This document shows positions 1-64,000 of a DNA stretch of 64,000 nucleotides, one piece after another. Made by a program: the position numbers and the translations under genes. Numbering within the stretch: the first letter of the stretch is position 1; each line of letters starts with the position of its first letter. The notes beneath the pieces were generated by a model, which worked only from the letters and a program-made list of their open reading frames with translations, did not search any database and had not been told where the DNA came from. Origin of the DNA: Candidatus Collierbacteria bacterium (GTDB lineage: Bacteria > Patescibacteriota > Microgenomatia > UBA1400 > JACPES01). The stretch is taken from NCBI GenBank assembly GCA_016183365.1, contig JACPES010000002.1, forward strand, positions 93,831 to 157,830, read 5' to 3'.

Positions 1-95
1 ACTGCAGGTATATTTTTCTGTTTTCGGAACTATAAAATTTTTCATTATTTGATTATAACCATTGACAGGAGGAACCTATTTGCTATCATTAATTT

Positions 96-446
96 ATGTT
101 GACAACAAAAGATGTAAATAAAATAATAACTGCTGTTGAAAAAATCTTTGATCGGAGCATCGACGATAAACTAAGGCCTCTTAAAAATGAATTCGGTGAT
201 TTCAGAGGAGAATTCCGTGAATTCAAACAGGAAATGTATGAATTCAAACAGGAAATGTATGAATTCAAAGGGGAGATGTACAAATTCAAAGGGGAGATGA
301 TCGAATTTAAAGACTCGACTCAAAAAATACTTGAAGCCATATTTGATGATTTACAGGGAAAACATCAAACAGAAAGACAATTCGAGGTTAGATTGGCGGA
401 GCTTGAAAAAATTCATCCAGAACATTATCGTGCTTCAGCGCTGTAG
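96..446 (+). CDS. hypothetical small coiled-coil protein with internal 7-aa (21-bp) tandem repeats (EFKQEMY x about 4)
   Basis: 116-aa ORF. 21-bp periodicity from about 189 to 302 (gaattcaaacaggaaatgtat x2, then gaattcaaaggggagatgta variants). Possible -35/-10 (ttgaca ... tatcat) at 63-90. Confidence 0.4.
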   Translation: MLTTKDVNKIITAVEKIFDRSIDDKLRPLKNEFGDFRGEFREFKQEMYEFKQEMYEFKGEMYKFKGEMIEFKDSTQKILEAIFDDLQGKHQTERQFEVRLAELEKIHPEHYRASAL

Positions 447-521
447 ATTTAGTTAGCTTCACGCTTTTTTAGTTATTGGTTGGGCTGGTATCGTTTTGAT
501 GGTATGATAGACAGGAAATAT

Positions 522-2216
522 ATGAGATATTCTAAATTGGTAGGAAAAACGGTCAGGAACGCCCCGGCGGATGCGATTTTCGACAGCCATAAATTATTGT
601 ATAAAAGCGGATTTATCCGTGAGTCTACCGCCGGAAGATATTATTTTTTGCCTCTGGGTTGGCGGGCGCATCAAAAAATTGCCAAAATAGTCAGGGAAGA
701 AATGGACCGAATTGGCGGTCAGGAGATGATTGTGCCGGTTCTTCAACCTTTACACTTATGGCAGGAAACCAACCGGACGGCTTCGGTCGGGTTTGAATTG
801 ATGACCATTAAAGACGGCCGGGAATTCCAATTCGCTTTAGGGGGAACGGCCGAGGAAATGTTTGTGGATTTAGTCCGCAATCTTAAATTAAGTTATCGGG
901 ATCTGCCGTTTAATATTTATCAGTTTTCCACTAAATTCCGGGATGAAATCCGGGCCAGGGGCGGATTATTGCGGGTCCGGGAATTCGTGATGAAAGACGC
1001 CTATTCGTTTGACCGCGACGAAACAGAATTTAAAAAAACTTATCGGCAGATGGCCGAAACTTATACCAAAATTTTTAAGAGGTTAGGATTAGAAACGCTT
1101 AAAGTCGAAGCCGACAATGGCTACATCGGCGGCGAATATTGCCATGAATATCAGGCGGAATCTCCGATCGGGGAGAGCAGATTTTTTGTGTCCGAAGACG
1201 GAAAATATTCGGTTCACGCCGATGTCGCCAAATTCAAACGGGATGACAAAAACATTGGCGAACAATTAAAACCTTATCGCGAGATAAAAGCTGTCCGCGG
1301 CACCACCATGCAAGACGGCGTCAAACTTCATGGGCTTCCCTTATGGCAGCAAATCAAAGATTTTATGGCGGTTGACGAAAATGGAAATTTAATTTTGGCG
1401 GTCATTAGGGGAGATCTGGACGTCAATGAGATCAAACTCGCTCACGCTGCCGGCTGTCATCATCTTCGCCATGCTACAGCTGAAGAAATCCACGCCCTTG
1501 GCTCTGAACCCGGCTTTATCTCTCCGGTTGGCTTAAAAGGCAAAGTCAAAATTATCGGCGATCCATCCCTAAGAACTATCCGCAACGCTTACGGCGGCGC
1601 CAATGGTCTCCACCGTGACGCCGTCAATATGAACATTGACCGCGATTACACCGTTGACATTGAGGCGGACATCGCCATGGCCCAATCCGGGTTTTCCACC
1701 GAAGATGGGAAATCTAAATTGGTGGAAAAACGGGGGATTGAAGTTGGGAATATTTTTCAACTGGGATATCACTATACAAAGCTGATGAAAGGGGCTAATT
1801 TTATTGACGAAGACGGAAAAGAAAAACCATATTATATGGGTTGTTACGGGATTGGGATTGGCCGGACCATGGCGGCGATTGTGGAAAAATATCATGATAA
1901 GAAGGGGATTGTTTGGCCGGAAGCGGTGGCGCCTTACGATGCGCACGTCGTAGAAGTAGGGAGTAAGGAGTATGGAGTAAAGAAAAAAGCAGAAGGAATA
2001 TGTAAGCAATTAGAACAAGCCGGAATTGAAGTTTTATGGGACGACCGGGATTATGTTTCGGCCGGAGTAAAATTTGCCGACGCCGATTTGATCGGAATTC
2101 CGTGGAGAGTGGTGGTGAGCGAGAGGCTGGGGGATAAGGTGGAGCTGAAGGCAAGAAATTCGAGTCTGACAGAAGAATTGACTGTTGATCAGTTGATTTC
2201 AAAACTAAAAGTTTAG
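522..2216 (+). CDS. proS: prolyl-tRNA synthetase (bacterial-type, with editing/insertion domain)
   Basis: The 578-aa ORF carries class II aaRS motifs and a ProRS-like N-terminus, MRYSKL, beginning at the in-frame ATG at 522. The ORF track opens at 480, which is probably upstream of the true start. Confidence 0.9.
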   Translation: MRYSKLVGKTVRNAPADAIFDSHKLLYKSGFIRESTAGRYYFLPLGWRAHQKIAKIVREEMDRIGGQEMIVPVLQPLHLWQETNRTASVGFELMTIKDGREFQFALGGTAEEMFVDLVRNLKLSYRDLPFNIYQFSTKFRDEIRARGGLLRVREFVMKDAYSFDRDETEFKKTYRQMAETYTKIFKRLGLETLKVEADNGYIGGEYCHEYQAESPIGESRFFVSEDGKYSVHADVAKFKRDDKNIGEQLKPYREIKAVRGTTMQDGVKLHGLPLWQQIKDFMAVDENGNLILAVIRGDLDVNEIKLAHAAGCHHLRHATAEEIHALGSEPGFISPVGLKGKVKIIGDPSLRTIRNAYGGANGLHRDAVNMNIDRDYTVDIEADIAMAQSGFSTEDGKSKLVEKRGIEVGNIFQLGYHYTKLMKGANFIDEDGKEKPYYMGCYGIGIGRTMAAIVEKYHDKKGIVWPEAVAPYDAHVVEVGSKEYGVKKKAEGICKQLEQAGIEVLWDDRDYVSAGVKFADADLIGIPWRVVVSERLGDKVELKARNSSLTEELTVDQLISKLKV

Positions 2217-2217
2217 T

Positions 2218-2303
2218 GATTTACGATTTAAGATTTATGAATCCGAAATCCATAATACAGAAAATGTTTTTTTCGTAAATCATAAATCATTATTCATAAA
2301 TCA
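2218..2303. repeat. intergenic repeat element family A (gatttacgattta ... ttcgtaaatcataaatcattattcataaatca), copy 1
   Basis: The 32-bp core ttcgtaaatcataaatcattattcataaatca is identical at 2272-2303 and 5811-5842. Both copies also share the left arm gatttacgattta(a/t)a. Internally the element is an imperfect palindrome and sits immediately upstream of a start codon. Confidence 0.8.
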
Positions 2304-2314
2304 ATGCTATCGTT

Positions 2315-3163
2315 ATGAAAACTATTGTCACTCATATCAATCCAGACCAAGACGCGATTTCTTCGGTTTGGCTGGTTAAACGGTTTTTCCCGGGATGGGA
2401 CAAGGCGGAGATTAAATTTGTTCCAGCCGGGAAGACTCTAAACAGCGATCCTCCGGACAACGATCCCGAAATTATCCATATGGATACCGGTTTGGGGAAA
2501 TTTGACCACCACACTACCGGAGACAAAAAAGTTTGCGCGGCGATAAAAGTTTTAGTCGAGATAGAAGAAAAAAATTATATCAAGGACAAAATAACTTTGA
2601 AGGCGTTGGAAAGAATGGCGGAAATCATCAGGAGCATGGACCACGCCGAGGAACGGTCTTGGCCGAATCCGGTTTCGGACAGATGGGAGTTTATGCTGGA
2701 AATGATTTTGGACGGATTAAAGACCAGATACGGCCGATTGCAAAATCAGGAATTGGTGGATTTCGGGATGACGGCTTTGGATGGAATTTTGGCAGGAATG
2801 AGAGAAAAGATCTCGGCCAGCGAGGAGATTGCAACTGGAGTAAAATTCAATTGCAGGTGGGGGAAGTCGGTGGGGGTAGAAACAGGCAACGATATGGTTC
2901 ACCGTTTGGCCGAAAGGATGGGTTTTTCGGTGGTGGCGGTCAAGGATCCCAAAAGAGGCAATGTCAGGATATACGGCCATCCCGACAGTCAAGTTGATTT
3001 AACTGAAATTCATTTAGCGGTGATGGCCGGGGATAGAGAGGCTGATTGGTTTCTGCACGCCAGCAAAAAGTTATTGTTAAATGGCAGCCGGGCAAATCCG
3101 GCTATGAGGCCGACAAAATTGACTCTGAATGAAATAATCAAAATATTATCGGGAGAAAAGTGA
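2315..3163 (+). CDS. DHH-family phosphoesterase (NrnA-like nanoRNase / pAp phosphatase-like)
   Basis: Motifs HINPDQDA (DHH motif I/II-like) and FDHHTT (the DHH motif); 282 aa. Confidence 0.55.
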   Translation: MKTIVTHINPDQDAISSVWLVKRFFPGWDKAEIKFVPAGKTLNSDPPDNDPEIIHMDTGLGKFDHHTTGDKKVCAAIKVLVEIEEKNYIKDKITLKALERMAEIIRSMDHAEERSWPNPVSDRWEFMLEMILDGLKTRYGRLQNQELVDFGMTALDGILAGMREKISASEEIATGVKFNCRWGKSVGVETGNDMVHRLAERMGFSVVAVKDPKRGNVRIYGHPDSQVDLTEIHLAVMAGDREADWFLHASKKLLLNGSRANPAMRPTKLTLNEIIKILSGEK

Positions 3164-3188
3164 ATGAGGTAAAGTAAAGATACTTAAA

Positions 3189-3290
3189 GCGATGCGAATA
3201 ACGACAATATGCGATACGAATAACACGAATTAGCATACGAATAACACGAATATTCGTATCATTCGTATGAATTCGTGGATTAGTATCGCG
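3189..3290 (+). promoter_or_regulatory. upstream element family B (acgaataac direct repeats, then attcgtatcattcgtatgaattcgtggattagtatcgcg), directly 5' of rpsU
   Basis: It shares the core attcgKatg-N2-3-attcgtRgatt-N1-3-gRatMgc with the copies at 16489-16578, 43152-43210 and 58945-59040. It lies 18 bp upstream of the rpsU ATG. Confidence 0.6.
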
Positions 3291-3307
3291 AGGGGAGGTG
3301 TTTCAAT

Positions 3308-3502
3308 ATGGCAACAGTAGTCAAAGCGCATGGAGACGAAGACATCAGGTCGCTTTTAATGAGATTCAAAAAACAAGTAATGAAAGAAAACATTGTGGAA
3401 GAGGCTAAAGAGAGGAGGTTCTATAAAAAGCCTTCGACAGTCCGGAAAGAGCGTCTAGCCGCCAACCGGCGGGGTGGCGGAAAATTCGGAGGCAGGTCGT
3501 GA
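3308..3502 (+). CDS. rpsU: 30S ribosomal protein S21
   Basis: 64 aa, basic; C-terminal KERLAANRRGGGKFGG is typical of S21. Confidence 0.9.
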   Translation: MATVVKAHGDEDIRSLLMRFKKQVMKENIVEEAKERRFYKKPSTVRKERLAANRRGGGKFGGRS

Positions 3503-3876
3503 AAATCGATATTTTCGGAGATAGCCGGTATCCGGTAGACCGCAAATATCTAAGGCAGGAAGTAATCTCGCTTTTGAAAGAATTTGGCTTTAACGAGGCC
3601 GATCAAGTATTCATCGAAGTTACCATGATGGGAAACCGCAAAATTAAAGAATTGAACCGGAAGTTCCGGCAATTGGATGAAAAAACAGACGTTTTGTCTT
3701 TTCCCTTGGAAGACCGTAATCCCGGACCGGACGGATTAATCAGATTAGGCGACATCGCGGTCAGTTTTCCGGAAGCGATGACTATGGCTATCAGGACTAA
3801 CAGAATAGTGGACAAAGTTATAGCTGAACTTGTTTGTCATGGAATCAGACATTTGATGGGAGAACACCACGACTGA
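3499..3876 (+). CDS. ybeY: endoribonuclease YbeY (rRNA maturation factor)
   Basis: HGIRHLMGEHHD resembles the YbeY H..HG..HL.G.DH zinc-binding motif. The GTG start overlaps the rpsU stop. Confidence 0.8.
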   Translation: MKIDIFGDSRYPVDRKYLRQEVISLLKEFGFNEADQVFIEVTMMGNRKIKELNRKFRQLDEKTDVLSFPLEDRNPGPDGLIRLGDIAVSFPEAMTMAIRTNRIVDKVIAELVCHGIRHLMGEHHD

Positions 3877-3878
3877 AA

Positions 3879-4007
3879 GTTATCAGTTCTCGGTTCTCGG
3901 TTATCAGATTTTAGTTAACCGGTTTTCAGTCTGCCAGTTTCAAAACAGGCGAACCGAAAACTGATAAACTTGTAACTGAAAACCGAAAACAGAAAACCGA
4001 TAACCGA
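3879..4007. repeat. long imperfect inverted repeat built from ctcggtt/ccgaaaac words between ybeY and dnaX
   Basis: tatcagttctcggttctcggttatcag ... ctgataaacttgtaactgaaaaccgaaaacagaaaaccgataaccga. The arms are reverse complements with mismatches. It is probably a terminator and/or regulatory structure. Confidence 0.5.
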
Positions 4008-4012
4008 CGCAG

Positions 4013-5485
4013 ATGACATTCTATCTAAAATATCGCCCCAAAACTGTGGAAGAATTGGATTTGGTTAAAGTCAGAGACAGGTTGTCGGGGATAATCAAAA
4101 CGGGTAAATTCGGCCACGCTTATTTGTTTTCCGGTCCCCGCGGAGTCGGAAAAACTTCGGCGGCCAGAATTCTGGCCCGTTTAGCCGGAGCCGAGGGAAT
4201 TGATATTATCGAAATGGACGGGGCCAGCAACCGCGGGATTGACGACGTTCGGGAATTGCGGGAAAAAGTCGGTCTGTCTCCGCTATCGGGAAAACGGAAA
4301 GTCTACATTATCGATGAAGTCCACATGTTGACCGCGGAAGCGTTTAACGCCCTCTTAAAAACTTTGGAAGAACCGCCGGAACACGTCATCTTTTTTCTGT
4401 GCACCACTGAACCGCAAAAACTCCCCAAAACCGTTATCAGCCGTTGTGTCGAAGTTAAATTTGATAAAGCCGCTAATCAGGAAATCATCGATTCGGTTAA
4501 AAGATCTGCAAGGAGCGAAAAATTGGGAATAACCGCGGAAGCTTTGGAAAGAATAGCTAAATCGGCCGATGGCAGTTTCAGGGAGGCCCAAACGATTTTA
4601 GAAGAAGCCGCCGAAATATCAGGATCAAATAAAATTGATATATCGGCAGTAAATTCCGTAATCGGAGTTTCGTTGGATAGTTTGGTAAATGATTATGTTG
4701 AGGCGGTGGTTGCCGGGAAAACTACAATAGCACTCCAAGCGGTAGAAAAATTGCTATCTTCCGGCGGGGACATAATGGCATTTGCCAAAGAAATTCTGGA
4801 AGAAGTCAGAAAGCGGTTGCTTAAAAGTTTTGACGCCAGATTGTTGACGGTGGCTAAAGTTTTGGAAATAAAAATCAGAACCTTAAAATATTCCGTTCTG
4901 CCGCATTTGCCTTTGGAGATTGCGGCGATTGAATTGGGGATGGGAAGGAAAAGCGGAGAGGTTGAGGGGCCCCAAAGTATGCTTGCCACGAGCCAGAGGC
5001 TTCCAGCCTCGCGCTCCCGTGGAGCGCAACTTCGGGGTTCGGATGTACCAACAGATTTTTCTAAGAAGAAAAATCTGGGTCCATCCGAAAAAACCGACAT
5101 AAATAAAGAATCATCCATTATCCATCATTCATCATCCATTAATCTTGATACTTTTAGAAGTCAGTGGCCTCAGTTGCTGACTGAAGTCAGAAAAAAGAAT
5201 CATGGCATCGTTACGTTGCTGTCTTTATGTCGGCCGGTAGAGGTGGAAGGCTCGGCCGTGATTGTCGAAACCGCTTATAAATTCCATATGGAGCAATTAA
5301 ATTTAGACCGATTCAGCCAGATTATTGAACAGACGGCCAAAGATATTTATGGAACTCCGGTTCAATTGAGGTACCGTTTGGCTGACAAAACAGTTGAAAC
5401 ATTGAAAAATAACTCTCTAGATGATAATATTGTGGCGGTTGAAGAAGAATTAAGCGTTTCAGCAGAAGAAATGTTTTTATCATGA
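4013..5485 (+). CDS. dnaX: DNA polymerase III subunit gamma/tau
   Basis: AAA+ clamp-loader motifs GPRGVGKTS and DEVHML and the SRC box (VISRC), followed by a low-complexity linker. Confidence 0.9.
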   Translation: MTFYLKYRPKTVEELDLVKVRDRLSGIIKTGKFGHAYLFSGPRGVGKTSAARILARLAGAEGIDIIEMDGASNRGIDDVRELREKVGLSPLSGKRKVYIIDEVHMLTAEAFNALLKTLEEPPEHVIFFLCTTEPQKLPKTVISRCVEVKFDKAANQEIIDSVKRSARSEKLGITAEALERIAKSADGSFREAQTILEEAAEISGSNKIDISAVNSVIGVSLDSLVNDYVEAVVAGKTTIALQAVEKLLSSGGDIMAFAKEILEEVRKRLLKSFDARLLTVAKVLEIKIRTLKYSVLPHLPLEIAAIELGMGRKSGEVEGPQSMLATSQRLPASRSRGAQLRGSDVPTDFSKKKNLGPSEKTDINKESSIIHHSSSINLDTFRSQWPQLLTEVRKKNHGIVTLLSLCRPVEVEGSAVIVETAYKFHMEQLNLDRFSQIIEQTAKDIYGTPVQLRYRLADKTVETLKNNSLDDNIVAVEEELSVSAEEMFLS

Positions 5486-5745
5486 ATAATCCTTTACAGT
5501 CTCTAGGCGATTTAAACAAGATGCGCCAGCAGGCAATGAAAATGCAACAAGCTCTGCAGGGCAAGCAGATCGCGGTCGAAAAAGGCGATGTCAAGGTGGT
5601 TATCTCCGGGGACCAGAAAATTTTGGAATTTTCGGTTCAGGGTTATTCATCCCAGGACGCGATAGATGCTTTAAATGACGCGATTAAGCAATCTCAAAAG
5701 ATGGCGGCAGAAAAACTAAAAGAGATCGCGGCGGAAATGCAATAA
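5482..5745 (+). CDS. ybaB: nucleoid-associated protein YbaB/EbfC
   Basis: 87-aa ORF overlapping the dnaX stop, in the conserved dnaX-ybaB-recR arrangement. Confidence 0.8.
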   Translation: MNNPLQSLGDLNKMRQQAMKMQQALQGKQIAVEKGDVKVVISGDQKILEFSVQGYSSQDAIDALNDAIKQSQKMAAEKLKEIAAEMQ

Positions 5746-5748
5746 CCT

Positions 5749-5842
5749 GATTTACGATTTATAAATTATGAATTATGAATGAAAGATAAAAAAATTTAAG
5801 AAATGTATTATTCGTAAATCATAAATCATTATTCATAAATCA
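5749..5842. repeat. intergenic repeat element family A, copy 2 (upstream of recR)
   Basis: See copy 1; the 32-bp core is identical. Confidence 0.8.
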
Positions 5843-5850
5843 CCTAATAA

Positions 5851-6462
5851 TTGCGAATTCCCAGAGCTATCTCCGATCTTACCAATCAGTTCGAAAGGCT
5901 TCCCGGCATCGGCCCCAAAACCGCTCAACGCTTAACTTTTTACCTTTTACACGTCCCCCAAAATGTTTTGGATGAATTTTCCAAAGCCGTTGCCGAATTG
6001 AAGCGCGGGACAGTCCAATGTTCTGTTTGTCAAAATGTTGCAGAAGTTGATCCGTGTCCGATTTGCGCCGATTCCGGCCGGGACGATTCGGTTTTAATGG
6101 TGGTTGAACATCCTTTGGATGTTTTTGTGGTAGAACGGGCCGGGGTGTTCGGCGGAGTTTATCACGTCCTCCACGGCTTGATCTCGCCTTTGGAGAACAT
6201 CGGGCCGGATGAATTGTTTATTAAAGAACTGCTTGAGAGGCTGAAAAATGATAAAATACGCGAAATTGTCCTGGGGTTGAATCCGACGATGGAAGGCGAA
6301 GCCACGGCGTTGTATCTGAAAAATAAAATCAACGAGTTACGAGCCATGAACCATGAGCTAAAAATCACTCGTCTCGGCCAAGGAATGCCCACCGGCGGCG
6401 ACATCCAATACGCCGATGAATCAACCCTAAAACAGGCGATGGAAGGAAGAAGGGGGTACTAG
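5851..6462 (+). CDS. recR: recombination protein RecR
   Basis: Helix-hairpin-helix motif LPGIGPKTAQRL, a C4 zinc finger (CSVCQNV...CPIC) and a Toprim region. The start codon is apparently TTG. Confidence 0.9.
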   Translation: MRIPRAISDLTNQFERLPGIGPKTAQRLTFYLLHVPQNVLDEFSKAVAELKRGTVQCSVCQNVAEVDPCPICADSGRDDSVLMVVEHPLDVFVVERAGVFGGVYHVLHGLISPLENIGPDELFIKELLERLKNDKIREIVLGLNPTMEGEATALYLKNKINELRAMNHELKITRLGQGMPTGGDIQYADESTLKQAMEGRRGY

Positions 6463-6463
6463 A

Positions 6464-7039
6464 ATGAAAATATTTTTTAATGCCTCTCTCACCGGAAAAA
6501 AATTATACAAGTCAAATTATCTGGCCATAATCGACCAGTTGGAAAAGCTGGGTCATACCATTATTTCCGCCCCGGTCAAAACCGGAGAGATCACCAAAGT
6601 GGTCCAAGCGTCTCAACAACAAGCTGAAAAATATTACGAAGACTTAATGAAATCAATTGCCGCGGCCGATATTAATGTCTTCGAAGTTTCCTATCCTAGT
6701 ACCGGCATCGGACACGAAATCGCGGTCTCGCTCCACAAGGGTAAACCGGTGATTGCCCTCTACGTTAAGGGTAAAAATCCGTACATTTTTGACAGCGTTA
6801 TCGACGAAAAACTGCAAGTTCTGGAATATCAAATTAACGAACTCGGAACATTACTCAAAGACGCGTTAGAGTATGCAACAGATCAGCAGGACGTTCGTTT
6901 CAATTTCTTTATTTCTCCCAATATCCAGCAGTATCTTGATTGGGTTGCCAAGTATAAACGTACTCCACGTGCGGTCTATCTTCGCGAGCTTTTAGAGAAA
7001 GACATGAGAGAAAACAAAGACTGGAAGAAACAGAAATAA
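6464..7039 (+). CDS. nucleoside 2-deoxyribosyltransferase-like protein
   Basis: PSTGIGHEIAVSLHKGKPVIAL resembles the D.GT..E.G.A.A.GKPV active-site region of the NDT family. Confidence 0.4.
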   Translation: MKIFFNASLTGKKLYKSNYLAIIDQLEKLGHTIISAPVKTGEITKVVQASQQQAEKYYEDLMKSIAAADINVFEVSYPSTGIGHEIAVSLHKGKPVIALYVKGKNPYIFDSVIDEKLQVLEYQINELGTLLKDALEYATDQQDVRFNFFISPNIQQYLDWVAKYKRTPRAVYLRELLEKDMRENKDWKKQK

Positions 7040-7205
7040 GAATGGTTGAAATGGCTAGAAAATTAAAAGGTTAAATTAAATCTTCGATCCAATCCCAACA
7101 TCTGGTCAAAATCAAAGGCAACAAACTTCTATTTGAATCCAAGCATAGAATCTTGCGGGCAATTTAGTTGTAATAGCTTGACTGGGAAGTTAGAATGTTG
7201 CGGAT

Positions 7206-8264
7206 ATGGGATCAAGATTAGAAACGGAATCTGGAGACGGTTTGAGCGATGATAACATAGATATGATAATTTCGGCTTTTCCGATTGCGGTGGTCGGTGA
7301 GTTAATGTCCGAGGGAAATGAAGCCCGGGAGGAAGACGGGGCGGAGGAGGATGTGGGGGATATTGAAGATGTGGGGGATGAAAGGGATGGAGTGGAAATT
7401 TATATTAAACAGGCGGGCCGGACTCCCTTGCTGACGGCCCAGGAGGAGATAGACTTGGCCAAGAGAATGAAAGAAGCTGAATATGCTCGTAAAAAGATGG
7501 CCGAAGGCAACTTGGGTATGGAAAAAAAGAACCAGCTTCAAATAATAATTAATGATGGAGGGGAGGCCGAAGATCATTTGATAAAGGCAAATACCAGGCT
7601 GGTTATTCATATTGCTAAAAAGCATATGGGCCGCGGAGTGCCTTTGCTCGACCTGATCCAAGAAGGGAATATCGGGCTTATTCGGGGGACTAAAAAGTTT
7701 AATTACAGGCGGGGGAATAGATTTGCCACCCATGTTACTTGGTGGATTCGTCAGGCTGTTACCCGGGCTATCGCCGACCAGGCCCGGACTATCCGAATCC
7801 CCGTGGGTAAGATTTATCAAATAAGCAGATTAGCAAAGGTGTCAGATCGGCTGTCTCAGAACTTGGGACGGGATCCACATCAGGAAGAATTAGCACAAGC
7901 ATTGGGAATAAGTGTTAAGAGGGTGGAGAGACTGATGGAAATTGTCCGTCACCCGCTATCCTTGGAAGAACCTATCGGCGGAGATGACGACGAGACTGAA
8001 TTGGGAGATTTTCTTACGGGTGATTCGATCTCTCCAGATGAGGCGGCAAGCCAAAAAATGTTAAGAGAGCGAATAGAAAAAGTTTTCTCAAGCTTGCCTG
8101 CCAGAGAGGTCAAGATACTTCAACTGCGATATGGGTTAAAAGATGGAAAATCTTTTTCCTTGGAGGAAGTGGGGAAGAAGATGGGGATTACGCGGGAGAG
8201 AGTGAGGCAGATTGAGGCGAAGGCTCTGGGCCGGATGCGGGGCTATTTTTCGCAAGAAGATTAG
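7206..8264 (+). CDS. rpoD: RNA polymerase sigma-70 factor (primary sigma)
   Basis: Acidic N-terminal region, region 2 (LDLIQEGNIGLI...FATHVTWWIRQA), region 3 and the region 4 HTH (EEVGKKMGITRERVRQIE). Confidence 0.9.
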   Translation: MGSRLETESGDGLSDDNIDMIISAFPIAVVGELMSEGNEAREEDGAEEDVGDIEDVGDERDGVEIYIKQAGRTPLLTAQEEIDLAKRMKEAEYARKKMAEGNLGMEKKNQLQIIINDGGEAEDHLIKANTRLVIHIAKKHMGRGVPLLDLIQEGNIGLIRGTKKFNYRRGNRFATHVTWWIRQAVTRAIADQARTIRIPVGKIYQISRLAKVSDRLSQNLGRDPHQEELAQALGISVKRVERLMEIVRHPLSLEEPIGGDDDETELGDFLTGDSISPDEAASQKMLRERIEKVFSSLPAREVKILQLRYGLKDGKSFSLEEVGKKMGITRERVRQIEAKALGRMRGYFSQED

Positions 8265-8414
8265 ATATAATAATTCGCGCTTCATAGAATTTTGTCCATT
8301 AATTCCAATATCCCAGTCTCTCCATCTGCTGGGGTTTCCGCTGGCCCGCGAACTAAAATACCTGGTATTAAAAGGGCATCCAGCGGGCGAAAAGTACTTA
8401 AATTTGAGCGTCGG

Positions 8415-9875
8415 TCATGATTTCATTTTAGCAAAGTTGAAATTTCCGGCTGACAACTTTGGACCATTAGGAGAGTCTTCGATTTTGTAGCCGGCTTTAA
8501 GAATTTTATCCCGGAGCTGGTCAGATAATTGCCAGTCCTGATTTTTGCGGGCTTGCTCGCGGGATTTGATCATTTGACGGACATCTTCCGGAAGATCTAA
8601 AAAGGTTACACCTTTTAAGGTATAACCTTTTTGGGGGTTTAGTAAATCCAATCCTAATACCTGATCAAAATCGGCGATAAGATCGTGTTTATCCGAAGAA
8701 GGAATATTGGATTTAGCTACTTCCCAGACAATCGCCAACGCTTCCGGCATCTGGAGATCGTTTTCTATAGCTGCCTTAAATCGTTCAGAATAGCCCTGAA
8801 TTTTGGCCAGCTTTTCTTCAGATAAAGTTTGGCGGCCGGTGTGTGAAGTTTCGTAAACTTCACAGCAAATTTTGCGGAGATTATTCAAGCCTTCTTTGGC
8901 TGCGTTCAAGCTTTCCCAGGTAAAGTTTAATTGTTTCCGGTAGTGGGTGGTTAAATACAAATACCGCAAAGCCAGCGGCTCGAAACCCTTGGCCTCTATA
9001 TCTTCTACCCGATAAAAGTTATTCAGGCTTTTGCTCATCTTCCGTCCATCCACCATCAGAAACGCGTGATGGACCCAGAATCTGACAAATTGTTTACCGG
9101 TGGCCGCCTCGGATTGGGCAATTTCGTTTGGATGGTGGACCGAAATATGATCTTCGCCGCCGGTATGAATATCAATCGTTTTCCCCAGATATTTCATGCT
9201 CATTGCCGAACATTCGATATGCCAGCCGGGGAATCCGTCTCCCCACGGGCTCTTCCAGTGCATCGCGTGATCGGCAAACCGGCCGACTTTCTTGAACCAT
9301 AGCGCAAAATCGAGCGGATGTTTTTTGTGTTCGCCTTTTCGCACATCGTCGCGCACGGTCTGTTTCTCATCGAGATTTTGGCCAAACAATTTTCCGTAAT
9401 CGGAGAATTTGCTGATATCAAAATATATCGCTTCCGGAGTATCGTAGGCAAAATTCTTATCCATCAGTTTTTTTATCAGCTCAATTTGCTCGGTGATATG
9501 CTCGGTGGCTTTGCAAATAACGGTCGGACGGAGAATATTGAGTTTGTCGAGAGAATCGTAAAAGTGCTGTGTATAGAAATCTGCAACTTCCCATACAGTT
9601 TTCCCGGATTTTTTTGCTCCCTTTTCAAGTTTGTCTTCACCCTCATCGGCATCGGATACGAGATGTCCAACGTCAGTTACGTTTTGGACGTGAGTAACAG
9701 CAAAACCTAAATACGACAGGGACCGACGAAGGATATCGTCATTGACGTATTTCCGTCCATGGCCGATATGCGTGTAGTCATACACCGTCTGGCCGCAGGT
9801 GTACATCCCGACTTTAGGGGGATGAAGTGGAGTAAATTCTTCGATTTTTCGGGTCAAAGTATTATAAAGTTTCAT
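8415..9875 (-). CDS. cysS: cysteinyl-tRNA synthetase
   Basis: HIGH-type motif (HIGHGRKYV) and KMSKS. The probable start is MKLYNT at 9875; the ORF track extends to 9926. Confidence 0.9.
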
Positions 9876-9917
9876 ATCTGCTTGCCCAATTTTATCATTA
9901 ATGATAGTATGGTTTTT

Positions 9918-10430
9918 ATGCCTCAACCGGTGTTAGGAAATCAGGTTTTGCAGGATACTTTTGAGAAATTGGGTGATCAGGTTCAAGATGTAGTTTCCGG
10001 CTTTAAAGATTTGGCGACAGGTGGAAATGACAGTATAGGAGGGGATAATGGGATTGAGCAATTATCTGGTCAAAATGATCCGAAGTCCGGCATAGCCGGA
10101 TCTAACTCCGTGGGACAAACTGCCGATCCTCAAAGGTTAGCTCAAAGACAGGCCGAAGAGCAGGAAGCGGTTAAATTTCACCGGGAACAAGTCCAAAAAT
10201 GGGATGATAATTACAAGCGGATGAAAGAAGAAGATGAGGTCGAAAGCCGCAAAAAAGAGGAAGAAGAAAAAAAGAAAGAAGAACAAAGAATTTTCCAATT
10301 GCGGGAACAGGATGCCAGGTCGGCAGTTCTAAATCCGGTTAAACCGGGCACTGCCAAAGGGCCGGGGAGCGCGTTTGCCACGCAGTCAACAAAATCACAG
10401 ACGGAATTTTCAAAAAGCGCGACACAATGA
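9918..10430 (+). CDS. hypothetical low-complexity, charged (E/K-rich) protein
   Basis: The ORF-track N-terminus overlaps cysS on the other strand, so the start is more likely at 9909/9918. Composition suggests intrinsic disorder. Confidence 0.35.
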   Translation: MPQPVLGNQVLQDTFEKLGDQVQDVVSGFKDLATGGNDSIGGDNGIEQLSGQNDPKSGIAGSNSVGQTADPQRLAQRQAEEQEAVKFHREQVQKWDDNYKRMKEEDEVESRKKEEEEKKKEEQRIFQLREQDARSAVLNPVKPGTAKGPGSAFATQSTKSQTEFSKSATQ

Positions 10431-11104
10431 ATTGGGAAACACTTGAGCGAATCGGTTTAGTTTTAATGCTGCTGGGCTTTGCCGTTGTCGGTTGGCTGCA
10501 ATGGGGGACGTTCAGTCAAAATTCTGAAGTCCTGCGGAGGTTGACGGTGGTTGAACAAAGGTTGGATAGCGTGATAAAGAGTTCGTTAACCGTTAATCGT
10601 CAATCGTTAATGGCGACGGAAGAATGTGATCGTGAATGCGTCAAAAATTTAGTCAGCGAAGCGGTGGCGACTATTTCTGGTTTGTCCCAGCCGGCTAAAC
10701 AACAGGTTATAGAAAGAGTGGTAGAAAAAGTCCAAACCGTGTCCGGCAACTCTCCAAAAACTCAATATGTGTCTTTGGGCGCGGGTGAAACTACTAGCAC
10801 AGAATGGGTTACCCTTCCCGGAGCCGAAGTGACATTTAACATCAACGATTTCGGCAAGGTGACAGTGGTCTATTTTGAAGGTCAATTGCAAAGCGCTTCC
10901 GGGAAGGTTTATGCCAGATTGTACGATAAAAACGCCGGACCGCTTCTTGAGTCGGAGATATCTCACGCCGCCGGCGACGCTAAACTAATCAGCGCTAGGG
11001 TCAATATTTCCGGCGGGGGCCGCACAATCGGAGTTCAACTGAAAAGCGAAATTCAACAGCCGGTGAAACTCTTAAGCAGCAGGTTGAGGATAGACACAAA
11101 ATGA
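10427..11104 (+). CDS. hypothetical membrane-anchored (N-terminal TM) extracytoplasmic protein
   Basis: N-terminal hydrophobic helix IGLVLMLLGFAVVGWL. Translationally coupled to the upstream ORF. Confidence 0.4.
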   Translation: MNWETLERIGLVLMLLGFAVVGWLQWGTFSQNSEVLRRLTVVEQRLDSVIKSSLTVNRQSLMATEECDRECVKNLVSEAVATISGLSQPAKQQVIERVVEKVQTVSGNSPKTQYVSLGAGETTSTEWVTLPGAEVTFNINDFGKVTVVYFEGQLQSASGKVYARLYDKNAGPLLESEISHAAGDAKLISARVNISGGGRTIGVQLKSEIQQPVKLLSSRLRIDTK

Positions 11105-11162
11105 AAAGTGAAATGGTTACATTCGAGCCATTTTTTAAGTTTTTTTGTGTTACAATATCTTT

Positions 11163-11513
11163 ATGCCTAAACTCAAAAAAACAATCAAGACAATAAAGAA
11201 AGTTGTTAAAGTTGAAACTCAACCAATTGAACTCCGGGATTATGATTTAGTGGTAATTGTTTCCTCTAAGGTCAAGTCGGAAAAACGCCTTGAAGTTATT
11301 GGGGGAGTTAAAAAGGTAGTAGAAAAACTGGGCGGGGAATTAAAAAAAACCGGCGAGATGGGATTGCGGGATTTGGCTTATACTATTGCCGGTGAACAAA
11401 GCGGTTGGTATGCCAGTCTGGAAGTTGGCCTTAATCCTCTTACCTGCGCCAAATTTGAGGAATCTCTTAAACAGAACAAAAATATCCTGCGGCATTTATT
11501 AATAAAAAAATAA
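11163..11513 (+). CDS. rpsF: 30S ribosomal protein S6
   Basis: S6-like sequence and the conserved rpsF-ssb-rpsR order. Confidence 0.8.
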   Translation: MPKLKKTIKTIKKVVKVETQPIELRDYDLVVIVSSKVKSEKRLEVIGGVKKVVEKLGGELKKTGEMGLRDLAYTIAGEQSGWYASLEVGLNPLTCAKFEESLKQNKNILRHLLIKK

Positions 11514-12004
11514 TGAGTTCCAGAAGTTTAAATAAAGTTTTATTGATTGGAAATTTAACCGTTGATCCGGAATTGCGTTATACCCCGCAGGGGACAGCCG
11601 TAGCCACTTTCAGTGTGGCCACTAATCGCAATTGGACGGATCAGGCTGGACAACCTCAAGAAGCAGTTGAATTTACCAGATGCGTGGCTTGGGCTAAATT
11701 GGCCGAAGTCTGTTCTAAAATTCTCAAAAAAGGCCGTAAAGTTTATGTCGAGGGTAGATTGCAAACCAGGGAATGGGAAGGCCAGGATAAAACCAAGCGC
11801 CGGACTACCGAAGTGGTCATTGATAATATGATCGCTTTAAATCCGTCGGGAACTGCCGCCGGCGCTGGAGTTCCCGCAATGCCGGTAGCTCCATCAGCTA
11901 AACCATCAAAGAAAAAAGCGGTTCAACCAGAAACAGATGAGGAAGTTCAATCCGGGAATAAAGCCGAAGACGAGATAGTGGCGTCGGAGGATATTCCATT
12001 CTAA
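11513..12004 (+). CDS. ssb: single-stranded DNA-binding protein
   Basis: OB-fold N-terminal region, a Gly/Pro/Ala-rich linker and the acidic C-terminal tip DIPF. Confidence 0.9.
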   Translation: MSSRSLNKVLLIGNLTVDPELRYTPQGTAVATFSVATNRNWTDQAGQPQEAVEFTRCVAWAKLAEVCSKILKKGRKVYVEGRLQTREWEGQDKTKRRTTEVVIDNMIALNPSGTAAGAGVPAMPVAPSAKPSKKKAVQPETDEEVQSGNKAEDEIVASEDIPF

Positions 12005-12017
12005 TCAACTTATTTTT

Positions 12018-12260
12018 ATGATGAAAAGACAAAGACGTCCAATCAGAAAAATAAAAGTTCCAAAAGCATGTCAATTTTGCAATGGTAAGTTTGAGCCGGA
12101 TTATAAAGTAATTTCCTCTCTGGAAAGGTATACTTCGGACAGGGGGAAAATTTTAGGGAAAGACAGGACCGGAATTTGCCGGAAACATCAAGACAGACTT
12201 GCTACAGCCATAAAAAGAGCCAGACATTTAGCTTTAATGCCTTTTACACCAATAGCTTAA
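12018..12260 (+). CDS. rpsR: 30S ribosomal protein S18
   Basis: CQFC...DYK...L.R..S..GKI ... TGIC.KHQ..L..AIKRAR matches the S18 signature. Confidence 0.9.
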   Translation: MMKRQRRPIRKIKVPKACQFCNGKFEPDYKVISSLERYTSDRGKILGKDRTGICRKHQDRLATAIKRARHLALMPFTPIA

Positions 12261-13544
12261 GTGACGCTTCAAAGACTTCGAAAGACTATTTATTACTGTT
12301 CTTTCCTGCTTTTGTCAGGAGGGATCGGGTATTGGTTTGGACAAAGGGAGATTGCCATCAAATGGCAATCTTTGAAACCAGAGATTCTAATTGTCAATAA
12401 AGCTTTGCCTCCGGAGAATAAAGATATAAATTTTGGCTTATTTTGGGAAGTGTGGAATAAATTGGAAAAAGAATATTTAGATGAAGCCGCCGTCAACAAA
12501 CAAAAAATGTTTTACGGGGCTATCTCCGGTTTAACCGCTTCTTTGGGAGACCCGTATACGGTATTTTTGCCTCCTCAAAAACAAGAAGAATCCAAAGAAG
12601 AGCTTGCGGGGGAATTCGGCGGAGTGGGAATCCAGTTGGGATTTAAAGAAGACAGATTGGTGGTTATTGCCCCTTTAGACGATACTCCGGCTAAACTGGC
12701 CGGAATTGAGGCCGGAGATTTTATTTTAAGGATTAAAGACGAGAAAAAAGAGATTGACCGGGAGACGGATGGGATAACTTTGCCGGAGGCGGTGGATATC
12801 ATTCGCGGCCAGAAAGGCGATCCGGTGGTCCTGACTATTTTCAGGGGGAAGCAAAAACCTTTTGAAGTGTCGTTGAAGCGGGATACCATTTTAGTAAAAA
12901 GCGTGGAAGTCGAGTTTGTCGATTGGCCTTTAGACGGCGATAATTCCGTGAATAAAAAAACAGTGGCCGTAATAAGGTTGTCTCGATTTGGGGATCGTAC
13001 CGTGTCGGAGTGGAATAAAGCGGTAGACAAAATTATTAAAACCGCCAATGATAAAAAGGATAATTTTGGCGGAATGGTTTTGGATGTCCGGAACAATCCC
13101 GGTGGATATCTAGAAGCGGCTATTGCAATTTCCTCCGAATTTTTCCGCGACGGGACGGTGGTTGAACAAAAAGGTAAAATTACTTCTCATCCGTTCAATG
13201 TCGAGCGTCCGGGAAAATTGATTGATATGCCGTTGATAGTTTTGATCAACGAAGGTAGCGCTTCGGCTTCGGAAATTGTCGCCGGCGCTATTCAAGCTCG
13301 GAACCGAGGCGAACTGGTGGGCAAAAACACTTTTGGCAAGGGGACGGTTCAGGATGCCATGGAATTAACCGGCGGAGCCGGATTGCATATCACCACCGCC
13401 AGATGGTTATTGCCCAACGGCAATTGGATTCATGATGAAGGATTGAAACCTGATGTCGAGATAGATTATGATCAGGAGGCGAGCAAGGATCAGAAGTGGG
13501 ATAATCAGATGAAGAAGGCGATGGAGGTATTGGTAAAAGGTTAA
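12261..13544 (+). CDS. ctpA: carboxyl-terminal processing protease (S41 family) with PDZ domain
   Basis: S41 motifs (GGVGIQL..., LINEGSASASEIVAGA, TFGKGTVQ). The start is GTG. Confidence 0.85.
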   Translation: MTLQRLRKTIYYCSFLLLSGGIGYWFGQREIAIKWQSLKPEILIVNKALPPENKDINFGLFWEVWNKLEKEYLDEAAVNKQKMFYGAISGLTASLGDPYTVFLPPQKQEESKEELAGEFGGVGIQLGFKEDRLVVIAPLDDTPAKLAGIEAGDFILRIKDEKKEIDRETDGITLPEAVDIIRGQKGDPVVLTIFRGKQKPFEVSLKRDTILVKSVEVEFVDWPLDGDNSVNKKTVAVIRLSRFGDRTVSEWNKAVDKIIKTANDKKDNFGGMVLDVRNNPGGYLEAAIAISSEFFRDGTVVEQKGKITSHPFNVERPGKLIDMPLIVLINEGSASASEIVAGAIQARNRGELVGKNTFGKGTVQDAMELTGGAGLHITTARWLLPNGNWIHDEGLKPDVEIDYDQEASKDQKWDNQMKKAMEVLVKG

Positions 13545-13564
13545 AAAGGTTTAAAAGGTTAAAA

Positions 13565-14713
13565 ATGAAACGTTTTTTTGTCGGATTCGCTATTGGCGTT
13601 CTCGTTGTCGTTTCTGCCGTCGGCGGAGCATTGACGGATCGGCTTTATAATTTGCCGTTTATATCTAAATTCGTTTCGGGGAAAACCGGTTCTCAACAGA
13701 AAATATTGGAACAAAAAGTGCTCAAGGAAGAATCGGTAGTGGTTGATATCGCAGAACAGGCCAGTCCTTCCGTGGTCACGGTTTCCGTCACTGCGGAAAA
13801 ACAAACATTGGAACCATTTTTCATTGATCCTTTCGGACTGTTTGAATTTAATCGTCCCGGCAGAAAAGAACAAGTTAAGCAGGATATCGGCACAGGTTTT
13901 GTGATCGACGGGGGATTAGTGGTCACCAATAAACACGTGGTTTCCAGCACCGATGGCAAATACCGGGTAATTACCAAGGACGACAAAGAGTTTCAGGTTA
14001 ATAAAATTTACCGTGATCCCACCAATGATATTGCAATTTTAAAGGTTGACGGAATGTCGGTTACGGCGATTCGCTTAGGAGATTCAGGGAATCTTAAAGT
14101 CGGCCAGTTCGTGATCGCTATCGGCACCGCCCTGGGAGAATTCAGGCATACGGTAACCACAGGCGTGATTTCCGGGTTGGGACGGGGAATTCAGGCAGGT
14201 GATCCTTTCGGGGGAAACGCCGAACAGTTGGACAATGTAATCCAAACCGACGCGGCCATCAATCCCGGGAACTCCGGTGGTCCGCTTCTGAACAGCGCCG
14301 GCGAGGTCATAGGCATCAATGTAGCGGTAGCCCAGGGCAGCCAAAATATAGGTTTTGCTTTACCGATCAATTCCGTTAAAGAAGTAGTCGATAGTTTCCA
14401 AAAAACAGGCCAATTTGAGCGGCCGTTCTTGGGAGTTCGGTATAGAATGGTGTCTCAAAAAGCGGCGATTTTAAATGATGTTCCCCAAGGAGCATACGTG
14501 GAGGACGTGGTAGCCGGATCTCCGGCTGATAATGGCGGGATATTGAACGGAGACATTATTACCAAAATCGGCGGGAATAAAATTGAAGGCAAAGATGATT
14601 CAGGCCTGGCCAAGGAAATTGCCAAGCGCAAAGTGGGGGATACAATAGATATAGAAGTATGGCGCGATGGCCAGACTAAAAACCTCAAAGTGACGCTTCA
14701 GCAGTCGGAATAA
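13565..14713 (+). CDS. htrA: HtrA/DegP-family trypsin-like serine protease with C-terminal PDZ
   Basis: Catalytic triad context (TNKHVV; DIAILKV; GNSGGPLLN) and a PDZ region. Confidence 0.9.
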   Translation: MKRFFVGFAIGVLVVVSAVGGALTDRLYNLPFISKFVSGKTGSQQKILEQKVLKEESVVVDIAEQASPSVVTVSVTAEKQTLEPFFIDPFGLFEFNRPGRKEQVKQDIGTGFVIDGGLVVTNKHVVSSTDGKYRVITKDDKEFQVNKIYRDPTNDIAILKVDGMSVTAIRLGDSGNLKVGQFVIAIGTALGEFRHTVTTGVISGLGRGIQAGDPFGGNAEQLDNVIQTDAAINPGNSGGPLLNSAGEVIGINVAVAQGSQNIGFALPINSVKEVVDSFQKTGQFERPFLGVRYRMVSQKAAILNDVPQGAYVEDVVAGSPADNGGILNGDIITKIGGNKIEGKDDSGLAKEIAKRKVGDTIDIEVWRDGQTKNLKVTLQQSE

Positions 14714-14745
14714 TTCAATTCTCCGAAATAATCGCTAGTTTTCGT

Positions 14746-14964
14746 TTAGCTATTTAATTCTTCTTTGGAGATTTTGCTTTCACGAAGAATGGAAAATAGC
14801 GTGCCTTCTGGAATTTCCCGTAAATGAAACGGTACATTGGCGCGAAGATTCGTTTTTGGATGTCTGAAAATCATATGGCTACCGGTGGTCCTTTGTAGAA
14901 TAAAGCCCAATTTTTCCAACTTACGGATAAATTCTTTGGGTTTGATGGCCGGAAGTTTTCCCAT
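14746..14964 (-). CDS. hicA: HicA-family mRNA interferase toxin
   Basis: 72 aa; KLGFILQRTTGSHMIFRHP (YcfA/HicA fold with a conserved His). Confidence 0.8.
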   Translation of the reverse strand: MGKLPAIKPKEFIRKLEKLGFILQRTTGSHMIFRHPKTNLRANVPFHLREIPEGTLFSILRESKISKEELNS

Positions 14965-14967
14965 GTA

Positions 14968-15225
14968 TCAAACAGCTACTTGAGGAAATCTAAAATCGAG
15001 AACAGACAAAAAGGATTGATCGTCAGAGGGGATTTCTTCCCCGTCTTCTCTCATACATTCTACAAATCCACCAATGGCGTCGATAGCCATTCTTCTGGCC
15101 TCATCCAACGTTCTGCCATATGTCACACAACCCTGCAAACTGGGGACAACTACAGTATAACCCCCTTCAGGCTCGGGCTGAAAAATAACATTAAATCTCA
15201 ATATTCTTTCTGAAATTTTATTCAT
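14968..15225 (-). CDS. hicB: HicB-family antitoxin (UPF0150, RNase H-like fold)
   Basis: 85 aa; FQPEPEGGYTVVVPSLQGCVTYGRTLDEA is typical of the HicB N-domain. It lies immediately upstream of hicA in the same operon. Confidence 0.75.
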   Translation of the reverse strand: MNKISERILRFNVIFQPEPEGGYTVVVPSLQGCVTYGRTLDEARRMAIDAIGGFVECMREDGEEIPSDDQSFLSVLDFRFPQVAV

Positions 15226-15261
15226 ATACCTATTTTACCACGCCAAATAATTTGTTACTTT

Positions 15262-15420
15262 AGAGTCACGCTTCAGCAGTCGGAGTAGCAGCCTTTGGGA
15301 TTTTCAGCTGGCAAGTTTGGGTAATATCGCCTATATTTCCTTCTAAAATTTCCTCCAAATTGTGCCAAGAGCGATTGATCCGGTGATCGGTAACTCTATT
15401 TTGGGGCCCGCCGAATTTTA
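15262..15420. pseudogene. diverged duplicate of the htrA 3' end (RVTLQQSE*) together with a prfA 3' end fragment (PQNRVTDHRINRSWHNLEEILEG...)
   Basis: The 17-bp string acgcttcagcagtcgga is identical at 14693-14709 (true htrA end) and 15268-15284. The minus-strand translation of 15266-15410 is about 70% identical to the prfA C-terminus. Confidence 0.55.
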
Positions 15421-15483
15421 GCACTCGGCTTTAGGTTCTATTCGAACACGTCTCGTGCTGCAATTTCTGGCGGGCTCGCAAAG

Positions 15484-16482
15484 TCAGTCAAGGAGTTGTT
15501 GCACTTCACTTATGATTTCTTCTAAACCTCCCTCAAGAACAACATCGAGGTTATGCCATGACTTGTTAATTCTATGGTCGGTAATTCTATTTTGCGGGAA
15601 GTTGTAGGTTCGGATTTTTTCGGCTCTGCTTCCACGACCTACCGCTGTCGTCCGTTGCTGCTCTAAAGTTTTAAGCGTCTTTTCTTGTTCTATTTCCCAC
15701 AATTTAGACCGCAATAGCTCCAGAGCTATGGATTTATTTTGTTGTTGGGTTCTTTCTTGTCTGACGGAAATAACCAGACCACTGGGAATATGGGTTAACC
15801 GGACAGCCGTGCTGACTTTATTTACATTTTGACCGCCTGGTCCGCCGGAATGGGAAAAAGCCCACGCCAATTCATTATCTTTGATTTCAACTTCTAAGGG
15901 AGTGATTTCCGGCAAAACTACTACCGATGCGGTCGAAGTGTGTATCCGGCCGTGGGATTCGGTTTGGGGGATCCGCTGGACCCGGTGAACGCCTGATTCG
16001 AATTTTAATAAGCCATAAGGTCCAACCTGTGATTCTGAATTCTGAATTCTGAATTCTGAATTTGGCGCGCCGGCAACTTTTATTATGCCGTTGTCTATAA
16101 CGACGGTTTTTAATCCAATAATATCGCAAAATCTGCTGTACATCCGCGCCAGGTCTCCAACCCAGATTTTAGCCTCATCTCCTCCGGCTCCGGGGCGGAT
16201 TTCGATGGTGGCGAAACGGGACAATAATTGCTGATTGTCCCGGCTTTGCCGAGTATCCCGCTTCGCCCTGTACCAGACGGTACGGGGCTCCGCGGGATTA
16301 ATTGTTGATTGTTGATTGGAGGATTGTTGAAAGTTAATGCTTTGCCCCAAAACCCGTTTTTGGTCTTCCAATCTTTGTATTTCTTCTTGGGCCAGAGCCG
16401 ATAATTCCGGATCATTTAACAATTGCCGATTGCGGGAGATTTCAAATTCTAGTCGTGAAATTTCATTCTGAAGATCGTTCAA
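15484..16482 (-). CDS. prfA: peptide chain release factor 1 (shortened N-domain; tripeptide motif PQT)
   Basis: GGQ motif (SGGPGGQNVNK) and GVHRVQRIPQTESHGRIHTS, which matches the RF1 PxT region. The start is TTG and overlaps the stop of a short upstream uORF. Confidence 0.88.
   Translation of the reverse strand: MNDLQNEISRLEFEISRNRQLLNDPELSALAQEEIQRLEDQKRVLGQSINFQQSSNQQSTINPAEPRTVWYRAKRDTRQSRDNQQLLSRFATIEIRPGAGGDEAKIWVGDLARMYSRFCDIIGLKTVVIDNGIIKVAGAPNSEFRIQNSESQVGPYGLLKFESGVHRVQRIPQTESHGRIHTSTASVVVLPEITPLEVEIKDNELAWAFSHSGGPGGQNVNKVSTAVRLTHIPSGLVISVRQERTQQQNKSIALELLRSKLWEIEQEKTLKTLEQQRTTAVGRGSRAEKIRTYNFPQNRITDHRINKSWHNLDVVLEGGLEEIISEVQQLLD
16032..16059. repeat. 7-bp x4 tandem repeat (attctga) inside prfA
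   Basis: gattctgaattctgaattctgaattctgaattt encodes NSEFRIQNSES. Confidence 0.8.
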
Positions 16483-16488
16483 TTGAAA

Positions 16489-16578
16489 TTATCGCGATCC
16501 CAATCTACGAATTTCATCCGAATGTTCCGAATGGTGAAATTCGGATAATTCGGATGTTGATTCGGATTATTCGGATCG
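16489..16578 (-). promoter_or_regulatory. upstream element family B copy (directly 5' of prfA, overlapping the rpmE stop)
   Basis: The reverse complement reads atccgaataatccgaat ... cattcggaacattcggatgaaattcgtagattgggatcgcg, then the prfA start. Confidence 0.6.
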
Positions 16579-16869
16579 CCCCTTTGCTTCCGACAACATT
16601 TCCTTCAAAGTTTTTTGGGACACGTCGGACCGGAAAGCAGTCTTTTTTTGTTTTTTTCTATATGAAGATGAAGCCGTCATTTTAGCCTGAAATTTTTCCA
16701 CTCTTCCCTGGGCGTCAACGAATTTCATCTGGCCGGTATAAAACGGGTGGCAAGCTGAACAGACATCGGTTAGAATTGATGGTTTAGTCGAGCCGGTGGT
16801 AAACTTATTTCCGCAAGCGCAAGTTATCGTCGCTTCCGGATAATATTGAGGATGAATATCGGTTTTCAT
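16567..16869 (-). CDS. rpmE: 50S ribosomal protein L31
   Basis: [10 protein letters not shown]...CACGNKF...[10 protein letters not shown] is the classic zinc-ribbon L31. Confidence 0.9.
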
Positions 16870-17005
16870 GAATTTGAATTCGATGTCTTGAAGATAGAAG
16901 ACGGATATTTTTGAACTTGAATTTTTGACTTTTTGATAACTTGATTCAAGAATTCAAAAACATCAAAATCAAAAAATTCAAGAATTTCCAACTTCAAGAA
17001 ATCAA
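16870..17005. repeat. intergenic element family C (cttgaagatagaRga ... ttcaagaaatc words) upstream of rpmE
   Basis: Shares cttgaagatagaagacggata / cttcaagaaatc motifs with 34790-34929, and gaagatagatag with 36990-37100. Confidence 0.6.
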
Positions 17006-17998
17006 TTAATTTGATTTGGAGAATTCCATTCTGAACACTCCGAGAATTATTATACCAGTTGCCGCCAGAAAGGCTAGGCTCAAAGGTTCTTTCAGGAATA
17101 ATATCGAAACAGGTATGCCAAACAGGGCTTGCATATAAAGGAAGCGGGAGGCAATTAGAGGCCGAACTAATTTGGCGGCGGCTTCAAATGCCATAAAGCC
17201 CAAGACAGATGAAATTAAAGATAAATATAAGATTCCGTACAGCAAAATCTTGGGAGTGAGGGTAAATGACAGTGGCGTCAAAATATAGTTTGGATTAATA
17301 AAATAAATTATTGGCGCCAAGGCCATGGTGCCGCCAAGAAACGCCAATGCCATCAGAGTGATCGGAGAATTCTGCTGAATATTTTTGGCGTATTTGATTT
17401 TAGATAGCCATGTAGAAACCGCCCAAACTATGCCGGCTGATAAAACTAACAAATTGCCGGTAAATCGCGGGTAATCCGAACTGCCTTGTAGCCACAAGGG
17501 TTCGAATATCACGATTATTAATCCGGCCACGGCTGCAAAAGTGACCGGGTCTGCCCGCAACGCTTCGCGTAGCGATGCGGGCGGGGAAACTTTATTAATT
17601 TGCCGGTTAAACCAATTTAAAATCACCGCGGTAATCAATGGGTTTAACGACATGATCAAAACCGCCCGGCTGGCATAGGTTAAATTCAAACCTAGATAAA
17701 GCAAGATTAGCGAGGCAATTGGGCCAGAAATCCCCAATAAAGTTATCAGCAAAGTTCTGCGGAAAGATAAATATTCCCCGGAAGTTTTCCAGCTATAAAG
17801 GGCCAGTGGCGCAAAGATTAAAGAGGCAATGCTCAACCTATACCACAGCAGAGGAAGCGGCGGTAAAAATTGCAGCGAGGCTTTTATGATCGGGAAACTA
17901 ATTCCCCAGATTAAACTGGTTAAGAGCAACAGTTGAATCGGTTTTCTATTATTATTATTTGTCGGCACTGATACTTTAATTGTATCCTGACAAGCCAA
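17006..17998 (-). CDS. EamA/DMT-family transporter (10 TM)
   Basis: Polytopic 330-aa protein with a duplicated EamA-like architecture. Confidence 0.65.
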   Translation of the reverse strand: MACQDTIKVSVPTNNNNRKPIQLLLLTSLIWGISFPIIKASLQFLPPLPLLWYRLSIASLIFAPLALYSWKTSGEYLSFRRTLLITLLGISGPIASLILLYLGLNLTYASRAVLIMSLNPLITAVILNWFNRQINKVSPPASLREALRADPVTFAAVAGLIIVIFEPLWLQGSSDYPRFTGNLLVLSAGIVWAVSTWLSKIKYAKNIQQNSPITLMALAFLGGTMALAPIIYFINPNYILTPLSFTLTPKILLYGILYLSLISSVLGFMAFEAAAKLVRPLIASRFLYMQALFGIPVSILFLKEPLSLAFLAATGIIILGVFRMEFSKSN

Positions 17999-18023
17999 TA
18001 TGCAACCAATGTGTTGTCAGACC

Positions 18024-18935
18024 CTATTTCTTTTCTCCGGTCAGGACTCCGATGCCAATCAGGATGATTCCCAAGATGGTTAGCGGCGCCAGACTCTCGT
18101 GAAGAAATATCAGGCTGACCGGGATGGCGATTAAAGGCTGTAAGTAGGTAAATAATGATGCTTCCGAGATCTCGATTAAATTTTGTCCGGCCAGATAAGT
18201 AGTCGCTCCGATGATGGATCCAAAAATCGCCATATAAATTACCGGCCCCAGAACTTGAGTTTGCAGGATTTCAGGCCCCAAAAACGTCAACGGATTTCCC
18301 GATGGCAAAGATAAAATGAAGAAAGTTATAGCGCCTATCCAAAAACTAATCATAGTTACGGCTAGTTTGGAGGTTTTCCGATAGGTTTTTTTAGCCATTG
18401 CCAAATATCCAGCCCAGATGATGTTTTGCAATAATATTAAGGCGTTTCCCAGGAAGTTGCCGGATAAATATCCACCCTGGTTTATTAATGGTCCAACGGT
18501 GATAATCAATGTTCCCAACAGAGCTAAAGCCAGTCCTTTCCACTCTTTCTTGGTTTCTTTTTCCTTTAATATAAAAATTCCGGTCAAGGTGACAAATAGG
18601 GGTGAAACCGAGGCTACCAGCGAGGCCTCAACGGCCGAAGTGAATTTGAGGGAATAATACAAAATCCATAATATTAAAGTGGTTCCGATCAACTCCAATA
18701 GGCTGATTTTTACTAGGGTTTTTAAATTCAACCTCCATTTTTGCCAGTTTAACGCCAGAAAAGGAAGGGTAAGTATGGCGGCTAACAAAAACCGGTAAAA
18801 CAGAAATCTTTCCGGAGCGGTAAACGACAGGGCCGGTTTGACGATCGGAATTGCCAATCCCCAGACGATGGTATTGATGATCAATAATAGGTAGGCGAGT
18901 TTGCGTTTAGGGGACATGGGAAGGGAGTTCTTCAA
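18024..18935 (-). CDS. EamA/DMT-family transporter
   Basis: Polytopic 303-aa paralog of the upstream gene. Confidence 0.65.
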   Translation of the reverse strand: MKNSLPMSPKRKLAYLLLIINTIVWGLAIPIVKPALSFTAPERFLFYRFLLAAILTLPFLALNWQKWRLNLKTLVKISLLELIGTTLILWILYYSLKFTSAVEASLVASVSPLFVTLTGIFILKEKETKKEWKGLALALLGTLIITVGPLINQGGYLSGNFLGNALILLQNIIWAGYLAMAKKTYRKTSKLAVTMISFWIGAITFFILSLPSGNPLTFLGPEILQTQVLGPVIYMAIFGSIIGATTYLAGQNLIEISEASLFTYLQPLIAIPVSLIFLHESLAPLTILGIILIGIGVLTGEKK

Positions 18936-20175
18936 TTGAAATTATCTTCTGCGTTTTTTCCTTCATATTCTTTAGAGTCACCACATTTTTTGCCGCTTCT
19001 TCCGGCCCGATAATCACCACGTACGGAATTCCCTTCCTGTCTGCGTATTTAAGTTGTTTATCCAATTTTGCTTCCGGCTCCAGATAAACCTCCGCGTTGA
19101 TACCTGCTTTACGGAGATTGTTTGTCACTTTAAGAGATGACTGGTAAAAATCCGGATCGAATACGGTAACTAAAACTTTGGTTTTGATTGTCTCCAATTT
19201 TGGATACTTTCCGTTGGCTTTAAGAATTTCTTCCAAGACCATATCTCCCATCGCAAAGCCGACTCCGGGAATTCTCTGCCTGCCGCCGATTTCTTCGGTC
19301 AAATTGTCATATCGGCCGCCCCCCCAGATAGATCTGAACTCTCCCTTAATGTCCCAACCCTCAAACACTGTCCGGGTATAGTAATCCAGCCCCCGGACAA
19401 TCGTCGGATCAAACTCGACAAATTCTCCCACCCCCATTGTCTGCACCAGAGATAGAATTTTCGATAGCCATTCGGAGTTGACATATCCTTGTTTGTCTTG
19501 AAGAATATTTTTCAATTGTTTTGTTTGAGTCGGGTTTAAGCCCTCTTGCCCTAGCATCTTGTCGAAGACGACGTCGGGAACTTTTGATTTCTTGTCAATA
19601 ACTTTAAAAATCGCCGTCATTTTTTCATCACCTGCACCTATCAACTCCAATTTCTCCCGGATATATTTCCTGTCATTTATTTTAATTCTGACTTCGGTAG
19701 GGGATAACCCTAGACTTTGATACATCTTTGCCGCTACCGAAATTACTTCGGCGTCGACCTCCGGATTTTCCAATCCCAAAATATCCACATCGCATTGAAA
19801 AAATTCTCGTCCCCGTCCCCGCTGGGGAGTTTCATAGCGAAACCGCGGCCCAAAGGAAAACCATTTGATCGGAAAAACCAGGCTTCCGGCTTTCTTGCTT
19901 ACCATCCGCGCCAAAGTCGGTGTCATTTCCGGCCGCAGCGCTAAAATTTTCCCAGATTTATCCGTTAAAGTAAACGCCTGTTTTTTTACCAATTCTTCGC
20001 CGGACTTAGCGGCATATAAATCAAGGGTTTCCAACATCGGCCCTTCGTATTCTTCAAATCCAAAGCTTTCGGCGATAGACTTAAACTGTCGATACAGCCA
20101 ATTCCGAAACGCCATCTCCAGCGGATAAAAATCCCGGAAGCCTTTGAGTAGTTGTGGTGTATTCATAGTTTGCAT
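18907..20175 (-). CDS. hisS: histidyl-tRNA synthetase
   Basis: Class II motifs (FRYE..Q.GRGREF.Q; GGGRYD) and a C-terminal anticodon-binding domain. The start may instead be MNTPQ at 20166. Confidence 0.9.
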   Translation of the reverse strand: MQTMNTPQLLKGFRDFYPLEMAFRNWLYRQFKSIAESFGFEEYEGPMLETLDLYAAKSGEELVKKQAFTLTDKSGKILALRPEMTPTLARMVSKKAGSLVFPIKWFSFGPRFRYETPQRGRGREFFQCDVDILGLENPEVDAEVISVAAKMYQSLGLSPTEVRIKINDRKYIREKLELIGAGDEKMTAIFKVIDKKSKVPDVVFDKMLGQEGLNPTQTKQLKNILQDKQGYVNSEWLSKILSLVQTMGVGEFVEFDPTIVRGLDYYTRTVFEGWDIKGEFRSIWGGGRYDNLTEEIGGRQRIPGVGFAMGDMVLEEILKANGKYPKLETIKTKVLVTVFDPDFYQSSLKVTNNLRKAGINAEVYLEPEAKLDKQLKYADRKGIPYVVIIGPEEAAKNVVTLKNMKEKTQKIISIEELPSHVP

Positions 20176-20179
20176 TGTA

Positions 20180-20609
20180 TCAAAGCTTTGATGCTGACAA
20201 TAGCCCTAGGGCTGCAGACATGCGTTGTTTTTCATTGCCTAAATCGGTTCGGTTAGAAAGAATAACCACTGTAAGTTTTTCCCGCGGAATTTTCAGGATA
20301 ATGTTTCTAAATCCGGCCCATGATCCGCTCTGATAGATAACTTTTGTTTTAAGTCGTTTTCTAATTAACCAGCTGAATCCTGCTTTGCCAAATTTTCCAT
20401 TTCTCCCGGTTAACCAGAGTTTCTTCGTCCCATGCCCGACTCCACTTGACAATATCTTCGATGTTGGAATAAACTCCTTCGTCTCCAACAATATAATTCA
20501 AGGGATCATAATCACAAAGCCTGAATTTATTTTTTGGCAGTGATTTATAACCTAATGCCAGATTTTTAATTTCCGGTTTTGTTTGATTTAGAACATCGGA
20601 GTTATTCAT
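20180..20609 (-). pseudogene. truncated and frameshifted serine hydrolase / beta-lactamase-family gene (C-terminal half only)
   Basis: Two overlapping frames (20361-20609 and 20180-20491) carry beta-lactamase-family C-terminal features: YSN.EDIVKW, then ..GHGT...SG...VVILSNR. The N-terminal SxxK catalytic part is absent. Confidence 0.5.
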
Positions 20610-20801
20610 TTCTAGCGGCTAAAAAATATTTTTTTTTAAAAATTTCCGATAAGTAATCATTGAAACTTGTTCAATAATTAAAGCCAGTAAAACATATCCA
20701 GCGTCAGAATATTTATATTTACTTCCCGGCGAGAATAGGGGAGTCGGCCGACTTTCCACTACTTTCAAAGCGTCCGTCATTTTTCATCTTTGTATCGCAG
20801 T

Positions 20802-20827
20802 ACTTCAATTATTTAAATAATTGAAGT
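20802..20827. terminator. perfect 13-bp-arm palindrome (acttcaattattt|aaataattgaagt) followed by a T-run
   Basis: Seen directly in the sequence. It lies at the 3' end of the minus-strand pseudogene, so it may act as a bidirectional terminator. Confidence 0.3.
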
Positions 20828-20830
20828 AAT

Positions 20831-21795
20831 TTACTTTTTTTGAATCTCATTTTTCCATTTGTAATACGCTGTCATTTCTTGGTCAGAAATTGGGGTAATA
20901 ACAGAAAGTTGTCCTTGGGCACCGGCAAGAATGGTTTTAGCGACGCGGAATTCTTCAAAATTTACCAAAACTACTCCTTGTTGGTCGTTATCTTTAATAT
21001 CTTTTATAGTCTTTCCTTCTCCGGCATACATGCCGAAATATCTAATCGAAGAATCTTTGATTTCGTTTGGGTCAACCTTTATTTCAATTTGTTGAAAATA
21101 CTCAACTTCTCCGGCTATGATTTCCGGCAGTTGGGCTTGGAAACCAGGCAAGTGATTGGTTTTGGTAATGCCTGGTTTAACTTATCAACGGCCTCGTCAA
21201 CAATCGTTTCCCGCTCTTCTCGTGTCTGCGCATATCTCCAAACTCTTTCTGAGGTCGCTTCGGTTGATGGAATCATGACAATAATTTCTGGATCGCCAAT
21301 TTTAGCTAGTTCTGTTGTCATCTTCTGGATTCTTGGAAGATTGAAAAGAACAATAGATGTTTCCGGTTCGCTCTTGACTTTGCAAACTGGATATTTTCCC
21401 GGAAGATCTTGCTCCCATTCAAACGTGAGGCAGTTCCAAACGATGAAATCCGTGGATTTACCTTGCGAGAATTCCATCAGGTCTTTTGCCAGAAGTTTTT
21501 CGTTTTGTTGCGTATCGTCTGCCTCAAGAATCCAGCGTCTCCGGCGCTGGTTTTTAAGCCAATCGATAAATATTGCCACCTCAGGACTTATTTTTGGCGG
21601 TTTTTCACTGCCGTTTAACGCTCGCTTGATAATTTCTTTTGAATAACGCAGCCCCGTTTGTTGTCGGATTTTTCTCACTGCGATTTTAAACGAGTCCTTG
21701 TCGTTTGGGCTAGCGATAATGGCTTGAGCAGAAAATTCATCCTGCTCTAGCCGCTTAAGAAATGATTGAGAGATTTGTTCTATATTGATTTTCAT
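20831..21795 (-). pseudogene. frameshifted gene of unknown function (two frames: 21115-21795 and 20831-21151)
   Basis: The downstream ORF continues the upstream one after a frame change in the 21115-21151 overlap. No recognisable family. Confidence 0.4.
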
Positions 21796-22702
21796 ATATT
21801 CAGTAATAGATTCTTTTTAAGAATTTTTATTTTTCCACCAATTTCCGCAGAGACTTCTTGTTTCAAATTCTTTACTCTCGCAATCAGCTTTTTGCCAGAT
21901 GGTTGGAGAATAGGAATCTCAAGAGTGTTTTTTGATTGTTTAAAAAACTCTGTCAGAGCAACAGCCGTGGTTCCGCTGGCGCAGGCAGTCTCGTAAAACA
22001 GAGTTTTGATATCGCGGACCCAAACGACAGGATCAATTCTCAATATGTTGCTATCGCGTGAAACAAATATGACTCCGGCAGCCGGAACAGAGAGGGTTAG
22101 GCCAAGTTTTTTGAGGATTTTAAGTCCTTGGAGTTTAATTTCTTCTCTAGAACTACTTATTATGGGCCGATAAGTAATTACTTGGGTGATTCCTTCGAGA
22201 GCTACAATGAAGGTAATCACCGGCCTCTCTGACGTAATCGCGGTTTTTTAATATGGGCATTTGAGCCCAGACCATACTTTGTCGATCGATTCTGGCTTTT
22301 AAGTTTTGGTTTGTCCCGGAAACAGAAATGCTAACCTTCCCCGGTTTTCCTTTAAGGGTTAAAAATGCCGCGCATCTGGTGGCATTGCCGCAAAATTCTC
22401 CTCCTGCCATTACCAGGCGAGTAGGGGAATAGTCAATAAATCCTACTTGTTCGACCATTGAAAATTTGGCCATGATTTTTGTCGTTAATAATTTTTCTTT
22501 CATCAGAAAACCTATTGATTCCTTTGACTAAAGCGGTGATATTCCTGCCGGGATTTAGAATGGTAAGGTTAATTTTTCTGTTCATAGTTTCTTCATTAAA
22601 AACCCCGCTTTTTAGCGGGGTAACACCCAAAACTTCAACACTTGCTCGTGGTGGAGTTTTAGGTTGGCAGCAAAAATGGTCAGCGATTCTTCGTTTCATC
22701 AT
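21792..22702 (-). pseudogene. dapF: diaminopimelate epimerase (DapF)-like gene split over three frames
   Basis: GGEFCGNATRCAAFL (N-domain catalytic Cys) and ETACASGTTAVAL (C-domain catalytic Cys) fall on separate overlapping ORFs (22433-22702, 22153-22503, 21792-22220). Confidence 0.5.
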
Positions 22703-22772
22703 GTTAATACGTTAATTTATCAATACATCACTTTTGAAAATCTTGTCAATAATCAATTTGGCTTTGGAAATC

Positions 22773-22813
22773 ATGTAGATTGACAATGCTATAGCATATC
22801 GAATTTACAAGGT
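22773..22813. repeat. nested palindromic element family D, degenerate copy (catgtagattgacaatgctatagcatatcgaatttacaagg)
   Basis: Shares catgtagatt ... gctatagca with the perfect copy at 39403-39442; the right arm has decayed. Confidence 0.55.
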
Positions 22814-22817
22814 TGAT

Positions 22818-23118
22818 TTAACTTGATCTTTTAGAAATACCGAAAAGACGGGTAAGGATTGTTTTATATCCGTTCATTCCCTGATCCAGCCAGTGGGCGA
22901 CGCGGGTTACGGTAGTCGTCGAGCCGCCGGTTTTTTGGTGATTTGTTTGTAAGAAAGATCTGTGGTCCACAGAAGTTGAGCCATTTGCCAGCGTTTTGCC
23001 GCAGCGTCAAACTCGCTGATTGTCAATAGGTCGCGGAAAAACGCGTTGGTTTCGGTCGGTGATTTCAGTTATAGAATAGCTCGAAACAATGTCTTATGTT
23101 CGGCGTCAGGATAGGTCA
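22818..23118 (-). pseudogene. YerC/YecD (TrpR-like) family regulator gene with an in-frame TAA and a frameshift in an A6 run
   Basis: The minus-strand translation is MTYPDAEHKTLFRAIL-TAA-LKSPTETNAFFRDLLTISEFDAAAKRWQMAQLLWTTDLSYKQI, then a frame change at tttttt (22933-22938), then HQKTGGSTTTVTRVAHWLDQGMNGYKTILTRLFGISKRSS*. This closely resembles B. subtilis YerC (...AQRWEVAKML...TYR.I..ETGASTATISRV...DGYEMMLERL). Confidence 0.55.
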
Positions 23119-23159
23119 TATTTACTACGCCGCAGCGTCGTTTGGAGTCAAAAGCCGAT

Positions 23160-23861
23160 TCATTTAACCAGTTTAACAGCTTTGGCTACTTGTTGTTTAT
23201 CGGTTTTTCCCGGAATAGTGATGACTATAATTTTATTTTCCAAATTCAGCTTGGTGAGGTCAACCGCTGTTTTAACTGCTGAAAGTTCAATCGCTTCCGT
23301 TCCTCCCAATTCCGCCGGCCGGTTGGTGGTGATTGAAAAAGTATTTTTATCCGGATTAATTTTAGTAACTTTCCCCCAAATAATTTTAGTTTTGCGGGAT
23401 TCGGGTTCTATAGTCGAAGCGACTACTCTTTTGGCGTCGAGACTGTCGCGGACGTCAGCATACCCCATGGCGATGATGAAATCTCCGATGGCCAATTCAT
23501 TAGGTTTGGCGGATTTCCCATTCCGCAATATCACAGTTTGATCGGTTATAGCCGCCATTCTGGTTGACCCGCTTTTGAGTTGAATAGTGATGGCTGAACT
23601 GGTAATATCTTTAATTTTTCCAATTAAAGCAATTCTGTTTTTGGCGCCCAAAACTTTTTTGGCTTCATCGGATTTTTCCTGAACAGCCTTTTTCAATCTT
23701 TCCTGGGCGGATTCAATAATTTCTTTTGCTGGGGTGGGGGATGCAGAAGGGGTAGGGGAAGCCGTCTGGGCGAAAGACGATGGTGGAAAAATAACAATAA
23801 AAATAAATACGAATAAACGAATAAACGAATAAGCTGAAATAAAGTTGTTTATTTTGTTCAT
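23160..23861 (-). CDS. hypothetical secreted protein (signal peptide, Pro/Thr/Ser linker)
   Basis: N-terminal signal peptide and a PTPSASPTP linker. Confidence 0.45.
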   Translation of the reverse strand: MNKINNFISAYSFIRLFVFIFIVIFPPSSFAQTASPTPSASPTPAKEIIESAQERLKKAVQEKSDEAKKVLGAKNRIALIGKIKDITSSAITIQLKSGSTRMAAITDQTVILRNGKSAKPNELAIGDFIIAMGYADVRDSLDAKRVVASTIEPESRKTKIIWGKVTKINPDKNTFSITTNRPAELGGTEAIELSAVKTAVDLTKLNLENKIIVITIPGKTDKQQVAKAVKLVK

Positions 23862-23869
23862 TTGTTCCC

Positions 23870-24328
23870 CTAAAACTCTGCCGTAGTATAGACCACGGTT
23901 AGAGTAATTTCTGCTTGTTCTTCATTTGGCGCCAGAGAAGCTATTTTGATCTCGTTAACTCCGGTGACAAGCTCAATTTTTTGAGAAAAAAGACCGGCCT
24001 CATCAGATGAAGCGAAGTATTCATTTTTTTCACTCACAATGGCCAGAGTGGATTCCGGAGTGGTTTTACCGGAAATCATCAATTCGCTTGATGAAACCAC
24101 CGAATTATCTTCCGGTTGGTCAATTGTTACGGAATGTTTTGGCGGGGTAGGCGTGGCGGTGGGGGAAGCGGTAGATAAAGAAGTGGAAATCGGCGATGAT
24201 CCGTTAGCCGTTCCTTCCGATCCGGCTTGATGCTTTTCTAGAGCCTGTCTGGCTATGACTATTCCGACTACTATCAATAACCCGACGATCAACCCTAGGA
24301 AAATTGCGACTACAAATTCTTTTCTCAT
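23870..24328 (-). CDS. hypothetical membrane-anchored / secreted protein (possible Ig-like domain)
   Basis: N-terminal TM helix, an S/T/P-rich linker and a beta-rich C-terminus. Confidence 0.4.
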   Translation of the reverse strand: MRKEFVVAIFLGLIVGLLIVVGIVIARQALEKHQAGSEGTANGSSPISTSLSTASPTATPTPPKHSVTIDQPEDNSVVSSSELMISGKTTPESTLAIVSEKNEYFASSDEAGLFSQKIELVTGVNEIKIASLAPNEEQAEITLTVVYTTAEF

Positions 24329-24383
24329 AGAGCTTTGCTTGAAGAGCATTTGGTAGTGTACCATATGATATATTCTATCTACT

Positions 24384-25037
24384 ATGGATATTACTTTTTT
24401 AGGGCATTCGAGTTTTAAAATCAGGGGAAAAAACGGAATAGTGGTCTGTGATCCTTTCTCTTCTAAAATAGGCTTCCCGTTTCCTAAAGTTTCAGCGGAT
24501 ATAGTTACAATTTCCCACCATCATTTTGACCACTTTGCTGTCGATCAGGTTTCAGGGACTGCTAGAATTGACAAGCCATATGTGATTGACGCTCCCGGCG
24601 AATATGAGCTGCTGGATATCGCGGTTTCAGTTCACCCGTCTTTCCATGACGCGGAAAATGGCGCCTTGAGGGGCAAAAACAATATCTCGGTAATTAGGAT
24701 TGAAGGGATCGCCATCGCTCATTTGGGCGATTTGGGGCACATCCTTTCCGATTCCGATATCAATTCTTTAGGGGCAATTGACATTTTAATGGTTCCGGTC
24801 GGAGGGGAGTATACCATCGGGTCTAAACAGGCTGTGGAAATAGCGGAAGCGATAGAGCCGTCAGTCATTATCCCCATGCACTACAGAACTGACAAGCACA
24901 GTTCGGAATTTGCCTTACTAGCGACGGTAGACGGGTTCTTGAAAGAGATGGGTAAGACCGGAATTGTTCCGGCAGAAAAATTGTCTTTGACGGCCGGAAG
25001 CTTACCCGCAGAAATGGAAGTGGTAGTTCTCAAATAA
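24384..25037 (+). CDS. MBL-fold metallo-hydrolase
   Basis: HxHxDH motif (ISHHHFDHFAV) with downstream His/Asp ligands. Confidence 0.7.
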   Translation: MDITFLGHSSFKIRGKNGIVVCDPFSSKIGFPFPKVSADIVTISHHHFDHFAVDQVSGTARIDKPYVIDAPGEYELLDIAVSVHPSFHDAENGALRGKNNISVIRIEGIAIAHLGDLGHILSDSDINSLGAIDILMVPVGGEYTIGSKQAVEIAEAIEPSVIIPMHYRTDKHSSEFALLATVDGFLKEMGKTGIVPAEKLSLTAGSLPAEMEVVVLK

Positions 25038-25091
25038 TAATAAATTGCTATATTGCTAAATTGTTCTATTGTTTGCTGTCCGCCAATTAAC

Positions 25092-25115
25092 AATCTAATA
25101 ATCTAATAATCTAAC
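25092..25115. repeat. 8-bp x3 tandem repeat (aatctaat) abutting the dnaB start codon
   Basis: caatctaataatctaataatctaacaATG. Confidence 0.7.
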
Positions 25116-25116
25116 A

Positions 25117-27750
25117 ATGAGTTCTCTTAAAGTTCCGCCTCATTCGGAAGAAGCCGAGAAATCAGTATTGGGCGCGATTTTGCTGGACAGCGAAGCCATC
25201 GTTAAGGTAGCCGAATTTTTACGAGCTGAACACTTTTATGATCCGTCGCATCAATCTATTTTCGCGGCTGAATTAGCCTTATATGAAGAGCGCAGCCCGA
25301 TAGATTTGGTGACAGTCTCCGATAAGCTTAAAAAGCTTAAGCAGTTGACGGAGATCGGGGGTTCTGACTATTTGGCTAAATTGGTGAGTGGGGTTCCGAC
25401 GGCTGCCAATATCGTCAGCTATGCCAAATTGGTTAGAGACTGTTTTACCAAAAGAGAATTGGTCCGGCTTTCCGGGGAAATGTCCACTTCCGCTTTGGAC
25501 GAAAGCCGGGAAGTAGTCGAGATTTTAGACGAGGCGGAGCAGAAAATCTTTTCATTATCCCAGCAGCAAATGCGTCAGGGATTTATTTCGGTTAAGGACG
25601 CTTTGGCCGAAAGCTTTGACCGGTTGGACGAAATTCAAAGAGCCGGGTCGGGACTGCGGGGAGTGGCTACCGGATACAATGAATTGGATGGAGCTTTGGC
25701 CGGACTGCAAAAAAGCAATTTAGTGGTTTTGGCCGCCCGGCCGGGAATCGGGAAAACTACTCTGGCTTTGAATATTGCCCAATACGCCGCGGTTACCAGT
25801 AAAGTTCCGGTCGGCTATTTTGCTTTGGAAATGAGCCAGGAGGAAATGGTGGACAGGATGTTGGTAGCTCAAGCGGACATTGACGCTTGGAAATTCAAGA
25901 TAGGAAAATTCAAAGACGAAGATTTTAACCGCTTGTCGGAGGCTTTTGGAATTTTGGCCGACGCCCCTTTTTATATTGACGATACTCCAGCTCTATCTAT
26001 TATGGAAATGAGGACCAAAGCCCGGCGGTTAAAGTCAGAACATCAGGTGGAACTTCTGATAGTTGATTATTTGCAGTTAGCCCGGTCGCGTAATCTGGAA
26101 AATCGGGTTCAGGAAGTTTCGGAAATCAGCCAAGGTTTAAAAAATCTGGCCCGGGAACTGAAGGTGCCGATATTGGCGCTGTCGCAATTGTCCCGGGCTG
26201 TCGAACATCGGGAAAGAAAAAGACCGCAACTGGCGGACTTGCGGGAGTGTTTGACCGGAGACACTCTGATTCTCATGGCCGATACCGGTGAATTATGCAA
26301 AATAAAAAATTTGGTTGGTAAAAGCGGATTCAAAGTGTTTTCTTTGGGTAAAGATAATAAATTAATAATTAGCAAAGTCAAAGAGGCAATTAATAGCGGC
26401 CAGAAAAAGATTTATTCGCTTTCCACCCAATCCGGCAGAACAATCCGCTGCTCTTTGAATCACCCGTTTTATACTTTGCTGGGATGGCAGAAGTTAGAAA
26501 CGATTAAAGAAGGAGAATATATTGCCATCCCGCGCGATTTACCAATTGATGCGAAAATCCGGCCCAAGCTTTTGGATACCGAAGCCAAAATAAGACTTTT
26601 GGGACACATGTTAAGAGACGGCAGTTTTATTCCCAGACGAATTTTGCAATATACATCCGTAAATTCGAAAAATCTGAAACAGGTGAGCATGGATGCCAAA
26701 AATTCATTTGCAGTTAACACCAGAATAGTGAAAAAACGAAATTGGTATCAAGTATATTTTACGAGTGTCCGACGGGTAAGTAAGAATTATAGAAATCCCA
26801 TGGTGCAGTGGTTGGATGATTTGGGTATTTGGGGATTGCGTTCACCGCAAAGATTTATACCCGGCGATGTATTTCTGTTGCCGCTTGACGATATCAAATT
26901 ATTTTTACGGCATTTATGGGCGACTGACGGATGCGTGTGGATTGCTGGAAATCAAATCCGGGTAAAGATTTATTACGCCACGGCCAGTAAAATATTTGCC
27001 AAAGATGTCCAGTCTCTTTTATTGAGATGCGGCATCTTGTCAAATATTCACATAAACAGGAAAAAAGGATTTGGAGATGGATATCATGTTTGTGTTGATA
27101 GCCGGGAGATGCAGACAAAATTTATCCAAGAAATCGGAGGGTTCGCCGACAGATTTGACCTAGTAAAAAAAGCCAAATTGATATTAGCCAAAATCAAACC
27201 CAATCCAAACTTGGATATTATTCCCAAACAGGTGTGGCCAATAATTGATCGGATGCGTAAAGCTAAAAAAATAACTTGGCGGGGCTTTGCTGAATTGTTA
27301 AAAATGTCTTACTGCGGCTCAACATTGTTTAAGTCAGGAATTAGTCGAGAGAGAATAAGAAGAATGGCGGTTTTCTTGGATGATTCAAAGATTTGGAATT
27401 TGGCGGATTCTGGAATTTATTGGGACAAAATTTCTTCGGTGAGATCTGAAGGAACTGAAGATGTTTATGATCTTCAGGTTGAAGGATCGCACAATTTCGT
27501 GGCCAATGATATTTTTGTGCATAACAGCGGAGCGATCGAGCAGGATGCCGACGTGGTGATGTTTTTGTACCGCGAAGACGAAGAAAATCAGGAAAATTTA
27601 ATTTTAGATATCCAAAAACACCGCAACGGCCCTCTACGTCGGATCAATCTTTTCTTTAGAGGCGACAGAATCAGATTCTACGGGGTGGAGCGGGGAGCGG
27701 ATAGGGGCGAAACCAAAGCCAAGCCGGTGAAGGAAAAAGATAAAGATTAG
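25117..27750 (+). CDS. dnaB: replicative DNA helicase DnaB, interrupted by an in-frame intein
   Basis: 877 aa. Walker A (ARPGIGKTT), then ...LADLRE | C...HN | [18 protein letters not shown]. With the intein removed the extein is 451 aa. Confidence 0.9.
   Translation: [877 protein letters not shown]
26248..27525 (+). mobile_element. DnaB intein (426 aa) with a LAGLIDADG-type homing endonuclease domain
   Basis: It begins with Cys (CLTGDTLIL, Hint block A) and ends VHN immediately before the extein Ser. Internal [11 protein letters not shown] and [12 protein letters not shown] are LAGLIDADG-like motifs. The insertion point is the classic DnaB site between RE and SG. Confidence 0.8.
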
Positions 27751-27789
27751 GCTGCTAAAAGCAATGCAAAAACCAGCCATTGCTGATGA

Positions 27790-28011
27790 TTAGCGCGAAA
27801 CGGGAGTGGCTAGAGATTTAGAGTTATCTCCCGCGACAGGAATGAAACCGGCGCCGCTATCGAGAAAACGTTCAACAGAATCGAAGAACCTGCCAGCGTT
27901 TTGACTATCTATTCCGCCGTTACTATCCGCACTGTCTAAGCACGCTATTGTAGGCAGAGCGAGTGCCGCTGCCGCCAACGCGATTCGTAGAGTTTTTCTT
28001 TCAGAATTCAT
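27790..28011 (-). CDS. hypothetical small lipoprotein (signal peptide with lipobox-like TIAC)
   Basis: N-terminal RIALAAAALALPTIAC. Local GC is roughly 50-52%, above the window average. Confidence 0.35.
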   Translation of the reverse strand: MNSERKTLRIALAAAALALPTIACLDSADSNGGIDSQNAGRFFDSVERFLDSGAGFIPVAGDNSKSLATPVSR

Positions 28012-28014
28012 TCC

Positions 28015-28305
28015 TTATATTATACCACAAAGCCTCCAACGAAAAATGACCCCATTTACCTCTATTATATCTTTACTCGGTCCTAAATCCCATTCATCCC
28101 CATCTACCCCAATTCGTGCGCCTGGAGTATGACCGGGTCGATCTCGATAGTCATGCACGGTATAGTTCACGCCGCCTATAGCAAAGTGAGCATCGAATCC
28201 TTCTGGTACAGTACCTGAAGGTGCAGGTCTTAATCTTCCTCTAAAACCATTTATTGGCACACTTAACGCTATCGATTTTGGCGCTGGTTCTATTTCTACA
28301 GGCAT
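28015..28305 (-). CDS. hypothetical small protein
   Basis: 96-aa ORF in the same frame as the downstream lipoprotein ORF, separated only by TAA plus one codon. GC-richer than its surroundings. Confidence 0.3.
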   Translation of the reverse strand: MPVEIEPAPKSIALSVPINGFRGRLRPAPSGTVPEGFDAHFAIGGVNYTVHDYRDRPGHTPGARIGVDGDEWDLGPSKDIIEVNGVIFRWRLCGII

Positions 28306-28328
28306 AAAAAATTATTATACCACAAAAT

Positions 28329-28417
28329 TGGTGCCAGGGGCGGGAATCGAACCCGCAAGAGCTTTGAGACTCACAGGTTTTTGAGACCTGCGTGTTTACC
28401 GATTTCACCACCCTGGC
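28329..28417 (-). tRNA. tRNA-Leu (anticodon CAA), class II with long variable arm, CCA encoded
   Basis: The reverse complement gccagggtggtgaaatcggtaaacacgcaggtctcaaaaacctgtgagtctcaaagctcttgcgggttcgattcccgcccctggcacca has a 7-bp acceptor stem, an anticodon loop ctCAAaa, a long variable stem-loop and a T-arm ggttcgattcc. Confidence 0.85.
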
Positions 28418-28485
28418 GATTTATACTCATATTCTACCAGCTTCTTGTGGTAAGATAACTTGAAGTTTGGATTTGTCATTCTGCC

Positions 28486-28539
28486 GGAATCCATTTATAT
28501 AGATTCCAGCTTTCGCCAGATTACCGTACGGTATCTGGC
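28486..28539. promoter_or_regulatory. palindrome ggaatccatttatatagattcc (family E) plus hairpin gccagattaccgtacggtatctggc upstream of efp
   Basis: Seen directly. Related tatatagattcc copies occur at 36544-36557 and 36765-36785. The position is 35-90 bp upstream of the efp start. Confidence 0.4.
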
Positions 28540-28573
28540 TTTCGTTGGAATGGCAGAGTAAATCAGATTACTT

Positions 28574-29179
28574 ATGTTGTCAGCTAATGAATTGCGCAAC
28601 GGGACGGTATTTTCTTACGAAGAAGCGCCCTGGAAAGTCGCCAAGTTTGAGCATTCGTTCAAAGGCCGGGGGAGGGGGAAAGTCACCGTTAAAGCCAGGA
28701 ACCTTAAAACCGGTTCGTCCAGGGAAATTTCTTTCCAAAGCTCTGAAACGGTGGAAGAGGCCGATGTTCAGCGCCGCCAATTGATCTATCTTTACCGGAC
28801 CCGTGATGAGGCTGTATTCTCCCGCGAAGCCGAGTACCGGCCGGTACCCGGCCAAGCGGGATCCTCGGCAAAGCCGGGAGAGGATGAACAAATATCTATA
28901 CCGATAGAAAGAGTAGAATGGGAGATTCAATTTTTAACTAAAAGGCAAAAAGTCTGGACGCTTTTTTTTGAAGACGAACCGATCAGCATCATTTTGCCGC
29001 CGACGATAGAATTGGAAGTTAAGGAAACCGACCCGGGAGTTAAAGGCGATACTGTCAGCAATACCTTAAAACCGGCTAAGTTATCCACAGGATTGACCGT
29101 CAAAGTTCCGCTGTTTATTCACCCCGGAGAAAAAATAATAGTCGATACTGAAAATGGAGAATATCGCAGTCGAGCTTAA
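28574..29179 (+). CDS. efp: elongation factor P (with an internal insertion)
   Basis: The N-terminal KOW-like region (LRNGTVF...PWKVAKFEHSFKGRG.G.V..K.RNLKTG) is EF-P-like. At 201 aa it carries an insert relative to the canonical roughly 186 aa. Confidence 0.8.
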   Translation: MLSANELRNGTVFSYEEAPWKVAKFEHSFKGRGRGKVTVKARNLKTGSSREISFQSSETVEEADVQRRQLIYLYRTRDEAVFSREAEYRPVPGQAGSSAKPGEDEQISIPIERVEWEIQFLTKRQKVWTLFFEDEPISIILPPTIELEVKETDPGVKGDTVSNTLKPAKLSTGLTVKVPLFIHPGEKIIVDTENGEYRSRA

Positions 29180-29226
29180 ATTGTCCAGCTCTGCGGGAAA
29201 AATTGTAAATTGAAAATTACTAATCA

Positions 29227-29919
29227 GTGTCTATAACTTTGTTCGGTATATCAACTGCGTTAGGATTTTTGGTTTCCGGTTATTATCTATGGTTAAGAGC
29301 CAGAGGCGAAAATTTGCCGGAAGATGAAGTTTTCGACATTTATATTGTTTCTGCTATTTGGGCTTTGGCAGCCTCACGGGCCGTTGAAATTGCCATCAGA
29401 TTTAATGAATTCGGTTGGAATATCATCAGGTGGTTTTCGGTGTTTGCTCTGCCCGGATTAAACGGCTTGGCCGCGCTTTTAGCATTTATGGGTTTGGTTT
29501 ATTTGGCTGGAGTAAAGCGCCAATGGGAAGTCTGGAAAACCTGGGATGTTTTTTTGCCGTCTTTAATATTTTGGCAGGGGATAATCTTCTTGTTTTTTTC
29601 GCTGCCGGCTGCCGGAATATGGATTTTGGGATTTGGAGTTTTGGTTTGGATAGAAAGAGAATATAGGTTGTGGAATTGGTTTAAGGGCCATCGCAGCACC
29701 GTCAGGACCGGACTGGTTTCGGCAGTGTGGCTGGGGCTTGAGGTATTGGGAATTTCGTGGGTTGCGTTGCAAACTAAAGGTATGGTATTCTCGGGAGTGT
29801 TATCCGCTGTCGGGATTCTAACAATGATGATACTGGGGTACAAAAGATCGGGGAGAGTGCCGGAATCAGATATTAACAGCTTAAAACATCGGTTGGAATC
29901 CAGATCAAAAAGACGCTAA
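29227..29919 (+). CDS. lgt: prolipoprotein diacylglyceryl transferase-like membrane protein (short, divergent)
   Basis: The N-terminal region aligns with Lgt (ITLFGIS..GFLVSGYYLWLRARGENLPEDEVFDIYIVSAIWALAASRA), and lspA lies two genes downstream. The canonical G-R-x-G-N-F-I-N-x-E signature is not evident. Confidence 0.45.
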   Translation: MSITLFGISTALGFLVSGYYLWLRARGENLPEDEVFDIYIVSAIWALAASRAVEIAIRFNEFGWNIIRWFSVFALPGLNGLAALLAFMGLVYLAGVKRQWEVWKTWDVFLPSLIFWQGIIFLFFSLPAAGIWILGFGVLVWIEREYRLWNWFKGHRSTVRTGLVSAVWLGLEVLGISWVALQTKGMVFSGVLSAVGILTMMILGYKRSGRVPESDINSLKHRLESRSKRR

Positions 29920-29923
29920 ATTT

Positions 29924-30349
29924 ATGAAATCAATAATTCAATTTCCGGCTAAACTTCTAACCCCATTGCGGGAATATTTGCAACACCAGCAAATGAAATT
30001 AATGAAGAGTAAAAGTGAGCTGAAGCGTGAGGATCCTTTTGCCGACTCGTTGAGAGTAGACGATAACGCTGACATCGGGAAAGAAGCGGCAGAACAATTC
30101 GGACACCAAAGGAGCGAAGCATTGCGATTGGAAGTCGATAAGATGTTGATCAATATTAGAAAAACCTTGACTAAAATTAAAATCGGAAAATATGGATTGT
30201 GCGAAAAATGCGGCTATTTGATTGATACCGATAGGCTGGCAATTAACCCGACCGCTGAAATGTGTATGAATTGCCAAAAAAAGGCCGCCACTGTCCGCCG
30301 TCCGGCTACTAAAATTAAGCCTAAAAAACCCTCCGGCCAAAAATTGTGA
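29924..30349 (+). CDS. DksA/TraR-family C4 zinc-finger protein
   Basis: C-terminal CEKCGYLIDTDRLAINPTAEMCMNCQ with a preceding coiled-coil. Confidence 0.7.
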   Translation: MKSIIQFPAKLLTPLREYLQHQQMKLMKSKSELKREDPFADSLRVDDNADIGKEAAEQFGHQRSEALRLEVDKMLINIRKTLTKIKIGKYGLCEKCGYLIDTDRLAINPTAEMCMNCQKKAATVRRPATKIKPKKPSGQKL

Positions 30350-30738
30350 AGCAAAAGTTATTTATCGCGGTCTCCCTGGTTTTTGTGGATCAAATTTCAA
30401 AGTTGTTATCTTTAAAATTTTTACGGGCGGTGTCTAACAGCGGGGCAGCCTTTGGAATTGGCGAAAATATTCCGTTCTGGCTGATAATGGGAATATTTTT
30501 GGTCGTGTTTTTGTTAGCTTATCAAGACGGATTCAAACCAGGAGAGATGATTTTACTGGCCGGCGGAACCGGAAATATTTTTGACAGATTAATGTATGGG
30601 AAAATAATCGACTGGATTAAGCTTGGAAATCTGTGGTTTAATTTAGCGGATGTGTATATTACGATTGGAATTGGATGGATGATGTTGGCAATGATTAAAG
30701 AAAGAAGAAGGAAAATGACAAGATTAACATGGATATAA
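30346..30738 (+). CDS. lspA: lipoprotein signal peptidase (signal peptidase II)
   Basis: GNIFDRLMYGKIIDWIKLG..NLADVYITIG matches the LspA conserved regions. Confidence 0.8.
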   Translation: MKQKLFIAVSLVFVDQISKLLSLKFLRAVSNSGAAFGIGENIPFWLIMGIFLVVFLLAYQDGFKPGEMILLAGGTGNIFDRLMYGKIIDWIKLGNLWFNLADVYITIGIGWMMLAMIKERRRKMTRLTWI

Positions 30739-31436
30739 AAATTCTTTTTGAGGATGAATATTTAATGGTTATCGATAAACCCTCCGGGGTGGTAGTTAAT
30801 CGAGTGGAGACGATGGAGGCGAAGACGGTGGCGGATTGGTTAGAAAATAATTTTCAAAATTTGCGGGCGGGGATTGTCCACAGGCTCGACAAAGAGACGT
30901 CAGGATGTCTGATAATCGCCAAGACGCCGGAAGCGTTTACCGAACTTCAACGACAGTTTAAATCCCGGGAGGTGAAAAAAGAATATTTGGCCTTGGTTCA
31001 TGGATTAGTTGAGCCAAAAGAGGGGACGATCAAAGTCCCATTGGTCAGATCACATCACGATCGGGATAGATTTACTGTCTCGGCCGGCGGCCGGATATCA
31101 GAAACAGGTTACGAAGTTCTGCGGATATTTAAAGGCCTGGCCTTTGTCGCCAAAGGCCAGGCCTTATCTGAATTATCGCTTCTCCGGGTTTTCCCCAAAA
31201 CCGGCCGGACCCATCAAATCAGAGTTCATTTTAAGTATTTTGGCCATCCGTTAGTATCTGATGAAAAGTACGGTGGCAAAAAAGCCCCTGAAGACCGGAA
31301 ATGGTGTCCCAGAATTTTTCTCCACGCCGCCAAAATTGAGTTTTGTCATCCGGTCAAAAAAAATAAAGTTTCCGTTGTCTGCGATTTGCCGGCAGATTTA
31401 AACGGAGTTTTGAGGAATCTTAAACCTTTAACCTAA
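30729..31436 (+). CDS. RluA-family pseudouridine synthase
   Basis: Catalytic motif VHRLDKETSGCLIIAKT. Confidence 0.85.
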   Translation: MDIKILFEDEYLMVIDKPSGVVVNRVETMEAKTVADWLENNFQNLRAGIVHRLDKETSGCLIIAKTPEAFTELQRQFKSREVKKEYLALVHGLVEPKEGTIKVPLVRSHHDRDRFTVSAGGRISETGYEVLRIFKGLAFVAKGQALSELSLLRVFPKTGRTHQIRVHFKYFGHPLVSDEKYGGKKAPEDRKWCPRIFLHAAKIEFCHPVKKNKVSVVCDLPADLNGVLRNLKPLT

Positions 31437-31836
31437 AGGGCTTGATGACTTTCCGGCCGTTTTTTAAGGTGGTGGTAACGGTTAATTTGGCGTTGGTGAT
31501 GCCGGAATCATAACGGCAGACGCCGGCGGAACAGGTGCCGAAAATTACTTCGGCGGTATTGGTGTCGCCGGAGATCTTAACCGCCCCGCCGGCGTTTTGA
31601 GTAGTTCCGCGGGTATCGTAAATCAAGTCATAGCTGACACCGGAAGCGGCTGATAAATTGCCAAGATTAAGGACTACTCCTTTGCGGTCAGACCGGAATT
31701 TGACTTTAACCGTGACGTTGGAAGAAGTTGATTTAACCGCAGAGGCAGATTTAAGCGCTGGCAATTTCCGTTTGGCCTGAACTGCAGTTGGTAAAATAAA
31801 CAAAATGCCAAAAACGAAAACTGTAACAGTTGTCAT
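31420..31836 (-). CDS. hypothetical secreted protein
   Basis: Probable start MTTVTVFVFGILFILPTAVQA (signal peptide). The ORF track extends upstream through a repeat motif. Confidence 0.4.
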   Translation of the reverse strand: MTTVTVFVFGILFILPTAVQAKRKLPALKSASAVKSTSSNVTVKVKFRSDRKGVVLNLGNLSAASGVSYDLIYDTRGTTQNAGGAVKISGDTNTAEVIFGTCSAGVCRYDSGITNAKLTVTTTLKNGRKVIKPFRLKV

Positions 31837-31872
31837 TGCGAGGAGCCGCAGACGACGTGGCAATCTCGAAAC
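31832..31872. repeat. motif gtcattgcgaggag-N-gacg..tgRcaatctSgaa shared with 59585-59618
   Basis: A 14-bp exact core plus extended similarity. Both copies sit at the 5' ends of secreted/pilin-type genes, in opposite orientation relative to the gene. Confidence 0.45.
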
Positions 31873-32008
31873 CAGATTCCCAAGCTCATAGTCCTGAGCG
31901 AAGTCGAAGAGCCCCGATTTCATCGGGATTCGGAATGACGGAAGCGCGAAATTTGAATTCATTAAACTTTTCATTTGGTATTGATAATGTTATATTAGAA
32001 TTTAACTT

Positions 32009-32674
32009 ATGTCAAAAAGGGGATGGATAATTTCAGGGATAATAGTTTTGACTTCGGCAATTGGTTTTGCAGTTGCCACTTATTTTATTTCCACCGACCG
32101 TCAGGAAACTCCGTTAGTTTCGCCGGAAACCAAACCGTCTTCATTGGTTCCTTTGGCGGTACCAACCGAATCCAGCGCGTCCGAGCAAATTTATGAGGAC
32201 AGCGCCGGATTTTCCTTTAAATATCCCGGAGAGCTGGCAGTTTCCGATCAAACCCCGGATGATATCACTCACTATTCTTTGCTTTATTTGAAAAATAAAG
32301 CAGGAGAAACTACCAGAATCAGAGTTAAAGATGTAGCTTATTCCACATCAGATCAGTGGAGTACTACAGAAAAAGAAGTTCCGGCCGGATCTAAACCTGT
32401 CAAGAGTCTGATCCTATCCGGGCTCAAAGCCGATTATTACCAGACTCCGGCCAAACTTATTACCATGGCTATCAGCCAAAATATTTTATATGAGATTATC
32501 AGCCCGAATACTCCTTATTGGCAGAAAACACATTCTCCTTTAGCTTCAAGTTTTGTGGTAGGGGCCGGATCCTCTGGTGAAGCCAGATCGGGTTCCGCTG
32601 GACGCTCCGCCGGACAAAGTTCTTCCCCGACGGACAACAACACCACTTATGAAGCCGAAGAAGTAGTGGAATAA
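32009..32674 (+). CDS. hypothetical membrane-anchored extracytoplasmic protein
   Basis: N-terminal TM helix and an S/G-rich C-terminus. Confidence 0.4.
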   Translation: MSKRGWIISGIIVLTSAIGFAVATYFISTDRQETPLVSPETKPSSLVPLAVPTESSASEQIYEDSAGFSFKYPGELAVSDQTPDDITHYSLLYLKNKAGETTRIRVKDVAYSTSDQWSTTEKEVPAGSKPVKSLILSGLKADYYQTPAKLITMAISQNILYEIISPNTPYWQKTHSPLASSFVVGAGSSGEARSGSAGRSAGQSSSPTDNNTTYEAEEVVE

Positions 32675-32681
32675 TAAATAA

Positions 32682-33926
32682 ATGTCAGTTTTTTCTTTCA
32701 AAGTGGTTAAAGAGCTGGGTCAGGCCCGTTTGGGAGAGCTCCATACACCTTGCGGAACAATCGATACCCCGGCTTTTGTTCCTGTCGGGACTCAAGCTAC
32801 AGTAAAAGCGGTTTCCATCGATGATCTACAGAAATTGAAAATCCAGGTTGTTTTGGCAAATACTTATCATTTATATCTTAGGCCGGGAGTAGAAACTATA
32901 GAGTGTCTTGGTGGTCTGCATAAAATGATGAATTGGAATGGGCCGATGATGACGGATTCCGGCGGATATCAAGTATTCTCATTGGGGTGGGCGATAGAAC
33001 ATGGAGTGGGTAAAGTTGTTAACTTTTTGGCGGATGATTCCCGGGAAGAAGAGGAATTAAAACGTCAAATAACCGTTAAAACGAAGTCAATTATCCCCAG
33101 ACAGAAGTTATGTGTGGTTGATGATGAAAAAGCTACTTTTATATCTCACGTGGATGGCAGTTTGCACGTATGGACGCCAGAAAAATCAATTGAAATTCAG
33201 GGAAAACTGGGGGCCGATCTGATTTTTGCCATGGACGAGTGTACATCTCCGATACATGACAGCGACTATACAAGGAATAGCATGTATAGAACGCATCTTT
33301 GGGAAGAAAGAAGCCTTGTGAAGTTTCGTAAACTTCACAATAAGTTTCAAGAAATTTATGGGGTTGTCCAGGGCGGGCCGTTTGAAGATTTGCGGATTGA
33401 GTCGGCAAAATTCGTCGCCGATAATCACTTTTTCGGAAACGGTATTGGCGGAGCCATGGTTACAAAGTCAAAAATGTTGGAGGTTTTGGACTGGATAATG
33501 TCGATACTCCCGGCAGACAGGCCGAGTCATTTATTGGGAATTGGCGGAATAGACGATATTTTAAATACTGTCGGTTACGGAATTGATACTTATGATTGCG
33601 CTTTTCCCACCAGACTAGCCAGAAGGGGAGGGTTGTTGATGTTGCCTGAAGACGGAGGGAAATTGTTAAACAGATGGACGCTAAATGTTGTTAGAGAAGA
33701 ATTTAAGAATGACAATTCTCCTCTTAGCCAAAATTGCGAGTGTGAACTATGTTCAGGTGGATATAGCAAGGGTTATTTGCATCATTTATATTGGGCTAAA
33801 GAGCTGTTGATTTTTCGTTTAACTACCATTCACAATTTATACGTCATGGAAAAGTTGATGTCGGAAATCCGGGAAGGGATCGCGGAGAATAAATTGGAGA
33901 AAGTTAAGAGAAAATGGTTAGGATGA
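32682..33926 (+). CDS. tgt: queuine tRNA-ribosyltransferase
   Basis: TGT motifs (FMPVGT-like FVPVGTQATVK, DSGGYQVFSL, zinc site CECELC...H) with a roughly 40-aa insertion. Confidence 0.85.
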   Translation: MSVFSFKVVKELGQARLGELHTPCGTIDTPAFVPVGTQATVKAVSIDDLQKLKIQVVLANTYHLYLRPGVETIECLGGLHKMMNWNGPMMTDSGGYQVFSLGWAIEHGVGKVVNFLADDSREEEELKRQITVKTKSIIPRQKLCVVDDEKATFISHVDGSLHVWTPEKSIEIQGKLGADLIFAMDECTSPIHDSDYTRNSMYRTHLWEERSLVKFRKLHNKFQEIYGVVQGGPFEDLRIESAKFVADNHFFGNGIGGAMVTKSKMLEVLDWIMSILPADRPSHLLGIGGIDDILNTVGYGIDTYDCAFPTRLARRGGLLMLPEDGGKLLNRWTLNVVREEFKNDNSPLSQNCECELCSGGYSKGYLHHLYWAKELLIFRLTTIHNLYVMEKLMSEIREGIAENKLEKVKRKWLG

Positions 33927-34786
33927 ATCAAAAAACAAAAATAAAGGCAATTATTTTTTGGTTTTCCGCATTGCTCTTTGCTCTTTGCTCTTTGCTCTTT
34001 GCTCTCTTCTGGTTTCGCGGTTGGAATGGCAAAGAACCAATAAATGTCGTAGTAGCGTCCGGAGAAAAGATCTGGGTTTTAGGGGTAAGGGCGGCAGAGA
34101 AACGATTAGTGGAAATATCTGTTCCGGGAAATACCATCGTGACCGTGGGTAGAGGAAAGTGGCAGGCCAGATCTTTGGGGAGATTGTCCAAGTTGGAGAA
34201 GTCTCCGGATGTTTTGAAATCGGTCGGTTGGGCATTGTTGGAAGTTCCGGTTGACTCTGTGGCCGAAATTTCTGACTATGAAGGAGAAAACACTGGTTAT
34301 TTCAGTCAATTAAAATTATTAAGCAGGTTTAATTTTACGTCTTTAACGGAAACGATTAAGTTGATCCGTTTTATTAAGGGTTTAAACGATAATCAAGTTT
34401 TGAAAATAAATATCGGGGAGACAATGGTGGCCAGAATCATAACCGATCCAGCCGGAACAGAATTAATGGAAGTCGATTCTGAAGCTTTGTCTTTGCAGTT
34501 GGCTGAATGGTTTAAAATCGAATCTTTACGAAATGAAGGTTTGGCTGTGGCTATCATAAATACCAGTGGAAAAACTAATGCCGGAAGTAAATTAGCCCGC
34601 CAGTTGGAGCACGTGGGTTTACGGGTGGTGTCGGTTTCTTCCGGAGAGGGGACTCCCGGAATAACAATTAAGCAAAAATCTATAGCCAACTCTGAAACTG
34701 TCCGGAAAATATCCGGTTGGTTAAACTTAAAACCAATTGTAGCTGATTTTGACGAAAGGGCGGATATTTTGATAGTGATAAAATAG
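33914..34786 (+). CDS. membrane-anchored protein with LytR_C-like C-terminal domain (LCP-associated)
   Basis: N-terminal TM helix; C-terminal VAIINTSGKTNAGSKLARQLEHVGLRVVSV resembles LytR_C. Confidence 0.45.
   Translation: MVRMNQKTKIKAIIFWFSALLFALCSLLFALFWFRGWNGKEPINVVVASGEKIWVLGVRAAEKRLVEISVPGNTIVTVGRGKWQARSLGRLSKLEKSPDVLKSVGWALLEVPVDSVAEISDYEGENTGYFSQLKLLSRFNFTSLTETIKLIRFIKGLNDNQVLKINIGETMVARIITDPAGTELMEVDSEALSLQLAEWFKIESLRNEGLAVAIINTSGKTNAGSKLARQLEHVGLRVVSVSSGEGTPGITIKQKSIANSETVRKISGWLNLKPIVADFDERADILIVIK
33972..34006. repeat. 7-bp tandem repeat (tgctctt x4 plus a variant) inside the CDS
   Basis: ttgctctttgctctttgctctttgctctttgctctc encodes LLFALCSLLFALF in the TM segment. Confidence 0.8.
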
Positions 34787-34789
34787 TAA

Positions 34790-34929
34790 ATAGAATGCTT
34801 GAAGATAGAGGATAGATACCCTTGATCTTGAATTCTTGAAGCATTGATGTCTTGATCAAAAATTCAATAAATCAAAGATATCGAGGTCAAGAATTTCAAA
34901 AATATCCATCTTCAAGAAATCTAAACTAT
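34790..34929. repeat. intergenic element family C copy upstream of yebC
   Basis: cttgaagatagaggatagata ... catcttcaagaaatc. Confidence 0.6.
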
Positions 34930-35469
34930 ATGAGCGGACATTCAAAATGGTCCAAAATTAAGAATCAAAAGGCGACCGCTGATATTAAAAGGGGGAAGGC
35001 TTTTTCGTTGTTGGCCAGATCAATAACTCAAGCGGTCAAGGAGGGTAAATCCGGAGATCCCAATGACAATCCCAGGTTAAGGATGATATTGGAGAAAGCC
35101 AGAGACATAAATTTGCCTAAAGAAAATGTTCAACGAGCCGTAGATAGAGGTTTGGGCAAAGGCAGCAGCGGGGCGATGACGGAGGTGGTGATCGAAGGCT
35201 ACGGGCCGGCCGGCGTCGGGATTATGGTTATTGCCGTTACAGACAATCCGAATCGGACTAAATCAGAAATCAAATCTATTTTTGAAACTCATGAAGGGTC
35301 AACCGGAGAACCCGGATCGGTGGCTTACGTTTTTGTAGGGAATGACGGAGCCCCCTCCTATACTATTCTACTGTCTCCTCAAGATGAACTTAAAATCAGA
35401 TTATTATTAGATGCTTTGGATGAACAGGAAGATGTCCAAGATGTTAAACATAATGCGCAGATTCAATAA
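34930..35469 (+). CDS. yebC: YebC/PmpR-family transcriptional regulator
   Basis: MSGHSKWSKIKNQKATADIKRGK is the canonical YebC N-terminus. Confidence 0.85.
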   Translation: MSGHSKWSKIKNQKATADIKRGKAFSLLARSITQAVKEGKSGDPNDNPRLRMILEKARDINLPKENVQRAVDRGLGKGSSGAMTEVVIEGYGPAGVGIMVIAVTDNPNRTKSEIKSIFETHEGSTGEPGSVAYVFVGNDGAPSYTILLSPQDELKIRLLLDALDEQEDVQDVKHNAQIQ

Positions 35470-35481
35470 TTGTTAGATTGT

Positions 35482-35535
35482 CCTGCAGAGCAGGATCTCG
35501 CTTCGCGAGATTAGATTGTTAGATTGTTTATTTTT
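35482..35535 (+). terminator. probable intrinsic terminator after yebC (hairpins cctgcagagcagg and atctcgcttcgcgagat, then a T-run)
   Basis: Seen directly. Related gcagg/cgcttcgc hairpin words recur at 37181-37212 and 58510-58540. Confidence 0.5.
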
Positions 35536-35589
35536 AAGGTTTAACCGAAGCAATCTAGCAATTTATCAATATAGCAATTAAGTTTTTCA

Positions 35590-36354
35590 TTGTCCAAACG
35601 AAAAAAATTCGCCCTAGTTTCATTTTTATTAACATTGGGACTCATCGGACTCCAGTTTATTCCTTTGGACCGGCGATACGAGGCGATTATATTTTTTTCC
35701 GGTGTTTCAGTCCTTTTATCTGTTTGGGCTTTGTACTCCGACCTTAAAGGCATTAACTGGTTCACATTGATGATTTTGCCGGCCCTATATCCGGCTTCAG
35801 TCGGATTATTTTACTTCTTGTTGCCGGTCAATATTTTTTCGCGGTCGATTCTGTTGTCTTTGTTCGGAGTGGGGATGTACGCTTTGTTACTAACGGAAAA
35901 TATTTACGCCGTTGCGGCTAACCGAACCATCCAGTTAGTCCGGGCGGCTCACGCTGTTGGTTTTCTTTTGACGATTATAACCGCTGTTTTTTTAATCGGG
36001 ACGGTATTAGGATTAAGGTTATCATTTTGGGCTAACGGGATAATGGTAGCTGTAATTTTATGGCCTTTATTTATAAAAGGATTGTGGTCCGCGACTATTC
36101 AAAAAAGTGATCCCTCTAAAATTTGGTTGTATTCGGCGGTTTTATCGATAGTTGGGGGAGAGATAACGATGTTTATCGGGTTTCTGCCGATGACGCCTTT
36201 GGTAGCGGCCATACTGGTTTCCGGCTACTTCTACGTGACTTTGGGATTGATGCAACAAGATTTGCAAGAAAGATTATTTTCTAAAACGATTCAGGAATAT
36301 GTCTGGGTGGGGATAATCGTATTTCTAGCCGCGTTACTGGTTACATATCGTTAA
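35590..36354 (+). CDS. hypothetical polytopic membrane protein (about 8 TM)
   Basis: Hydrophobic periodicity throughout; no recognisable family. Confidence 0.4.
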   Translation: MSKRKKFALVSFLLTLGLIGLQFIPLDRRYEAIIFFSGVSVLLSVWALYSDLKGINWFTLMILPALYPASVGLFYFLLPVNIFSRSILLSLFGVGMYALLLTENIYAVAANRTIQLVRAAHAVGFLLTIITAVFLIGTVLGLRLSFWANGIMVAVILWPLFIKGLWSATIQKSDPSKIWLYSAVLSIVGGEITMFIGFLPMTPLVAAILVSGYFYVTLGLMQQDLQERLFSKTIQEYVWVGIIVFLAALLVTYR

Positions 36355-36543
36355 TAACAGAATCTAGAGTAGAGGATAGGAGGCTCATAAATCAACTTTT
36401 CACGGATATATCATTATATTTTCACAAGCTGGCAGTCGGGATGGAAAAGTGATAGTTGATATAGTTTGATAATGATATCAGGATGTGGATAACTGGTATG
36501 TAGGATGACAGAAAAAACCCGAAGAGGGATTGGGATCTTCCAA

Positions 36544-36687
36544 TTATATAGATTCCGGGTCCCTCCAGAGGCGGGCAGACGAGCCAGGAATGACAAACGG
36601 ATTCCATGTCAAGCACGGAATGACAAGAGAATATAGGTTCTGAAACTATACTTCCCCGCGATCAGAGTGGGAGACCAATCTATATAG
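36544..36687. repeat. MITE-like element bounded by inverted repeats attatatagattc / aatctatatagt
   Basis: The terminal inverted repeats lie about 130 bp apart. The interior carries ggaatgac words also seen near 28470 and 31930. Confidence 0.45.
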
Positions 36688-36989
36688 TCGCACAATATAT
36701 CTTTTACGACGTTATTCCAATATTGTCCGGAGAAGTGGCAAAGATGTCATTTTCCGCCTTTGGCGGAACTATTTATATAGATTCCGGCCTTCGCGGGAAC
36801 GATAAAATTGTTTTGTCCCCCAACAATTCTCAAGGTCAGCTAATTTTAGCCGCTCCAAAAGTTACCCGAATTTTTAAAGGTATTTATATAACCCCATCTA
36901 TTATCCCCAGAAAGCTTTCTAGGGGCATTCTACGAGGCCGGTTTTTGAAAGCCCATACCTTATAGACGATAGATGGTGGAAAATAAAAG

Positions 36990-37100
36990 GTGGTGATTGA
37001 ATATCGAAAATAGAAGATAGATAGTTTCCATTTTCTATTTTCAATCTTCTAACCCTATCTTCCATCTTTCTATCTTCTATCGTCTTAGAATTTACGAAAG
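36990..37100. repeat. hairpin-rich element (aatagaagatagatag ... ctatcttccatctttctatcttctatc), related to family C
   Basis: Direct and inverted copies of the gaagatag word. Confidence 0.5.
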
Positions 37101-37377
37101 CATTGTCGCACAATGTTGACATTAAAATAATATTCTGCTAATCTTAATTAATGTAGGTTAAGAGTTAAGTTTAAAATTGCCCTGCGGAGCAGGGTCCTGC
37201 TTCGCAGGAAAAATTTCGAATGGCTCCCCTACTCTGTCGGAGACTCCCTGTGAAACATTACGCGAAATATTTTCACACGGAGGGAAGCGTCAGGCGTATT
37301 TAATAAGTAAAATATGTATCATTAGGTTTATATATCAATATTTATTTGTTGAAGACCACCATTAGCAAGCTTGAGGC

Positions 37378-38406
37378 ATGAGTGATAATAATTTAAAAGA
37401 AATTGCTGGATTGATCAGTGATTTTTTAGAACATCTGGAAGTAGAGCGCGGTCTATCGTTATTAACTGTTAGGAACTACCGTTTTTGGTTGATGCGATTT
37501 GCTAAATGGTTATCAAATGAATTCCCGGGGAGCCGAGTGGCGGATATCGACTTGGAGAAGATCAGGAAGTTTCGTTTGTGGCTGGGAAGACAAAAAGGCC
37601 GCAGAGGTTCGCAGATGTCGTTGGTAACCCAAGGGTATCACGCCATTGCTTTAAGGAGTCTGTTGAAATGGTGTTCAAAAATGAGTATTCCGGCTCTTAG
37701 CCCGGAAAACATTGATGTTCCCAAAAGCCGTAGCCGGGAATTGTCTTTCTTACTCCCAAGTCAAGTCAGCGATTTATTAAATTCTGCCGGGTACAATTCT
37801 GCACCCGGCCGTGCCGGTCATAGTCTTATACCCGGCCGTGGGATGTACCAGACGGTACGTCCCTGTGCCGATGGAACCAAGCTTAAAGACTTGCGGGACA
37901 GAGCCCTTTTGGAAACGCTTTTTTCAACCGGCCTAAGAGTGTCGGAATTGGTTAAATTGAACCGTGACAAGATTAATCTGGACCGGGGCGAGTTTTCAGT
38001 CATCGGTAAAGGCGGCAGAGCCAGGGTGGTTTATTTGTCGAAAAGAGCCATAGAATGGATAAATAAATATTTTGACAAAAGAAAAGATCATTACCGGCCG
38101 GTATTTATCCGGGTGGGCGGTAAAAAACCGGAAGTGGTTACGCCGGATGAAGAAATGCGCCTGACTCCCCGTTCGGTCCAAAGGCTGGTGGAATATTACC
38201 GGCTTAAATCCGGAGTCCCGATTAAAATTACTCCACATGGTTTGCGTCATTCGTTCGCCACGGATTTACTCCAGGGCGGAGCGGATCTGAGGGCCGTTCA
38301 AGAATTATTAGGGCATAAAAATATTGCCACCACCCAAATTTACACTCACGTCACTAACAGGGAATTAAGAGAAGTCCACCAGCGGGCCCATAGTGGGAAC
38401 AGATAA
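37378..38406 (+). CDS. xerC: tyrosine site-specific recombinase (XerC/XerD-like) with a roughly 45-aa linker insertion
   Basis: Box I (RDRALLETLFSTGLRVSEL) and box II (HGLRHSFATDLLQGGADLRAVQELLGHKNIATTQIYTHV) supply the R...H-R-H...Y catalytic residues. Confidence 0.85.
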   Translation: MSDNNLKEIAGLISDFLEHLEVERGLSLLTVRNYRFWLMRFAKWLSNEFPGSRVADIDLEKIRKFRLWLGRQKGRRGSQMSLVTQGYHAIALRSLLKWCSKMSIPALSPENIDVPKSRSRELSFLLPSQVSDLLNSAGYNSAPGRAGHSLIPGRGMYQTVRPCADGTKLKDLRDRALLETLFSTGLRVSELVKLNRDKINLDRGEFSVIGKGGRARVVYLSKRAIEWINKYFDKRKDHYRPVFIRVGGKKPEVVTPDEEMRLTPRSVQRLVEYYRLKSGVPIKITPHGLRHSFATDLLQGGADLRAVQELLGHKNIATTQIYTHVTNRELREVHQRAHSGNR

Positions 38407-38441
38407 GAGGAAAACTTAATATGCAAAACGAAAATTATAAT

Positions 38442-38479
38442 ATGTAGAATAACTCTGCTATAGCATAGTAAAACTACAT
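38442..38479. promoter_or_regulatory. nested palindrome family D copy (atgtagaataactctgctatagcatagtaaaactacat) about 70 bp upstream of the PaaX-family gene
   Basis: atgtag/ctacat arms around the palindromic tgctatagca core. Candidate operator. Confidence 0.5.
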
Positions 38480-38548
38480 ATTCTAGAATATTGAATAATT
38501 AGAATGGATGTTAATGGACGTTAAATGCAAGGTTAGGATAATTCGAAA

Positions 38549-39409
38549 ATGAATAGAGAAAAGTCAATTCGCGATACGCATCGGCTGGTGAAAGAAATCA
38601 GTCTGGGAGTTTGTGGAAATCTGGTTGACATTACCCTCTTTTTGGTATGTTTTGCGGGCGGATATATTTTAAGCAGTATGAATACTTCTAAGGGAAGAGT
38701 TAATTTGGAGCCTTTAAAGATTTTGCTCAAGGAATATCCTCAATTGAGATTAAAGCTTAGGAATGTTTTGCGTTTGGCTAAAAGAGATGGATTGATAGAT
38801 GGCGATGATGGATTGACCAGCGCTGGATTTAATAAATTAAACGAAATATTGCCCAAGATAAAACGGTGGCCTAAATGGTCAGGATCTTTATGGTTGATAA
38901 CTTATGATGTGAGCGAAAAAAGGAAAAAGGATCGGGAGATATTTCGCCGATTTTTACTTGATCAGGGATATGGGAAACTGCAGGATTCTGTTTATGTGTC
39001 TCCGTTTGATCCAACCAGATTAGTTAGGAGTGAAATAGAAAAAAGACAGTTCAGAGGAGAAGTGATTGTCTCTAAAATGGGAGTAGATGGACATATCGGA
39101 GAAATGTCGGTAAAAGAGTTAATATCCAAAGTTTACGATTTGGAATCAATTTCAGTTGATTATCTATCATATGTTCAAAGTGTTTCTGGAGACTTCCCGC
39201 TGGAAAAGGCTCCATTCTTATTTTTGGAATATTTGTCTATATTAAAATCAGATCCTCAATTGCCGGAAGAACTTTTGCCGGTTGACTGGCCGGGAAAAAA
39301 AGCTTTTGAACTGACAAATAAGAAATTACTCCCCTATTTACAGCATGATAAAAGAATTGAAGATTTGGTGTTAAGGAATATAAATATTTACAGTTTAAAA
39401 ACCATGTAG
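38549..39409 (+). CDS. PaaX-family transcriptional regulator-like protein
   Basis: WLITYDVSEKRKKDREIFRRFLLDQGYGKLQDSVYVSP aligns to E. coli PaaX WLLLLSEGLDKSTLADVKKQLIWQGFGALAPSLMASP. C-terminal DPQLPEELLPVDWPGKK aligns to PaaX DPLLPEELLPAHWAGH. The mid-region has a superficial Cas2-like (L.TYDVS) look. Confidence 0.65.
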   Translation: MNREKSIRDTHRLVKEISLGVCGNLVDITLFLVCFAGGYILSSMNTSKGRVNLEPLKILLKEYPQLRLKLRNVLRLAKRDGLIDGDDGLTSAGFNKLNEILPKIKRWPKWSGSLWLITYDVSEKRKKDREIFRRFLLDQGYGKLQDSVYVSPFDPTRLVRSEIEKRQFRGEVIVSKMGVDGHIGEMSVKELISKVYDLESISVDYLSYVQSVSGDFPLEKAPFLFLEYLSILKSDPQLPEELLPVDWPGKKAFELTNKKLLPYLQHDKRIEDLVLRNINIYSLKTM

Positions 39410-39442
39410 ATTTGATTTGCTATAGCAGAGTCAATCTACATG
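39403..39442. repeat. nested palindrome family D, perfect copy (catgtagatt-tgatttgctatagcagagtc-aatctacatg) overlapping the PaaX-family gene stop codon
   Basis: 10-bp perfect inverted arms. The gene's ATG-TAG stop is part of the left arm. Confidence 0.7.
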
Positions 39443-39504
39443 ATGATATTGGTTAATATTTAGGCTGTTTGAGTGTAACGGGCGCTCAGCGGAAATAAGT
39501 AAGT

Positions 39505-39834
39505 TTAGGAAATTCTGTCGACGTGAAGTTTTACCGCCGAAGAAATTGCATCGGAAACTATTGTTTCGGCAACATCAGCCACGCAAACTTCGAAAAAATC
39601 AAAACCAGCTTGAGCGCAAAACTGCCGGAAAGTTGCTAATTCATCTTTTGGAGCTTGATCTTTTTCTCTTAACCTATTTACCGTCCAGAGATAATTGGTC
39701 ACACTTTCTGTTCCGTGATCGACTGCCATCGTGGTTAACAGACTGGCCGCTTTTTGATTATCATTGAGGGCAAACAAAATATCATATGCCGCCATGGCCG
39801 TGATTCCGGGATATGCAACTAATTTTTCAGCCAA
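39505..39834 (-). CDS. hypothetical protein (possibly the 3' part of a frameshifted gene continuing from 39835-39927)
   Basis: The 109-aa ORF opens with TTG. An upstream short ORF MKPIELFRQICSFSRSGRTIDNLRLQREK runs into it with a 1-nt frame change. Confidence 0.25.
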   Translation of the reverse strand: MAEKLVAYPGITAMAAYDILFALNDNQKAASLLTTMAVDHGTESVTNYLWTVNRLREKDQAPKDELATFRQFCAQAGFDFFEVCVADVAETIVSDAISSAVKLHVDRIS

Positions 39835-39927
39835 GCTTCTCCCGCTGTAATCGCAAATTATCTATTGTTCGTCCGGATCTGGAAAAAGAGCAAATTTGTC
39901 GAAATAATTCAATTGGCTTCATTGAGG

Positions 39928-42534
39928 TTAGTCTTCTTTCTCAATCGTAGCTACGGCGGCGACGAAATCTGTTTTGTCTGACAATCTGACTAGGATAACT
40001 CCTTGGGTTGGGCGCTTTAAGACCGGAATGTTTTTCAACGGCAGTTTTATGGCTTGGGCTTTGGAGGTGGTAATGACTATGAATTCGTCTAAATCGGTAG
40101 CTAGAATAGCGGCGGCGACATTACCGGTTTTATCGTTTATGACAGCCACTTTTACTCCTTGTCCGCCGCGGTTTTGGACCGGATATTCGGTGATAGCGGT
40201 CCGTTTCCCAATCCCCTTTTCGGTGACTACCAACAATTCACGGAAAACCTTGCGGCGTTTATCCGGCGAGCTAATAGTCGAGGACGGCAGAACTGTCATT
40301 GATAACAGTTGGTCGGTTTTGGACATTTCTATGCCTTTAACTCCTTGGGTATCCCGGCCGGTCGATCGGACGTCTTTTTCCGAAAACCTGATGGCTTTAC
40401 CGTTATATGTCGCTAGTAGAATATGGTCATCGTTGGAAGAAGCCATCACTTTTACTAATTCGTCTCCGTCTCTCAAATCTATGGCGATCAGGCCGGAACT
40501 TTTGATATTGGCGTATTGGCTAATGGAAGTTTTTTTGATTAATCCGTGTTTGGTAGCGGCCACGATGAATTTTGTCTGGCTGTCTTTAGAAATTGTCAGA
40601 GTGGACCTAATAGATTCATCTTGTGATAAATTCAATAAATTGACAATCGCTTGGCCCTTGGCTAGTCTGCCGCCTGACGGAAGTTCGTAAGCCTTTAGGC
40701 GGTAAACCTTGCCCAAATTGGTGAAGAAAAGAATATCGTCATGAGTATTGGCGGTCAGGATGGTAGAAATAGCGTCTTCTTCTTTGGTTTCCATGCCTTT
40801 AACCCCTTTGCCGCCGCGGCGCTGGGAGCGGTAAATGTCAGACGGCATTCTCTTGATATATCCAGTTTCAGTGATGATGATGATAACCTCTTCCTGCGGT
40901 ACCAGATCCAAGTCCGAAAACTCGCCGATTTTTCCTTTAATCACTCTGGTTTTGCGGCCGTCTGCGTAGGTTCCTTTTAGATAATTCATTTCTGAAATGA
41001 TTTCCGCCAAAATATTTTTGGGGTCAGACAGCAGAGCGGTTAATTTCAAGATCATTTGCTTGATGCTTTCGTACTCGGCGACTAATTTCTGTCGTTCCAG
41101 GGCGGCCAGTTTCTTTAACTGCATTTCCAAAATAGCGATGGCCTGGAGTTCGGAAAATCCGAATTTGCTGATTAAACTTAATTTGGCCTCATCGGCATCT
41201 TTGGATTTTCTGATTGCGCTTATGACTTCGTCTAAAATATCAATGGCTTTCAGCAAACCTTCCAGGATATGATTGCGGGCTTTGGCTGCTTTCAGGTCAA
41301 ATTGGCTGCGGCGGACGACTACGACTTGGCGGTGCCTGACGAATTCCGATAAAATTGTTTTTAAATTCATCAGTTGCGGAATTCCATGAGAGGTCAGGGC
41401 GACAATATTGGCCGGAAAAGTTGTCTGCAATTCAGTGTATTTGTAAAGTTGGTTGAGGATGGCTTTGGGGACAGAATCCTTTTTTAAATCCACGGCAATT
41501 CTTAATCCGTCGCGGTCAGATTCATCCCGCAGATCGGCTATGCCTTCAATCCGTTTTTGTTTGACTAAATCGGCGATTTTGGCCACTAATCTGGCTTTAT
41601 TAACCTGATAAGGGATTTGGGTAATGATTATCTGGAATCTGCCTTGCCTGGTTTCTTCGATGGCGGCTACCCCGCGGACGACAATACTGCCGCGGCCGGT
41701 CGAATAAACATCGGCAATGATTTGGGCGTCATAGATGATTCCGCCTGTCGGAAAATCCGGACCTTTGACAAACTGTAGCAAATCCGAGATACTGGCTTCG
41801 GAAGAGAAATCACCGGCAATTAGCGATGGATCTGCAGTCTCGAGTTGGGATATTTCCGGTACACTTTGAGTTTTCTGAATACTTCCCTTCTCGATTAACT
41901 CGTGTATTGCGTCGCAAACCTCGGTTAAATTGTGGGGCGGAATTTTAGTCGCCATCCCGACCGCGATTCCGTCAGACCCCATCAATAACAGATTGGGAAC
42001 TTTTGCCGGCAAGACCGTCGGTTCTCTTTGGCTGCCGTCGAAGTTATCCATAAAATCCACGGTTTCTTTTTCTAAATCTGCCAAAATTTCAGCGGTGATT
42101 CGTTCCATTCTGGCTTCGGTATAACGCATGGCGGCCGGCGGATCACCGTCGATTGATCCGAAATTTCCCTGGCCGTCCACCAGCCTGTATCTCATCGAGA
42201 AATCCTGGGCTAACCGGACCAGGGCGTCATATACCGCCATATCTCCGTGGGGGTGATATTTCCCCAAAACTTCTCCGACAATTCTGGCGGTTTTTTTGTA
42301 TGTCGAGCCTTTGGTCAGCCCCAGGCCTTTCATCGTATACAGAATCCGGCGATGGACCGGCTTTAGGCCGTCGCGGACATCCGGCAGGGCCCGGGCCACT
42401 ATAACGCTCATGGCGTAGTCCAGGTATGATCGTTCCATCTCGGTAGTGATAGCCACGGATTTGACTAAGCCGTAATCGGTTTTGGTGAGTTGATCTATGA
42501 TTGAACTGTTATCCATACAATCTTTTCGAAACAC
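39928..42534 (-). CDS. gyrA: DNA gyrase subunit A
   Basis: 868 aa with the active-site Tyr region ([10 protein letters not shown]), QRDR-like motifs and C-terminal beta-pinwheel repeats. Confidence 0.95.
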
Positions 42535-42639
42535 TCGGAAAACTCAGAAATCCGGATAATCGGATACTCGGAGAGTCGGATTTTCAGATAATCTGATTGT
42601 CTGAATTTCTGGCTATCAGAGTATTCTGAGTGTTCTGAA

Positions 42640-43125
42640 CTAAATTAAGCATTTCTCCAGTTTCTTCAACGCCTTTGCTTTCCCTATCCAATTTCTAATC
42701 TTGACCCATTTCCCCGGTTCCAGAGTTTTATAGGTTTCAAAGAAATGCCTGATCCGGTTTTTGAGAGCTTCAGGAATATCGGAAATATTTTCCCAAACTC
42801 CGTAAATCGGATCGACTTTAGCTAAAGGAACACCGACGAATTTATGATCAATCCCCTCTTCGTCTTCCATCTCTAGCATTCCGATAACCTTGCCCTTGAT
42901 AACACACCCCGGAACGACAGCTTGGCTGGACAAAAGGACGATGTCAGCCGGGTCTCCGTCTTCAGCTTTAGTTCCTTTGATAGATCCGTAATTAGCCGGA
43001 TACACTTCGGAAGTGAACAGAAACCGGTCGGCCACCAGTTCGCCGGTTTTCTCGTCAACCTCGTATTTTACGGACGAACCGGCCGGAATTTCGATAAAGA
43101 ATTTTAGATTATTTAAGTCTGCCAT
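42640..43125 (-). CDS. ppa: inorganic pyrophosphatase (family I)
   Basis: IEIPAGSSVKYEVDEKTGEL and DGDPADIV are family I PPase motifs. Confidence 0.9.
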   Translation of the reverse strand: MADLNNLKFFIEIPAGSSVKYEVDEKTGELVADRFLFTSEVYPANYGSIKGTKAEDGDPADIVLLSSQAVVPGCVIKGKVIGMLEMEDEEGIDHKFVGVPLAKVDPIYGVWENISDIPEALKNRIRHFFETYKTLEPGKWVKIRNWIGKAKALKKLEKCLI

Positions 43126-43151
43126 GTTTTCACCCCCGATCTCAATGCTAT

Positions 43152-43207
43152 CCTAATCTACGAATTCATCCGAATGCTACGAATAGAATTCGGATAATTC
43201 GGATCGC

Positions 43208-43210
<3 letters not shown>
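43152..43210 (-). promoter_or_regulatory. upstream element family B copy (directly 5' of ppa, overlapping the gyrB stop)
   Basis: The reverse complement reads atccgaattatccgaattctattcgtagcattcggatgaattcgtagattaggatagc, about 25 nt upstream of the ppa ATG. Confidence 0.6.
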
Positions 43211-45259
<2,049 letters not shown>

Positions 45260-45343
45260 CTAGATAGGATGTTGAATTCAGTTTTGAAAGTGTAAATAAA
45301 AGCTTACGATCGTGAGGGAGTATTAACATTCTAGTGAACAGTA

Positions 45344-46111
45344 TTATTTCTTAGGAATATCCAGGACGAACTGCTGCAGGGCCAGCTGGACGTTGAGGTT
45401 GTTTTTTAGGCGGCGGTGGGATAAACAAGCTGCTACTAGGCAGTTTGTTATTGAGCGTTGAGCGTTGAGCGTTGAGCGTTGAAGGCCAGGAGTTGAATAC
45501 TGAAGAAGTGCCTGATGCAAGTTGACAATGATATTTTCCATAAATTTCAGGGCATCGGGGCGTAGGATAGTACTTTGATACGGAGAGAATTTTTTGGCGG
45601 AAAATTCGGATAGCAAGTCGTAAAGAATAGTTAATTTTTCAGACGGTGATTTATTCCCAATTTCTGTCAAACTATGTAGAATGCCCATGCTATAGCTTGT
45701 TGAATCTACATTGGTTGCTGACGCTTCGGTGGGTAATCTGATAATCTTGCATCTTGACCTGATGGTCGGTAGCAGTGAAGATTCTGAATCAGCAATTAGA
45801 ATAATATAGTTATTTTCTCCGGGTTCTTCCAGAATTTTTAATATTGCGTGTTGGGCCGGAATGGTTAAGGTTTGGGCCTGATGGATAATTACCGCCCGCT
45901 GGTCGATTGTCTTTTGCGACAACCAGTTAGTAATAAACCTGACGTCTTCAATCGTTAATGTTGGAATTTTCGAGGCAGCTTTAGCCGAAGGATTCAAGTC
46001 CAGCCTATTTTTCGGCTCAATCCTGCCGATACCCAGGCGGGTACCGGGCAGATCTTCAACCCGTTCCTCTACCCTATTTTGATTTTGGCCACAAACTATG
46101 AATGCGTGCAT
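45344..46111 (-). CDS. holB: DNA polymerase III delta-prime subunit-like (clamp loader)
   Basis: IILIADSESSLLPTIRSRC (the SRC motif) within AAA+-like architecture. Confidence 0.7.
   Translation of the reverse strand: MHAFIVCGQNQNRVEERVEDLPGTRLGIGRIEPKNRLDLNPSAKAASKIPTLTIEDVRFITNWLSQKTIDQRAVIIHQAQTLTIPAQHAILKILEEPGENNYIILIADSESSLLPTIRSRCKIIRLPTEASATNVDSTSYSMGILHSLTEIGNKSPSEKLTILYDLLSEFSAKKFSPYQSTILRPDALKFMENIIVNLHQALLQYSTPGLQRSTLNAQRSITNCLVAACLSHRRLKNNLNVQLALQQFVLDIPKK
45451..45478. repeat. 7-bp x4 tandem repeat (ttgagcg) inside holB
   Basis: ttgagcgttgagcgttgagcgttgagcg, then ttgaagg. It encodes STLNAQRSTLNAQ-like residues on the minus strand. Confidence 0.8.
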
Positions 46112-46153
46112 GATTTACTTTTTGGCTTATACATTCTATATTATAAGGAGAAT

Positions 46154-47866
46154 ATGAATGCGTCTACTGCCCGGGCTACCATCTTAGATATCCTATTATC
46201 CGGAGGAGTTATAACCGATGATCAGTTTAACCGGGTTAAGTTGGAGTCTATCAATACCGGAATTCCGGCTGAGCAAATACTGATTAACCACAATTTTGTC
46301 GACCCTCAAAAATTAGCTCAAGCCAAATCCGAGCTGTATAACGTTCCTTACGTCAATCTTTTAGAAAGGGCGGCATCTCCCGAGGCCTTAAATACTCTAC
46401 CGGAAATAGTTGCCAGGCGGTATTTGGCGTTTCCGCTGTCTCTGGATAAAGACGCCGGTGTTCTATCAGTCGCTATGGTAAATCCTTTGGATTTGTCGGT
46501 GTTGGAATTTTTGGAAAAGAAAACCGGATTTAAAATTAAGCCTTTGATGGCCGCCGAAGTTGACGTCAAATTAATGATTGATGAAAAATATTCCCAGAGT
46601 TTATCAACCGAAGTTACCGAAGCTTTAAAAGAATCTGGCGAATCCGCACAAAAAGTTATCTCTGTTACCAGTTTAACTTCCGGAGTGGCTGTCAGAGAGG
46701 CCCCGATTACTAAAATTGTGGCCACTATTTTGGAATTTGCCATGAAATCCAGGGCATCTGACATTCATATTGAACCTCAAGAAGATAGGAGCCAGGTCAG
46801 ATACAGAATTGACGGTATTCTGCATGAAAAATTGATTTTGCCGCGGCGGGTTCATGACGCCGTAATTTCCAGGGTCAAAATTCTGTCGGAAATGAAAATC
46901 GACGAAAAGCGCGTTCCCCAAGACGGCCGGTTTACTTTTCGGGCCGGGGGGGAAGAAGTAGATTTGCGGGTTAGCTCTCTACCCACGGTTCACGGAGAGA
47001 AAATTGTGATGCGGTTGCTGAAAAAATCCGGACACATTCCGAGTTTGCCCGAGTTAGGGATAAGAGGCCGGGCCTTGAAAAACCTAGAGGACGCAATCGC
47101 CGTGCCTCATGGGATTATTTTGGTTACCGGTCCGACCGGTTCCGGCAAGACTACTACCCTATATTCGATTTTACACAAAATCAACACCCCTCGAGTCAAT
47201 ATAGTTACATTAGAAGATCCGGTGGAATATCAGATTGCCGGCATTAATCAGGTCCAAACCAATCCTCAAGCGGGGTTGACTTTTGCATCCGGTTTAAGAA
47301 GTTTTTTGCGCCAAGATCCGAATATTATTATGGTCGGAGAGATCCGCGATTCCGAAACCGCCGATTTGGCTATTCAGGCTTCCTTAACCGGGCACTTGGT
47401 TTTTTCCACTCTGCACACTAATTCGGCTGCCGGAGCCTTGCCGCGGTTATTGGATATGAAGGCGGAACCGTTTTTGTTAGCCAGTTCGATGACTTGCGTT
47501 ATGGCCCAAAGGGTGGTTAGAAAAATATGCGAGCATTGCAAGGAGGACTATCAACCTTCAGCCGAGGTAATAGAAAATGTCCGAAAAGTGTTGGATAAAC
47601 TGCTTCCGGCCGGAGAGTTTAAGCTCTACCGCGGCCGGAAATGTCCGGAATGCGGCGATACCGGCTACTTTGGCAGAATTGCCGTATTTGAGGTCTTGCC
47701 TATCAGTGAAAAAATTGGTAGATTGATATTAGAGCGCCGGCCGGCGATAGATATTGAACATCAGGCGGTGGAAGAAGGTATGGTTTTAATGAAACAAGAC
47801 GGATATTTAAAGGCTTTAGAAGGAATAACTTCGATTGAAGAAGTATTGAGGGTGGCCCAGACATGA
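46154..47866 (+). CDS. pilB: type IV pilus assembly ATPase PilB (GspE family)
   Basis: N1E domain, Walker A (GPTGSGKTT), Asp/His boxes and the tetracysteine motif CEHC...CPECGDTG. Confidence 0.85.
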   Translation: MNASTARATILDILLSGGVITDDQFNRVKLESINTGIPAEQILINHNFVDPQKLAQAKSELYNVPYVNLLERAASPEALNTLPEIVARRYLAFPLSLDKDAGVLSVAMVNPLDLSVLEFLEKKTGFKIKPLMAAEVDVKLMIDEKYSQSLSTEVTEALKESGESAQKVISVTSLTSGVAVREAPITKIVATILEFAMKSRASDIHIEPQEDRSQVRYRIDGILHEKLILPRRVHDAVISRVKILSEMKIDEKRVPQDGRFTFRAGGEEVDLRVSSLPTVHGEKIVMRLLKKSGHIPSLPELGIRGRALKNLEDAIAVPHGIILVTGPTGSGKTTTLYSILHKINTPRVNIVTLEDPVEYQIAGINQVQTNPQAGLTFASGLRSFLRQDPNIIMVGEIRDSETADLAIQASLTGHLVFSTLHTNSAAGALPRLLDMKAEPFLLASSMTCVMAQRVVRKICEHCKEDYQPSAEVIENVRKVLDKLLPAGEFKLYRGRKCPECGDTGYFGRIAVFEVLPISEKIGRLILERRPAIDIEHQAVEEGMVLMKQDGYLKALEGITSIEEVLRVAQT

Positions 47867-48915
47867 CAATACAAGAACTACTAGATATTGTTATTGCCAA
47901 AGATGCTTCAGACCTTCATATGGTAGTCGGGTCTCCTCCTTCAATCAGGGTTGACGGGTCGTTGGTTTTTTTAAGAAATGAACCGTTGACTAATGACGAG
48001 GCGATTCAGTTAATCAATTCTCTCTTGAGTTCGGAACAAAAGGATCAATTTCAGGTCAATAGAGAATTGGATTTGAGTTATCAGTATGCCGATAAAGGCC
48101 GATTCAGGATTAACGCTTATTTTCAACAAGATCACCCCTCGGCGGCTTTAAGACTGATTCATTCCAATATTAAAACCCCGGAGCAATTGCGTTTGCCGCA
48201 AATTGTTCACATTTTTGCCGGATTGAAACAGGGATTCGTGATGGTTACCGGTCCTACGGGACACGGAAAATCTTCAACCCTGGCGGCTATTATTGAAGAA
48301 ATCAATCAAACCCGGTCTGACCATATTGTCACAATTGAAGATCCGATTGAGTTTGTTTACACTCCCAAAAAGTCAATTATCTCCCAGCGGGAGATGAAAT
48401 ATGACACTCATGGGTGGGATATCGCCTTGAGGTCGGTTTTGCGGGAAGATCCGGATGTGGTCCTAGTCGGTGAAATGCGAGATTACGAAACCATCGCCGC
48501 CGCTTTAACTGTGGCTGAAACCGGCCATTTGGTTTTTGCCACCCTGCACACTAATTCAGCCGCCCAAACCATTGACAGAATTATCGATGTTTTTCCGGAA
48601 GAACAACAGCAGCAGGTCAGGCAACAATTGGCCGGCAGTTTAGAGGCGGTCATCTCCCAACGCTTGATTCCGGCTATCCCGGCCGGCCGGGTCCCGGCGA
48701 CGGAAATTCTGTTGGCGACTCCGGCTGTCCGGAACCTGATCCGAGAAGGCAAAAGCCATATGATTGATAACGTCATCCAAACTTCAGGAGCTTTGGGAAT
48801 GATGACCCTGGAAAATTCGTTGGCTGCCTGGGTTAGAGCCGGGGCGATTACCCTGGAAATGGCTAAAACCTACGCTTTAAGGCCGGGTGAAATTGAAAGG
48901 TTGGTACACGGTTAA
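47863..48915 (+). CDS. pilT: twitching-motility ATPase PilT
   Basis: Walker A (GPTGHGKSST) and the PilT AIRNLIREGK motif, here AVRNLIREGKSHM. Confidence 0.85.
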   Translation: MTIQELLDIVIAKDASDLHMVVGSPPSIRVDGSLVFLRNEPLTNDEAIQLINSLLSSEQKDQFQVNRELDLSYQYADKGRFRINAYFQQDHPSAALRLIHSNIKTPEQLRLPQIVHIFAGLKQGFVMVTGPTGHGKSSTLAAIIEEINQTRSDHIVTIEDPIEFVYTPKKSIISQREMKYDTHGWDIALRSVLREDPDVVLVGEMRDYETIAAALTVAETGHLVFATLHTNSAAQTIDRIIDVFPEEQQQQVRQQLAGSLEAVISQRLIPAIPAGRVPATEILLATPAVRNLIREGKSHMIDNVIQTSGALGMMTLENSLAAWVRAGAITLEMAKTYALRPGEIERLVHG

Positions 48916-48927
48916 ACCAAAAATTAA

Positions 48928-50130
48928 ATGCTTCTATTTTCCTATAAAGCTAAGGCGGTTGACGGACAGACTCTAAAGGGCCAAGTGGAAGCCCCGACCC
49001 GAGAAATGGCGGTGGAAATTCTGCGCCGCCGAAAATTGTTTGTAATTTACGTCATAACCGTTAAACCATCCATATTTGCTTTAATATCCAAAAAACTAAA
49101 GAAAGTCGGGTTGGACGATGTGGTAGCTTTTACTCGGCAGATGTCGACCATGGTTGCTTCGGGACTGCCGTTAACTGAAGCCCTAAAGATACTCCGCAGT
49201 CAATCAAATCCGGTGATGTCAGCCGTTATCGGAGAAATATTGCAGGATGTGGAGGGTGGGGTTAGTTTGGCCATGGCATTGGAAAAGCAGCGGGGGGTTT
49301 TTTCTCCGGTTTATATATCGTTGGTCAAAGCCGGAGAGTCGGCCGGGGTCCTGGATAATATCTTAACCCGTTTGGCGGTTAATCTGGAGAAAAACAAAGC
49401 TTTTTCTAATAAGGTTAAAGGCGCCATGATCTATCCGGCGATTGTGGTGGGGGCGATGATAGTCGTTGGTTTTATTATGATGATTTTTGTGATTCCAAAA
49501 TTAATGCAGATGTATCAAACCTTTAATGCCGAATTGCCTCTCCCAACTAAAATTTTGATTTCCAGTTCTACTGGGATGAAGAATAATGCCATATTGGTGT
49601 TCGGGATTTTGGCGGTGGTTGTAACCGGATTTTCGATGTGGGTTAAAACCGCAGACGGCCGACGACGGCTTGAACTGTTTATTTTTAAAGTTCCGATTAT
49701 CGGCAAGCTTCAAAAACAAGTGATTATGACGGAATTTACCAGGACTATCGGCCTTTTGGTCGGAGCCGGAATTTCGATTATTGACGCCTTAAAGATTTCG
49801 GCTGATTCGGTCGGAAATTCGGTTTACCAAAAAGCTCTTTTATTTGCCGCCTCTTCAGTCGAAAAAGGCCTGCCGTTGGCTGTGCCGATTGCCCAGAATC
49901 CATATTTCCCGCCGATTTTGGCGCAAATGATTTCGGTGGGCGAAGAAACCGGCAAAGTCGACGAGGTGTTGGCAAAATTATCCCTCTATTTTGAAGCGGA
50001 GAGCGAGCAGGGAGTGGCGGCCTTGACAGCCGCTATAGAACCGCTTATTATGATTGTGCTGGGAATAGGAGTTGGTTTTTTGGTGATCGCGGTTATCCTG
50101 CCAATTTACAATTTAACCAGCGCATTTTAG
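48928..50130 (+). CDS. pilC: type IV pilus platform protein PilC (GspF family)
   Basis: Two GspF repeats; a 400-aa polytopic protein. Confidence 0.85.
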   Translation: MLLFSYKAKAVDGQTLKGQVEAPTREMAVEILRRRKLFVIYVITVKPSIFALISKKLKKVGLDDVVAFTRQMSTMVASGLPLTEALKILRSQSNPVMSAVIGEILQDVEGGVSLAMALEKQRGVFSPVYISLVKAGESAGVLDNILTRLAVNLEKNKAFSNKVKGAMIYPAIVVGAMIVVGFIMMIFVIPKLMQMYQTFNAELPLPTKILISSSTGMKNNAILVFGILAVVVTGFSMWVKTADGRRRLELFIFKVPIIGKLQKQVIMTEFTRTIGLLVGAGISIIDALKISADSVGNSVYQKALLFAASSVEKGLPLAVPIAQNPYFPPILAQMISVGEETGKVDEVLAKLSLYFEAESEQGVAALTAAIEPLIMIVLGIGVGFLVIAVILPIYNLTSAF

Positions 50131-50232
50131 AAAATGAAAAAATATTTGCCCGCCTTGCCTTACTACTCGCCTTTTACATCCCGATGTCATGTCGGGGACG
50201 GCTCGTGGAGCAGCTGGTCGGCGGGTCGCACA

Positions 50233-50265
50233 CTATATTGTAATTATATTGTAATTATATTGTAA
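50233..50265. repeat. 11-bp x3 tandem repeat (atattgtaatt) in the major pilin promoter region, following a GC-rich 60-bp segment
   Basis: ctatattgtaattatattgtaattatattgtaattaataaattat ... aggaggtg ... ATG. Confidence 0.75.
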
Positions 50266-50302
50266 TTAATAAATTATATGAGTGCGAGAGGAGGTGAAAA
50301 AA

Positions 50303-50839
50303 ATGTTAAGAAAGGGTTTTACTTTAATTGAATTATTAATCGTCATTTCCATCTTAGGAATTTTGGCGGTGGCTGTTTTATCAGCCATCAACCCGGTGGA
50401 ACAGCTCAAAAAATCCCGGGATGCCAGACGCAAATCCGACGTGGCTGAACTTTTAAACGCCCATGAGCGTTATTTCACCACTTTCGGCTGTTATGTTTGG
50501 GATAACTATTCCGGTGTCTGCACTAACGGAAACAATCCCAGCGCCACGATAGTCACCGCGGCCACGTTTGTGGCCGGCAGTGGAAACATCAACGGCGACT
50601 TACTCACTAAAGAGGAGTTAAAGGCTCAATTTTCTTCCCGGCAGACTGTAACTCTTGGCGAAATGTTTCTAACCGAATCTGCTACCAATCAGGTTTCAGT
50701 TTGTTTCTCGCCGGAGAGCCAATCTGCCAGAGCCGGAGGCTTGGGGCCATTGCGGACCCAAACCAACGCGACGGCCGGAAGTTGCGGAGCTGCCTACGCG
50801 GTCAGCGATGCTAATTGCAACGTGTGTGTGCCGCAGTAA
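50303..50839 (+). CDS. pilA: type IV pilin (probable major pilin; short MLRKG leader, G|FTLIELL)
   Basis: Strong RBS aggaggtg 7 nt upstream. Class III signal: leader, then FTLIELLIVISILGILAVAV. A C-terminal Cys pair is present. Confidence 0.7.
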   Translation: MLRKGFTLIELLIVISILGILAVAVLSAINPVEQLKKSRDARRKSDVAELLNAHERYFTTFGCYVWDNYSGVCTNGNNPSATIVTAATFVAGSGNINGDLLTKEELKAQFSSRQTVTLGEMFLTESATNQVSVCFSPESQSARAGGLGPLRTQTNATAGSCGAAYAVSDANCNVCVPQ

Positions 50840-50866
50840 TCCAAACATGGGTGGCCAACTTGGATA

Positions 50867-52060
50867 ATGTTAGTTAGAAGGTCACCCATGTTTTGGTCAT
50901 CTAAACAGATGGAAGAAAAATCAAGGACAGCTCTGTTTTGGGATCTGAAATGGATAATTTGGTTGGTGTTGGGTGTTAAGGCCGCGGTAATTGGAGTATT
51001 GTTTTTGGCTTATTTTAGTTTGCCCTATTGTCAAAAATGCCGAGAAGTTAACTTTTGGTATTATGCTAAAGGTGAGAAATCAGCGGTCTGGCCGTTGACC
51101 GCGTGGGATGCCCAACATTACATATATCTTGCGGAAAAAGGATATGGCCCGGGCGAGATGAGCAACGCTTTTTTTCCGCTATTCCCATTTGTTATCAGCT
51201 TATTCAATTTAATCACCGGTAATTCCGTATTTGCCGGTTTATTGGTTTCGGGAATTTTTGCCATCGGCTCGGCCGGACTTTTTTATTTGCTGGTAAGAAA
51301 AATATTTAATCATAAGATCGCATTTTGGTCGCTGGCGCTTTTTTTGTCTTTTCCAATCAGCATGTTTTTGCACTTGATTTACTCCGAATCGTTATTCTTA
51401 TTTTTATTATTGTTGTTGTATTGGGGATATTTTTCCGGAAAGATTGTTTTGATCTACGCAGCCGCTTTTTTCCTGCCATTGAGCCGCTTCCAGGGAGCCA
51501 TAGCAATGCTTCCGCTTCTTTTAACAGCCATCATCCCTGGTGAAAAAGAAAAACTAAAGTTATCTTTTCCAAAGCTATTCCTGACCCTGGGTTTTTTCGG
51601 CGGCGGAATTTTAGTTTATCTGGGTCTAATGAAATTTTGGACAGGGTCAGGCTTAGGAGGATTTGAAGCCTTAAAATTGTACGTTACTCGTTATTCGATA
51701 ACTAATCTGTTTAACCCGTTGCAATGGTTTATAGGAAATTTTCTGACGCTTCCTTATTCGCTACATGGTTTTAACACCAGCCTGATTGATCGGTCGTTTT
51801 TTATTTTCTTTTTGATTTGGTTGCGGCCGTCTTACCGGTTATTGCCCAGAATACTTTTTTGGCAGATGATTGTTTTGGGACTTTTGCCGGCCATGGCTGG
51901 ATATTTTATGTCATACCCCAGATATCTGTTGGCGGCTTTTCCGATATTTATTACTGCCGCTAAGATGATGAAAGGAAAAACGATTATTTTGGTGTTTCCT
52001 ATGCTATTGATGCAGGGATTATTTACCGTCTGGTATGGATTAAATTACTGGGTAGCGTAA
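50867..52060 (+). CDS. GT-C-fold membrane glycosyltransferase (PIG-V / GT87-like mannosyltransferase family)
   Basis: About 11 TM. WDAQHYIYLAEKGYG resembles the WDs.Y..IA..GY motif of PIG-V/DUF2029-type transferases. Confidence 0.45.
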   Translation: MLVRRSPMFWSSKQMEEKSRTALFWDLKWIIWLVLGVKAAVIGVLFLAYFSLPYCQKCREVNFWYYAKGEKSAVWPLTAWDAQHYIYLAEKGYGPGEMSNAFFPLFPFVISLFNLITGNSVFAGLLVSGIFAIGSAGLFYLLVRKIFNHKIAFWSLALFLSFPISMFLHLIYSESLFLFLLLLLYWGYFSGKIVLIYAAAFFLPLSRFQGAIAMLPLLLTAIIPGEKEKLKLSFPKLFLTLGFFGGGILVYLGLMKFWTGSGLGGFEALKLYVTRYSITNLFNPLQWFIGNFLTLPYSLHGFNTSLIDRSFFIFFLIWLRPSYRLLPRILFWQMIVLGLLPAMAGYFMSYPRYLLAAFPIFITAAKMMKGKTIILVFPMLLMQGLFTVWYGLNYWVA

Positions 52061-52064
52061 GGAT

Positions 52065-53672
52065 ATGAAAAAATTCCACCGGCAAAAGCGGAAAGCAGAA
52101 GCCGGAAAATATTGGGTCCTGGTTTTGGCGCTTTTTATGCTTGTTCGCTGGAATAGTATTACTGCTCCGTTTGAGCGCGATGAGGGAGAATACGCATACT
52201 CTGCGTGGCTTTTGAGAAATGGCGCCAGGCCTTATGTTGACTCGTTTCTCCAAAAGCCGCCAATGATTGTTTATACCTATGCGCTAGCCCAAGCAATTGA
52301 CGAGAACTCTGTCTGGCCACCCAGGATGTTAGCCTCATTATTTTCTCTGGCAACCATTGTCTTGGTTAGTTTGATCACCCGAAGAGATTTCGGAGAGAAA
52401 GCGGGAGTTGCGGCCGCCATCATTTTGGTTCCGATGTTAATGATTCCTCCATTATCGCCGTTTGCCGCCAACACCGAACATTTTATGCTTCTTCCACTAA
52501 TGGGGACAATAGCTATTGCGGTTATTCACAGAAGAGATAAGCATTTATGGCCATGGTTTCTCGCTGGCAGTTTGGGAATGTTTTCTGTCCTCTATAAACC
52601 AATCGCTCTACCGCCCCTCCTCTTTATGTTCATAGTTTGGGCAATTGAAAATTATATTTTATCCCGAAGTATAATTAATACCTTGCATCAATTAATGGTG
52701 GCGATTTTAGGAGCGGAAGCAGTAGCTGCGATCACCCTTGGATATTTTTTTCTTACGAATAGTATTGGGGAATTGTGGAAAACAGTAGTTGTGTTTAATC
52801 GCTACTATGTTGAGTCGTACGGATTTACCTTCTTTGCTTTACTTCGACTATTCCGTTTATTTCTCGCTCAATGGTGGATGTTATTTTTTCTTACCTTTTG
52901 CTTTTTTTGTTTCTTGCCGCGAAGATGGTGGTACTATGCGGGATTATTCTTTACTTCTCTTCTGTCGGTGGCTCCAGCTCCGTTTGAGCATTATTTTCTC
53001 CTCCTGATGCCATTTTGGGCAATCTTGGCGGCCGTGTCTATTGCTAGATTGGCTAAGTTAAGCAATGAATTGTTTGACCCTCATCCAAGTAATAGCGTAC
53101 AAACGGTTTCTTTATACTTGCTGACATTTCTGACAGTTGGATTGATACTATGGCCGAGCCGCGGCTTTTTTCTTTTATCTCCATCACAACTAACAAGTAC
53201 GTTTTATTGGGGTCCGGAACATCCGTTTGTCGAATCACAAATAGTTGGTGAACATTTGAAAGCGGCAACGAAATCAACAGATAAAGTGTTTGTTGCTGGA
53301 TCGGAAGCGCAAATTCTCTTTTATGCTCAACGACGCAGCGCTAGTCGGTTTGTGATTACATTTCCCCTAAACATTGATACTCCTTTGCGTGAAGAGTATC
53401 AGCGGCAAGCGATAGATGAGTTAACGACATTTCCACCGGCGGCAATTGTTTTATCCCGAAGAGCAACAAGTAACCTCTGGAATTCTGGGAGTCCGAGGAT
53501 TTTCGTTGATTACCTGAATAAAGTACTTCAAGACGAATATACGTTAGTGGGAGGAACAGTGTGGGAGGGATTATCATGGCATTGGCAGGAGTTGACAGAT
53601 ACGGAAATTCCTCGTTCGAGCAGTTTACTTCTTTTTGTACGGAACAAGTTTCACCGCGAGGGTAATGTATGA
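52065..53672 (+). CDS. GT-C-fold membrane glycosyltransferase (ArnT/PMT, GT39/GT83-like)
   Basis: N-terminal periplasmic-loop motif PFERDEGEYAYSAW (DE...YA). About 12 TM plus a C-terminal soluble domain. Confidence 0.55.
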   Translation: MKKFHRQKRKAEAGKYWVLVLALFMLVRWNSITAPFERDEGEYAYSAWLLRNGARPYVDSFLQKPPMIVYTYALAQAIDENSVWPPRMLASLFSLATIVLVSLITRRDFGEKAGVAAAIILVPMLMIPPLSPFAANTEHFMLLPLMGTIAIAVIHRRDKHLWPWFLAGSLGMFSVLYKPIALPPLLFMFIVWAIENYILSRSIINTLHQLMVAILGAEAVAAITLGYFFLTNSIGELWKTVVVFNRYYVESYGFTFFALLRLFRLFLAQWWMLFFLTFCFFCFLPRRWWYYAGLFFTSLLSVAPAPFEHYFLLLMPFWAILAAVSIARLAKLSNELFDPHPSNSVQTVSLYLLTFLTVGLILWPSRGFFLLSPSQLTSTFYWGPEHPFVESQIVGEHLKAATKSTDKVFVAGSEAQILFYAQRRSASRFVITFPLNIDTPLREEYQRQAIDELTTFPPAAIVLSRRATSNLWNSGSPRIFVDYLNKVLQDEYTLVGGTVWEGLSWHWQELTDTEIPRSSSLLLFVRNKFHREGNV

Positions 53673-55339
53673 GCCAAATTCCACCGAAGGCTCGGAGCTC
53701 ATATTTCCGAAAACTTATTTTACCCATAGCTTTGTTTAATGTATTGGCATTCAGCGTGCTGGGGAATTTATCTTTTCCTTTGCTTTGGAACGATGAAGCT
53801 GAAACCGCCATGTTTGGGCGACAAATTCTAAGGTTCGGTTATCCAAAGGTTTATGACGGAAAAAATGTTTTGAACTTATCCGAGTTTGGCGAATTGCTGA
53901 TTGACCAAAAAACCGATTCATATTTAGCCATGATGTGGGGGCAATATTTTTTAGCCGCGATTGGGGTGGCTTGGTCGCAATTGACCCGTGACATATACCT
54001 GAAAACCGCTCTGGTCCGATTGCCATTCGCATTGGTGGGAATAGCCGGAATTTACTTAATAGCCAGAACTTTAACTCAAGCGATAAAAAAAGATAACGAG
54101 CGGATTTGGCTTTTTACACTTTTTATTCTTTTAGAAATAATTTCAGTTCCGCTGGCTCTCCATCTCCGTGAAGCCAGGTATTATTCATTGACAATTTTTT
54201 TGACAGGAGCAATTTTGTATCTTTTCAGCCGTCGAAGCATCCTCATGTCTTTTGGTTTGAAACTCTATTGGTTGGAAATGACCATTCTTCTCTATCTTAT
54301 TTTCAACACTTTCTCACCGGCTTACTGGGCATTTCTGTTAATGTTGGTATCCTGGGCGTTTACCAGGCGTAAGGTCGGTCGGTCGGTTTTTCTTGATCTG
54401 GTCCCGGTCGGACTGTCTTTATTATTGGTTTTACCCACCGCGAATTTTTTCAAAACTATTGTTCAGTTCGAAAGTATTGCCGGAACCCATGGGATTGGGG
54501 TAATTAAATATGTAGCAAACATTGAGGCCGCGGTACATTTTTTTGGTCGGTATGACCTATTAATATTTTACGCGTTTCTAAAATTAATCCTGTTTTTTTC
54601 AGGGATCTACGGGGAAAGGAAAAAAAGGATTGACGTTACTCTGATTCAACCGTGGCGCCTGTCAAAGTTTCTATTTATTTCTTTGGCTAGTTACACCGCA
54701 GTCATAGGATTGATTCCTTACTATTTATTTGAGAGATACATTATCCCCATGCAGCCGATACTAACTGGGGCGATTGCGATTGATTGCTATCTGGTTTATA
54801 GGATCATCCGTGGCCGGTTTCGTAGTCAAAGCATTGGGGCAATTTTTCTCTTGATTCTGTTTGTGGTTTCTTTGGGGATCAGGGGCTTTTCAAATATGAC
54901 GGAGCCGATTAAAGGCCACGTCTATGAGTTGACTCACGTGTATAAAGGCCCCATAGACGATGTAATTTTATATCTGGCAAACAGATTTGAAAATCCGGAT
55001 CAGTTAATTATAGCCACAAATTATGAAGAACATGCTTACATGTTTTATTTGGGGAGCAAGACAATTATTGGATTTGTCGGCAACAATCTCGAAAATGACT
55101 TAAAAGAAAATCCGGACGTAATTATTCCCAGAAGGAATTCGGGGCGTAATTTCAAGGCGCTGGCATGGTTTCTTTCCCGCGGGCAATACCAGTTGATACC
55201 TTTTCCGTACAGAGATTTACCGGTTAATAATATACCCGAGATCAGAAACAATATCGGAATATTTCACCGTTATAAAACTGAAATCACCGATTGGGAAGAT
55301 GAAAAAATTGAGGTTTTTATTCGACGCGACGCCAGATGA
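53669..55339 (+). CDS. GT-C-fold membrane glycosyltransferase (ArnT/PMT-like)
   Basis: LWNDEAETAMFGRQI is a DE motif in the first loop. Polytopic with a C-terminal soluble domain. Translationally coupled to the upstream GT. Confidence 0.5.
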   Translation: MSQIPPKARSSYFRKLILPIALFNVLAFSVLGNLSFPLLWNDEAETAMFGRQILRFGYPKVYDGKNVLNLSEFGELLIDQKTDSYLAMMWGQYFLAAIGVAWSQLTRDIYLKTALVRLPFALVGIAGIYLIARTLTQAIKKDNERIWLFTLFILLEIISVPLALHLREARYYSLTIFLTGAILYLFSRRSILMSFGLKLYWLEMTILLYLIFNTFSPAYWAFLLMLVSWAFTRRKVGRSVFLDLVPVGLSLLLVLPTANFFKTIVQFESIAGTHGIGVIKYVANIEAAVHFFGRYDLLIFYAFLKLILFFSGIYGERKKRIDVTLIQPWRLSKFLFISLASYTAVIGLIPYYLFERYIIPMQPILTGAIAIDCYLVYRIIRGRFRSQSIGAIFLLILFVVSLGIRGFSNMTEPIKGHVYELTHVYKGPIDDVILYLANRFENPDQLIIATNYEEHAYMFYLGSKTIIGFVGNNLENDLKENPDVIIPRRNSGRNFKALAWFLSRGQYQLIPFPYRDLPVNNIPEIRNNIGIFHRYKTEITDWEDEKIEVFIRRDAR

Positions 55340-57413
55340 CATTTAATCCCACTGTTAACAACAGCGCCGCCGCCGCCATTGGACCAAATTTATGTAGATA
55401 ACTCGGTGTTTTCCACGTCAAATCCACATCCCCCCGGGCCCACAAAAACATATAGCCTGGAGTCACCCAAACTGGTTGGGAATAACTTCCGTTTCCGGTC
55501 GCGACCCAGTATGAGCTATAGGTAAACTTTATAAATATCGGCGCGGGATTAGGGGAGTCGACAGAAAAAGAAATTTTGGTCGGTTCGATTTTAAGATTGT
55601 TAATTTCCGGTTGAGTAAAATTAACTGCCGGCGGAATTTCGGGCAATTCTCTAACAATTAACTCTGATCTGTCGCTATTGATCCACCATTCACCCAGGTT
55701 GACGTTTTTGTCTAACCGGGGAACTTGAGATAAAGCTTCAACTAGAGGTTTAGTAGAAATTGTTTTGAGGTAATAGCGGGCTTGAAGTTGAGAACCGTCA
55801 GGTTCATCTAACATCAGTTTGGCAAATTCCGTGGCGCCTTCCGGCAATTCATCCTGTCCGTAGATGGTGGCGGTAACCAAGTTTATGCCCAAAATATCAG
55901 CAGTTTTGCCAATATCCAGCTCTAATTTTGGCCGTTTATCTAAATCACTAAAATCCGTTTCGTAGGTTCCATTTTTTCGGCTGTAGGGATCAATAGAGTT
56001 TTTCAGATTGTAATAAATCAATCCGTAGGGCGAGGATTCAAAAAACAATCCGGTGGTGCCGATTAAATTCTTGTTTTCTGCCGCTAGAAAATGTTCGGCA
56101 GCGTGAGGCAGTTGAAACACCTGGGCGTGACGCGAAACATCTATAACTCTTTGGGTGGCATCCCGGGCAGGGAAATCCAGCCAATCCAATTTCAGCCTAA
56201 CTTTTGGGTTATAGCTTCTAATTAGAAGAAGAATGACACCTAAGGCGATTACTCGCTGGGCCGCCGCAGAGAATTTTAAATCCGGCAGGTTTTGAGCGAT
56301 TACCAGAGGGACAAATAACTGAAAATACCAGGCGAAGCGATAGAAATGAATTCCCCTGATGCCGATTGATTGGAGGGAAATCGCGCTGACCTTGTCCAAC
56401 GCCGCTAAAACGGCTAGAATTAATGTTAAAACAGTCAAAGGCCGTTTTAGAGATTGAGAATTAATCGCCAAAATTAAGACGGAAAAAGCAATTATCCAGT
56501 GGATCAGAGGTGGGACTTCGGTCAGATTAAAGGCTCCGGCGGCGAAACTTGGGTCCAGCATGACCAGAATCCAAGGCAAACCGATGATGGCAGAAACAGT
56601 CATGGTTAAAATCCATTTTTTTATCTCCTCCTGGTTTTTGTTTTTATATTCGGTTATAAATGAGATCCCCAGAAAAATTAAGGCGACTATGGCGGTAAGC
56701 GGATGGGTTAGGAAAATTAGTCCCAACAAAACTGCCCGCTCGGGCCAAGTTTTGATAGACATAAACAGAAGCAATAACGCGGTAGCCAAAAGAGCCGGAC
56801 CGCCGCCGGTATAGACGGTGCCAAGGTAGGAGCCCAACATTCCGGGGCCGGAATAAAGAAACACCAATTGCATGGAGACTGCGGCTAAAATTCTTTTAGA
56901 TGGCGAAATTTTAAACTTCCCTGTTAATTTCCAGATGCCCAGCGTCAACAGTAAAAAACTAATGATTGTTATCGCGGCCGCGGCTGTTTTTTCTGATTCC
57001 GAAAAATTAATCAAAATTTTGAACAAGTAGTGGTATCCCCAGGGATACCGGCCGGTGGGATATCCGCCCCAAAAGCCGGTATCCCAGCCATTCTCCCAGG
57101 GAATCCAGTATAACTGTTGGGCTTTCTGGATATGTCCAGGCCAATCCCAGTACCAGATAAAATTGGGGTTTTGGGAAAAGAACATCAGAGTTTTGCCGAC
57201 AATCAAAATTGCTGTTAGAATATAAATGACGTTAGTTTTTTTGAGCCTAGTCGAAGAAACTAGCGAGGCAATGAATTTTTTCACCTCTGTATTATACATT
57301 GAAGGCGCCGTATTTGGAGCGGCTATCGGGAGTTTTTTGGGAGCGGTGATAGAGAGAGCAAAAAACAAAAAACAAAAAACAAAATTACTGTGGGGGCGGA
57401 GCTGGTGCGGCAA
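55317..57413 (-). CDS. large polytopic membrane protein with a C-terminal extracytoplasmic domain (GT-C / YfhO / oligosaccharyltransferase-like)
   Basis: 698 aa, with aromatic-rich loops (WDWPGH..WENGWDTGFWGGYPTGRYPWGYHY). The start is uncertain: 57413, 57299 or 57158. Its 5' end overlaps the pilD 5' end on the other strand. Confidence 0.4.
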   Translation of the reverse strand: MPHQLRPHSNFVFCFLFFALSITAPKKLPIAAPNTAPSMYNTEVKKFIASLVSSTRLKKTNVIYILTAILIVGKTLMFFSQNPNFIWYWDWPGHIQKAQQLYWIPWENGWDTGFWGGYPTGRYPWGYHYLFKILINFSESEKTAAAAITIISFLLLTLGIWKLTGKFKISPSKRILAAVSMQLVFLYSGPGMLGSYLGTVYTGGGPALLATALLLLFMSIKTWPERAVLLGLIFLTHPLTAIVALIFLGISFITEYKNKNQEEIKKWILTMTVSAIIGLPWILVMLDPSFAAGAFNLTEVPPLIHWIIAFSVLILAINSQSLKRPLTVLTLILAVLAALDKVSAISLQSIGIRGIHFYRFAWYFQLFVPLVIAQNLPDLKFSAAAQRVIALGVILLLIRSYNPKVRLKLDWLDFPARDATQRVIDVSRHAQVFQLPHAAEHFLAAENKNLIGTTGLFFESSPYGLIYYNLKNSIDPYSRKNGTYETDFSDLDKRPKLELDIGKTADILGINLVTATIYGQDELPEGATEFAKLMLDEPDGSQLQARYYLKTISTKPLVEALSQVPRLDKNVNLGEWWINSDRSELIVRELPEIPPAVNFTQPEINNLKIEPTKISFSVDSPNPAPIFIKFTYSSYWVATGNGSYSQPVWVTPGYMFLWARGDVDLTWKTPSYLHKFGPMAAAALLLTVGLNVIWRRVE

Positions 57414-58035
57414 TTGTAAAAGACAATTAAATTGGCGGGAAAATATTCCGTTGATTTCTTTTGTGTTCTTAAAAGGTAGATGCCGGACGTGCCGCTCCCC
57501 TATCCCCTACTGGCTGCCGTTGATTGAGTTGGCGGGGGCCGCCGCGGGCGCCGCTGTAGCGGCGCAAATAGGACTCATAAGTCTCATAGGACTTATAGGA
57601 CTTATTCTCGTAGCCGCGGCGCTGATTTGGGTGTTTTTTTCTGATTTGGTCTACGGGGTAATTCCGGATTTGGCGGTGGGGATCGGAGCCATAGGCTCCG
57701 TAATTTTCAATTTTCAATTTTCAATTTTCAATTTTGTTATAGCGGCACTTGGCGCGGCGGCATTTTTCTATTTTTTGGTTTTAGTAACCCGCCGCCGGGG
57801 GATGGGAATGGGCGACGCCACCCTGGCCGCGTTTTTAGGCCTATGGCTTGGTTGGTCCAAGATTTTATTGGCGGTGTGGCTGGCTTTTATTTTGGGAGCC
57901 GTAGTGGGATTGATCTTAATAGGGTTAAAATTAAAAAAGTTTGGACAAACTATTCCGTTCGGACCGTTTTTAATCGCGGCTTCTATAATTGCCGCCATGG
58001 CCAATGACAGTTGGATGAATATAATCGGATTATGA
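57271..58035 (+). CDS. pilD: prepilin peptidase (A24 family) PilD
   Basis: N-terminal tetracysteine (C..C...21...C..C: CGNCKRQ...CRTCRS) and Asp boxes (MGMGDATL). Contains 7-bp repeats. Confidence 0.8.
   Translation: MNFFTSVLYIEGAVFGAAIGSFLGAVIERAKNKKQKTKLLWGRSWCGNCKRQLNWRENIPLISFVFLKGRCRTCRSPIPYWLPLIELAGAAAGAAVAAQIGLISLIGLIGLILVAAALIWVFFSDLVYGVIPDLAVGIGAIGSVIFNFQFSIFNFVIAALGAAAFFYFLVLVTRRRGMGMGDATLAAFLGLWLGWSKILLAVWLAFILGAVVGLILIGLKLKKFGQTIPFGPFLIAASIIAAMANDSWMNIIGL
57702..57729. repeat. 7-bp x4 tandem repeat (aattttc) inside pilD; a second (aaaaaca x3) lies at 57361-57381
   Basis: aattttcaattttcaattttcaattttc encodes FNFQFSIFNF. aaaaacaaaaaacaaaaaaca encodes KNKKQKTK. Confidence 0.8.
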
Positions 58036-58457
58036 AAAATAATAGGATCGGCTTTACTTTGTTGGAAGTGTTGTTGGTTGTATCGATTGTGGGATTGTTG
58101 TCATCTGCGGTTTTCATCAACATTTCCCTCCAAATCAAAAAATCTCATGATGCTAAACGTAAAACAGATGTTCACGAGTTACAGGTGGCTTTGGAAACAT
58201 ACTATACTGATCAAGGCTATTATCCGTCTGGTCTGCCCCCCGCTGGTCAGCCCCTGACCAGTCCGGACGGTCAAACGGTATATCTGTCAAGAATCCAAAA
58301 AGATCCGATGGAGAAGGATCCTTTACTCTATGTCTATAACGCCACTCCAAGTAGTATGCCTATCAGTTACGATATCTGTGCTTTTAAGCTGGAATCCATT
58401 CCCGACGATCGGACACCGGGGAAAGACGAATCCTTTTGCTTGACTAATCGTCAGTAA
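58011..58457 (+). CDS. type IV pilin-like protein
   Basis: Leader, then G|FTLLEVLLVVSIVGLL class III signal. Confidence 0.6.
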   Translation: MDEYNRIMKNNRIGFTLLEVLLVVSIVGLLSSAVFINISLQIKKSHDAKRKTDVHELQVALETYYTDQGYYPSGLPPAGQPLTSPDGQTVYLSRIQKDPMEKDPLLYVYNATPSSMPISYDICAFKLESIPDDRTPGKDESFCLTNRQ

Positions 58458-58566
58458 ATTGCTATATTTGGTAATTGTTAAATTGTTAATTGTTAATAGA
58501 ATGCAATTAGTTCTGCGAAGCAGGATTTGGCTCTGCCAGACAATCAGCAATTAGCAATCAGAAATT

Positions 58567-58941
58567 TTGAAAAAACACGGCTTCACCCTCATTGAACTCC
58601 TCGTCAGCATATCCATTATTTCGGTTTTAACGGCTATAGGTTTGGCTAATTATGCCGTTAGCCAGAAACGGGCCCGCGATGCCAGACGGCAAGCAGACTT
58701 GGAATCGGTCAGATCGGCTTTGGAAATTTATCGGGCCGATAATTTGGCCACCGGTTACCCCAATACTACTTATGCCGGTTTATCAGCGACCTTACTCCCT
58801 AACTATCTTTCTCGGTTGCCGTTGGACCCTAAAAATACCGCTCCGTATATTTATGCTTATACCGGCGGCGGGAACACTTATACAATCTGTGCTACTCGGC
58901 TGGAGGGAACCGAGACGGCTTATTGTTTGACGCAGCCATGA
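58567..58941 (+). CDS. type IV pilin-like protein (TTG start)
   Basis: KKHG|FTLIELLVSISIISVL. Confidence 0.6.
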   Translation: MKKHGFTLIELLVSISIISVLTAIGLANYAVSQKRARDARRQADLESVRSALEIYRADNLATGYPNTTYAGLSATLLPNYLSRLPLDPKNTAPYIYAYTGGGNTYTICATRLEGTETAYCLTQP

Positions 58942-58944
58942 CGC

Positions 58945-59040
58945 GATCCTAATAAATCCGAATTCATCCGAATGCTCCGAATAGTATAGTATTAAATAGT
59001 ATTAGGATTATTCGGATGTCATTCGTAGATTTTGATCGCC
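58945..59040 (+). promoter_or_regulatory. upstream element family B copy; its internal ATG is used as the start of the next pilin-like gene
   Basis: atccgaattcatccgaatgctccgaat ... attattcggATGtcattcgtagattttgatcgcc. Confidence 0.6.
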
Positions 59041-59537
59041 ATCGTGGTTATTCTCTAATAGAAGTTTTAATTGCGGTAACCATCATTGGGATTTTGACCG
59101 GGTCCAGTTTGGTGGGATACAATCGGTTTCAAGGCCGTCAGGGGTTAAAAAGCGCCGGAGAACAATTGGTTTCAGACTTAAGGTTGACTCAACAAAAGGC
59201 TTTATCCGGGGAAAAACCGGATAATTGGTGTAATGGATCGGGTCAGACCTTAGCCGGTTGGGGATTGGAATTTATCACTCCACTTACTACATATAAGATT
59301 AAAGCGATTTGTTCCGATGTGTCAGTTAATCCCTCTACTGATAAGACCATTATTTTGCCAAATTCAGTGACTAAATTTGGTGGAGATTCATCTGTTGATT
59401 TTGCGGCGGTTGATGGCACAGCCAGCAATGCCAGTTTTATTTTAAGCCGGCAATTGGGGACATCTTCATCGCAAATTACGGTGACGACCACTTCTGCCGG
59501 ACTGATTTTTTTATCGCCGATTACTGATATTCCATAA
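59016..59537 (+). CDS. pseudopilin / minor pilin-like protein
   Basis: HRG|YSLIEVLIAVTIIGIL. Confidence 0.55.
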   Translation: MSFVDFDRHRGYSLIEVLIAVTIIGILTGSSLVGYNRFQGRQGLKSAGEQLVSDLRLTQQKALSGEKPDNWCNGSGQTLAGWGLEFITPLTTYKIKAICSDVSVNPSTDKTIILPNSVTKFGGDSSVDFAAVDGTASNASFILSRQLGTSSSQITVTTTSAGLIFLSPITDIP

Positions 59538-59652
59538 ATTAAATATGGAGAACCCGTTTCAAAACTCTTATTCTGTCATTGCGAGGAGTCTGCGACGTGA
59601 CAATCTGAAGCGAAAGACAGATCGTCACTCCCTTGACAAACTCGGCCTCACG

Positions 59653-60087
59653 ATGACTTTTGAAATAGGTTCGAAGCCTAAACGCACAGGCCAATCGCTG
59701 ATAGAAATTTTGATCGCCATTTCGGCTATCACCATAGTTCTAGTTTCATTGGTGGCGGCCGCCACCCGGTCTCTGTCGGGATCTGTTTCAGCCCGGACTC
59801 AAGCTTTGGCCACAAAATCTTCCGAAGAACAAATGGAGAAGATTAGGGCTTTTAGGGATCGGAATGGTTTGGCAAATATTACCTGCGCCGATAAATGCTT
59901 TCTAGATGATTCATTAACAAAATTAGCCAGCCCGCAAAATATCGACGTTCTTTCGGTCTGGTTTACGGTGGTTGTCCCCGGAAGTTGTCCGGTCGGAAAC
60001 CGCCAAGTTACTGTCATATCGCAATGGACAGATGGGGTCGGAACGCATCAGGCAAAATTGGTCAGTTGTTTTTCAGTATGGAAATAA
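59653..60087 (+). CDS. pilin-like protein (the ORF track extends to 59545 through a repeat motif)
   Basis: MTFEIGSKPKRTG|QSLIEILIAISAI. Confidence 0.5.
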   Translation: MTFEIGSKPKRTGQSLIEILIAISAITIVLVSLVAAATRSLSGSVSARTQALATKSSEEQMEKIRAFRDRNGLANITCADKCFLDDSLTKLASPQNIDVLSVWFTVVVPGSCPVGNRQVTVISQWTDGVGTHQAKLVSCFSVWK

Positions 60088-60590
60088 GAAAAGGATTTAC
60101 TTTGCTTGAGTTGTTGATGTTTGTGTCTTTGGTTAGTTTGATATTGGTCGGAATCACCCAAGTTTTGGGAGCCACCCTGGCCGGATCCGGCAAATCTCAA
60201 GCCATGCAACAGGTAAAGCAAAATGGCCAGTTCGCGATATCCACAATTTCCCGTTTATTACTCCAATCAAACGAAGTCACCGTCTGCGCCGGCAGCCAGC
60301 TTGATTTTACGATTTTGGAAAATGGTTCTACTTCAACATATAGGTTTGAAACAATTTTATTTAGTGAAACAAATTTATTTAGAATCCGTAAAACATATAA
60401 CGGAGTTCAATCTTGGCTGACTGACGAGAGAGTAAATGTGACTAATTTTGAGTGTAATTTGATACCCCCAGGGAATGGCCAGCCGGGCATCATCAATTTT
60501 TCTTTCAATATCGGTAAGCCGGGATTGTCAGTTGAGAATATTATTGCTAATATTAATTTTAGAGACAGCGTCTCTTTAAGGAACTATTGA
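60079..60590 (+). CDS. pilin-like protein
   Basis: MEIRKG|FTLLELLMFVSLVSLIL. The start overlaps the previous stop. Confidence 0.5.
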
Positions 60591-60606
60591 ATTAAAGTCC
60601 CGGAAT

Positions 60607-61284
60607 ATGTATGATGGGAATATGAATACTTTCAGGAGAAATGGCCAAGTGGCTATGGTGGTAATTTTGGTGGTGTTGGTGGGGTTGACTATCGGAGTAG
60701 CGATTTTAGGTCGTGGAGTTACCAATGTGGGGTTAAGCAACCAGGAAGAAGAAAGAGCCAGATCGTTTTCCGCCGCCGAAGCCGGAGTGGAAGATGCTCT
60801 CCGCCAGGATTTATTGTCAATTGTGGCAGGATCAGGAGGAGGGCAATTTAATGTTGGCGAATCGGCGGTGTCTTATACTGTGGCTAAATTAACCCATGTG
60901 ACTTCTGAAATTAATCCGGGGGAAGTGGTGACGGTCGACTGGAGCAAAAGCGGCGCCTCGTCATTTAGCGTAGCTTGGACCGGAAGTACTTGTTCTTCTA
61001 ATTTGGTGGCTATTACTATTACTTCTGCCGGAGCGGTAGTCCACTCGGTTCCGTCCTCTCCCGCCACTTTTCCTAAAAGTCCAGGCGGGCTAGTCAGGAT
61101 GAGATTTGCCGGTTGCCGGACAAATGTAACAATTGATGGAATCGGAGGAGACTTGTCTTTTTTTCAAGTTGATTCCGTGGGCACATTTGGGGAAGCGCAC
61201 TCAAAAGTTGAAGTGGTCAGGTCGGCCCCGGCGGCTTCAGGATTGCTTGATTTTGCCGTCTTTTCCGGTGCGGATATTGATTAA
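60607..61284 (+). CDS. PilX-like / minor pilin-associated membrane-anchored protein
   Basis: N-terminal NGQVAMVVILVVLVGLTIGVAIL helix. Confidence 0.4.
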   Translation: MYDGNMNTFRRNGQVAMVVILVVLVGLTIGVAILGRGVTNVGLSNQEEERARSFSAAEAGVEDALRQDLLSIVAGSGGGQFNVGESAVSYTVAKLTHVTSEINPGEVVTVDWSKSGASSFSVAWTGSTCSSNLVAITITSAGAVVHSVPSSPATFPKSPGGLVRMRFAGCRTNVTIDGIGGDLSFFQVDSVGTFGEAHSKVEVVRSAPAASGLLDFAVFSGADID

Positions 61285-61288
61285 TAAT

Positions 61289-62311
61289 ATGGCTGAAGAA
61301 ATTATTGGATTAGATATCGGCACCAGCAGTTTAAAAGCGGTGGCGGTTAAAGCAACCTCCAAAAGTTTCGCGGTGAGGAATATATCTATCGCCACCAACC
61401 CCATTGGGCGGGTTTTGTCCGATTCTCCCGCCGAGCAGGATAAATTAGTGGCTCAAATTAAAACGTTGATTAAAAATCTCCAGCCGGTAAGCAATAAGAT
61501 TAGGGTGGGGCTAGCCGAAAATCAGGTTTTTACCCGGGTAATCTCCGTCCCGGTTCTGTCAGAAGCTGAATTATCCACCGCTATCAGATGGGAAGCAGAG
61601 CAACATATCCCGGTGCCGATTTCAGAAGTTCAACTGGACTATACTGTTTTGTCCCGTCCCGCCAAAGGGGTTAAAGAGGGTTCGATGGAGGTGTTGTTGG
61701 TGGCGGCTAAACAGGAAACTGTTAACAGATTGGCCGATATGATGTCTTTGGCAGGTATGGAAGTCGTCGGTATAGAACCCGGACTTTTGGCAAGTTCTCG
61801 ATATTTTTCTGGTAGCGACGGCTCTCCTTTATTATTGGCTAATATCGGCGCGACCACCAGCGATTTTGCGATTATTTCTGAAAATCGATTGAATTTAACC
61901 TATTCAGTTCCGATGGCCGGGGTAGCGCTGACCAGAGCGATTGAATCAAATTTGGGTTTAGAGGTATTGCAGGCGGAAGAATATAAGCGGGCTTATGGGA
62001 TTGACCCCAGGTTAATGGAGGGGAAGGTCAGGAATGCCTTGATGCCGGTATTTTCGGCCATAATGTCTGAAGCCAAGAAAGCCATAAATGCTTTTGAATC
62101 AACCAAAAGAAGTAAGAAAGTCCAGCGGGTAGTTTTATCGGGCGGATCGGCATTAATGCCTGGAATTTCAACCGAAACCGCCAACCAGTTAGGGGTGTCT
62201 GAAGTGATTTTAATAAATCCCTTTCAGGGTTTGGAGTTAAGCATTGGTTTAAAGATTCCGGCTGAAGCTGCAGTTTATTCAGTCGCCATCGGACTGGCAA
62301 TGGGGGTTTAA
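61289..62311 (+). CDS. pilM: type IV pilus assembly protein PilM (actin-like ATPase fold)
   Basis: IIGLDIGTSSLKAVAV is an ASKHA phosphate-1 motif, in the pilMNO order. Confidence 0.8.
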   Translation: MAEEIIGLDIGTSSLKAVAVKATSKSFAVRNISIATNPIGRVLSDSPAEQDKLVAQIKTLIKNLQPVSNKIRVGLAENQVFTRVISVPVLSEAELSTAIRWEAEQHIPVPISEVQLDYTVLSRPAKGVKEGSMEVLLVAAKQETVNRLADMMSLAGMEVVGIEPGLLASSRYFSGSDGSPLLLANIGATTSDFAIISENRLNLTYSVPMAGVALTRAIESNLGLEVLQAEEYKRAYGIDPRLMEGKVRNALMPVFSAIMSEAKKAINAFESTKRSKKVQRVVLSGGSALMPGISTETANQLGVSEVILINPFQGLELSIGLKIPAEAAVYSVAIGLAMGV

Positions 62312-62848
62312 ATGCCCATGAAAAATATTATCAATTTACTACCCGAAAGCGCCGTAGAGGGCAGTCGGCGGTTATCGATCTTCAAAACTCTGCAGACTAT
62401 TTTAATAGCAGTAGCGATGGTTTGTTTAGTTTTGACTATCGGTATATGGTCTTTAAGTTTAATAACCGGAAGAGAGATAGCTGTCGCAAACCTTAAATCC
62501 AAAGATTTGGAAGAGCAAATCGCGGCTTATTCCAAAAAGGAACAGCAATTTTACCTGTTAACCCATCAACTCGATAAGGCCAATGAATTATTAAATTCCA
62601 GAACCCAAATAGAAAAAAAATTGAATACGGTTATGACGGCGTTTCCGCCCGATGCCAATTTGTTGTCTGCTAAAATTGATGCTTCCGGACAAAATATTTC
62701 TGTTAAGTTTTTGGCTGACAATTTTGAGAAAATGGTTAAGATCGTAACCGCGGCTAAAACCAAGCCATTCTCGCTGGTTAAAGTCAATGATTTTTTCCGG
62801 AACGCTACAGGACAATATCTAATTGATTTAACTGTTGAGTTATTATGA
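62312..62848 (+). CDS. pilN: PilN-like pilus assembly protein
   Basis: Single N-terminal TM plus a coiled coil; positioned after pilM. Confidence 0.55.
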   Translation: MPMKNIINLLPESAVEGSRRLSIFKTLQTILIAVAMVCLVLTIGIWSLSLITGREIAVANLKSKDLEEQIAAYSKKEQQFYLLTHQLDKANELLNSRTQIEKKLNTVMTAFPPDANLLSAKIDASGQNISVKFLADNFEKMVKIVTAAKTKPFSLVKVNDFFRNATGQYLIDLTVELL

Positions 62849-63558
62849 CGCCAAAATTTAGCCATTCTTTAAGCTATCACGAATCCGCCAAGCTTCAGAC
62901 CGCTTATTTACCGGCTCTGATCGGAGCCATGATATTTTTGGTAATTTTTGCGGGATTTGTCCCGGGATTTAACTCATGGAAACAGAATTCTGTAATTTTA
63001 AAACAAAGACAAGAAATAAATTCCGTTCTGTCAAGTAAAGCTTCAATGTTAACCAGTCTTGACTCAACCGAGCTCCAGTCTAAGCTGGATTTAGCGACCA
63101 AAGCCTTGCCGATAAAATCTCCCTATAGGCAAACTTTGGCCGCGATGTCGGTTTTGGCGGACCGCCATAAAATCATAGTTGACGGGTTAGAGTTTATTAA
63201 GCAAGGAGAAGGTTTGGGAATTAAAATTATTGCGGCCGGAACCTACCCTGATATTTATTCATTCTTACAAGCTGTTGAGAATACCCTGCCTCTGGCTTCT
63301 GTCAATGTTGTCAATCTAAACGTCAGATCGGCTGCCTCCGATTTCGCGGAAAAGACATATTCGGCAGAGCTTAATTTCAGTTTTTATTTCCAATCGTCCC
63401 CCAAAACGTTTGGGAAATTGACAGAAAAACTTCCGGTAATTTCAGTTGTAGGCGAAAAGAATTTACGTGAACTGCAAGGATTTGAATTTTTTGACCTGAA
63501 ATCCGCCGCCTTATCTGTAGACGGGAGTAATAGAGCTACTAAATTGTTTCCGGATTAA
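62845..63558 (+). CDS. pilO: PilO-like pilus assembly protein
   Basis: Single TM, a coiled coil and a C-terminal alpha/beta domain; position supports the call. Confidence 0.5.
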   Translation: MTPKFSHSLSYHESAKLQTAYLPALIGAMIFLVIFAGFVPGFNSWKQNSVILKQRQEINSVLSSKASMLTSLDSTELQSKLDLATKALPIKSPYRQTLAAMSVLADRHKIIVDGLEFIKQGEGLGIKIIAAGTYPDIYSFLQAVENTLPLASVNVVNLNVRSAASDFAEKTYSAELNFSFYFQSSPKTFGKLTEKLPVISVVGEKNLRELQGFEFFDLKSAALSVDGSNRATKLFPD

Positions 63559-63594
63559 GCGTTTCCACCCCGCCTTCGCAAGAAAGCCACGCGT

Positions 63595-63831
63595 TTAGGC
63601 GAGGGGCTCCACATTAAGATTACACCGTTTTTGAGCTTTAGAAGCCAGGATCTTGACCAATGACCTGATGGAGTTGATTGTTTTTCCGCCTTTACCGATC
63701 ACTTTGCCCATATCGTCGGGATTTAATTTGGCGGTAATTGTTACCCATTCCTCATTTTGCAGAGATTCAATTTTCAGGTCGTCAGGGTGGTCAACAATTT
63801 TATCGAGGATATATTTAATCAGTTCTTCCAT
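63595..63831 (-). CDS. khpA: KH-domain RNA-binding protein KhpA
   Basis: VIGKGGKTINSIRSLV is the GXXG KH motif. It lies downstream of rpsP. Confidence 0.8.
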   Translation of the reverse strand: MEELIKYILDKIVDHPDDLKIESLQNEEWVTITAKLNPDDMGKVIGKGGKTINSIRSLVKILASKAQKRCNLNVEPLA

Positions 63832-63834
63832 TTT

Positions 63835-64000
63835 TTATGATTTTTTATAGAGATTCCTGACTGTGTTGGTCGGTTGAGCTCCCTGGTTTATCCAATAGTC
63901 ATACCTTTGTTTATCCAAGCAGATGAGAGGAGGGAACATTTGCGGTTGAAAATTACCGATATTTTCCACGCATTTTCCATCGCGTTTGGATCTTGCTTCT
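63835..64000 (-). CDS. rpsP: 30S ribosomal protein S16 (3' part; the 5' end lies beyond the window)
   Basis: The minus-strand translation ...CLDKQRYDYWINQGAQPTNTVRNLYKKS* matches the S16 C-terminus. Confidence 0.7.
   Translation of the reverse strand, partial: EARSKRDGKCVENIGNFQPQMFPPLICLDKQRYDYWINQGAQPTNTVRNLYKKS

Follow-up and report, generated by a model that had tools for sequence, protein, structure and literature searches.

Between hisS and a gene for a secreted protein, the 64,000-nt stretch of a Candidatus Collierbacteria MAG analysed here (the window) holds a run of consecutive genes that are all disrupted. This locus raises the question whether these genes are dead, and if so whether they belonged to the lineage or were acquired, or whether the breaks are errors of assembly or are overcome during translation. 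A sequence-only reading of the window had placed four broken genes at positions 20180-23118. All four are present at the places given, on the minus strand, but the extent was under-called: the zone runs from 20180 to 23163 and includes a fifth casualty, the stub of an acetyltransferase gene. In minus-strand order the locus reads GNAT acetyltransferase, YerC-type regulator, CntK/HisR-like racemase, an enzyme with a TyrRS/CDPS/IsnA-type fold, beta-lactamase-family hydrolase and hisS. The downstream flank, hisS (18907..20175, minus strand), is an intact ORF of 422 aa with the Pfam domains tRNA-synt_His and HGTP_anticodon, and the upstream flank (23160..23861, minus strand) is an intact gene for a secreted protein of 233 aa, whose orthologues in the related loci L015 and L018 are 64-66% identical over their full length. 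Most probably, a gene block that is ancestral in Candidatus Collierbacteria and was inherited vertically lies in ruins at positions 20180-23163; a +1 shift in the middle of the racemase gene is an exception to the decay.

The origin of the block was read from orthologous loci. From DnaB through the secreted-protein genes to hisS, the gene order of the window is shared by L015/L017, L016, L018, L019, L020, L022-L027 and L029, and the module genes in these loci are full length. Intact relatives (L015, L018 and others) encode a GNAT protein of 169 aa, a YerC of 98 aa, a racemase of ~265 aa (with the conserved shift), a protein of 357-360 aa and a hydrolase of 334-393 aa; the sequence-only reading had suggested looking in related genomes for intact counterparts of two of the genes, and these exist, as the complete YerC and a full-length racemase that carries the conserved shift. 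The block occupies the identical position, with the same flanks, in more than 10 related lineages (~35-80% protein identity); it is ancestral to the clade, and what decays in the window is therefore an ancestral module and not acquired DNA. The locus is nonetheless a mosaic, as the window hisS is of the L020 type (76% identity to L020 hisS) and the module genes are nearer to L015/L018. In L015/L017 an IS1595 transposase sits within the block, and yerC is an accessory member whose presence varies among the relatives. In the L028 contig, apparently an error-prone long-read assembly, genes are broken in large number, DnaB and hisS among them.

Of the acetyltransferase gene a stub of 38 nt remains (23126..23163, minus strand), which corresponds to about the first 12 codons and whose ATG overlaps the stop codon of the upstream secreted-protein gene. 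In DNA alignment the stub is homologous to the 5' end of the L015/L018 GNAT gene and is followed by a clean gap of ~471 nt up to the yerC start; the relatives' gene scores 55.8 bits against Pfam Acetyltransf_1. The adjacent yerC/yecD-type, TrpR-related pseudogene (22818..23119, minus strand) carries the two lesions that had been read from the sequence, namely an in-frame TAA at codon 17 (23069-23071), where orthologues read AAR, and a 1-nt deletion that turned A7 into A6 (T6 on the plus strand, 22931-22936) and changes the frame. The near end-to-end alignment with YerC was likewise borne out: with tblastn the window copy is 73-85% identical to the 98-aa orthologues, spread over two frames, and each half by itself matches Pfam PF01371 Trp_repressor below the cut-off of 27 (22.7 and 21.3 bits). 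The L018 orthologue passes both that model (72.2 bits) and TIGR02531 yecD_yerC (66.4 bits, cut-off 42.2). The window gene is thus alignable almost throughout with B. subtilis YerC and E. coli YecD, but it differs from them in being a pseudogene, and TIGR02531 itself is a hypothetical equivalog.

At the other end of the zone lies the remnant of a serine hydrolase of the beta-lactamase family, D-aminopeptidase/AmpH-like (20180..20780, minus strand), as recognised by PF00144, tblastn and DNA alignment. It had been described as C-terminal only and in two frames, correctly so: in tblastn the 334-393-aa orthologues align only from residue ~125 onwards, in two frames, and the ~125 missing N-terminal codons (a deletion of ~372 nt) include the Ser-x-x-Lys motif (ASLSKQ in relatives). 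In addition, a TAG interrupts the frame at 20619-20621, and near 20401 ~35 nt have been deleted with a resulting frameshift. A 53-aa fragment of the window reaches 30.6 bits with PF00144 (cut-off 27), but with the nucleophile region gone this score does not confer membership; the L018 orthologue scores 171.6 bits, and its best named relatives, D-aminopeptidase and AmpH, are matched far under their own cut-offs.

The neighbouring pseudogene (20831..21795, minus strand) derives from a clade-specific protein of 357-360 aa. A split at 21115-21151 had been noticed before; the split is real, though it is no simple frameshift but an internal deletion of 91 nt at 21151/21152, which removed ~30 codons, among them the invariant RWDxYL. 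In addition, one extra nt in an A7 run near the 3' end (20835-20841) costs the gene its seven C-terminal codons. The family has no Pfam or NCBIfam match and no significant sequence match in PDB, and its representative P0121, read by eye, has neither a HIGH nor a KMSKS motif; its Rossmann-type catalytic domain is structurally similar to class I aminoacyl-tRNA synthetases, cyclodipeptide synthases and IsnA (PvcA), so that the kinship is one of fold level only. At the 3' end of this gene lies a perfect 26-nt palindrome, ACTTCAATTATTTAAATAATTGAAGT (20802..20827), which is conserved in L015 and L018, spans the stop codon of the gene in relatives, and probably forms a putative terminator or attenuator hairpin.

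The racemase gene (21792..22585, minus strand) is read in three frames, as had been observed, and encodes a CntK/HisR-like two-cysteine enzyme. Its stitched product of 265 aa aligns end to end with intact Patescibacteria proteins of ~265 aa and retains both catalytic-Cys motifs, GEFCGNATRC and ETACASGT, whose cysteines C65 (GEFCGNA) and C203 (ETACASG) are invariant in the racemase alignment A1; in the AF2 model of the unsplit homologue P0003 the equivalent residues are C66, which caps helix 67-77, and C202, which caps helix 203-214. The earlier label "dapF-like" was too loose. The N-terminal half scores 15.6 bits against the DapF model TIGR00652 (cut-off 114.65) and P0003 has no DapF match, while a PDB search with the family profile returned entries of the histidine-racemase type only, with the histidine racemases 9cr6/9cr1 at E = 3.6e-34 and CntK-type entries at ~1e-33. 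CntK of Staphylococcus aureus and HisR of Fusobacterium are accordingly the best relatives by sequence, and they share the two catalytic cysteines and the predicted two-domain fold. With its top NCBIfam matches, however, P0003 scores only 104 (HisR, NF052224, cut-off 400) and 72 (CntK, NF033599, cut-off 300), so far under these equivalog cut-offs that kinship amounts neither to membership nor to a substrate; moreover, the Collierbacteria gene lacks the staphylopine (cnt) neighbours of CntK and is frameshift-encoded in the clade. The window copy has one frame lesion of its own: a 1-nt insertion (A4 to A5, 22476..22480, minus strand, codon ~36) breaks the N-terminal half where relatives read INDKIMAKF in a single frame, so that the window would need a +1 shift there. 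Besides this, the near-invariant Gly of the PGGN motif is Arg (codon 14, 22544-22546). Judged by these changes, the window racemase still bears the conserved shift site but is killed by the insertion upstream of it and the Gly to Arg replacement. The second frameshift, which the sequence-only reading had also counted as decay, is present in every relative, with both halves under purifying selection.

Over the zone as a whole, four stretches (~35, 91, 372 and 471 nt) have been deleted, three A runs have gained or lost 1 nt, and two codons have become stops by substitution; each of the five module genes has its own independent lesions, and both flanks are unbroken. The hallmarks of bacterial pseudogenes are all present, with intact syntenic orthologues, real lesions and the loss of essential parts (Ser-x-x-Lys in the hydrolase, RWDxYL in the 360-aa gene, the PGGN Gly in the racemase and the whole of GNAT). 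Outside the zone the window consists of dense intact ORFs in which no other gene appears broken, and 48 long ORFs are intact, many of them containing A/T runs. With random placement in a set of ~70 genes, five broken ones would by our own arithmetic be adjacent with a probability of the order of 1e-5; since the other long ORFs are undisturbed as well, five adjacent broken genes are more than chance. The 48 ordinary ORFs end in TAA, TGA and TAG in the proportion 24/14/10, which upholds the earlier statement that TAA is a real stop here; because all three codons terminate ordinary ORFs, the genetic code is standard.

That the genes are in truth intact and the breaks mere consensus errors, i.e. 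homopolymer miscalls, is suggested by the position of the three 1-nt lesions in A/T runs of 5-7 bases and by the many broken genes of the L028 assembly. Yet the Logan contigs of 14 SRA runs, assembled per run, agree with the window at 100% identity, both over 17556-20830 and over 20802-26570 (of these de Bruijn contigs, those coming from the 23-kb side end at 20802/20803, the longest one coming from the hisS side reaches 20830, and the overlap spans the palindrome), and 48 long ORFs beyond the zone are unbroken despite their many A/T runs. Because the per-run assemblies match exactly, and because deletions of 35-471 nt, nonsense substitutions and a missing gene are impossible as homopolymer miscalls, the lesions are genuine; assembly error is excluded as their cause, and intact genes behind a faulty consensus have practically no probability, although at the level of single reads a minority intact allele may exist. 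This disposes of the locally poor assembly that had been proposed, and leaves the genuine island of pseudogenisation that had been its alternative, on the evidence of intact syntenic orthologues, identity across 14 runs, and large deletions and substitutions.

Two further explanations fare little better. Decay of horizontally acquired DNA, which the sequence-only reading had named beside relaxed selection, would be in keeping with the slightly lower GC of the zone (0.38-0.41 vs a window average of ~0.44), with the mosaic of an L020-type hisS and L015/L018-like module genes, and with the IS1595 transposase in L015/L017; a dead island of foreign origin is nevertheless very improbable, since more than 10 related lineages have the block at this position between these flanks, and since the zone edges show no integrase, repeat or tRNA boundary. 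Decay of the module thus stands, and acquisition does not. It is more improbable still that the module is alive through stop read-through and several frameshifts. The racemase of the clade does already have one conserved +1 shift, and its window-specific lesion, on a slippery AAA-A run, is likewise +1, but recoding would restore neither the catalytic Ser-x-x-Lys of the hydrolase nor the 30 codons missing from the 360-aa gene nor the lost GNAT, and TAA and TAG function as normal stops in this genome.

We therefore return to the decay of an ancestral module, which would have ceased to be needed in the lineage of the window, whereupon all five genes gathered independent lesions. The decay appears recent relative to the split from the relatives, because the stitched frames contain no further stops and show no excess of amino-acid change: window-versus-relative pairwise dN/dS is similar to relative-versus-relative values, although dS is saturated in most comparisons and a raised dN on the window branch could be masked. 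Clusters of bacterial pseudogenes that arise from relaxed selection and deletional bias are known, for example, from Mycobacterium leprae and recent host-restricted symbionts. The window resembles them in the several independent lesions that a gene carries, for the most part deletions and homopolymer indels, in the restriction of decay to a functionally linked block, and in the retention of intact orthologues by relatives. It differs from them in that a single module is affected, in a streamlined CPR genome with few other pseudogenes, and not the genome as a whole.

The shift in the middle of the racemase gene is of another kind. At the candidate recoding site GGUGAU-UAC-CUU-CAU (22207..22221, minus strand) the frame moves +1 in the window and in all relatives, and the same junction with the nucleotide island AGRRAGGCCGGTGATTRYCTTCAT is found in all 11 sequences read of the clade of the window, clade I. 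In clade I, NG86 omega is 0.07-0.35 in both halves (dS 0.3 to >2). Comparison thus shows the clade I shift to be older than the whole clade, with purifying selection on either side, and not a product of decay. A sister clade, clade II (L023, L024, L027, L029), has its racemase gene shifted +1 independently and elsewhere, ~10 codons past the first catalytic Cys, at GCC GCY UGU CUU CAU CCU, with omega of 0.10-0.26 on either side. All 15 sequences of the two clades have the 0-frame hexamer CUU CAU (CTTCAT) at the junction, at two different positions. Its C1 and C4 are synonymous in the +1 frame (expected frequency ~0.24-0.35 for C1 and 0.34 for C4) and yet invariant in ~9 lineages, in which synonymous sites elsewhere are saturated. 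GGUGAU stands exactly 3 nt upstream of CUU in most of clade I (AGUGAG in L025), and no Shine-Dalgarno-like element precedes CUU in clade II; most gene starts of the window have no Shine-Dalgarno motif either. The 0-frame N-terminal ORF ends shortly past the site, with an out-of-frame tail of 5 to 19 codons. The A-site codon of the shift is CAU, a sense codon for His and neither a stop nor obviously rare, so that the stop codon of prfB-type sites has no counterpart here, and a conserved RNA structure backed by covariation was not detected.

For these data a programmed +1 ribosomal frameshift has, in our estimation, an even chance of being the explanation. The peptidyl-tRNA-Leu on CUU would re-pair to UUC while the A-site CAU awaits decoding, and in clade I GGUGAU, as a putative anti-Shine-Dalgarno complement 3 nt 5' of CUU, would assist in the layout known from prfB. 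Synthesis of the full-length racemase would then hinge on the speed of decoding at the His codon. With somewhat greater reserve, we suggest that the Collierbacteria racemase is made via a programmed +1 shift at CUU_CAU which arose twice in the family and which, through the His codon in the A site, would respond to charged tRNA-His.

The competing explanation is a stably split gene, in which the N-terminal ORF stops a few codons beyond the junction, the C-terminal domain is translated from a conserved GTG (VITFIVALEGIT) with the purine-rich AGAGAGG as putative ribosome-binding site, and two chains with one catalytic Cys each assemble the pseudo-symmetric DapF fold. Every clade I sequence keeps the GTG, with the purine-rich stretch 3 nt before it; placed on the AF2 model, the clade I junction coincides with the first strand of the C-terminal domain, so that two polypeptides are structurally plausible there; the length of the out-of-frame tail varies, purifying selection acts on both halves, and gene callers annotate two ORFs. 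However, the spacing of only 3 nt from GAGG to GTG and the rarity of Shine-Dalgarno-led starts in the genome speak against such a start. For clade II a split protein is unlikely, because the shift falls within the N-terminal domain, where the Cys-capped helix ends in the P0003 AF2 model (pLDDT 95), and only an incidental ATG with no ribosome-binding site is at hand. Nor does a split gene explain the 0-frame CUU CAU at two unrelated positions (p ~0.002 by our estimate), the C1 and C4 of which should drift were the +1 frame alone relevant. We thus regard the split gene as rather doubtful and favour programmed frameshifting over it.

Such frameshifting has well-known parallels. The racemase site shares with prfB the P-site CUU, in clade I an element exactly 3 nt 5' that is putatively complementary to the 16S 3' end (GGUGAU-UAC-CUU vs AGGGGG-UAU-CUU), a Tyr/Cys codon in the E site, the early stop of the 0-frame ORF and conservation over deep divergence; it differs in its A site (CAU, not UGA), in re-pairing on UUC rather than UUU, in the clade II sites that have no Shine-Dalgarno-like element, in its host gene, an enzyme and not a translation factor, and in being a candidate predicted from sequence. 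CUU is the classic +1 P-site codon of prfB, Ty1, ABP140 and EST3, and +1 shifts are driven by slow A-site codons and stimulated by Shine-Dalgarno elements 3 nt upstream (PMC5009743). As in the "hungry codon" sites of yeast Ty1, ABP140 and EST3 (CUU_AGG_C, CUU_AGU_U), CUU is followed by a sense codon, and in those sites the shift is believed to be set off by slow decoding, with no need of downstream structure (PMC5009743). These, however, are eukaryotic sites, whose slow codon is rare through scarcity of its tRNA. In the ordinary genes of the window, in-frame CUU CAU is not avoided: 16,510 codons contain it 3 times, with ~2 expected. In a scan of ~250 kb (window and loci), CTTCAT with the frameshift topology occurred only in the racemase genes.

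A likeness also exists to the "corrective" frameshifting of an E. coli rpoB +1-nt mutant, in which the ribosome makes up for a 1-nt insertion in a needed gene (PMC7022156). By this analogy a tolerated indel is a possible origin of the conserved racemase shift. Unlike the mutation in rpoB, the racemase indel is fixed across the clade, at two independent sites with one hexamer, which favours a selected signal over leaky suppression. If programmed frameshifting is correct, the gene would sense amino-acid supply at the level of translation, next to the gene of an aaRS/CDPS-fold enzyme and hisS, and would be a rare case of chromosomal bacterial +1 recoding outside prfB, in a lineage mostly devoid of bL9. 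Loss of bL9 increases forward slippage in E. coli. Most Microgenomates lack this protein (PMC9297842). In a database of 5.8 billion proteins, the closest homologues of the C-terminal half (52-100% identity) are all short forms, and full-length forms are at most 48% identical.

The sequence-only reading had described a run of disrupted genes at 20180-23118, between hisS and a pair of secreted-protein genes, and every disruption that it named was found in the sequence; the zone itself extends to 23163. The genes discussed here are all carried by the minus strand. The yerC-like gene (22818-23119) reads MTYPDAEHKTLFRAIL-TAA-LKSP...SYKQITKK and, past a frame change at an A6 run, continues to ...GYKTILTRLFGISKRSS and a stop, both of its halves matching Pfam Trp_repressor. 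The gene called dapF-like in that reading, here the racemase gene (21792-22585), is spread over three frames, and its unknown gene, here the 360-aa gene (20831-21795), over two, while the beta-lactamase-family hydrolase gene (20180-20780) corresponds to its orthologues only from residue ~125 on and contains an in-frame TAG followed by a frame change. Stop-codon recoding does not account for these interruptions: the 48 long ORFs of the window end in TAA (24), TGA (14) or TAG (10), and since all three terminate ordinary ORFs the genetic code is standard. That recoding is not involved had already been argued from the use of TAA as a genuine stop elsewhere.

Comparison of the window with the related loci L015 and L018 resolved these disruptions into individual lesions. 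Of the GNAT gene a 38-nt 5' stub (23126-23163) is left, after which ~471 nt are deleted. In yerC an AAR codon has become TAA (23069-23071) and an A7 run A6 (22931-22936); in the racemase gene an A4 run has become A5 (22476-22480), and Gly14 of the nearly invariant PGGN motif is replaced by Arg. The 360-aa gene has lost its nearly invariant RWDxYL region through a 91-nt deletion at 21151/21152, and a 1-nt insertion in the A run at 20835-20841 brings its stop seven codons forward. The hydrolase gene, finally, lacks ~372 nt of its 5' end, and with them the Ser-x-x-Lys motif, and shows a TCG to TAG change (20619-20621) as well as a ~35-nt deletion with a frameshift near 20401. This amounts to nine independent lesions across five adjacent genes, the Gly-to-Arg substitution not included, with deletions and homopolymer indels predominating.

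A locally poor assembly, which had been offered as an alternative, is rejected. An exact-protein look-up found 14 contigs, each assembled per run from 14 SRA runs (SRR12113383 to SRR12113433), and 14/14 are 100% identical to the window, jointly covering 17556-20830 and 20802-26570; independently of these contigs, the types of lesion settle that the decay is real. The two sets of contigs share no more than 20802-20830, a stretch that holds a perfect 26-nt palindrome: on the 23-kb side the contigs stop at 20802/20803, and on the hisS side the longest one reaches 20830. Breaks at hairpins are usual behaviour of de Bruijn assemblers. The palindrome itself (20802-20827) is kept in L015 and L018, where the 360-aa gene has its stop codon within it and the hydrolase gene starts ~20 nt further on; it may be a terminator or attenuator. 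A different picture is given by the related 154.6-kb locus L028 (ENA ERZ1286166 contig_2474), probably an uncorrected long-read assembly, in which DnaB, hisS, the hydrolase and the 360-aa gene are all fragmented, whereas in the window the module alone is broken.

Most of the comparative loci were obtained by exact-protein look-ups, scans of genome and metagenome contigs contributing 1 and 3 loci, respectively, and YerC orthologues were taken from syntenic loci. In L015/L017, L016 and L018 the gene order is DnaB, Lactamase_B_3, two secreted-protein genes, GNAT (169 aa), YerC (98 aa), racemase, the 360-aa gene (358-360 aa), the beta-lactamase-family gene (334-393 aa), hisS and two EamA genes. 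In the more distant L019, L020, L022-L027 and L029 the racemase gene adjoins the 360-aa gene and hisS is always near, the presence of GNAT, YerC and hydrolase being variable. The stitched product of the window's 360-aa gene has intact homologues of 357-360 aa at 70-72% identity (75-79% in the alignment). Because relatives share the block at the same site, it is ancestral to the clade and not an acquired island. Of the explanations proposed from the sequence, genuine pseudogenisation is thus borne out and decay of acquired DNA is not: the zone is well explained as the decay of a dispensable ancestral module, which as such is ordinary. It provides a clean case, dated by comparison, in which a streamlined CPR genome has shed an entire functional module, and it means that deposited hypothetical proteins such as HYU89_00855 (a 226-aa ORF at 21115-21795 on a 175,921-bp contig of Candidatus Collierbacteria bacterium) and HYU89_00860 are pseudogene pieces.

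No further stops were found on scanning the stitched frames, and dN/dS between window and relatives resembles that among relatives, from which we infer, within the limits set by saturated dS, that the decay is recent compared with the divergence of these lineages. A relative-rate test on the window branch was uninformative on relaxed selection, dS being saturated and the locus mosaic. Accessory genes of the module have been lost repeatedly in relatives. Some 36 matching residues of yerC are left in L022 (228-407) and the gene is absent from L020, L023 and L026; hydrolase homology is undetectable in L024 (2927-3509), and L025 is likewise without a hydrolase. The 360-aa gene is lengthened to 519-543 aa in L025 and L026, and in one relative (L015 8496-9032; L017 5177-5713) yerC is separated from the racemase gene by a DDE_Tnp_IS1595 transposase ORF (178 aa), which has an unannotated 92-aa antisense ORF beside it. 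The adjacent hisS (18907-20175) occurs in Collierbacteria as two very different types in one syntenic slot: the window's HisS shares 76% identity with the L020 type and 41-43% with the L015/L018 type, except for a stretch near residues 360-400 with 82-85% identity to the latter. The module genes beside it are closer to L015/L018, and the hisS-module locus looks recombinant.

The second frameshift of the racemase gene, which had been counted as decay, is a different matter, and is the part worth pursuing: it is a clade-wide feature of either recoding or gene fission. Gene calls split the racemase of every relative, too, into two overlapping ORFs. The window's second shift coincides with the junction of its clade (clade I, 11 sequences), with ...REAGDY|LHC... 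in frame 0 and VITFIVALEGIT... in frame +1, and a nucleotide island, AGRRAGGCCGGTGATTRYCTTCAT, is common to all 11 sequences while its flanks are far more diverged. Both halves are under purifying selection within clade I, with NG86 omega at 0.07-0.30 (N-half) and 0.10-0.35 (C-half) and dS from 0.3 to >2. The closest homologues of the C-half in a set of 5.8 billion proteins (52-100% identity) are all short forms, every full-length form being at most 48% identical to it. Together, the conserved junction, the purifying selection and the short-form homologues show the shift to be old, stable and compatible with function. L028 shares this site and was left out of the rate and selection arguments, as its essential genes are riddled with frameshifts.

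A second clade (clade II; L023, L024, L027 and L029) was reached through proteins starting with MPPAAPxVFIL (P0164, P0168-P0170, P0173-P0175). Here the interdomain junction is in frame and a different +1 shift occurs about ten codons past the first catalytic Cys, frame 0 reading ...GNATRSAAC-L-H-P... to a stop and frame +1 ...VFILxNxPG..., with omega of 0.10-0.26 for both parts, i.e. purifying selection. The frame 0 nucleotides are GCC GCY UGU CUU CAU CCU in clade II and GGU GAU URY CUU CAU YGU in clade I, so that CUU CAU stands at the junction in 15/15 sequences. Given one site, the chance that an identical in-frame hexamer would also stand no more than a few codons from the second junction is ~0.002 by our estimate. 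Bases 1 and 4 of the hexamer are synonymous in the +1 frame, with expected frequencies of ~0.24-0.35 and 0.34, and are invariant in about nine lineages across which synonymous sites are otherwise scrambled; neither frame alone explains the hexamer. In a scan of ~250 kb of window and related loci, the frameshift topology at CTTCAT was found in racemase genes only. A representative-library search with the N-half did not establish a third site; most proteins that it returned were full-length or truncated by a contig end, and P0183 was the one further N-ORF of clade I.

We give an even chance to programmed +1 frameshifting at this hexamer, and we consider it rather doubtful that the gene is simply split into two proteins; what weight remains falls on something unrecognised. 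In an AF2 model of the unsplit homologue P0003 (pLDDT 95) the clade I junction lies in the first strand of the C-domain, which would make a split protein plausible there, but the clade II junction is predicted inside the N-domain, at the end of the Cys-capped helix, where a split would be implausible; a single frameshift signal, by comparison, would explain both. In clade I, GGUGAU stands exactly 3 nt ahead of CUU, with a Tyr or Cys codon between. It complements AUCACC, a near-universal sequence of the 16S 3' end. The classical +1 shift codon is CUU, as in CUU_U of prfB and CUU_AGG_C of Ty1 and ABP140, and +1 shifts are driven by slow A-site codons, with SD-like stimulators acting from 3 nt upstream (PMC5009743). 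By our reasoning, a tRNA-Leu(GAG) that slipped onto UUC would pair through two Watson-Crick pairs and one G:U pair. Against programmed frameshifting stand the A-site CAU, an ordinary codon, the occurrence of in-frame CTT CAT three times in ordinary genes of the window, and the lack of an SD-like element in clade II. A further caveat is that gene starts here rarely show SD motifs: as an indication, 37 of 47 mechanically chosen, uncurated starts have no SD-like core within 25 nt upstream, leaders being A/T-rich. The canonical prfB site CTTTGAC, sought as an in-genome +1 control in the release-factor gene (15484-16482), is absent. A search for conserved RNA structure around the shift site gave a weak invariant hairpin (-6.3 kcal/mol), which we do not count as evidence; it shows no real covariation, another caveat. 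Some context speaks for frameshifting: in E. coli, ribosomes slip forward more often once bL9 is lost. This protein is missing from most Microgenomates (PMC9297842).

The racemase family profile matches solved histidine racemases (E = 3.6e-34); the top NCBIfam matches are HisR and CntK, with scores far under the cut-offs, and the DapF model is not matched. No sequence-family match was found for the 360-aa protein, and the nearest named relatives of the hydrolase are D-aminopeptidase and AmpH. In other Patescibacteria, members of the racemase family (P0018, P0032, P0091, P0113; ~450-460 aa) carry a fused GNAT acetyltransferase domain, which supports a functional link between the adjacent GNAT and racemase genes of the Collierbacteria block. 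Co-decay and conserved adjacency are evidence that racemase, the aaRS-fold enzyme encoded by the 360-aa gene, hydrolase, GNAT and YerC work together, and offer a functional handle on this uncharacterised, clade-specific protein. A tentative but reasonable reading of the module, placed as it is beside hisS, is a pathway that racemises and derivatises an amino acid, possibly histidine. The His codon in the A site would fit the histidine theme and suggests, speculatively, a shift that senses charged tRNA-His. To our knowledge, prfB is essentially the one bacterial chromosomal gene for which programmed +1 frameshifting is well established; the racemase would be a second gene family, with two independent sites, the same CUU_CAU hexamer and a sense codon in the A site, and, if true, a directly testable natural case of hungry-codon frameshifting. 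The case also cautions against taking every "frameshifted" gene of a CPR MAG for an error or a pseudogene.

Inspection of the long ORFs elsewhere in the 64 kb found no signs of disruption. Overlapping ORF pairs at 59.5-62.3 kb, considered as broken genes, are separate pilin-like and PilM genes, and gaps at 14.7-15.5 kb are occupied by a HicA toxin and HicB antitoxin pair (14746-15225), flanked by a 382-aa gene and the release-factor gene. Other toxin-antitoxin pairs (Gp49/HTH, PhdYeFM/ParE) are inserted within the hisS-module region of relatives. A search for RNA genes in the decay zone found none, the sole RNA gene seen being tRNA-Leu at 28329-28417. Within 36354-38406, ~1 kb with a single 80-aa ORF (36723-36965) lies 5' of a tyrosine recombinase gene (37378-38406; Phage_integrase 134 bits); this sparse stretch could mark the border of a mobile element or a second site of degradation. 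DnaB (25117-27750; 877 aa) is interrupted by an intein that contains a LAGLIDADG homing-endonuclease domain (Intein_splicing 98 bits, LAGLIDADG_3 63 bits), and its orthologues in L015, L018 and L029 are intein-free at 449-451 aa.

Follow-up and report, generated by a model that had tools for sequence, protein, structure and literature searches.

A 40-bp nested palindrome, hereafter E, brackets the gene of a distant PaaX-family protein with a Cas2-like middle domain in a 64-kb stretch of DNA from Candidatus Collierbacteria (the whole stretch analysed, called here the window). E is very probably the recognition site of the protein that it encloses, as comparison of related sequences suggests, because the palindrome was found at both ends of the gene in every relative examined and its sequence changes with that of the protein.

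Anatomy of the nested palindrome

Four copies of E were detected in the window, starting at positions 22772, 38441, 39403, and 45673, with the consensus yATGTAGAwT-N5-TGCTATAGCA-N5-AwTCTACAT. These copies and the genes relevant to them were the following:

22772–22811, no strand assigned: solitary E copy, CATGTAGATT-gacaa-TGCTATAGCA-tatcg-AATTTACAAG
37378–38406, + strand: gene for a XerC/XerD-like tyrosine recombinase (Phage_integrase, 134 bits)
38441–38480, no strand assigned: 5' E copy, TATGTAGAAT-aactc-TGCTATAGCA-tagta-AAACTACATA
38549–39409, + strand: PaaX-family/Cas2-like gene, 286 aa (Pfam PaaX_M, PaaX_C, Cas2)
39403–39442, no strand assigned: 3' E copy, CATGTAGATT-tgatt-TGCTATAGCA-gagtc-AATCTACATG, with perfect arms of 10 bp and 20 bp between them
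39505–39834, – strand: variable-slot gene F9, 109 aa, no family match, between the 3' E copy and gyrA
45344–46111, – strand: holB-like gene (DNA polymerase III delta'), 255 aa, TIGR00678, hosting an E copy
45673–45712, no strand assigned: solitary E copy within the holB-like ORF, TATGTAGAAT-gccca-TGCTATAGCT-tgttg-AATCTACATT

The three copies reported in the initial annotation were all real and were recovered to within 1 base, the fourth one (45673–45712) having been missed there. The copy described as perfect (39403–39442) did show the 10-bp arms and the 20-bp gap, and the TAG stop of the PaaX-like gene (39407–39409) lies inside its left arm. Its upstream counterpart, placed about 70 bp from the gene, is located 34 nt past the stop of the xerC-like gene and 68 nt ahead of the ATG at 38549. 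A chance origin of the copies in the window is excluded, because both the number of cores and the gap in mismatches beat shuffled sequence: allowing at most one mismatch, the core was found 4 times vs 0.87 expected, a number reached in 0 of 100 shuffles, and the four copies differed from the 28-position consensus by 0–2 mismatches, the next best site of the window showing 8, which is the level of shuffled sequences.

When single-stranded, E forms an outer stem that leads through a 5 × 5 internal loop to a short inner stem, and this folding beats that of shuffled controls (z = −2 to −7); many copies are also located 5–35 nt past stop codons. Both features would suit an RNA hairpin that ends, stabilises, or processes transcripts, maybe via a Cas2-like RNase (some Cas2 and VapD proteins are ribonucleases), or a selfish repeat without a dedicated protein, but we consider such an origin most improbable. 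No T-tract was present in the flanks of the E copies and a terminator scan detected no terminator at them, so a generic intrinsic terminator was rejected. In addition, arms and core are kept as sequence, whereas the 5-nt spacers are unconserved and non-complementary in most copies, a pattern that, together with the lack of T-tracts, fits the recognition of DNA by a protein and not a hairpin terminator. The search of the window against Rfam revealed one tRNA only, E matching no known RNA family. Moreover, the variants that flank the gene are asymmetric and mirror each other, which means that a transcript through both would carry two unlike RNA versions of E, and the strict tie of E to a single gene family, with co-varying arms, is unlike a generic repeat.

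Other readings of the sequence were also rejected. Read as an extended −10 element of universal use, the core TGCTATAGCA would offer TATAGC, without the final T, and it is equally conserved at the stop-codon and intragenic copies and replaced by another palindrome in the clade at 32% identity. Pairing the arm and spacer (TTGACT/TTGACA) as −35 with the core as −10 leaves a spacing of 3–4 bp only. As for a signal of replication origin or terminus, the GC skew was uniformly positive across the window, and the arms are wholly different in other clades. The E arms resemble DnaA boxes and the XerD arm of dif.

A distant PaaX-family protein with a Cas2-type aspartate

The bracketed gene encodes a distant member of the PaaX family, with the PaaX fold, which is not a PaaX orthologue. 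Its assignment to the family was borne out by matches to PaaX_M (PF20803, the central Cas2-like domain; 45.4 bits, above the gathering cut-off of 24) and PaaX_C (PF08223; 30.1 bits, above the cut-off of 22, with the DPQLP...W motif kept), as well as by Foldseek, where the best matches were PaaX structures, with 281 columns aligned to PDB 8a39 (reference structures of the fold: 8a39, 3l09, and 3kfw). A profile match to 8a39 (E = 3e-8) starts at residue 30 and spans the helix-turn-helix region. Both the fold and the order of the domains, namely a putative N-terminal helix-turn-helix-like region, a Cas2-like middle domain with Asp D120, and PaaX_C, are those of PaaX from E. coli and Pseudomonas. 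In contrast to these, the protein scored 59.3 bits with the PaaX equivalog TIGR02277, under its cut-off of 264.55, no paa genes are located nearby, and the Cas2-type Asp is kept. The neighbours of the gene in the window are xer, gyrA, and one gene without a family match, and no paa-type Pfam family appeared in the genes called around the 14 related loci that have gene tables.

The Cas2 character of the middle domain is also apparent in its match to TIGR01573 (cas2; 27 bits, over the cut-off of 24.5) and to the Cas2 models of PADLOC, and Cas2 is the name that the protein has at NCBI. As in CRISPR Cas2, the domain shows the Cas2 fold and the N-terminal strand motif with its Asp (L-I-T-Y-D ... 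Q-D-S-V). Unlike CRISPR Cas2, it forms part of a fusion with a DNA-binding region and PaaX_C, no Cas1 family was detected among the neighbours of the related loci with gene tables, and no repeat-spacer array was found, since E appears either single or in tandem with a 4-bp linker and without spacers. D120 is present in 135 of 139 representatives of the subfamily and missing in the three classical PaaX-family sequences compared (E. coli PaaX and Rv0674, both in the aligned segment, and P0043). The subfamily includes 106 clusters at E ≤ 1e-30, and more than 100 clusters at 50% identity, and so far comes from uncultured Patescibacteria-type (CPR) contigs. As such a large subfamily keeps an Asp of the Cas2 active-site type, it may reveal how a Cas2-fold protein turned into a transcription factor, or that the protein is still an enzyme. 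A phage or defence origin was rejected, as neither an E copy nor a homologue was found in viral contigs and PADLOC matched the Cas2 domain only. The AF2 model places a helix-helix-hairpin at residues 54–90 with pLDDT below 60, low confidence that applies to the N-terminal domain, and Pfam PaaX_N did not match the protein; these two observations, and the kept Asp, were counted against E as the cognate site of a regulator of this kind.

Conservation of the bracket and co-variation with the protein

The palindrome was present both by the start codon and at the stop of the gene in 17 of 17 non-redundant homologous loci with readable flanks, orthologues and paralogues with 32–100% protein identity, obtained mainly from look-ups of exact proteins, the metagenome homologue scan providing 3 loci. 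Absence of E from orthologous paaX loci, which the initial annotation had named as a finding that would count against its proposal, was thus observed in none of the loci examined. In every relative, the upstream E copy ends 4–33 nt ahead of the start codon, and in all of them the 3' copy adjoins or overlaps the stop codon.

The arms vary with the protein. They read TGTAGAwT at 73% protein identity or above, TGTAAACT and TGTAGAAT at about 62%, TTGTATAC and TTGGATAAC at 51–54%, TGTATACTCC at 49%, CGCTAAAA at 41%, CTGAAAyT at 37%, and AACGACAAATG at 32%. The putative recognition helix shifts alongside them (LRNALHLAKR, VRDALHMAKR, IERAFFSLKK, IRQSFAYLKR, IQRAMLHARR). The core GCTATAGC holds as far as 37% identity, with TCACGGCCGTGA in its place at 32%, so the core too is specific to the family and is not a generic signal; across all the DNA examined, 43 of 44 occurrences of GCTATAGC lie within an E-type element. 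The spacing of the arms, TGTAGA-N24-TCTACA, ranges from N22 to N26 in remote clades. The two flanking copies showed mirror-image orientation at loci L011, L014, L018, L020, L023, and L024, and tandem 44-bp arrays of E, with copies 4 bp apart, were found at some loci. In most loci, sigma-70-like −35/−10 matches share bases with the distal arm of the 5' E copy (TTGTCA-16-TAGAAT in L018), which is weak evidence for the operator. For this PaaX-like protein of CPR bacteria, a probable target can be read from comparative sequence alone and the clade-specific arms provide a natural specificity series, which makes the question of its target directly testable.

On balance, it seems probable that E is the cognate site of the PaaX/Cas2-like protein, that the upstream copy serves as an autorepressing operator, and that a few solitary sites exist elsewhere; from the pattern described above we infer binding, dimer geometry, and regulatory outcome as follows. 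The protein would bind E as a dimer, like PaaX, with the two N-terminal winged-helix domains reading the outer arms, in which the centres of TGTAGA and TCTACA are 30 bp apart, and the central Cas2-like dimer sitting over the core TGCTATAGCA. As the upstream copy is located 4–33 nt before the start and over the best promoter-like hexamers, its occupancy would turn off transcription of the gene itself, similar to what occurs at the Px promoter of E. coli, and the copies at the stop codon and the solitary ones may serve as additional operators, as roadblocks, or as partners in DNA looping.

The likeness to the E. coli PaaX operator proposed in the initial annotation was upheld, TGTAGA-N24-TCTACA resembling TGATTC-N27-GAATCA (PMC9493321). 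In both elements, E being known from its sequence, a pair of short half-sites in inverted orientation is separated by about three turns of the helix, and in both cases a site is found at the promoter region of the regulator's own gene, Px for PaaX and the 5' end of the gene here. Unlike the PaaX operator, E has a strongly conserved central palindrome, brackets both ends of the gene, can be tandem, and occurs inside ORFs. The earlier proposal of an operator of the PaaX-like protein stands as regards a cognate site, which is strongly argued, but the stop-codon copy, the mirror-image flanks, the tandem 44-bp arrays, the intragenic copies, and the cassette changes described below are left unexplained by a simple operator. 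The presence of the stop-codon copy in every lineage, the mirrored flanks, and the tandem arrays are unusual for a repressor that controls its own gene alone, and rather recall the repeats at the ends of a unit that moves or recombines.

Solitary copies and gene content between xer and gyrA

The XerC-like recombinase gene noticed upstream of the PaaX-like gene is indeed its direct neighbour, and its product scored about 226 bits with the XerD and XerC models, under the equivalog cut-offs. All 8 Collierbacteria-type loci of sufficient length kept the linkage to the recombinase, and in the remote homologues L024, L025, and L026 no tyrosine recombinase was found in the available flanking sequence, to a distance of about 10 kb. 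The conservation in relatives suggested for both features therefore held throughout for the palindrome, and within Collierbacteria, not in these three remote homologues, for the linkage. The Xer recombinase is thus a neighbour conserved within Collierbacteria and a candidate member of the E system.

The gene content between xer, the E copies, and gyrA is variable. Two cassettes bounded by E ([F12-F8-E] and [F25-F9-E]) are present or absent depending on the relative, and several of the variable genes lack E on at least one of their sides. At L011, the F9 homologue is located across the PaaX-like gene, between two E copies, and an extra block of two genes is flanked by two identical copies of E. 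In the clade at 49–54% identity, the gene and its two flanking E copies lie, as a unit, in the opposite orientation with respect to gyrA and xer. Nevertheless, the unit occupies a single chromosomal place (xer ... gyrA) across 49–100% identity, with one gene copy per locus, and neither target-site duplications nor multiple copies of the unit were seen at the loci compared. E marks sites of changing gene content beside gyrA in Collierbacteria, which bears on gene exchange in these very small genomes.

A tyrosine recombinase that adjoins palindromic sites bounding variable genes recalls Xer/dif, pdif, and attC systems, and E could be the recombination site of the adjacent enzyme, which would move the genes between E copies as cassettes, the PaaX-like gene being one of these or an accessory factor. 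The linkage within Collierbacteria, the variable genes, and the inverted unit agree with such a role, and a folded attC has a layout of R box, spacer, and L box that the single-strand fold of E loosely recalls. We nevertheless judge it very unlikely. E consists of 10-bp arms 20 bp apart around a 10-bp palindrome, without the 11-bp arms around a 6–8-bp centre and without GTTRRRY boxes; there are several copies per chromosome, one of them in an essential gene, which would make Xer-type recombination hazardous; no terminus is apparent from the GC skew of the window; and several variable genes are not enclosed by a pair of E copies. Furthermore, the arms co-vary with the PaaX-like protein, and the bracket is kept in the three remote homologues without a recombinase gene within 10 kb, which counts in favour of E as the cognate site of that protein.

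The same changes of gene content could also be expected from a domesticated DNA-transaction unit, similar to an insertion sequence or to REP/RAYT, in which the protein would still bind E, but its Cas2-fold domain would nick or cut the core or recruit recombination. If the protein acts at E in this manner, its copies would not be operators, but terminal repeats and, when solitary, seeds of rearrangement. We regard this alternative as unlikely, although several findings agree with it. Insertion sequences carry terminal inverted repeats that reach into the promoter and the stop codon of the enzyme gene between them, and in REPIN-RAYT systems, a single-copy gene is flanked by inverted palindromes of 30–40 nt that are also dispersed, solo or clustered, mostly at gene ends. 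Here, E adjoins the start and the stop of an ORF of about 850 bp tightly (4–33 nt before the ATG, and at the stop), with mirror-image ends as in those repeats and promoter-like hexamers over the upstream copy, and, as in REP/RAYT, one chromosomal gene is located between inverted copies of a dispersed palindrome. The gain and loss of cassettes, the switch of F9 from side to side, the inversion of the unit, the two-gene block of L011, and the conserved Cas2-type Asp point in the same direction. In contrast to insertion sequences, the enclosed protein has no transposase fold, and the single, stable position of the unit across the clade, without target-site duplications, shows no sign of recent transposition. 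In contrast to RAYTs, it is not an HUH/Y1 (IS200/IS605-like) transposase, since only PaaX and Cas2 families match. We know of no Cas2-fold protein that mobilises DNA alone, neither phage relatives of the protein nor phage copies of E were found, and 40-bp repeats could yield the same rearrangements passively through homologous recombination.

A more specific proposal, in which a sequence-reading helix-turn-helix and a catalytically competent Cas2 fold would form a domesticated system that cuts the core of its own palindromes, appears distinctly unlikely. Such nicking or cutting would explain the layout as terminal repeats, the solo copies in genes such as holB, and the gain, loss, and inversion of cassettes. 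If true, this would be a Cas2-fold enzyme of a new kind, acting on specific DNA sites, and would link Cas2 and the PaaX regulators in function. Literature searches on PaaX with Cas2, on CPR palindromes, and on the core sequence found nothing relevant.

The dispersal of solitary copies, some of them within ORFs or between convergent genes, can be read in favour of the IS- or REP/RAYT-like unit, but the low number of E copies (4 in 64 kb and, judging from the window and one MAG, around ten per genome and not hundreds) and the syntenic positions of the solitary ones differ from REP. In the window, the copy at 22772–22811 is found 7 nt past the end of the yerC-like ORF, on the upstream side of the dapF-like gene, these two being – strand genes, and it is kept at the syntenic place in the Collierbacteria MAG JACRNH01 (L006). 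In this species-representative MAG, at least 8 strict dispersed matches to E were found, 2 of them inside ORFs and 3 between convergent genes. Occurrence at many loci unrelated to the regulator, named at the outset as evidence against the operator proposal, was thus touched upon by the two solitary copies of the window and these dispersed matches. Altogether, 12 copies of E from two genomes, including the pair flanking the gene, comprised about 5 in promoter-like positions, 3 inside ORFs, and 3–4 between convergent genes. An apparent location of E near contig ends in JACRNH01 was dropped, as the loci are fixed 8-kb tiles and position in them is uninformative.

Finally, the copy at 45673–45712, located upstream of gyrB at 444 nt from its start, encodes NVDSTSYSMGILH in the holB-like ORF (TIGR00678 at E = 1e-21 and 77 bits, under the family cut-off of 180.6). 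It corresponds to a clade-specific segment of about 9 residues, missing from remoter delta' proteins, which agrees with the IS- or REP/RAYT-like unit. In contrast to REP elements, this copy is kept in an essential gene, and both solitary copies of the window keep their syntenic positions in a genome with no more than about 75% identity. The E copy in holB was conserved in L007, and across its arms and core the consensus was held at 6 of 6 synonymous sites, compared to a background of 58%, and the motif that it encodes was present in 11 of 15 Collierbacteria-type orthologues, both of which count in favour of E as a cognate site; the holB orthologue P0058 carries no E.

Element E in the window and in a second Collierbacteria genome

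The PaaX/Cas2-like gene lies between two copies of element E, a nested palindrome of about 40 bp with outer arms, 5-nt spacers and a central palindromic core. This confirms and extends the initial annotation, which had described a PaaX-family gene bracketed by palindromes, one of them containing its stop codon.

Features of the locus
37378-38406, + strand: XerC/XerD-like tyrosine recombinase gene
38441-38480: upstream copy of E, 40 bp
38549-39409, + strand: PaaX/Cas2-like gene, 286 aa
39403-39442: downstream copy of E, including the TAG stop of the PaaX/Cas2-like gene

Three copies had been reported in the window; the true count is four in register, the one at 45673 having been missed.

Copies of E (start: left arm, spacer, core, spacer, right arm)
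22772: CATGTAGATT, gacaa, TGCTATAGCA, tatcg, AATTTACAAG
38441: TATGTAGAAT, aactc, TGCTATAGCA, tagta, AAACTACATA
39403: CATGTAGATT, tgatt, TGCTATAGCA, gagtc, AATCTACATG
45673: TATGTAGAAT, gccca, TGCTATAGCT, tgttg, AATCTACATT

With up to one mismatch, the core was found four times against 0.87 expected, a number that no shuffle reached. A 28-position consensus recovered the four copies at 0-2 mismatches; elsewhere in the 64 kb the best match had 8, as in shuffled sequence. The arm 10-mer by itself was not over-represented, and thus the unit is the whole composite element.

When one genome of each species was scanned, E turned up in a single further one, MAG JACRNH01 of Candidatus Collierbacteria, at eight places on eight contigs. 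Several of these copies, whose spacers are GACTC and GAGTC, are near-perfect palindromes of 40 bp, and two are syntenic with solitary copies of the window, with flanks about 75% identical.

Copies of E in JACRNH01
Contig L006: syntenic counterpart of the 22772 copy
Contig L007: syntenic counterpart of the 45673 copy, likewise within holB
27 nt 3' of an ORF resembling an IS30-family transposase (on visual inspection)
Between genes running in the same direction
Between divergent genes, in a ribosomal protein cluster
Within a 651-aa membrane-protein ORF
Between convergent genes
5' of two small ORFs resembling a toxin-antitoxin pair (judged by eye)

The dapF-like gene appears as two overlapping ORFs split at about the same place in the window (22153-22702) and in JACRNH01 (L006 405-1203), which leaves two readings of the split: a genuine, conserved one, by frameshift or as two genes, or a feature of assembly common to both. 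Beside it, a 356-aa ORF of JACRNH01 (L006 1200-2270) is reduced to fragments of 226 and 106 aa at 20300-21800 of the window, in agreement with the decay zone proposed there.

The bracket at homologous loci

Conservation at orthologous loci, a point raised by the initial annotation, held throughout: among 17 non-redundant loci encoding homologues of 32-100% identity, the nested palindrome abuts the gene on every contig-readable side (17/17). The upstream copy ends 4-33 nt 5' of the start codon, except in the window (68 nt), and the downstream copy begins from 30 nt before to 5 nt after the ORF end. Architecture and length (40-44 bp) are constant and the arms vary with the protein clade, the putative recognition helix varying in parallel. 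The core GCTATAGC is constant except for a single base change in L021 and a different palindrome in the most remote clade; 43 of the 44 occurrences of this octamer in all DNA examined fall within an E-type element.

Arms and cores by identity of the homologue
At least 73%, several loci: arms TGTAGAwT, core GCTATAGC
About 62%, L019 and L022: arms TGTAAACT and TGTAGAAT, core GCTATAGC
51-54%, L020 and L023: unequal arms TTGTATAC and TTGGATAAC, core GCTATAGC
49%, L021: arms TGTATACTCC, core GATATAGC, a single-base variant of the usual core
41%, L025: arms CGCTAAAA, core TGCTATAGCA
37%, L024: arms CTGAAAyT, core GCTATAGC
32%, L026: arms AACGACAAATG, core TCACGGCCGTGA

In L019 and L022, E is in tandem, with two to three copies upstream and two downstream at a 44-bp period. 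Wherever the two arms are unlike, the flanking copies are mirror images, with the same arm type distal on both sides.

A Xer gene lies near the PaaX/Cas2-like gene in all Collierbacteria-type loci, as would be expected if E were a Xer recombination site. However, the whole neighbourhood is syntenic there (YebC, DUF5656, a gap, Xer, ..., gyrA), so that this linkage is not independent evidence. Three remote homologues, located among type IV secretion-like genes, in a nusA-infB-pnp cluster and among sortase genes, lack a tyrosine recombinase over some 10 kb on the available sides, and still carry the bracket. The proposed xerC-paaX linkage is thus conserved in Collierbacteria-type loci and absent from these three, and the sequence comparison assigns E to the PaaX/Cas2-like gene. 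As E differs from Xer/dif sites and attC in both site layout and linkage, a Xer site is very improbable.

In the XerC-like gene of the window, a G+C-rich segment of 81 bp (27 aa, GYNSAPGRAGHSLIPGRGMYQTVRPC) is inserted in frame at about 37789-37869, separating the N-terminal and catalytic domains; its 311-315-aa orthologues lack this insertion. In the gene-poor gap of about 1.1 kb 5' of this gene, a 122-nt imperfect hairpin (36964-37085) has a counterpart of about 72% similarity in JACRNH01 (L003 1516-1643), and a separate 53-bp stretch (36544-36596) matches L001 1781-1833 at 90%. A second family of repeats is one possibility, an RNA that escaped annotation another; Rfam gave no family match in the gap.

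The protein and its proposed recognition of E

In the 286-aa protein, Pfam detected PaaX_M (a Cas2-like central domain) and PaaX_C above cut-offs and Cas2 slightly under; NCBIfam gave 59 bits for PaaX, far under the equivalog cut-off of 264.55, and 27 bits for cas2, slightly over its cut-off of 24.5. A profile from 20 homologues aligned residues 43-256 with structure 8a39, the PaaX of E. coli W (E=3e-8). Foldseek with the AlphaFold model, confident from residue 110 onwards only, ranked 8a39, Rv0674 (3kfw) and Jannaschia PaaX 3l09 highest, with many Cas2 structures below them. These results place the protein in the PaaX family as a distant member, distinct from the phenylacetate regulator. The Cas2 N-terminal-strand motif, L-I-T-Y-D ... 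Q-D-S-V, is retained here and missing from the aligned segments of E. coli PaaX and Rv0674; 135 of 139 representatives of the subfamily have the Cas2-type Asp. Clustered at 50% identity, this sizeable subfamily comprises 106 clusters at E<=1e-30 and 507 at E<=1e-10.

The conserved hexamers of window-type E are TGTAGA-N24-TCTACA, and the E. coli PaaX operator is TGATTC-N27-GAATCA (PMC9493321). Both present two half-sites at a distance of about three turns of the helix, as would suit a dimer in which a Cas2-like dimerisation domain keeps the DNA-binding domains apart. The helix-turn-helix domains would read the arms, and the central dimer would lie over the core, which would explain why the core is conserved as strongly as the arms and changes at long evolutionary range. 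There is no room for a promoter between the upstream copy and the ATG, and the best sigma-70-like sequences, consensus matches only (TTGTCA-16-TAGAAT in L018, TTGAAG-17-AATAAT in L016), overlap its distal arm, so that occupancy should repress the gene.

E folds better than shuffled sequence, as an RNA hairpin might. However, no T-tract follows it and the spacers of most copies are neither conserved nor complementary, which rules out a hairpin terminator; an RNA hairpin or generic repeat ranks last among the alternatives, slightly less probable than a Xer site.

From these comparisons, the protein probably binds E. For the operator role proposed initially, the brackets, the clade-tracking arms and the PaaX-like geometry support cognate recognition; that the upstream copy would also act as an autorepressing operator makes a fuller statement, which we favour by a modest measure. 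PaaX and its operator are the closest known system, matching in fold and site geometry but not in orthology or paa context; Cas2 matches in one domain only. No description of E or of the subfamily's target was found in the searchable literature, nor a family for E in Rfam, nor phage relatives of either. With E as the candidate, the target of this uncharacterised family of CPR proteins can now be tested directly.

Features beyond a plain operator

The stop-codon copy, present in every lineage, the mirror-image flanks and the tandem arrays are beyond the explanation of a plain operator, and the anatomy may point to something besides regulation. Terminal repeats of IS elements, or REPs around a RAYT gene, have this layout. 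The main rival reading is an IS-like or REP/RAYT-like DNA-transaction role for protein and element, to which the terminal-repeat layout and the conserved Cas2-type Asp would also point; the organisation matches but the enzyme does not.

Gene content also changes at E, involving gene families F8, F9, F12 and F25. The slot between the 3' copy and gyrA holds different genes among relatives, or none. F9 is found on the right of the 3' copy in the window (39505-39834, - strand) and L009, and on the left of the 5' copy in L011, where [F25-F9-E] is inserted between two identical copies; [F12-F8-E] is present in L016 and not in L009. In the 49-54% clade, the entire E-gene-E unit is reversed with respect to gyrA and Xer. 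Some variable genes are not flanked by E at both ends, and certain copies adjoin odd pieces of gene 3' ends.

Solitary copies lie partly away from promoter positions, some within ORFs. The copy at 45673, inside a 255-aa holB-like ORF, encodes NVDSTSYSMGILH; the motif VDSxSYSxxxL(H/Q) is kept in 11 of 15 Collierbacteria-type orthologues and lost in four, and its position is a 7-9-residue gap in remoter delta' proteins. In one of these four, the holB of L027, a related groundwater contig, GGGACAA-type repeats take its place, perhaps with a remnant of the right arm. When the window is compared with L007, the six conserved codons in arms and core are all identical, versus 58% in the rest of the gene (p about 0.04, two species only). 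All these facts could equally arise by passive homologous recombination between 40-bp repeats, and we consider a DNA-transaction role unlikely, if the least so of the alternatives.

The same holB-like ORF contains a tandem (GAGCGTT)x4 (45440-45475) in a segment of variable length among orthologues. The gyrB of L027 (3915-7214, 1099 aa) carries an intein (Intein_splicing), and that of the window (43208-45229, 673 aa) is without one. Fragments of about 25 nt resembling the gyrA 3' end (tcttcyttctcaatcgt...) lie 35-60 bp left of several upstream copies, and a remnant of the F7 gene 3' end lies left of another. Border-filler fragments are located at L011 6233-6284 and 8276-8345, L014 9880-9949, and L016 2044-2113 and 2913-2982.

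Follow-up and report, generated by a model that had tools for sequence, protein, structure and literature searches.

Membrane proteins with a predicted GT-C fold between the major pilin and prepilin peptidase genes of a Collierbacteria-type pilus locus: a candidate variable glycosylation island

Introduction

Why should the type IV pilus locus of a CPR bacterium hold four large polytopic membrane proteins between the gene for its probable major pilin and that for its prepilin peptidase, and do these proteins put sugars on the pilus? Of the few surface machines conserved in CPR/Patescibacteria, type IV pili are one, and these ultrasmall bacteria are thought to rely on pili for host attachment. 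In cultivated Saccharibacteria pili drive host attachment, and pilin glycosylation there is only software-predicted and listed for future work (PMC11623550). The original prediction for the locus studied here, made from the DNA alone, described the four proteins, here called M1 to M4, as one cassette of GT-C glycosyltransferases that would modify pilin or surface glycan. We followed up this prediction in the window, which is the whole stretch of 64,000 nucleotides that was analysed, and in related pilus loci. The host had been described as CPR-like, in agreement with the naming of an identical protein as Candidatus Collierbacteria. The nearest relative, GW2011_GWA2_42_17, is found under both CPR1 and Collierbacteria in listings.

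Results

Organization of the pilus locus

The features of the locus are collected in Table 1. The ORF positions of the pilin, M1 to M4 and pilD are as first predicted, and so is the placement inside a type IV pilus locus, with an N_methyl pilin and pil genes on both sides. The PilB, PilT and PilC proteins are 86-89% identical to their counterparts in the related locus L006. Pfam scans of 20 other ORFs of the window returned housekeeping genes.

Table 1. Features in and around the pilin-pilD interval (positions in the window)
Feature	Position	Strand	Basis or remark
pilB	46154-47866	+	ORF; pilus ATPase upstream of pilin; Pfam T2SSE and T2SSF among the pilB, pilT and pilC orthologues of L006, L008, L009, L091
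pilT	47863-48915	+	ORF; pilus ATPase; orthologues in L006, L008, L009, L091
pilC	48928-50130	+	ORF; platform protein; orthologues in L006, L008, L009, L091
Promoter-like site	50023-50051	+	11/12 consensus matches; consensus match only
11-bp tandem repeat TATATTGTAAT, 3.2 copies	50234-50268	+	Ahead of pilin ribosome-binding site
Strong ribosome-binding site GAGGAGGTG	pilin gene	+	Downstream of TATATTGTAAT repeat; consensus match only
Probable major pilin, 178 aa	50303-50839	+	N_methyl, TIGR02532
M1, 397 aa, predicted GT-C of PIG-V/PMT_2 type	50867-52060	+	PMT_2 score
M2, 535 aa, GT39/ArnT-family GT-C	52065-53672	+	PMT_2 score
M3, 556 aa, GT-C of widespread family without Pfam model	53669-55339	+	
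M4, 660 or 655 aa, GT-C of small family without Pfam model	55317-57299 or 57284	-	
pilD, prepilin peptidase	57271-58035	+	A24_N_bact 1.6e-24; Peptidase_A24 1.1e-15
Minor pilins	58011-58457, 58567-58941, 59016-59537, 59545-60087, 59985-60590	+	N_methyl and T2SSG matches in block 58011-63558
225-aa protein	60607-61284	+	ORF
pilM	61280-62311	+	ORF; PilM_2 in L006-L009 orthologues
pilN	62312-62848	+	ORF
pilO	62845-63558	+	ORF

Comparison with the L001 orthologue (86% identity) moves the probable start of M1 to 50909. The translational coupling claimed for the genes after the pilin fits the 4-nt overlap of M2 and M3 and the 4 nt between M1 and M2, but not the 27-69 nt that separate the pilin gene from M1. 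A search for a terminator-like site between the pilin gene and M1 found none, and M1-M3 are probably co-transcribed with the pilin gene. M4 and pilD are divergent and their starts overlap by 14-29 bp; the maximal ORF of M4 extends to 57413.

Membership of the four proteins in the GT-C class

Each of M1-M4 carries an acidic motif after the first transmembrane helix, and the N-termini are positively charged. Together with the structural models, this charge would place the acidic loops on the outer face of the membrane. The predicted structures of the polytopic proteins match solved GT-C enzymes, and the fold matches include the GPI transamidase subunits PIG-U and GAB1. No match to Wzy_C (Pfam) or to TPR models was found in M1-M4, and the fold matches of M3 and M4 include no O-antigen ligase or PglL-type structure. 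The Pfam matches of M1 and M2, the fold matches and the conserved acidic loops thus support the original assignment of M1-M4 as GT-C-fold membrane glycosyltransferases and not transporters. The motifs quoted with that assignment, LTAWDAQHYIYLAEKGY in M1, PFERDEGEYAY in M2 and LWNDEAETAMF in M3, are all present.

In M1 the first outer loop holds a WDAQHY motif. The score of M1 with PMT_2 (PF13231, GT39/GT83-like) is marginal, 27.8 bits with a gathering cut-off of 26.1 bits. The window protein has no Mannosyl_trans2 match in Pfam at E <= 0.1, whereas its L001 orthologue matches that model (PIG-V, PF04188) with 29.4 bits over about one third of its length (cut-off 22.4). The assignment of M1 is based on Pfam scores barely over cut-off. 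M2 reaches 32.9 bits with PMT_2, holds its ERDEGE motif after the first transmembrane helix and is identical to a protein (P0136) named 'glycosyltransferase family 39' by NCBI; against PDB sequences it gave no match. M3 matched no Pfam or NCBIfam model. D42 and E43 of its motif are nearly invariant (present in 90% or more of 47 sequences), and its C-terminus is a small soluble alpha/beta domain. For M3, M4 and their homologues no PMT_2 match was found at E <= 0.1, so that their likeness to the PMT_2 family is in fold only.

M4 belongs to a family of 267 relatives (about 30-35 clusters at 50% identity) that has no Pfam model. The WDWPGH motif of its first outer loop is invariant, and D47 in this loop is conserved in all 15 orthologues as well as in 12 sequences across the wider family. 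Along with D47, the residues H194, H313, R316, R379 and K586 are invariant even in distant paralogues. The model of M4 predicts a helical membrane part to about residue 356, a beta-rich outer domain at about 360-625 and a final helix at 628-654. The original prediction called this protein YfhO-like or oligosaccharyltransferase-like. Its layout and predicted fold bear out this likeness, in that AglB, STT3 and PglB are the best or near-best fold matches, with DPY19, AftD, AftA and ArnT nearly equal. Family membership does not follow: M4 and five homologues have no Pfam YfhO (PF09586) match at E <= 0.1-1, M4 has no STT3 Pfam match, and a WWDxG motif is absent from the 15-sequence M4 alignment. 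The sole weak Pfam matches in M4 and its homologues are DUF6057 (16.5 bits, cut-off 29.8) and, in one relative, DUF6541. The domain class Acyl_transf_3 is known for glycan O-acylation, and one relative of M4 is fused to such a domain.

A resident gene and an inserted set

The arrangement was compared in nine related loci (L001-L003, L006, L007, L008, L009, L091 and L096). In each of them M4 occupies the interval from pilin to pilD, down to relatives with a PilC only 48% identical. It directly adjoins the pilin gene in L006-L009 and L091, whereas in the window M1 comes right after the pilin. The position of M4 is kept despite a strand flip: in L091, the locus with the 48% identical PilC, M4 is co-directional and ends 12 bp before pilD. 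A 3.8-kb contig (L092) encodes the same M4 protein as L091, with a pilin gene just upstream. M1-M3, on the other hand, are absent from five of the nine loci (L006-L009 and L091), which represent four or five lineages, and among the loci compared occur only in the window's own sub-lineage. Within that sub-lineage, L001 and L096 carry an unrelated 401-aa membrane protein in place of M2, with breakpoints at the gene borders. M4 is thus a conserved resident of the locus and M1-M3 are a lineage-specific insertion with a replaceable middle gene, which departs from the original view of a single four-gene cassette.

M4 is about 40% identical pairwise among the window, L006, L008 and L009, and 22-29% identical to L091. 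The divergence from L006 stands out, as the two loci share 85-89% identity in PilT, PilC and pilin. Such divergence is compatible with allele replacement as seen for glycan-specific enzymes.

How specific is the link to pili? Among the M3-family loci, pilus genes are nearby in 3 of 80 and not in the other 77, a GT2 gene is present in 28 and an M2-like gene in 24. The three pilus-linked loci are about the chance level for small genomes. Members of the M3 family are spread over CPR, Omnitrophota, Margulisbacteria and Myxococcota. The M2/M3-family loci L004 and L005, two further examples of a neighbourhood with GT2 and M2-like genes, are unlinked to pili. The proposed synteny of pilin and GT-C genes therefore holds for M4, linked to pilin and pilD in all nine loci, and fails for the M2 and M3 families, which are generic. 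Even for M4, weaker paralogues (E of about 1e-29 or worse) lie outside pilus loci, with neighbours such as VanY, PAP2 and ABC transporters, so that the pilus link is a property of the M4 subfamily. Conserved position must be read with caution as well: gyrB and holB likewise keep their place next to the pilus genes in both the window and L091, and since gene order is kept even among such unrelated genes, it is weak evidence of shared function.

Two further pilus loci have gained other GT-C genes at or beside their pil genes, independently. In L068 the order is pilT, pilC, pilin, transposase, a 555-aa protein, PMT_2 protein, M3 homologue (antisense), pilins and pilD. In L083 it is M2 homologue, methyltransferase, M3 homologue, PMT_2/TPR protein, pilB and pilC; a PMT_2-TPR protein is also present in L004 and L005.

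The major pilin

The pilin has the class III signal MLRKG/FTLIELL (N_methyl 6e-8, TIGR02532 5e-9), and its globular part contains six Cys and 21% Ser+Thr. A check for a Ser/Thr-rich region, proposed with the original prediction, showed that in all six pilins compared the conserved Cys73 is followed by a variable stretch rich in Ser, Thr, Ala and Asn. The window pilin is 85-87% identical to those of L001, L006 and L007. No change in the pilin was seen to accompany M1-M3, as loci with and without these genes have pilins within this same range of identity. The window pilin holds two N-x-S/T sequons, at Asn63 and Asn150 of the mature protein, NYS and then NAT; L008 and L009 have lost NYS, and NAT is missing from L001, L006, L007 and L008.

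Within the 64-kb window, neither an acceptor site nor a sugar or donor-synthesis gene was identified for M1-M4. Two GT2 queries run with phmmer returned no GT2 gene there, and general Pfam scans identified no flippase gene.

Discussion

A candidate glycosylation island

Then, what might M1-M4 do in a pilus locus? By position and by analogy to known systems, glycosylation of the pilus by these proteins is plausible. We give an even chance to the reading that a variable glycosylation island fills the pilin-pilD interval of the Collierbacteria-type pilus locus, in which M4 would be directed to pilin and M1-M3 would diversify the glycan. CPR bacteria have a single membrane. At its outer face, M4 would draw on a polyprenyl-phosphate-linked donor and, like TfpW, transfer its sugar or short glycan to a pilin before the subunit joins the fibre; the acceptor would most likely be Ser/Thr of the major pilin. 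M1-M3, inserted after the pilin gene in the window's lineage, may have been recruited from a toolkit widespread in CPR and elsewhere, which pairs a cytoplasmic GT2 that loads the lipid carrier with GT-C enzymes acting outside. Each of M1, M2 and M3 could then add one further sugar, and a swap of the middle gene would change the glycan. The pilin as acceptor, the O-linkage and the action of the enzymes in sequence are all inferred. In a bolder form, which we advance tentatively, M4 founds an undescribed GT-C family dedicated to glycosylating pilins in the pilus operons of Collierbacteria type (Microgenomates), and the pilin-pilD gap is a hot spot for the insertion, exchange and replacement of GT-C genes, the pilus sugars varying while the pilin stays near constant. 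Such variation could then be a means to shift host recognition or to evade pilus-specific phages.

The main competing explanation is that the four proteins serve general envelope glycosylation and act on a different extracytoplasmic acceptor, for example a lipoglycan, a wall polymer or a surface protein such as that of an S-layer, their site in the pilus locus reflecting only conserved gene order and a gap that tolerates insertion. Much of the evidence above is what this explanation would lead one to expect: members of the M2 and M3 families are common and seldom found with pilus genes, distant M4 paralogues adjoin unrelated genes, the pilin sequence is independent of the presence of M1-M3, and gyrB and holB keep their places likewise. 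Moreover, the relatives in kind YfhO and GtlB modify teichoic acids (PMC5836110). Against it stand the occurrence of the M4 subfamily only inside pilus loci (nine of nine related loci), the pilin-pilD position of M4 that outlasts a strand flip, and the different GT-C genes acquired by the L068 and L083 pilus loci. We regard envelope glycosylation as a serious contender whose chance is below even.

The other two alternatives concern the nature of M4 itself. Its fold matches could suggest an N-linked oligosaccharyltransferase of the AglB/PglB/STT3 kind acting on Asn sequons of the pilin, but DPY19, AftD, AftA and ArnT score almost equally, neither WWDxG nor an STT3 match was found, and the sequons are not conserved among loci, which together make this reading very improbable. 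It is also unlikely that M4 is a non-catalytic structural or assembly part of the pilus machine built on a GT-C scaffold, with M1-M3 as unrelated passengers. The conserved place of M4 in the pil operon would suit such a role, CPR pilus machines are without several classical parts, and PIG-U and GAB1 show that a subunit of GT-C fold can have a role other than glycosyl transfer, but the six invariant residues are of the types expected for catalysis or lipid-phosphate binding, and the acyltransferase fusion of one relative speaks for an enzyme.

With pilin glycosylation as the working proposal, M4 with its invariant Asp47 is a concrete, genetically testable candidate enzyme. Natural variation is at hand in loci with M4 alone, with M1-M2-M3-M4 or with the alternative middle gene. 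The analysis also assigns two sizeable membrane-protein families without a Pfam model, those of M3 and M4, to the GT-C glycosyltransferases. Should the pilin be the acceptor, the literature we found describes no earlier pilin-glycosylation island in CPR bacteria, which would make this the first.

Comparison with known systems

Archaeal type IV pilins and archaellins are substrates of AglB. AglB, STT3 and PglB match M4 in predicted fold but differ from it in the motif and Pfam match noted above. The O-oligosaccharyltransferases of pilins that are of Wzy_C type (TfpO/PilO, PglL, TfpM and PglS) are unlike M1-M4, none of which matches Wzy_C; TfpO is encoded beside pilA and moves a lipid-linked glycan onto pilin in the periplasm (bioRxiv 10.1101/2020.04.19.049825). 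From the GT39/GT83 enzymes of PMT_2 type (the protein O-mannosyltransferases Pmt1/2/4, and ArnT) M3 differs in its small C-terminal alpha/beta domain, which takes the place of MIR or TPR domains.

In known systems a GT2 enzyme loads the lipid carrier and a GT-C enzyme acts outside the membrane (PMC5836110, PMC11127046). The GtrB/GtrA/Gtr*, CsbB-YfhO, GtlA-GtlB and GT136 systems share this GT2 and GT-C layout with the GT2-containing M3-family loci, but they decorate O-antigen or teichoic acids and not pilins. YfhO resembles M4 in its many transmembrane helices, large outer domain and last helix, which is a likeness of layout and not family membership. For enzymes of this kind, the acceptor is unpredictable from homology (PMC5836110).

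The closest parallel is TfpW of Pseudomonas aeruginosa group IV strains (Pa5196 and PA7), a GT-C arabinofuranosyltransferase/oligosaccharyltransferase. Its gene lies directly downstream of pilA and is necessary and sufficient for pilin arabinosylation, in a region beside pilA that is an island of alternative accessory genes (bioRxiv 10.1101/2020.04.19.049825). Like M4, TfpW is a GT-C membrane enzyme of about 650 aa whose N-terminus is cytoplasmic, whose first outer loop carries an acidic motif and whose C-terminal domain is large and lies outside; its gene too lies beside that of the major pilin. The two differ in the C-terminal domain (TPR repeats in TfpW; beta-rich and followed by a final transmembrane helix in M4), in the first-loop motif (DDx versus WDWPGH) and in the host, a proteobacterium for TfpW and a CPR bacterium for M4. 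Unlike tfpW, M4 usually lies on the strand opposite the pilin gene, and the likeness is put forward as analogy and not as homology. If the pilin is the acceptor, M4 and TfpW would represent two apparently independent recruitments of a GT-C enzyme beside a pilin gene, with that of M4 being the second.

Gene layout of the type IV pilus locus

A complete type IV pilus locus takes up the right-hand third of the window; its genes follow the order pilB, pilT, pilC, prepilin, M1-M4, pilD, five or six minor pilins, pilM, pilN and pilO. M1 to M4 are the four polytopic membrane proteins encoded between the probable major pilin gene and the prepilin peptidase gene pilD. There are 4 nt between M1 and M2 and a 4-nt overlap between M2 and M3, and no terminator-like site was found between the pilin gene and M1. 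M3 and M4 are convergent, and their 3' ends share 23 bp (55317-55339). M4 diverges from pilD, whose ATG on the plus strand is at 57271, with a head-to-head overlap of 14-29 bp for the two possible M4 starts; the annotation of related loci shows a similar overlap of 17 bp in L006 and none in L001, L008 and L009.

Coordinates of the pilin gene and the four membrane protein genes in the window
Feature	Coordinates	Strand	Remark
prepilin (probable major pilin)	50303-50839		
M1	50867-52060	+	probable start 50909, from orthologue comparison
M2	52065-53672	+	
M3	53669-55339	+	
M4	55317-57299	-	alternative start 57284

A perfect 11-bp tandem repeat, TATATTGTAAT, is present in 3.2 copies at 50234-50268, directly 5' of the pilin ribosome-binding site GAGGAGGTG. 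Every unit contains TATATT, which resembles a -10 box, and the repeat is missing from the equivalent region of L006. Just 5' of the pilus locus lies gyrB (43208-45229), with only holB between, an arrangement also seen in the related locus L091. Further upstream, at 37378-38406, there is a XerC/phage-integrase family gene, and after it comes a PaaX-like gene (38549-39409), whose product has a Cas2-like domain at its centre; housekeeping genes surround both. Base composition gave no sign of recent foreign origin, as the GC content is 0.415-0.457 over 50-58 kb and 0.39-0.47 window-wide. The organism belongs to the Collierbacteria (CPR/Patescibacteria), the name under which proteins identical to M2 and M4 are deposited. 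Its nearest relative, GW2011_GWA2_42_17, goes by two labels, 'CPR1' and Collierbacteria.

GT-C identity of M1-M4

All four membrane proteins are GT-C glycosyltransferases. The motifs quoted in the original prediction are present, each right behind the first transmembrane helix, and M3 and M4, the two that were modelled, do not model as transporters. M2 matches Pfam PMT_2 with 32.9 bits (cut-off 26.1), and an identical protein is named 'glycosyltransferase family 39' by NCBI. M1 passes the same PMT_2 cut-off marginally with 27.8 bits, while its 86% identical orthologue matches Mannosyl_trans2 (PIG-V) with 29.4 bits (cut-off 22.4). The M3 and M4 families, both lacking a Pfam model, are assignable to the GT-C fold. 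At least 90% of 47 sequences keep the first-loop D42/E43 of M3. In M4, the first-loop D47 does not vary, not even among paralogues with just 17-23% identity, and the same holds for H194, H313, R316, R379 and K586. Comparison of M1 and M2 with PDB sequences gave no match, and that of M1-M4 with NCBIfam nothing useful. When the profiles of the M4 and M3 families were aligned with each other, no sequence relationship could be detected (probability 1%).

M4 had been proposed to be YfhO-like or oligosaccharyltransferase-like. The YfhO-like layout was upheld, whereas the sequence tests for both YfhO and STT3 failed. Assignment of M4 to the STT3-type N-oligosaccharyltransferases was rejected: the WWDxG motif is absent and the pilin has two N-x-S/T sequons, neither of them conserved, so that an AglB-like N-linked mechanism is unlikely.

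M4 is a conserved resident of the pilus locus

M4 is a conserved resident of the Collierbacteria-type pilus locus, because it is present in all nine related loci examined (L001-L003, L006-L009, L091 and L096). L001-L003 and L096 come from close relatives; their M4 is 88-89% identical to that of the window and the layout is the same. L006 to L009 have an M4 that is 38-45% identical, in the order pilB-pilT-pilC-pilin, M4 on the opposite strand, pilD, minor pilins and pilMNO, and M1-M3 are absent from all four. In the more distant L091 (M4 profile E 2e-40, PilC 48% identical), pilin-pilin-M4-pilD lie on a single strand and M4 ends 12 bp short of pilD. M1-M3 are an insertion restricted to the window's own sub-lineage, and the idea of one four-gene cassette was thus not borne out.

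The M4 sequences of the window, L006, L008 and L009, the four Collierbacteria-like loci compared, are about 40% identical pairwise. The divergence from L006 (M4 41% identical) is striking, since identity there is 89% for PilT, 86% for PilC and 85% for the pilin. L008 and L009 are more distant, and in them M4 is surpassed in divergence by PilN, PilO and some minor pilins. The M4 allele of the window lineage differs from that of its near relatives, and this difference goes together with the M1-M3 insertion. The major pilin is unusually conserved in the comparison with L006-L009, being 85-87% identical where PilD, PilN and PilO are just 62-69% identical; pilins normally belong to the faster-evolving proteins of a pilus.

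At E <= 1e-3 the wider M4 family comprises 267 relatives, 38 of them at E <= 1e-30. The weaker members (E 1e-29 to 1e-18) have no pilus genes near them, so the pilus link is a property of a subfamily of approximately 30-35 clusters at 50% identity. A scan of species-representative genomes returned one M4 locus, on the contig of L006; its narrow peptide patterns may limit the yield, and the count says little on rarity. One homologue, P0309 (1051 aa), is a natural fusion of Acyl_transf_3 (27-353) with an M4-like domain (413-1044), which hints that the wider family acts on glycans that are also O-acylated.

Exchange of M2 and distribution of the M2 and M3 families

The DNA of the window and of L001 is about 84-85% identical over 50286-52065 and 53702-58196. 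The M2 gene is without counterpart in L001, and the breakpoints are the M2 borders. Its place is taken in L001 (1832-3037) and L096 (7953-9158) by an unrelated 401-aa polytopic protein, which matched no Pfam model and may be another unrecognised GT-C. This protein carries a FQDIDYY motif behind its first helix. Another relative retains the M2 type (P0137, 85% identical).

The M2 and M3 families are large, extending at about 35-45% identity to Patescibacteria, Omnitrophota, Margulisbacteria, Myxococcota and others. Among 80 metagenome loci of the M3 family that were fetched and scanned by script, 28 contain a GT2 gene, 24 an M2-like gene and eight a DUF2142-like gene. Pilus-machinery genes lie beside the M3 homologue in only three (L011, which is the contig of L001, L068 and L083). 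Three of 80 is not clearly in excess of chance in small genomes, which argues that both families are general-purpose and occasionally recruited to pilus loci. In a Komeilibacteria locus (L005, 8525-17035), GT2, methyltransferase, M3 homologue, M2 homologue and PMT/TPR genes form a cluster, which adjoins gyrB; another genome groups an M3 homologue with DUF2142, TPR proteins, PMT_2 and GT2. In L083, an M2 homologue, a methyltransferase, an M3 homologue and PMT_2/TPR lie directly 5' of pilB-pilC.

L068 is a different pilus locus with a similar arrangement, its pilin-pilD gap being filled by other GT-C genes. The order is pilT-pilC-pilin, IS200-like transposase, a 555-aa membrane protein (matching neither the M3 nor the M4 family), PMT_2, M3 homologue on the opposite strand, three pilins and pilD. 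The transposase gene (15815-16402) separates the pilin gene from the inserted GT-C genes, and its presence in the gap suggests that mobile elements helped to fill it.

Pilin-directed or general envelope glycosylation

What, then, might these enzymes modify? By analogy with TfpW, the GT-C pilin arabinosyltransferase of Pseudomonas aeruginosa group IV strains, M4 would transfer a sugar or glycan onto a pilin ahead of assembly. The role of M1-M3 would be to lengthen or diversify this glycan, and the exchange of M2 would give it another structure. We give this pilin-directed reading about an even chance. The Ser/Thr-rich region looked for in the pilin is there, as a variable Ser/Thr/Ala/Asn-rich stretch behind Cys73 in six of six pilins compared. 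It falls roughly in the region of the sites modified by TfpW (Thr64 and Thr66), a match that is suggestive only.

The main rival, which we hold possible at less than even chance, is general envelope glycosylation. That GT-C enzymes draw on polyprenyl-phosphate-linked donors at the outer face of the membrane is established for the fold, and for the paired systems whose lipid carrier is loaded by a GT2 (PMC5836110, PMC11127046). Several observations weaken the pilin-directed reading. A donor-synthesis GT2 gene was looked for in the 64-kb window and none was found, nor is a flippase among the genes identified there. Pilins are 85-87% identical whether or not their loci contain M1-M3. The fold matches of M4 are distant ones, polysaccharide-acting enzymes among them, and conserved gene order in these genomes extends to unrelated neighbours such as gyrB and holB.

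Comparison with known systems

TfpW (646 aa) is a known precedent for a GT-C gene next to a pilin gene; encoded just 3' of pilA, it is both required and sufficient for arabinosylation of the pilin (bioRxiv 10.1101/2020.04.19.049825). Wzy_C transferases adjacent to pilin, such as TfpO, are also known. TfpW has TPR repeats, whereas in M4 the outer domain is beta-rich and there is a terminal helix, which makes up its YfhO-like layout; their first-loop motifs differ, as do the phyla. For CPR bacteria, pilin glycosylation has been predicted by software only and flagged for future work (PMC11623550), and the literature searched yielded no account of GT-C genes in the pilus loci of CPR bacteria. The M4 locus provides a specific, testable candidate for pilin glycosylation in CPR.
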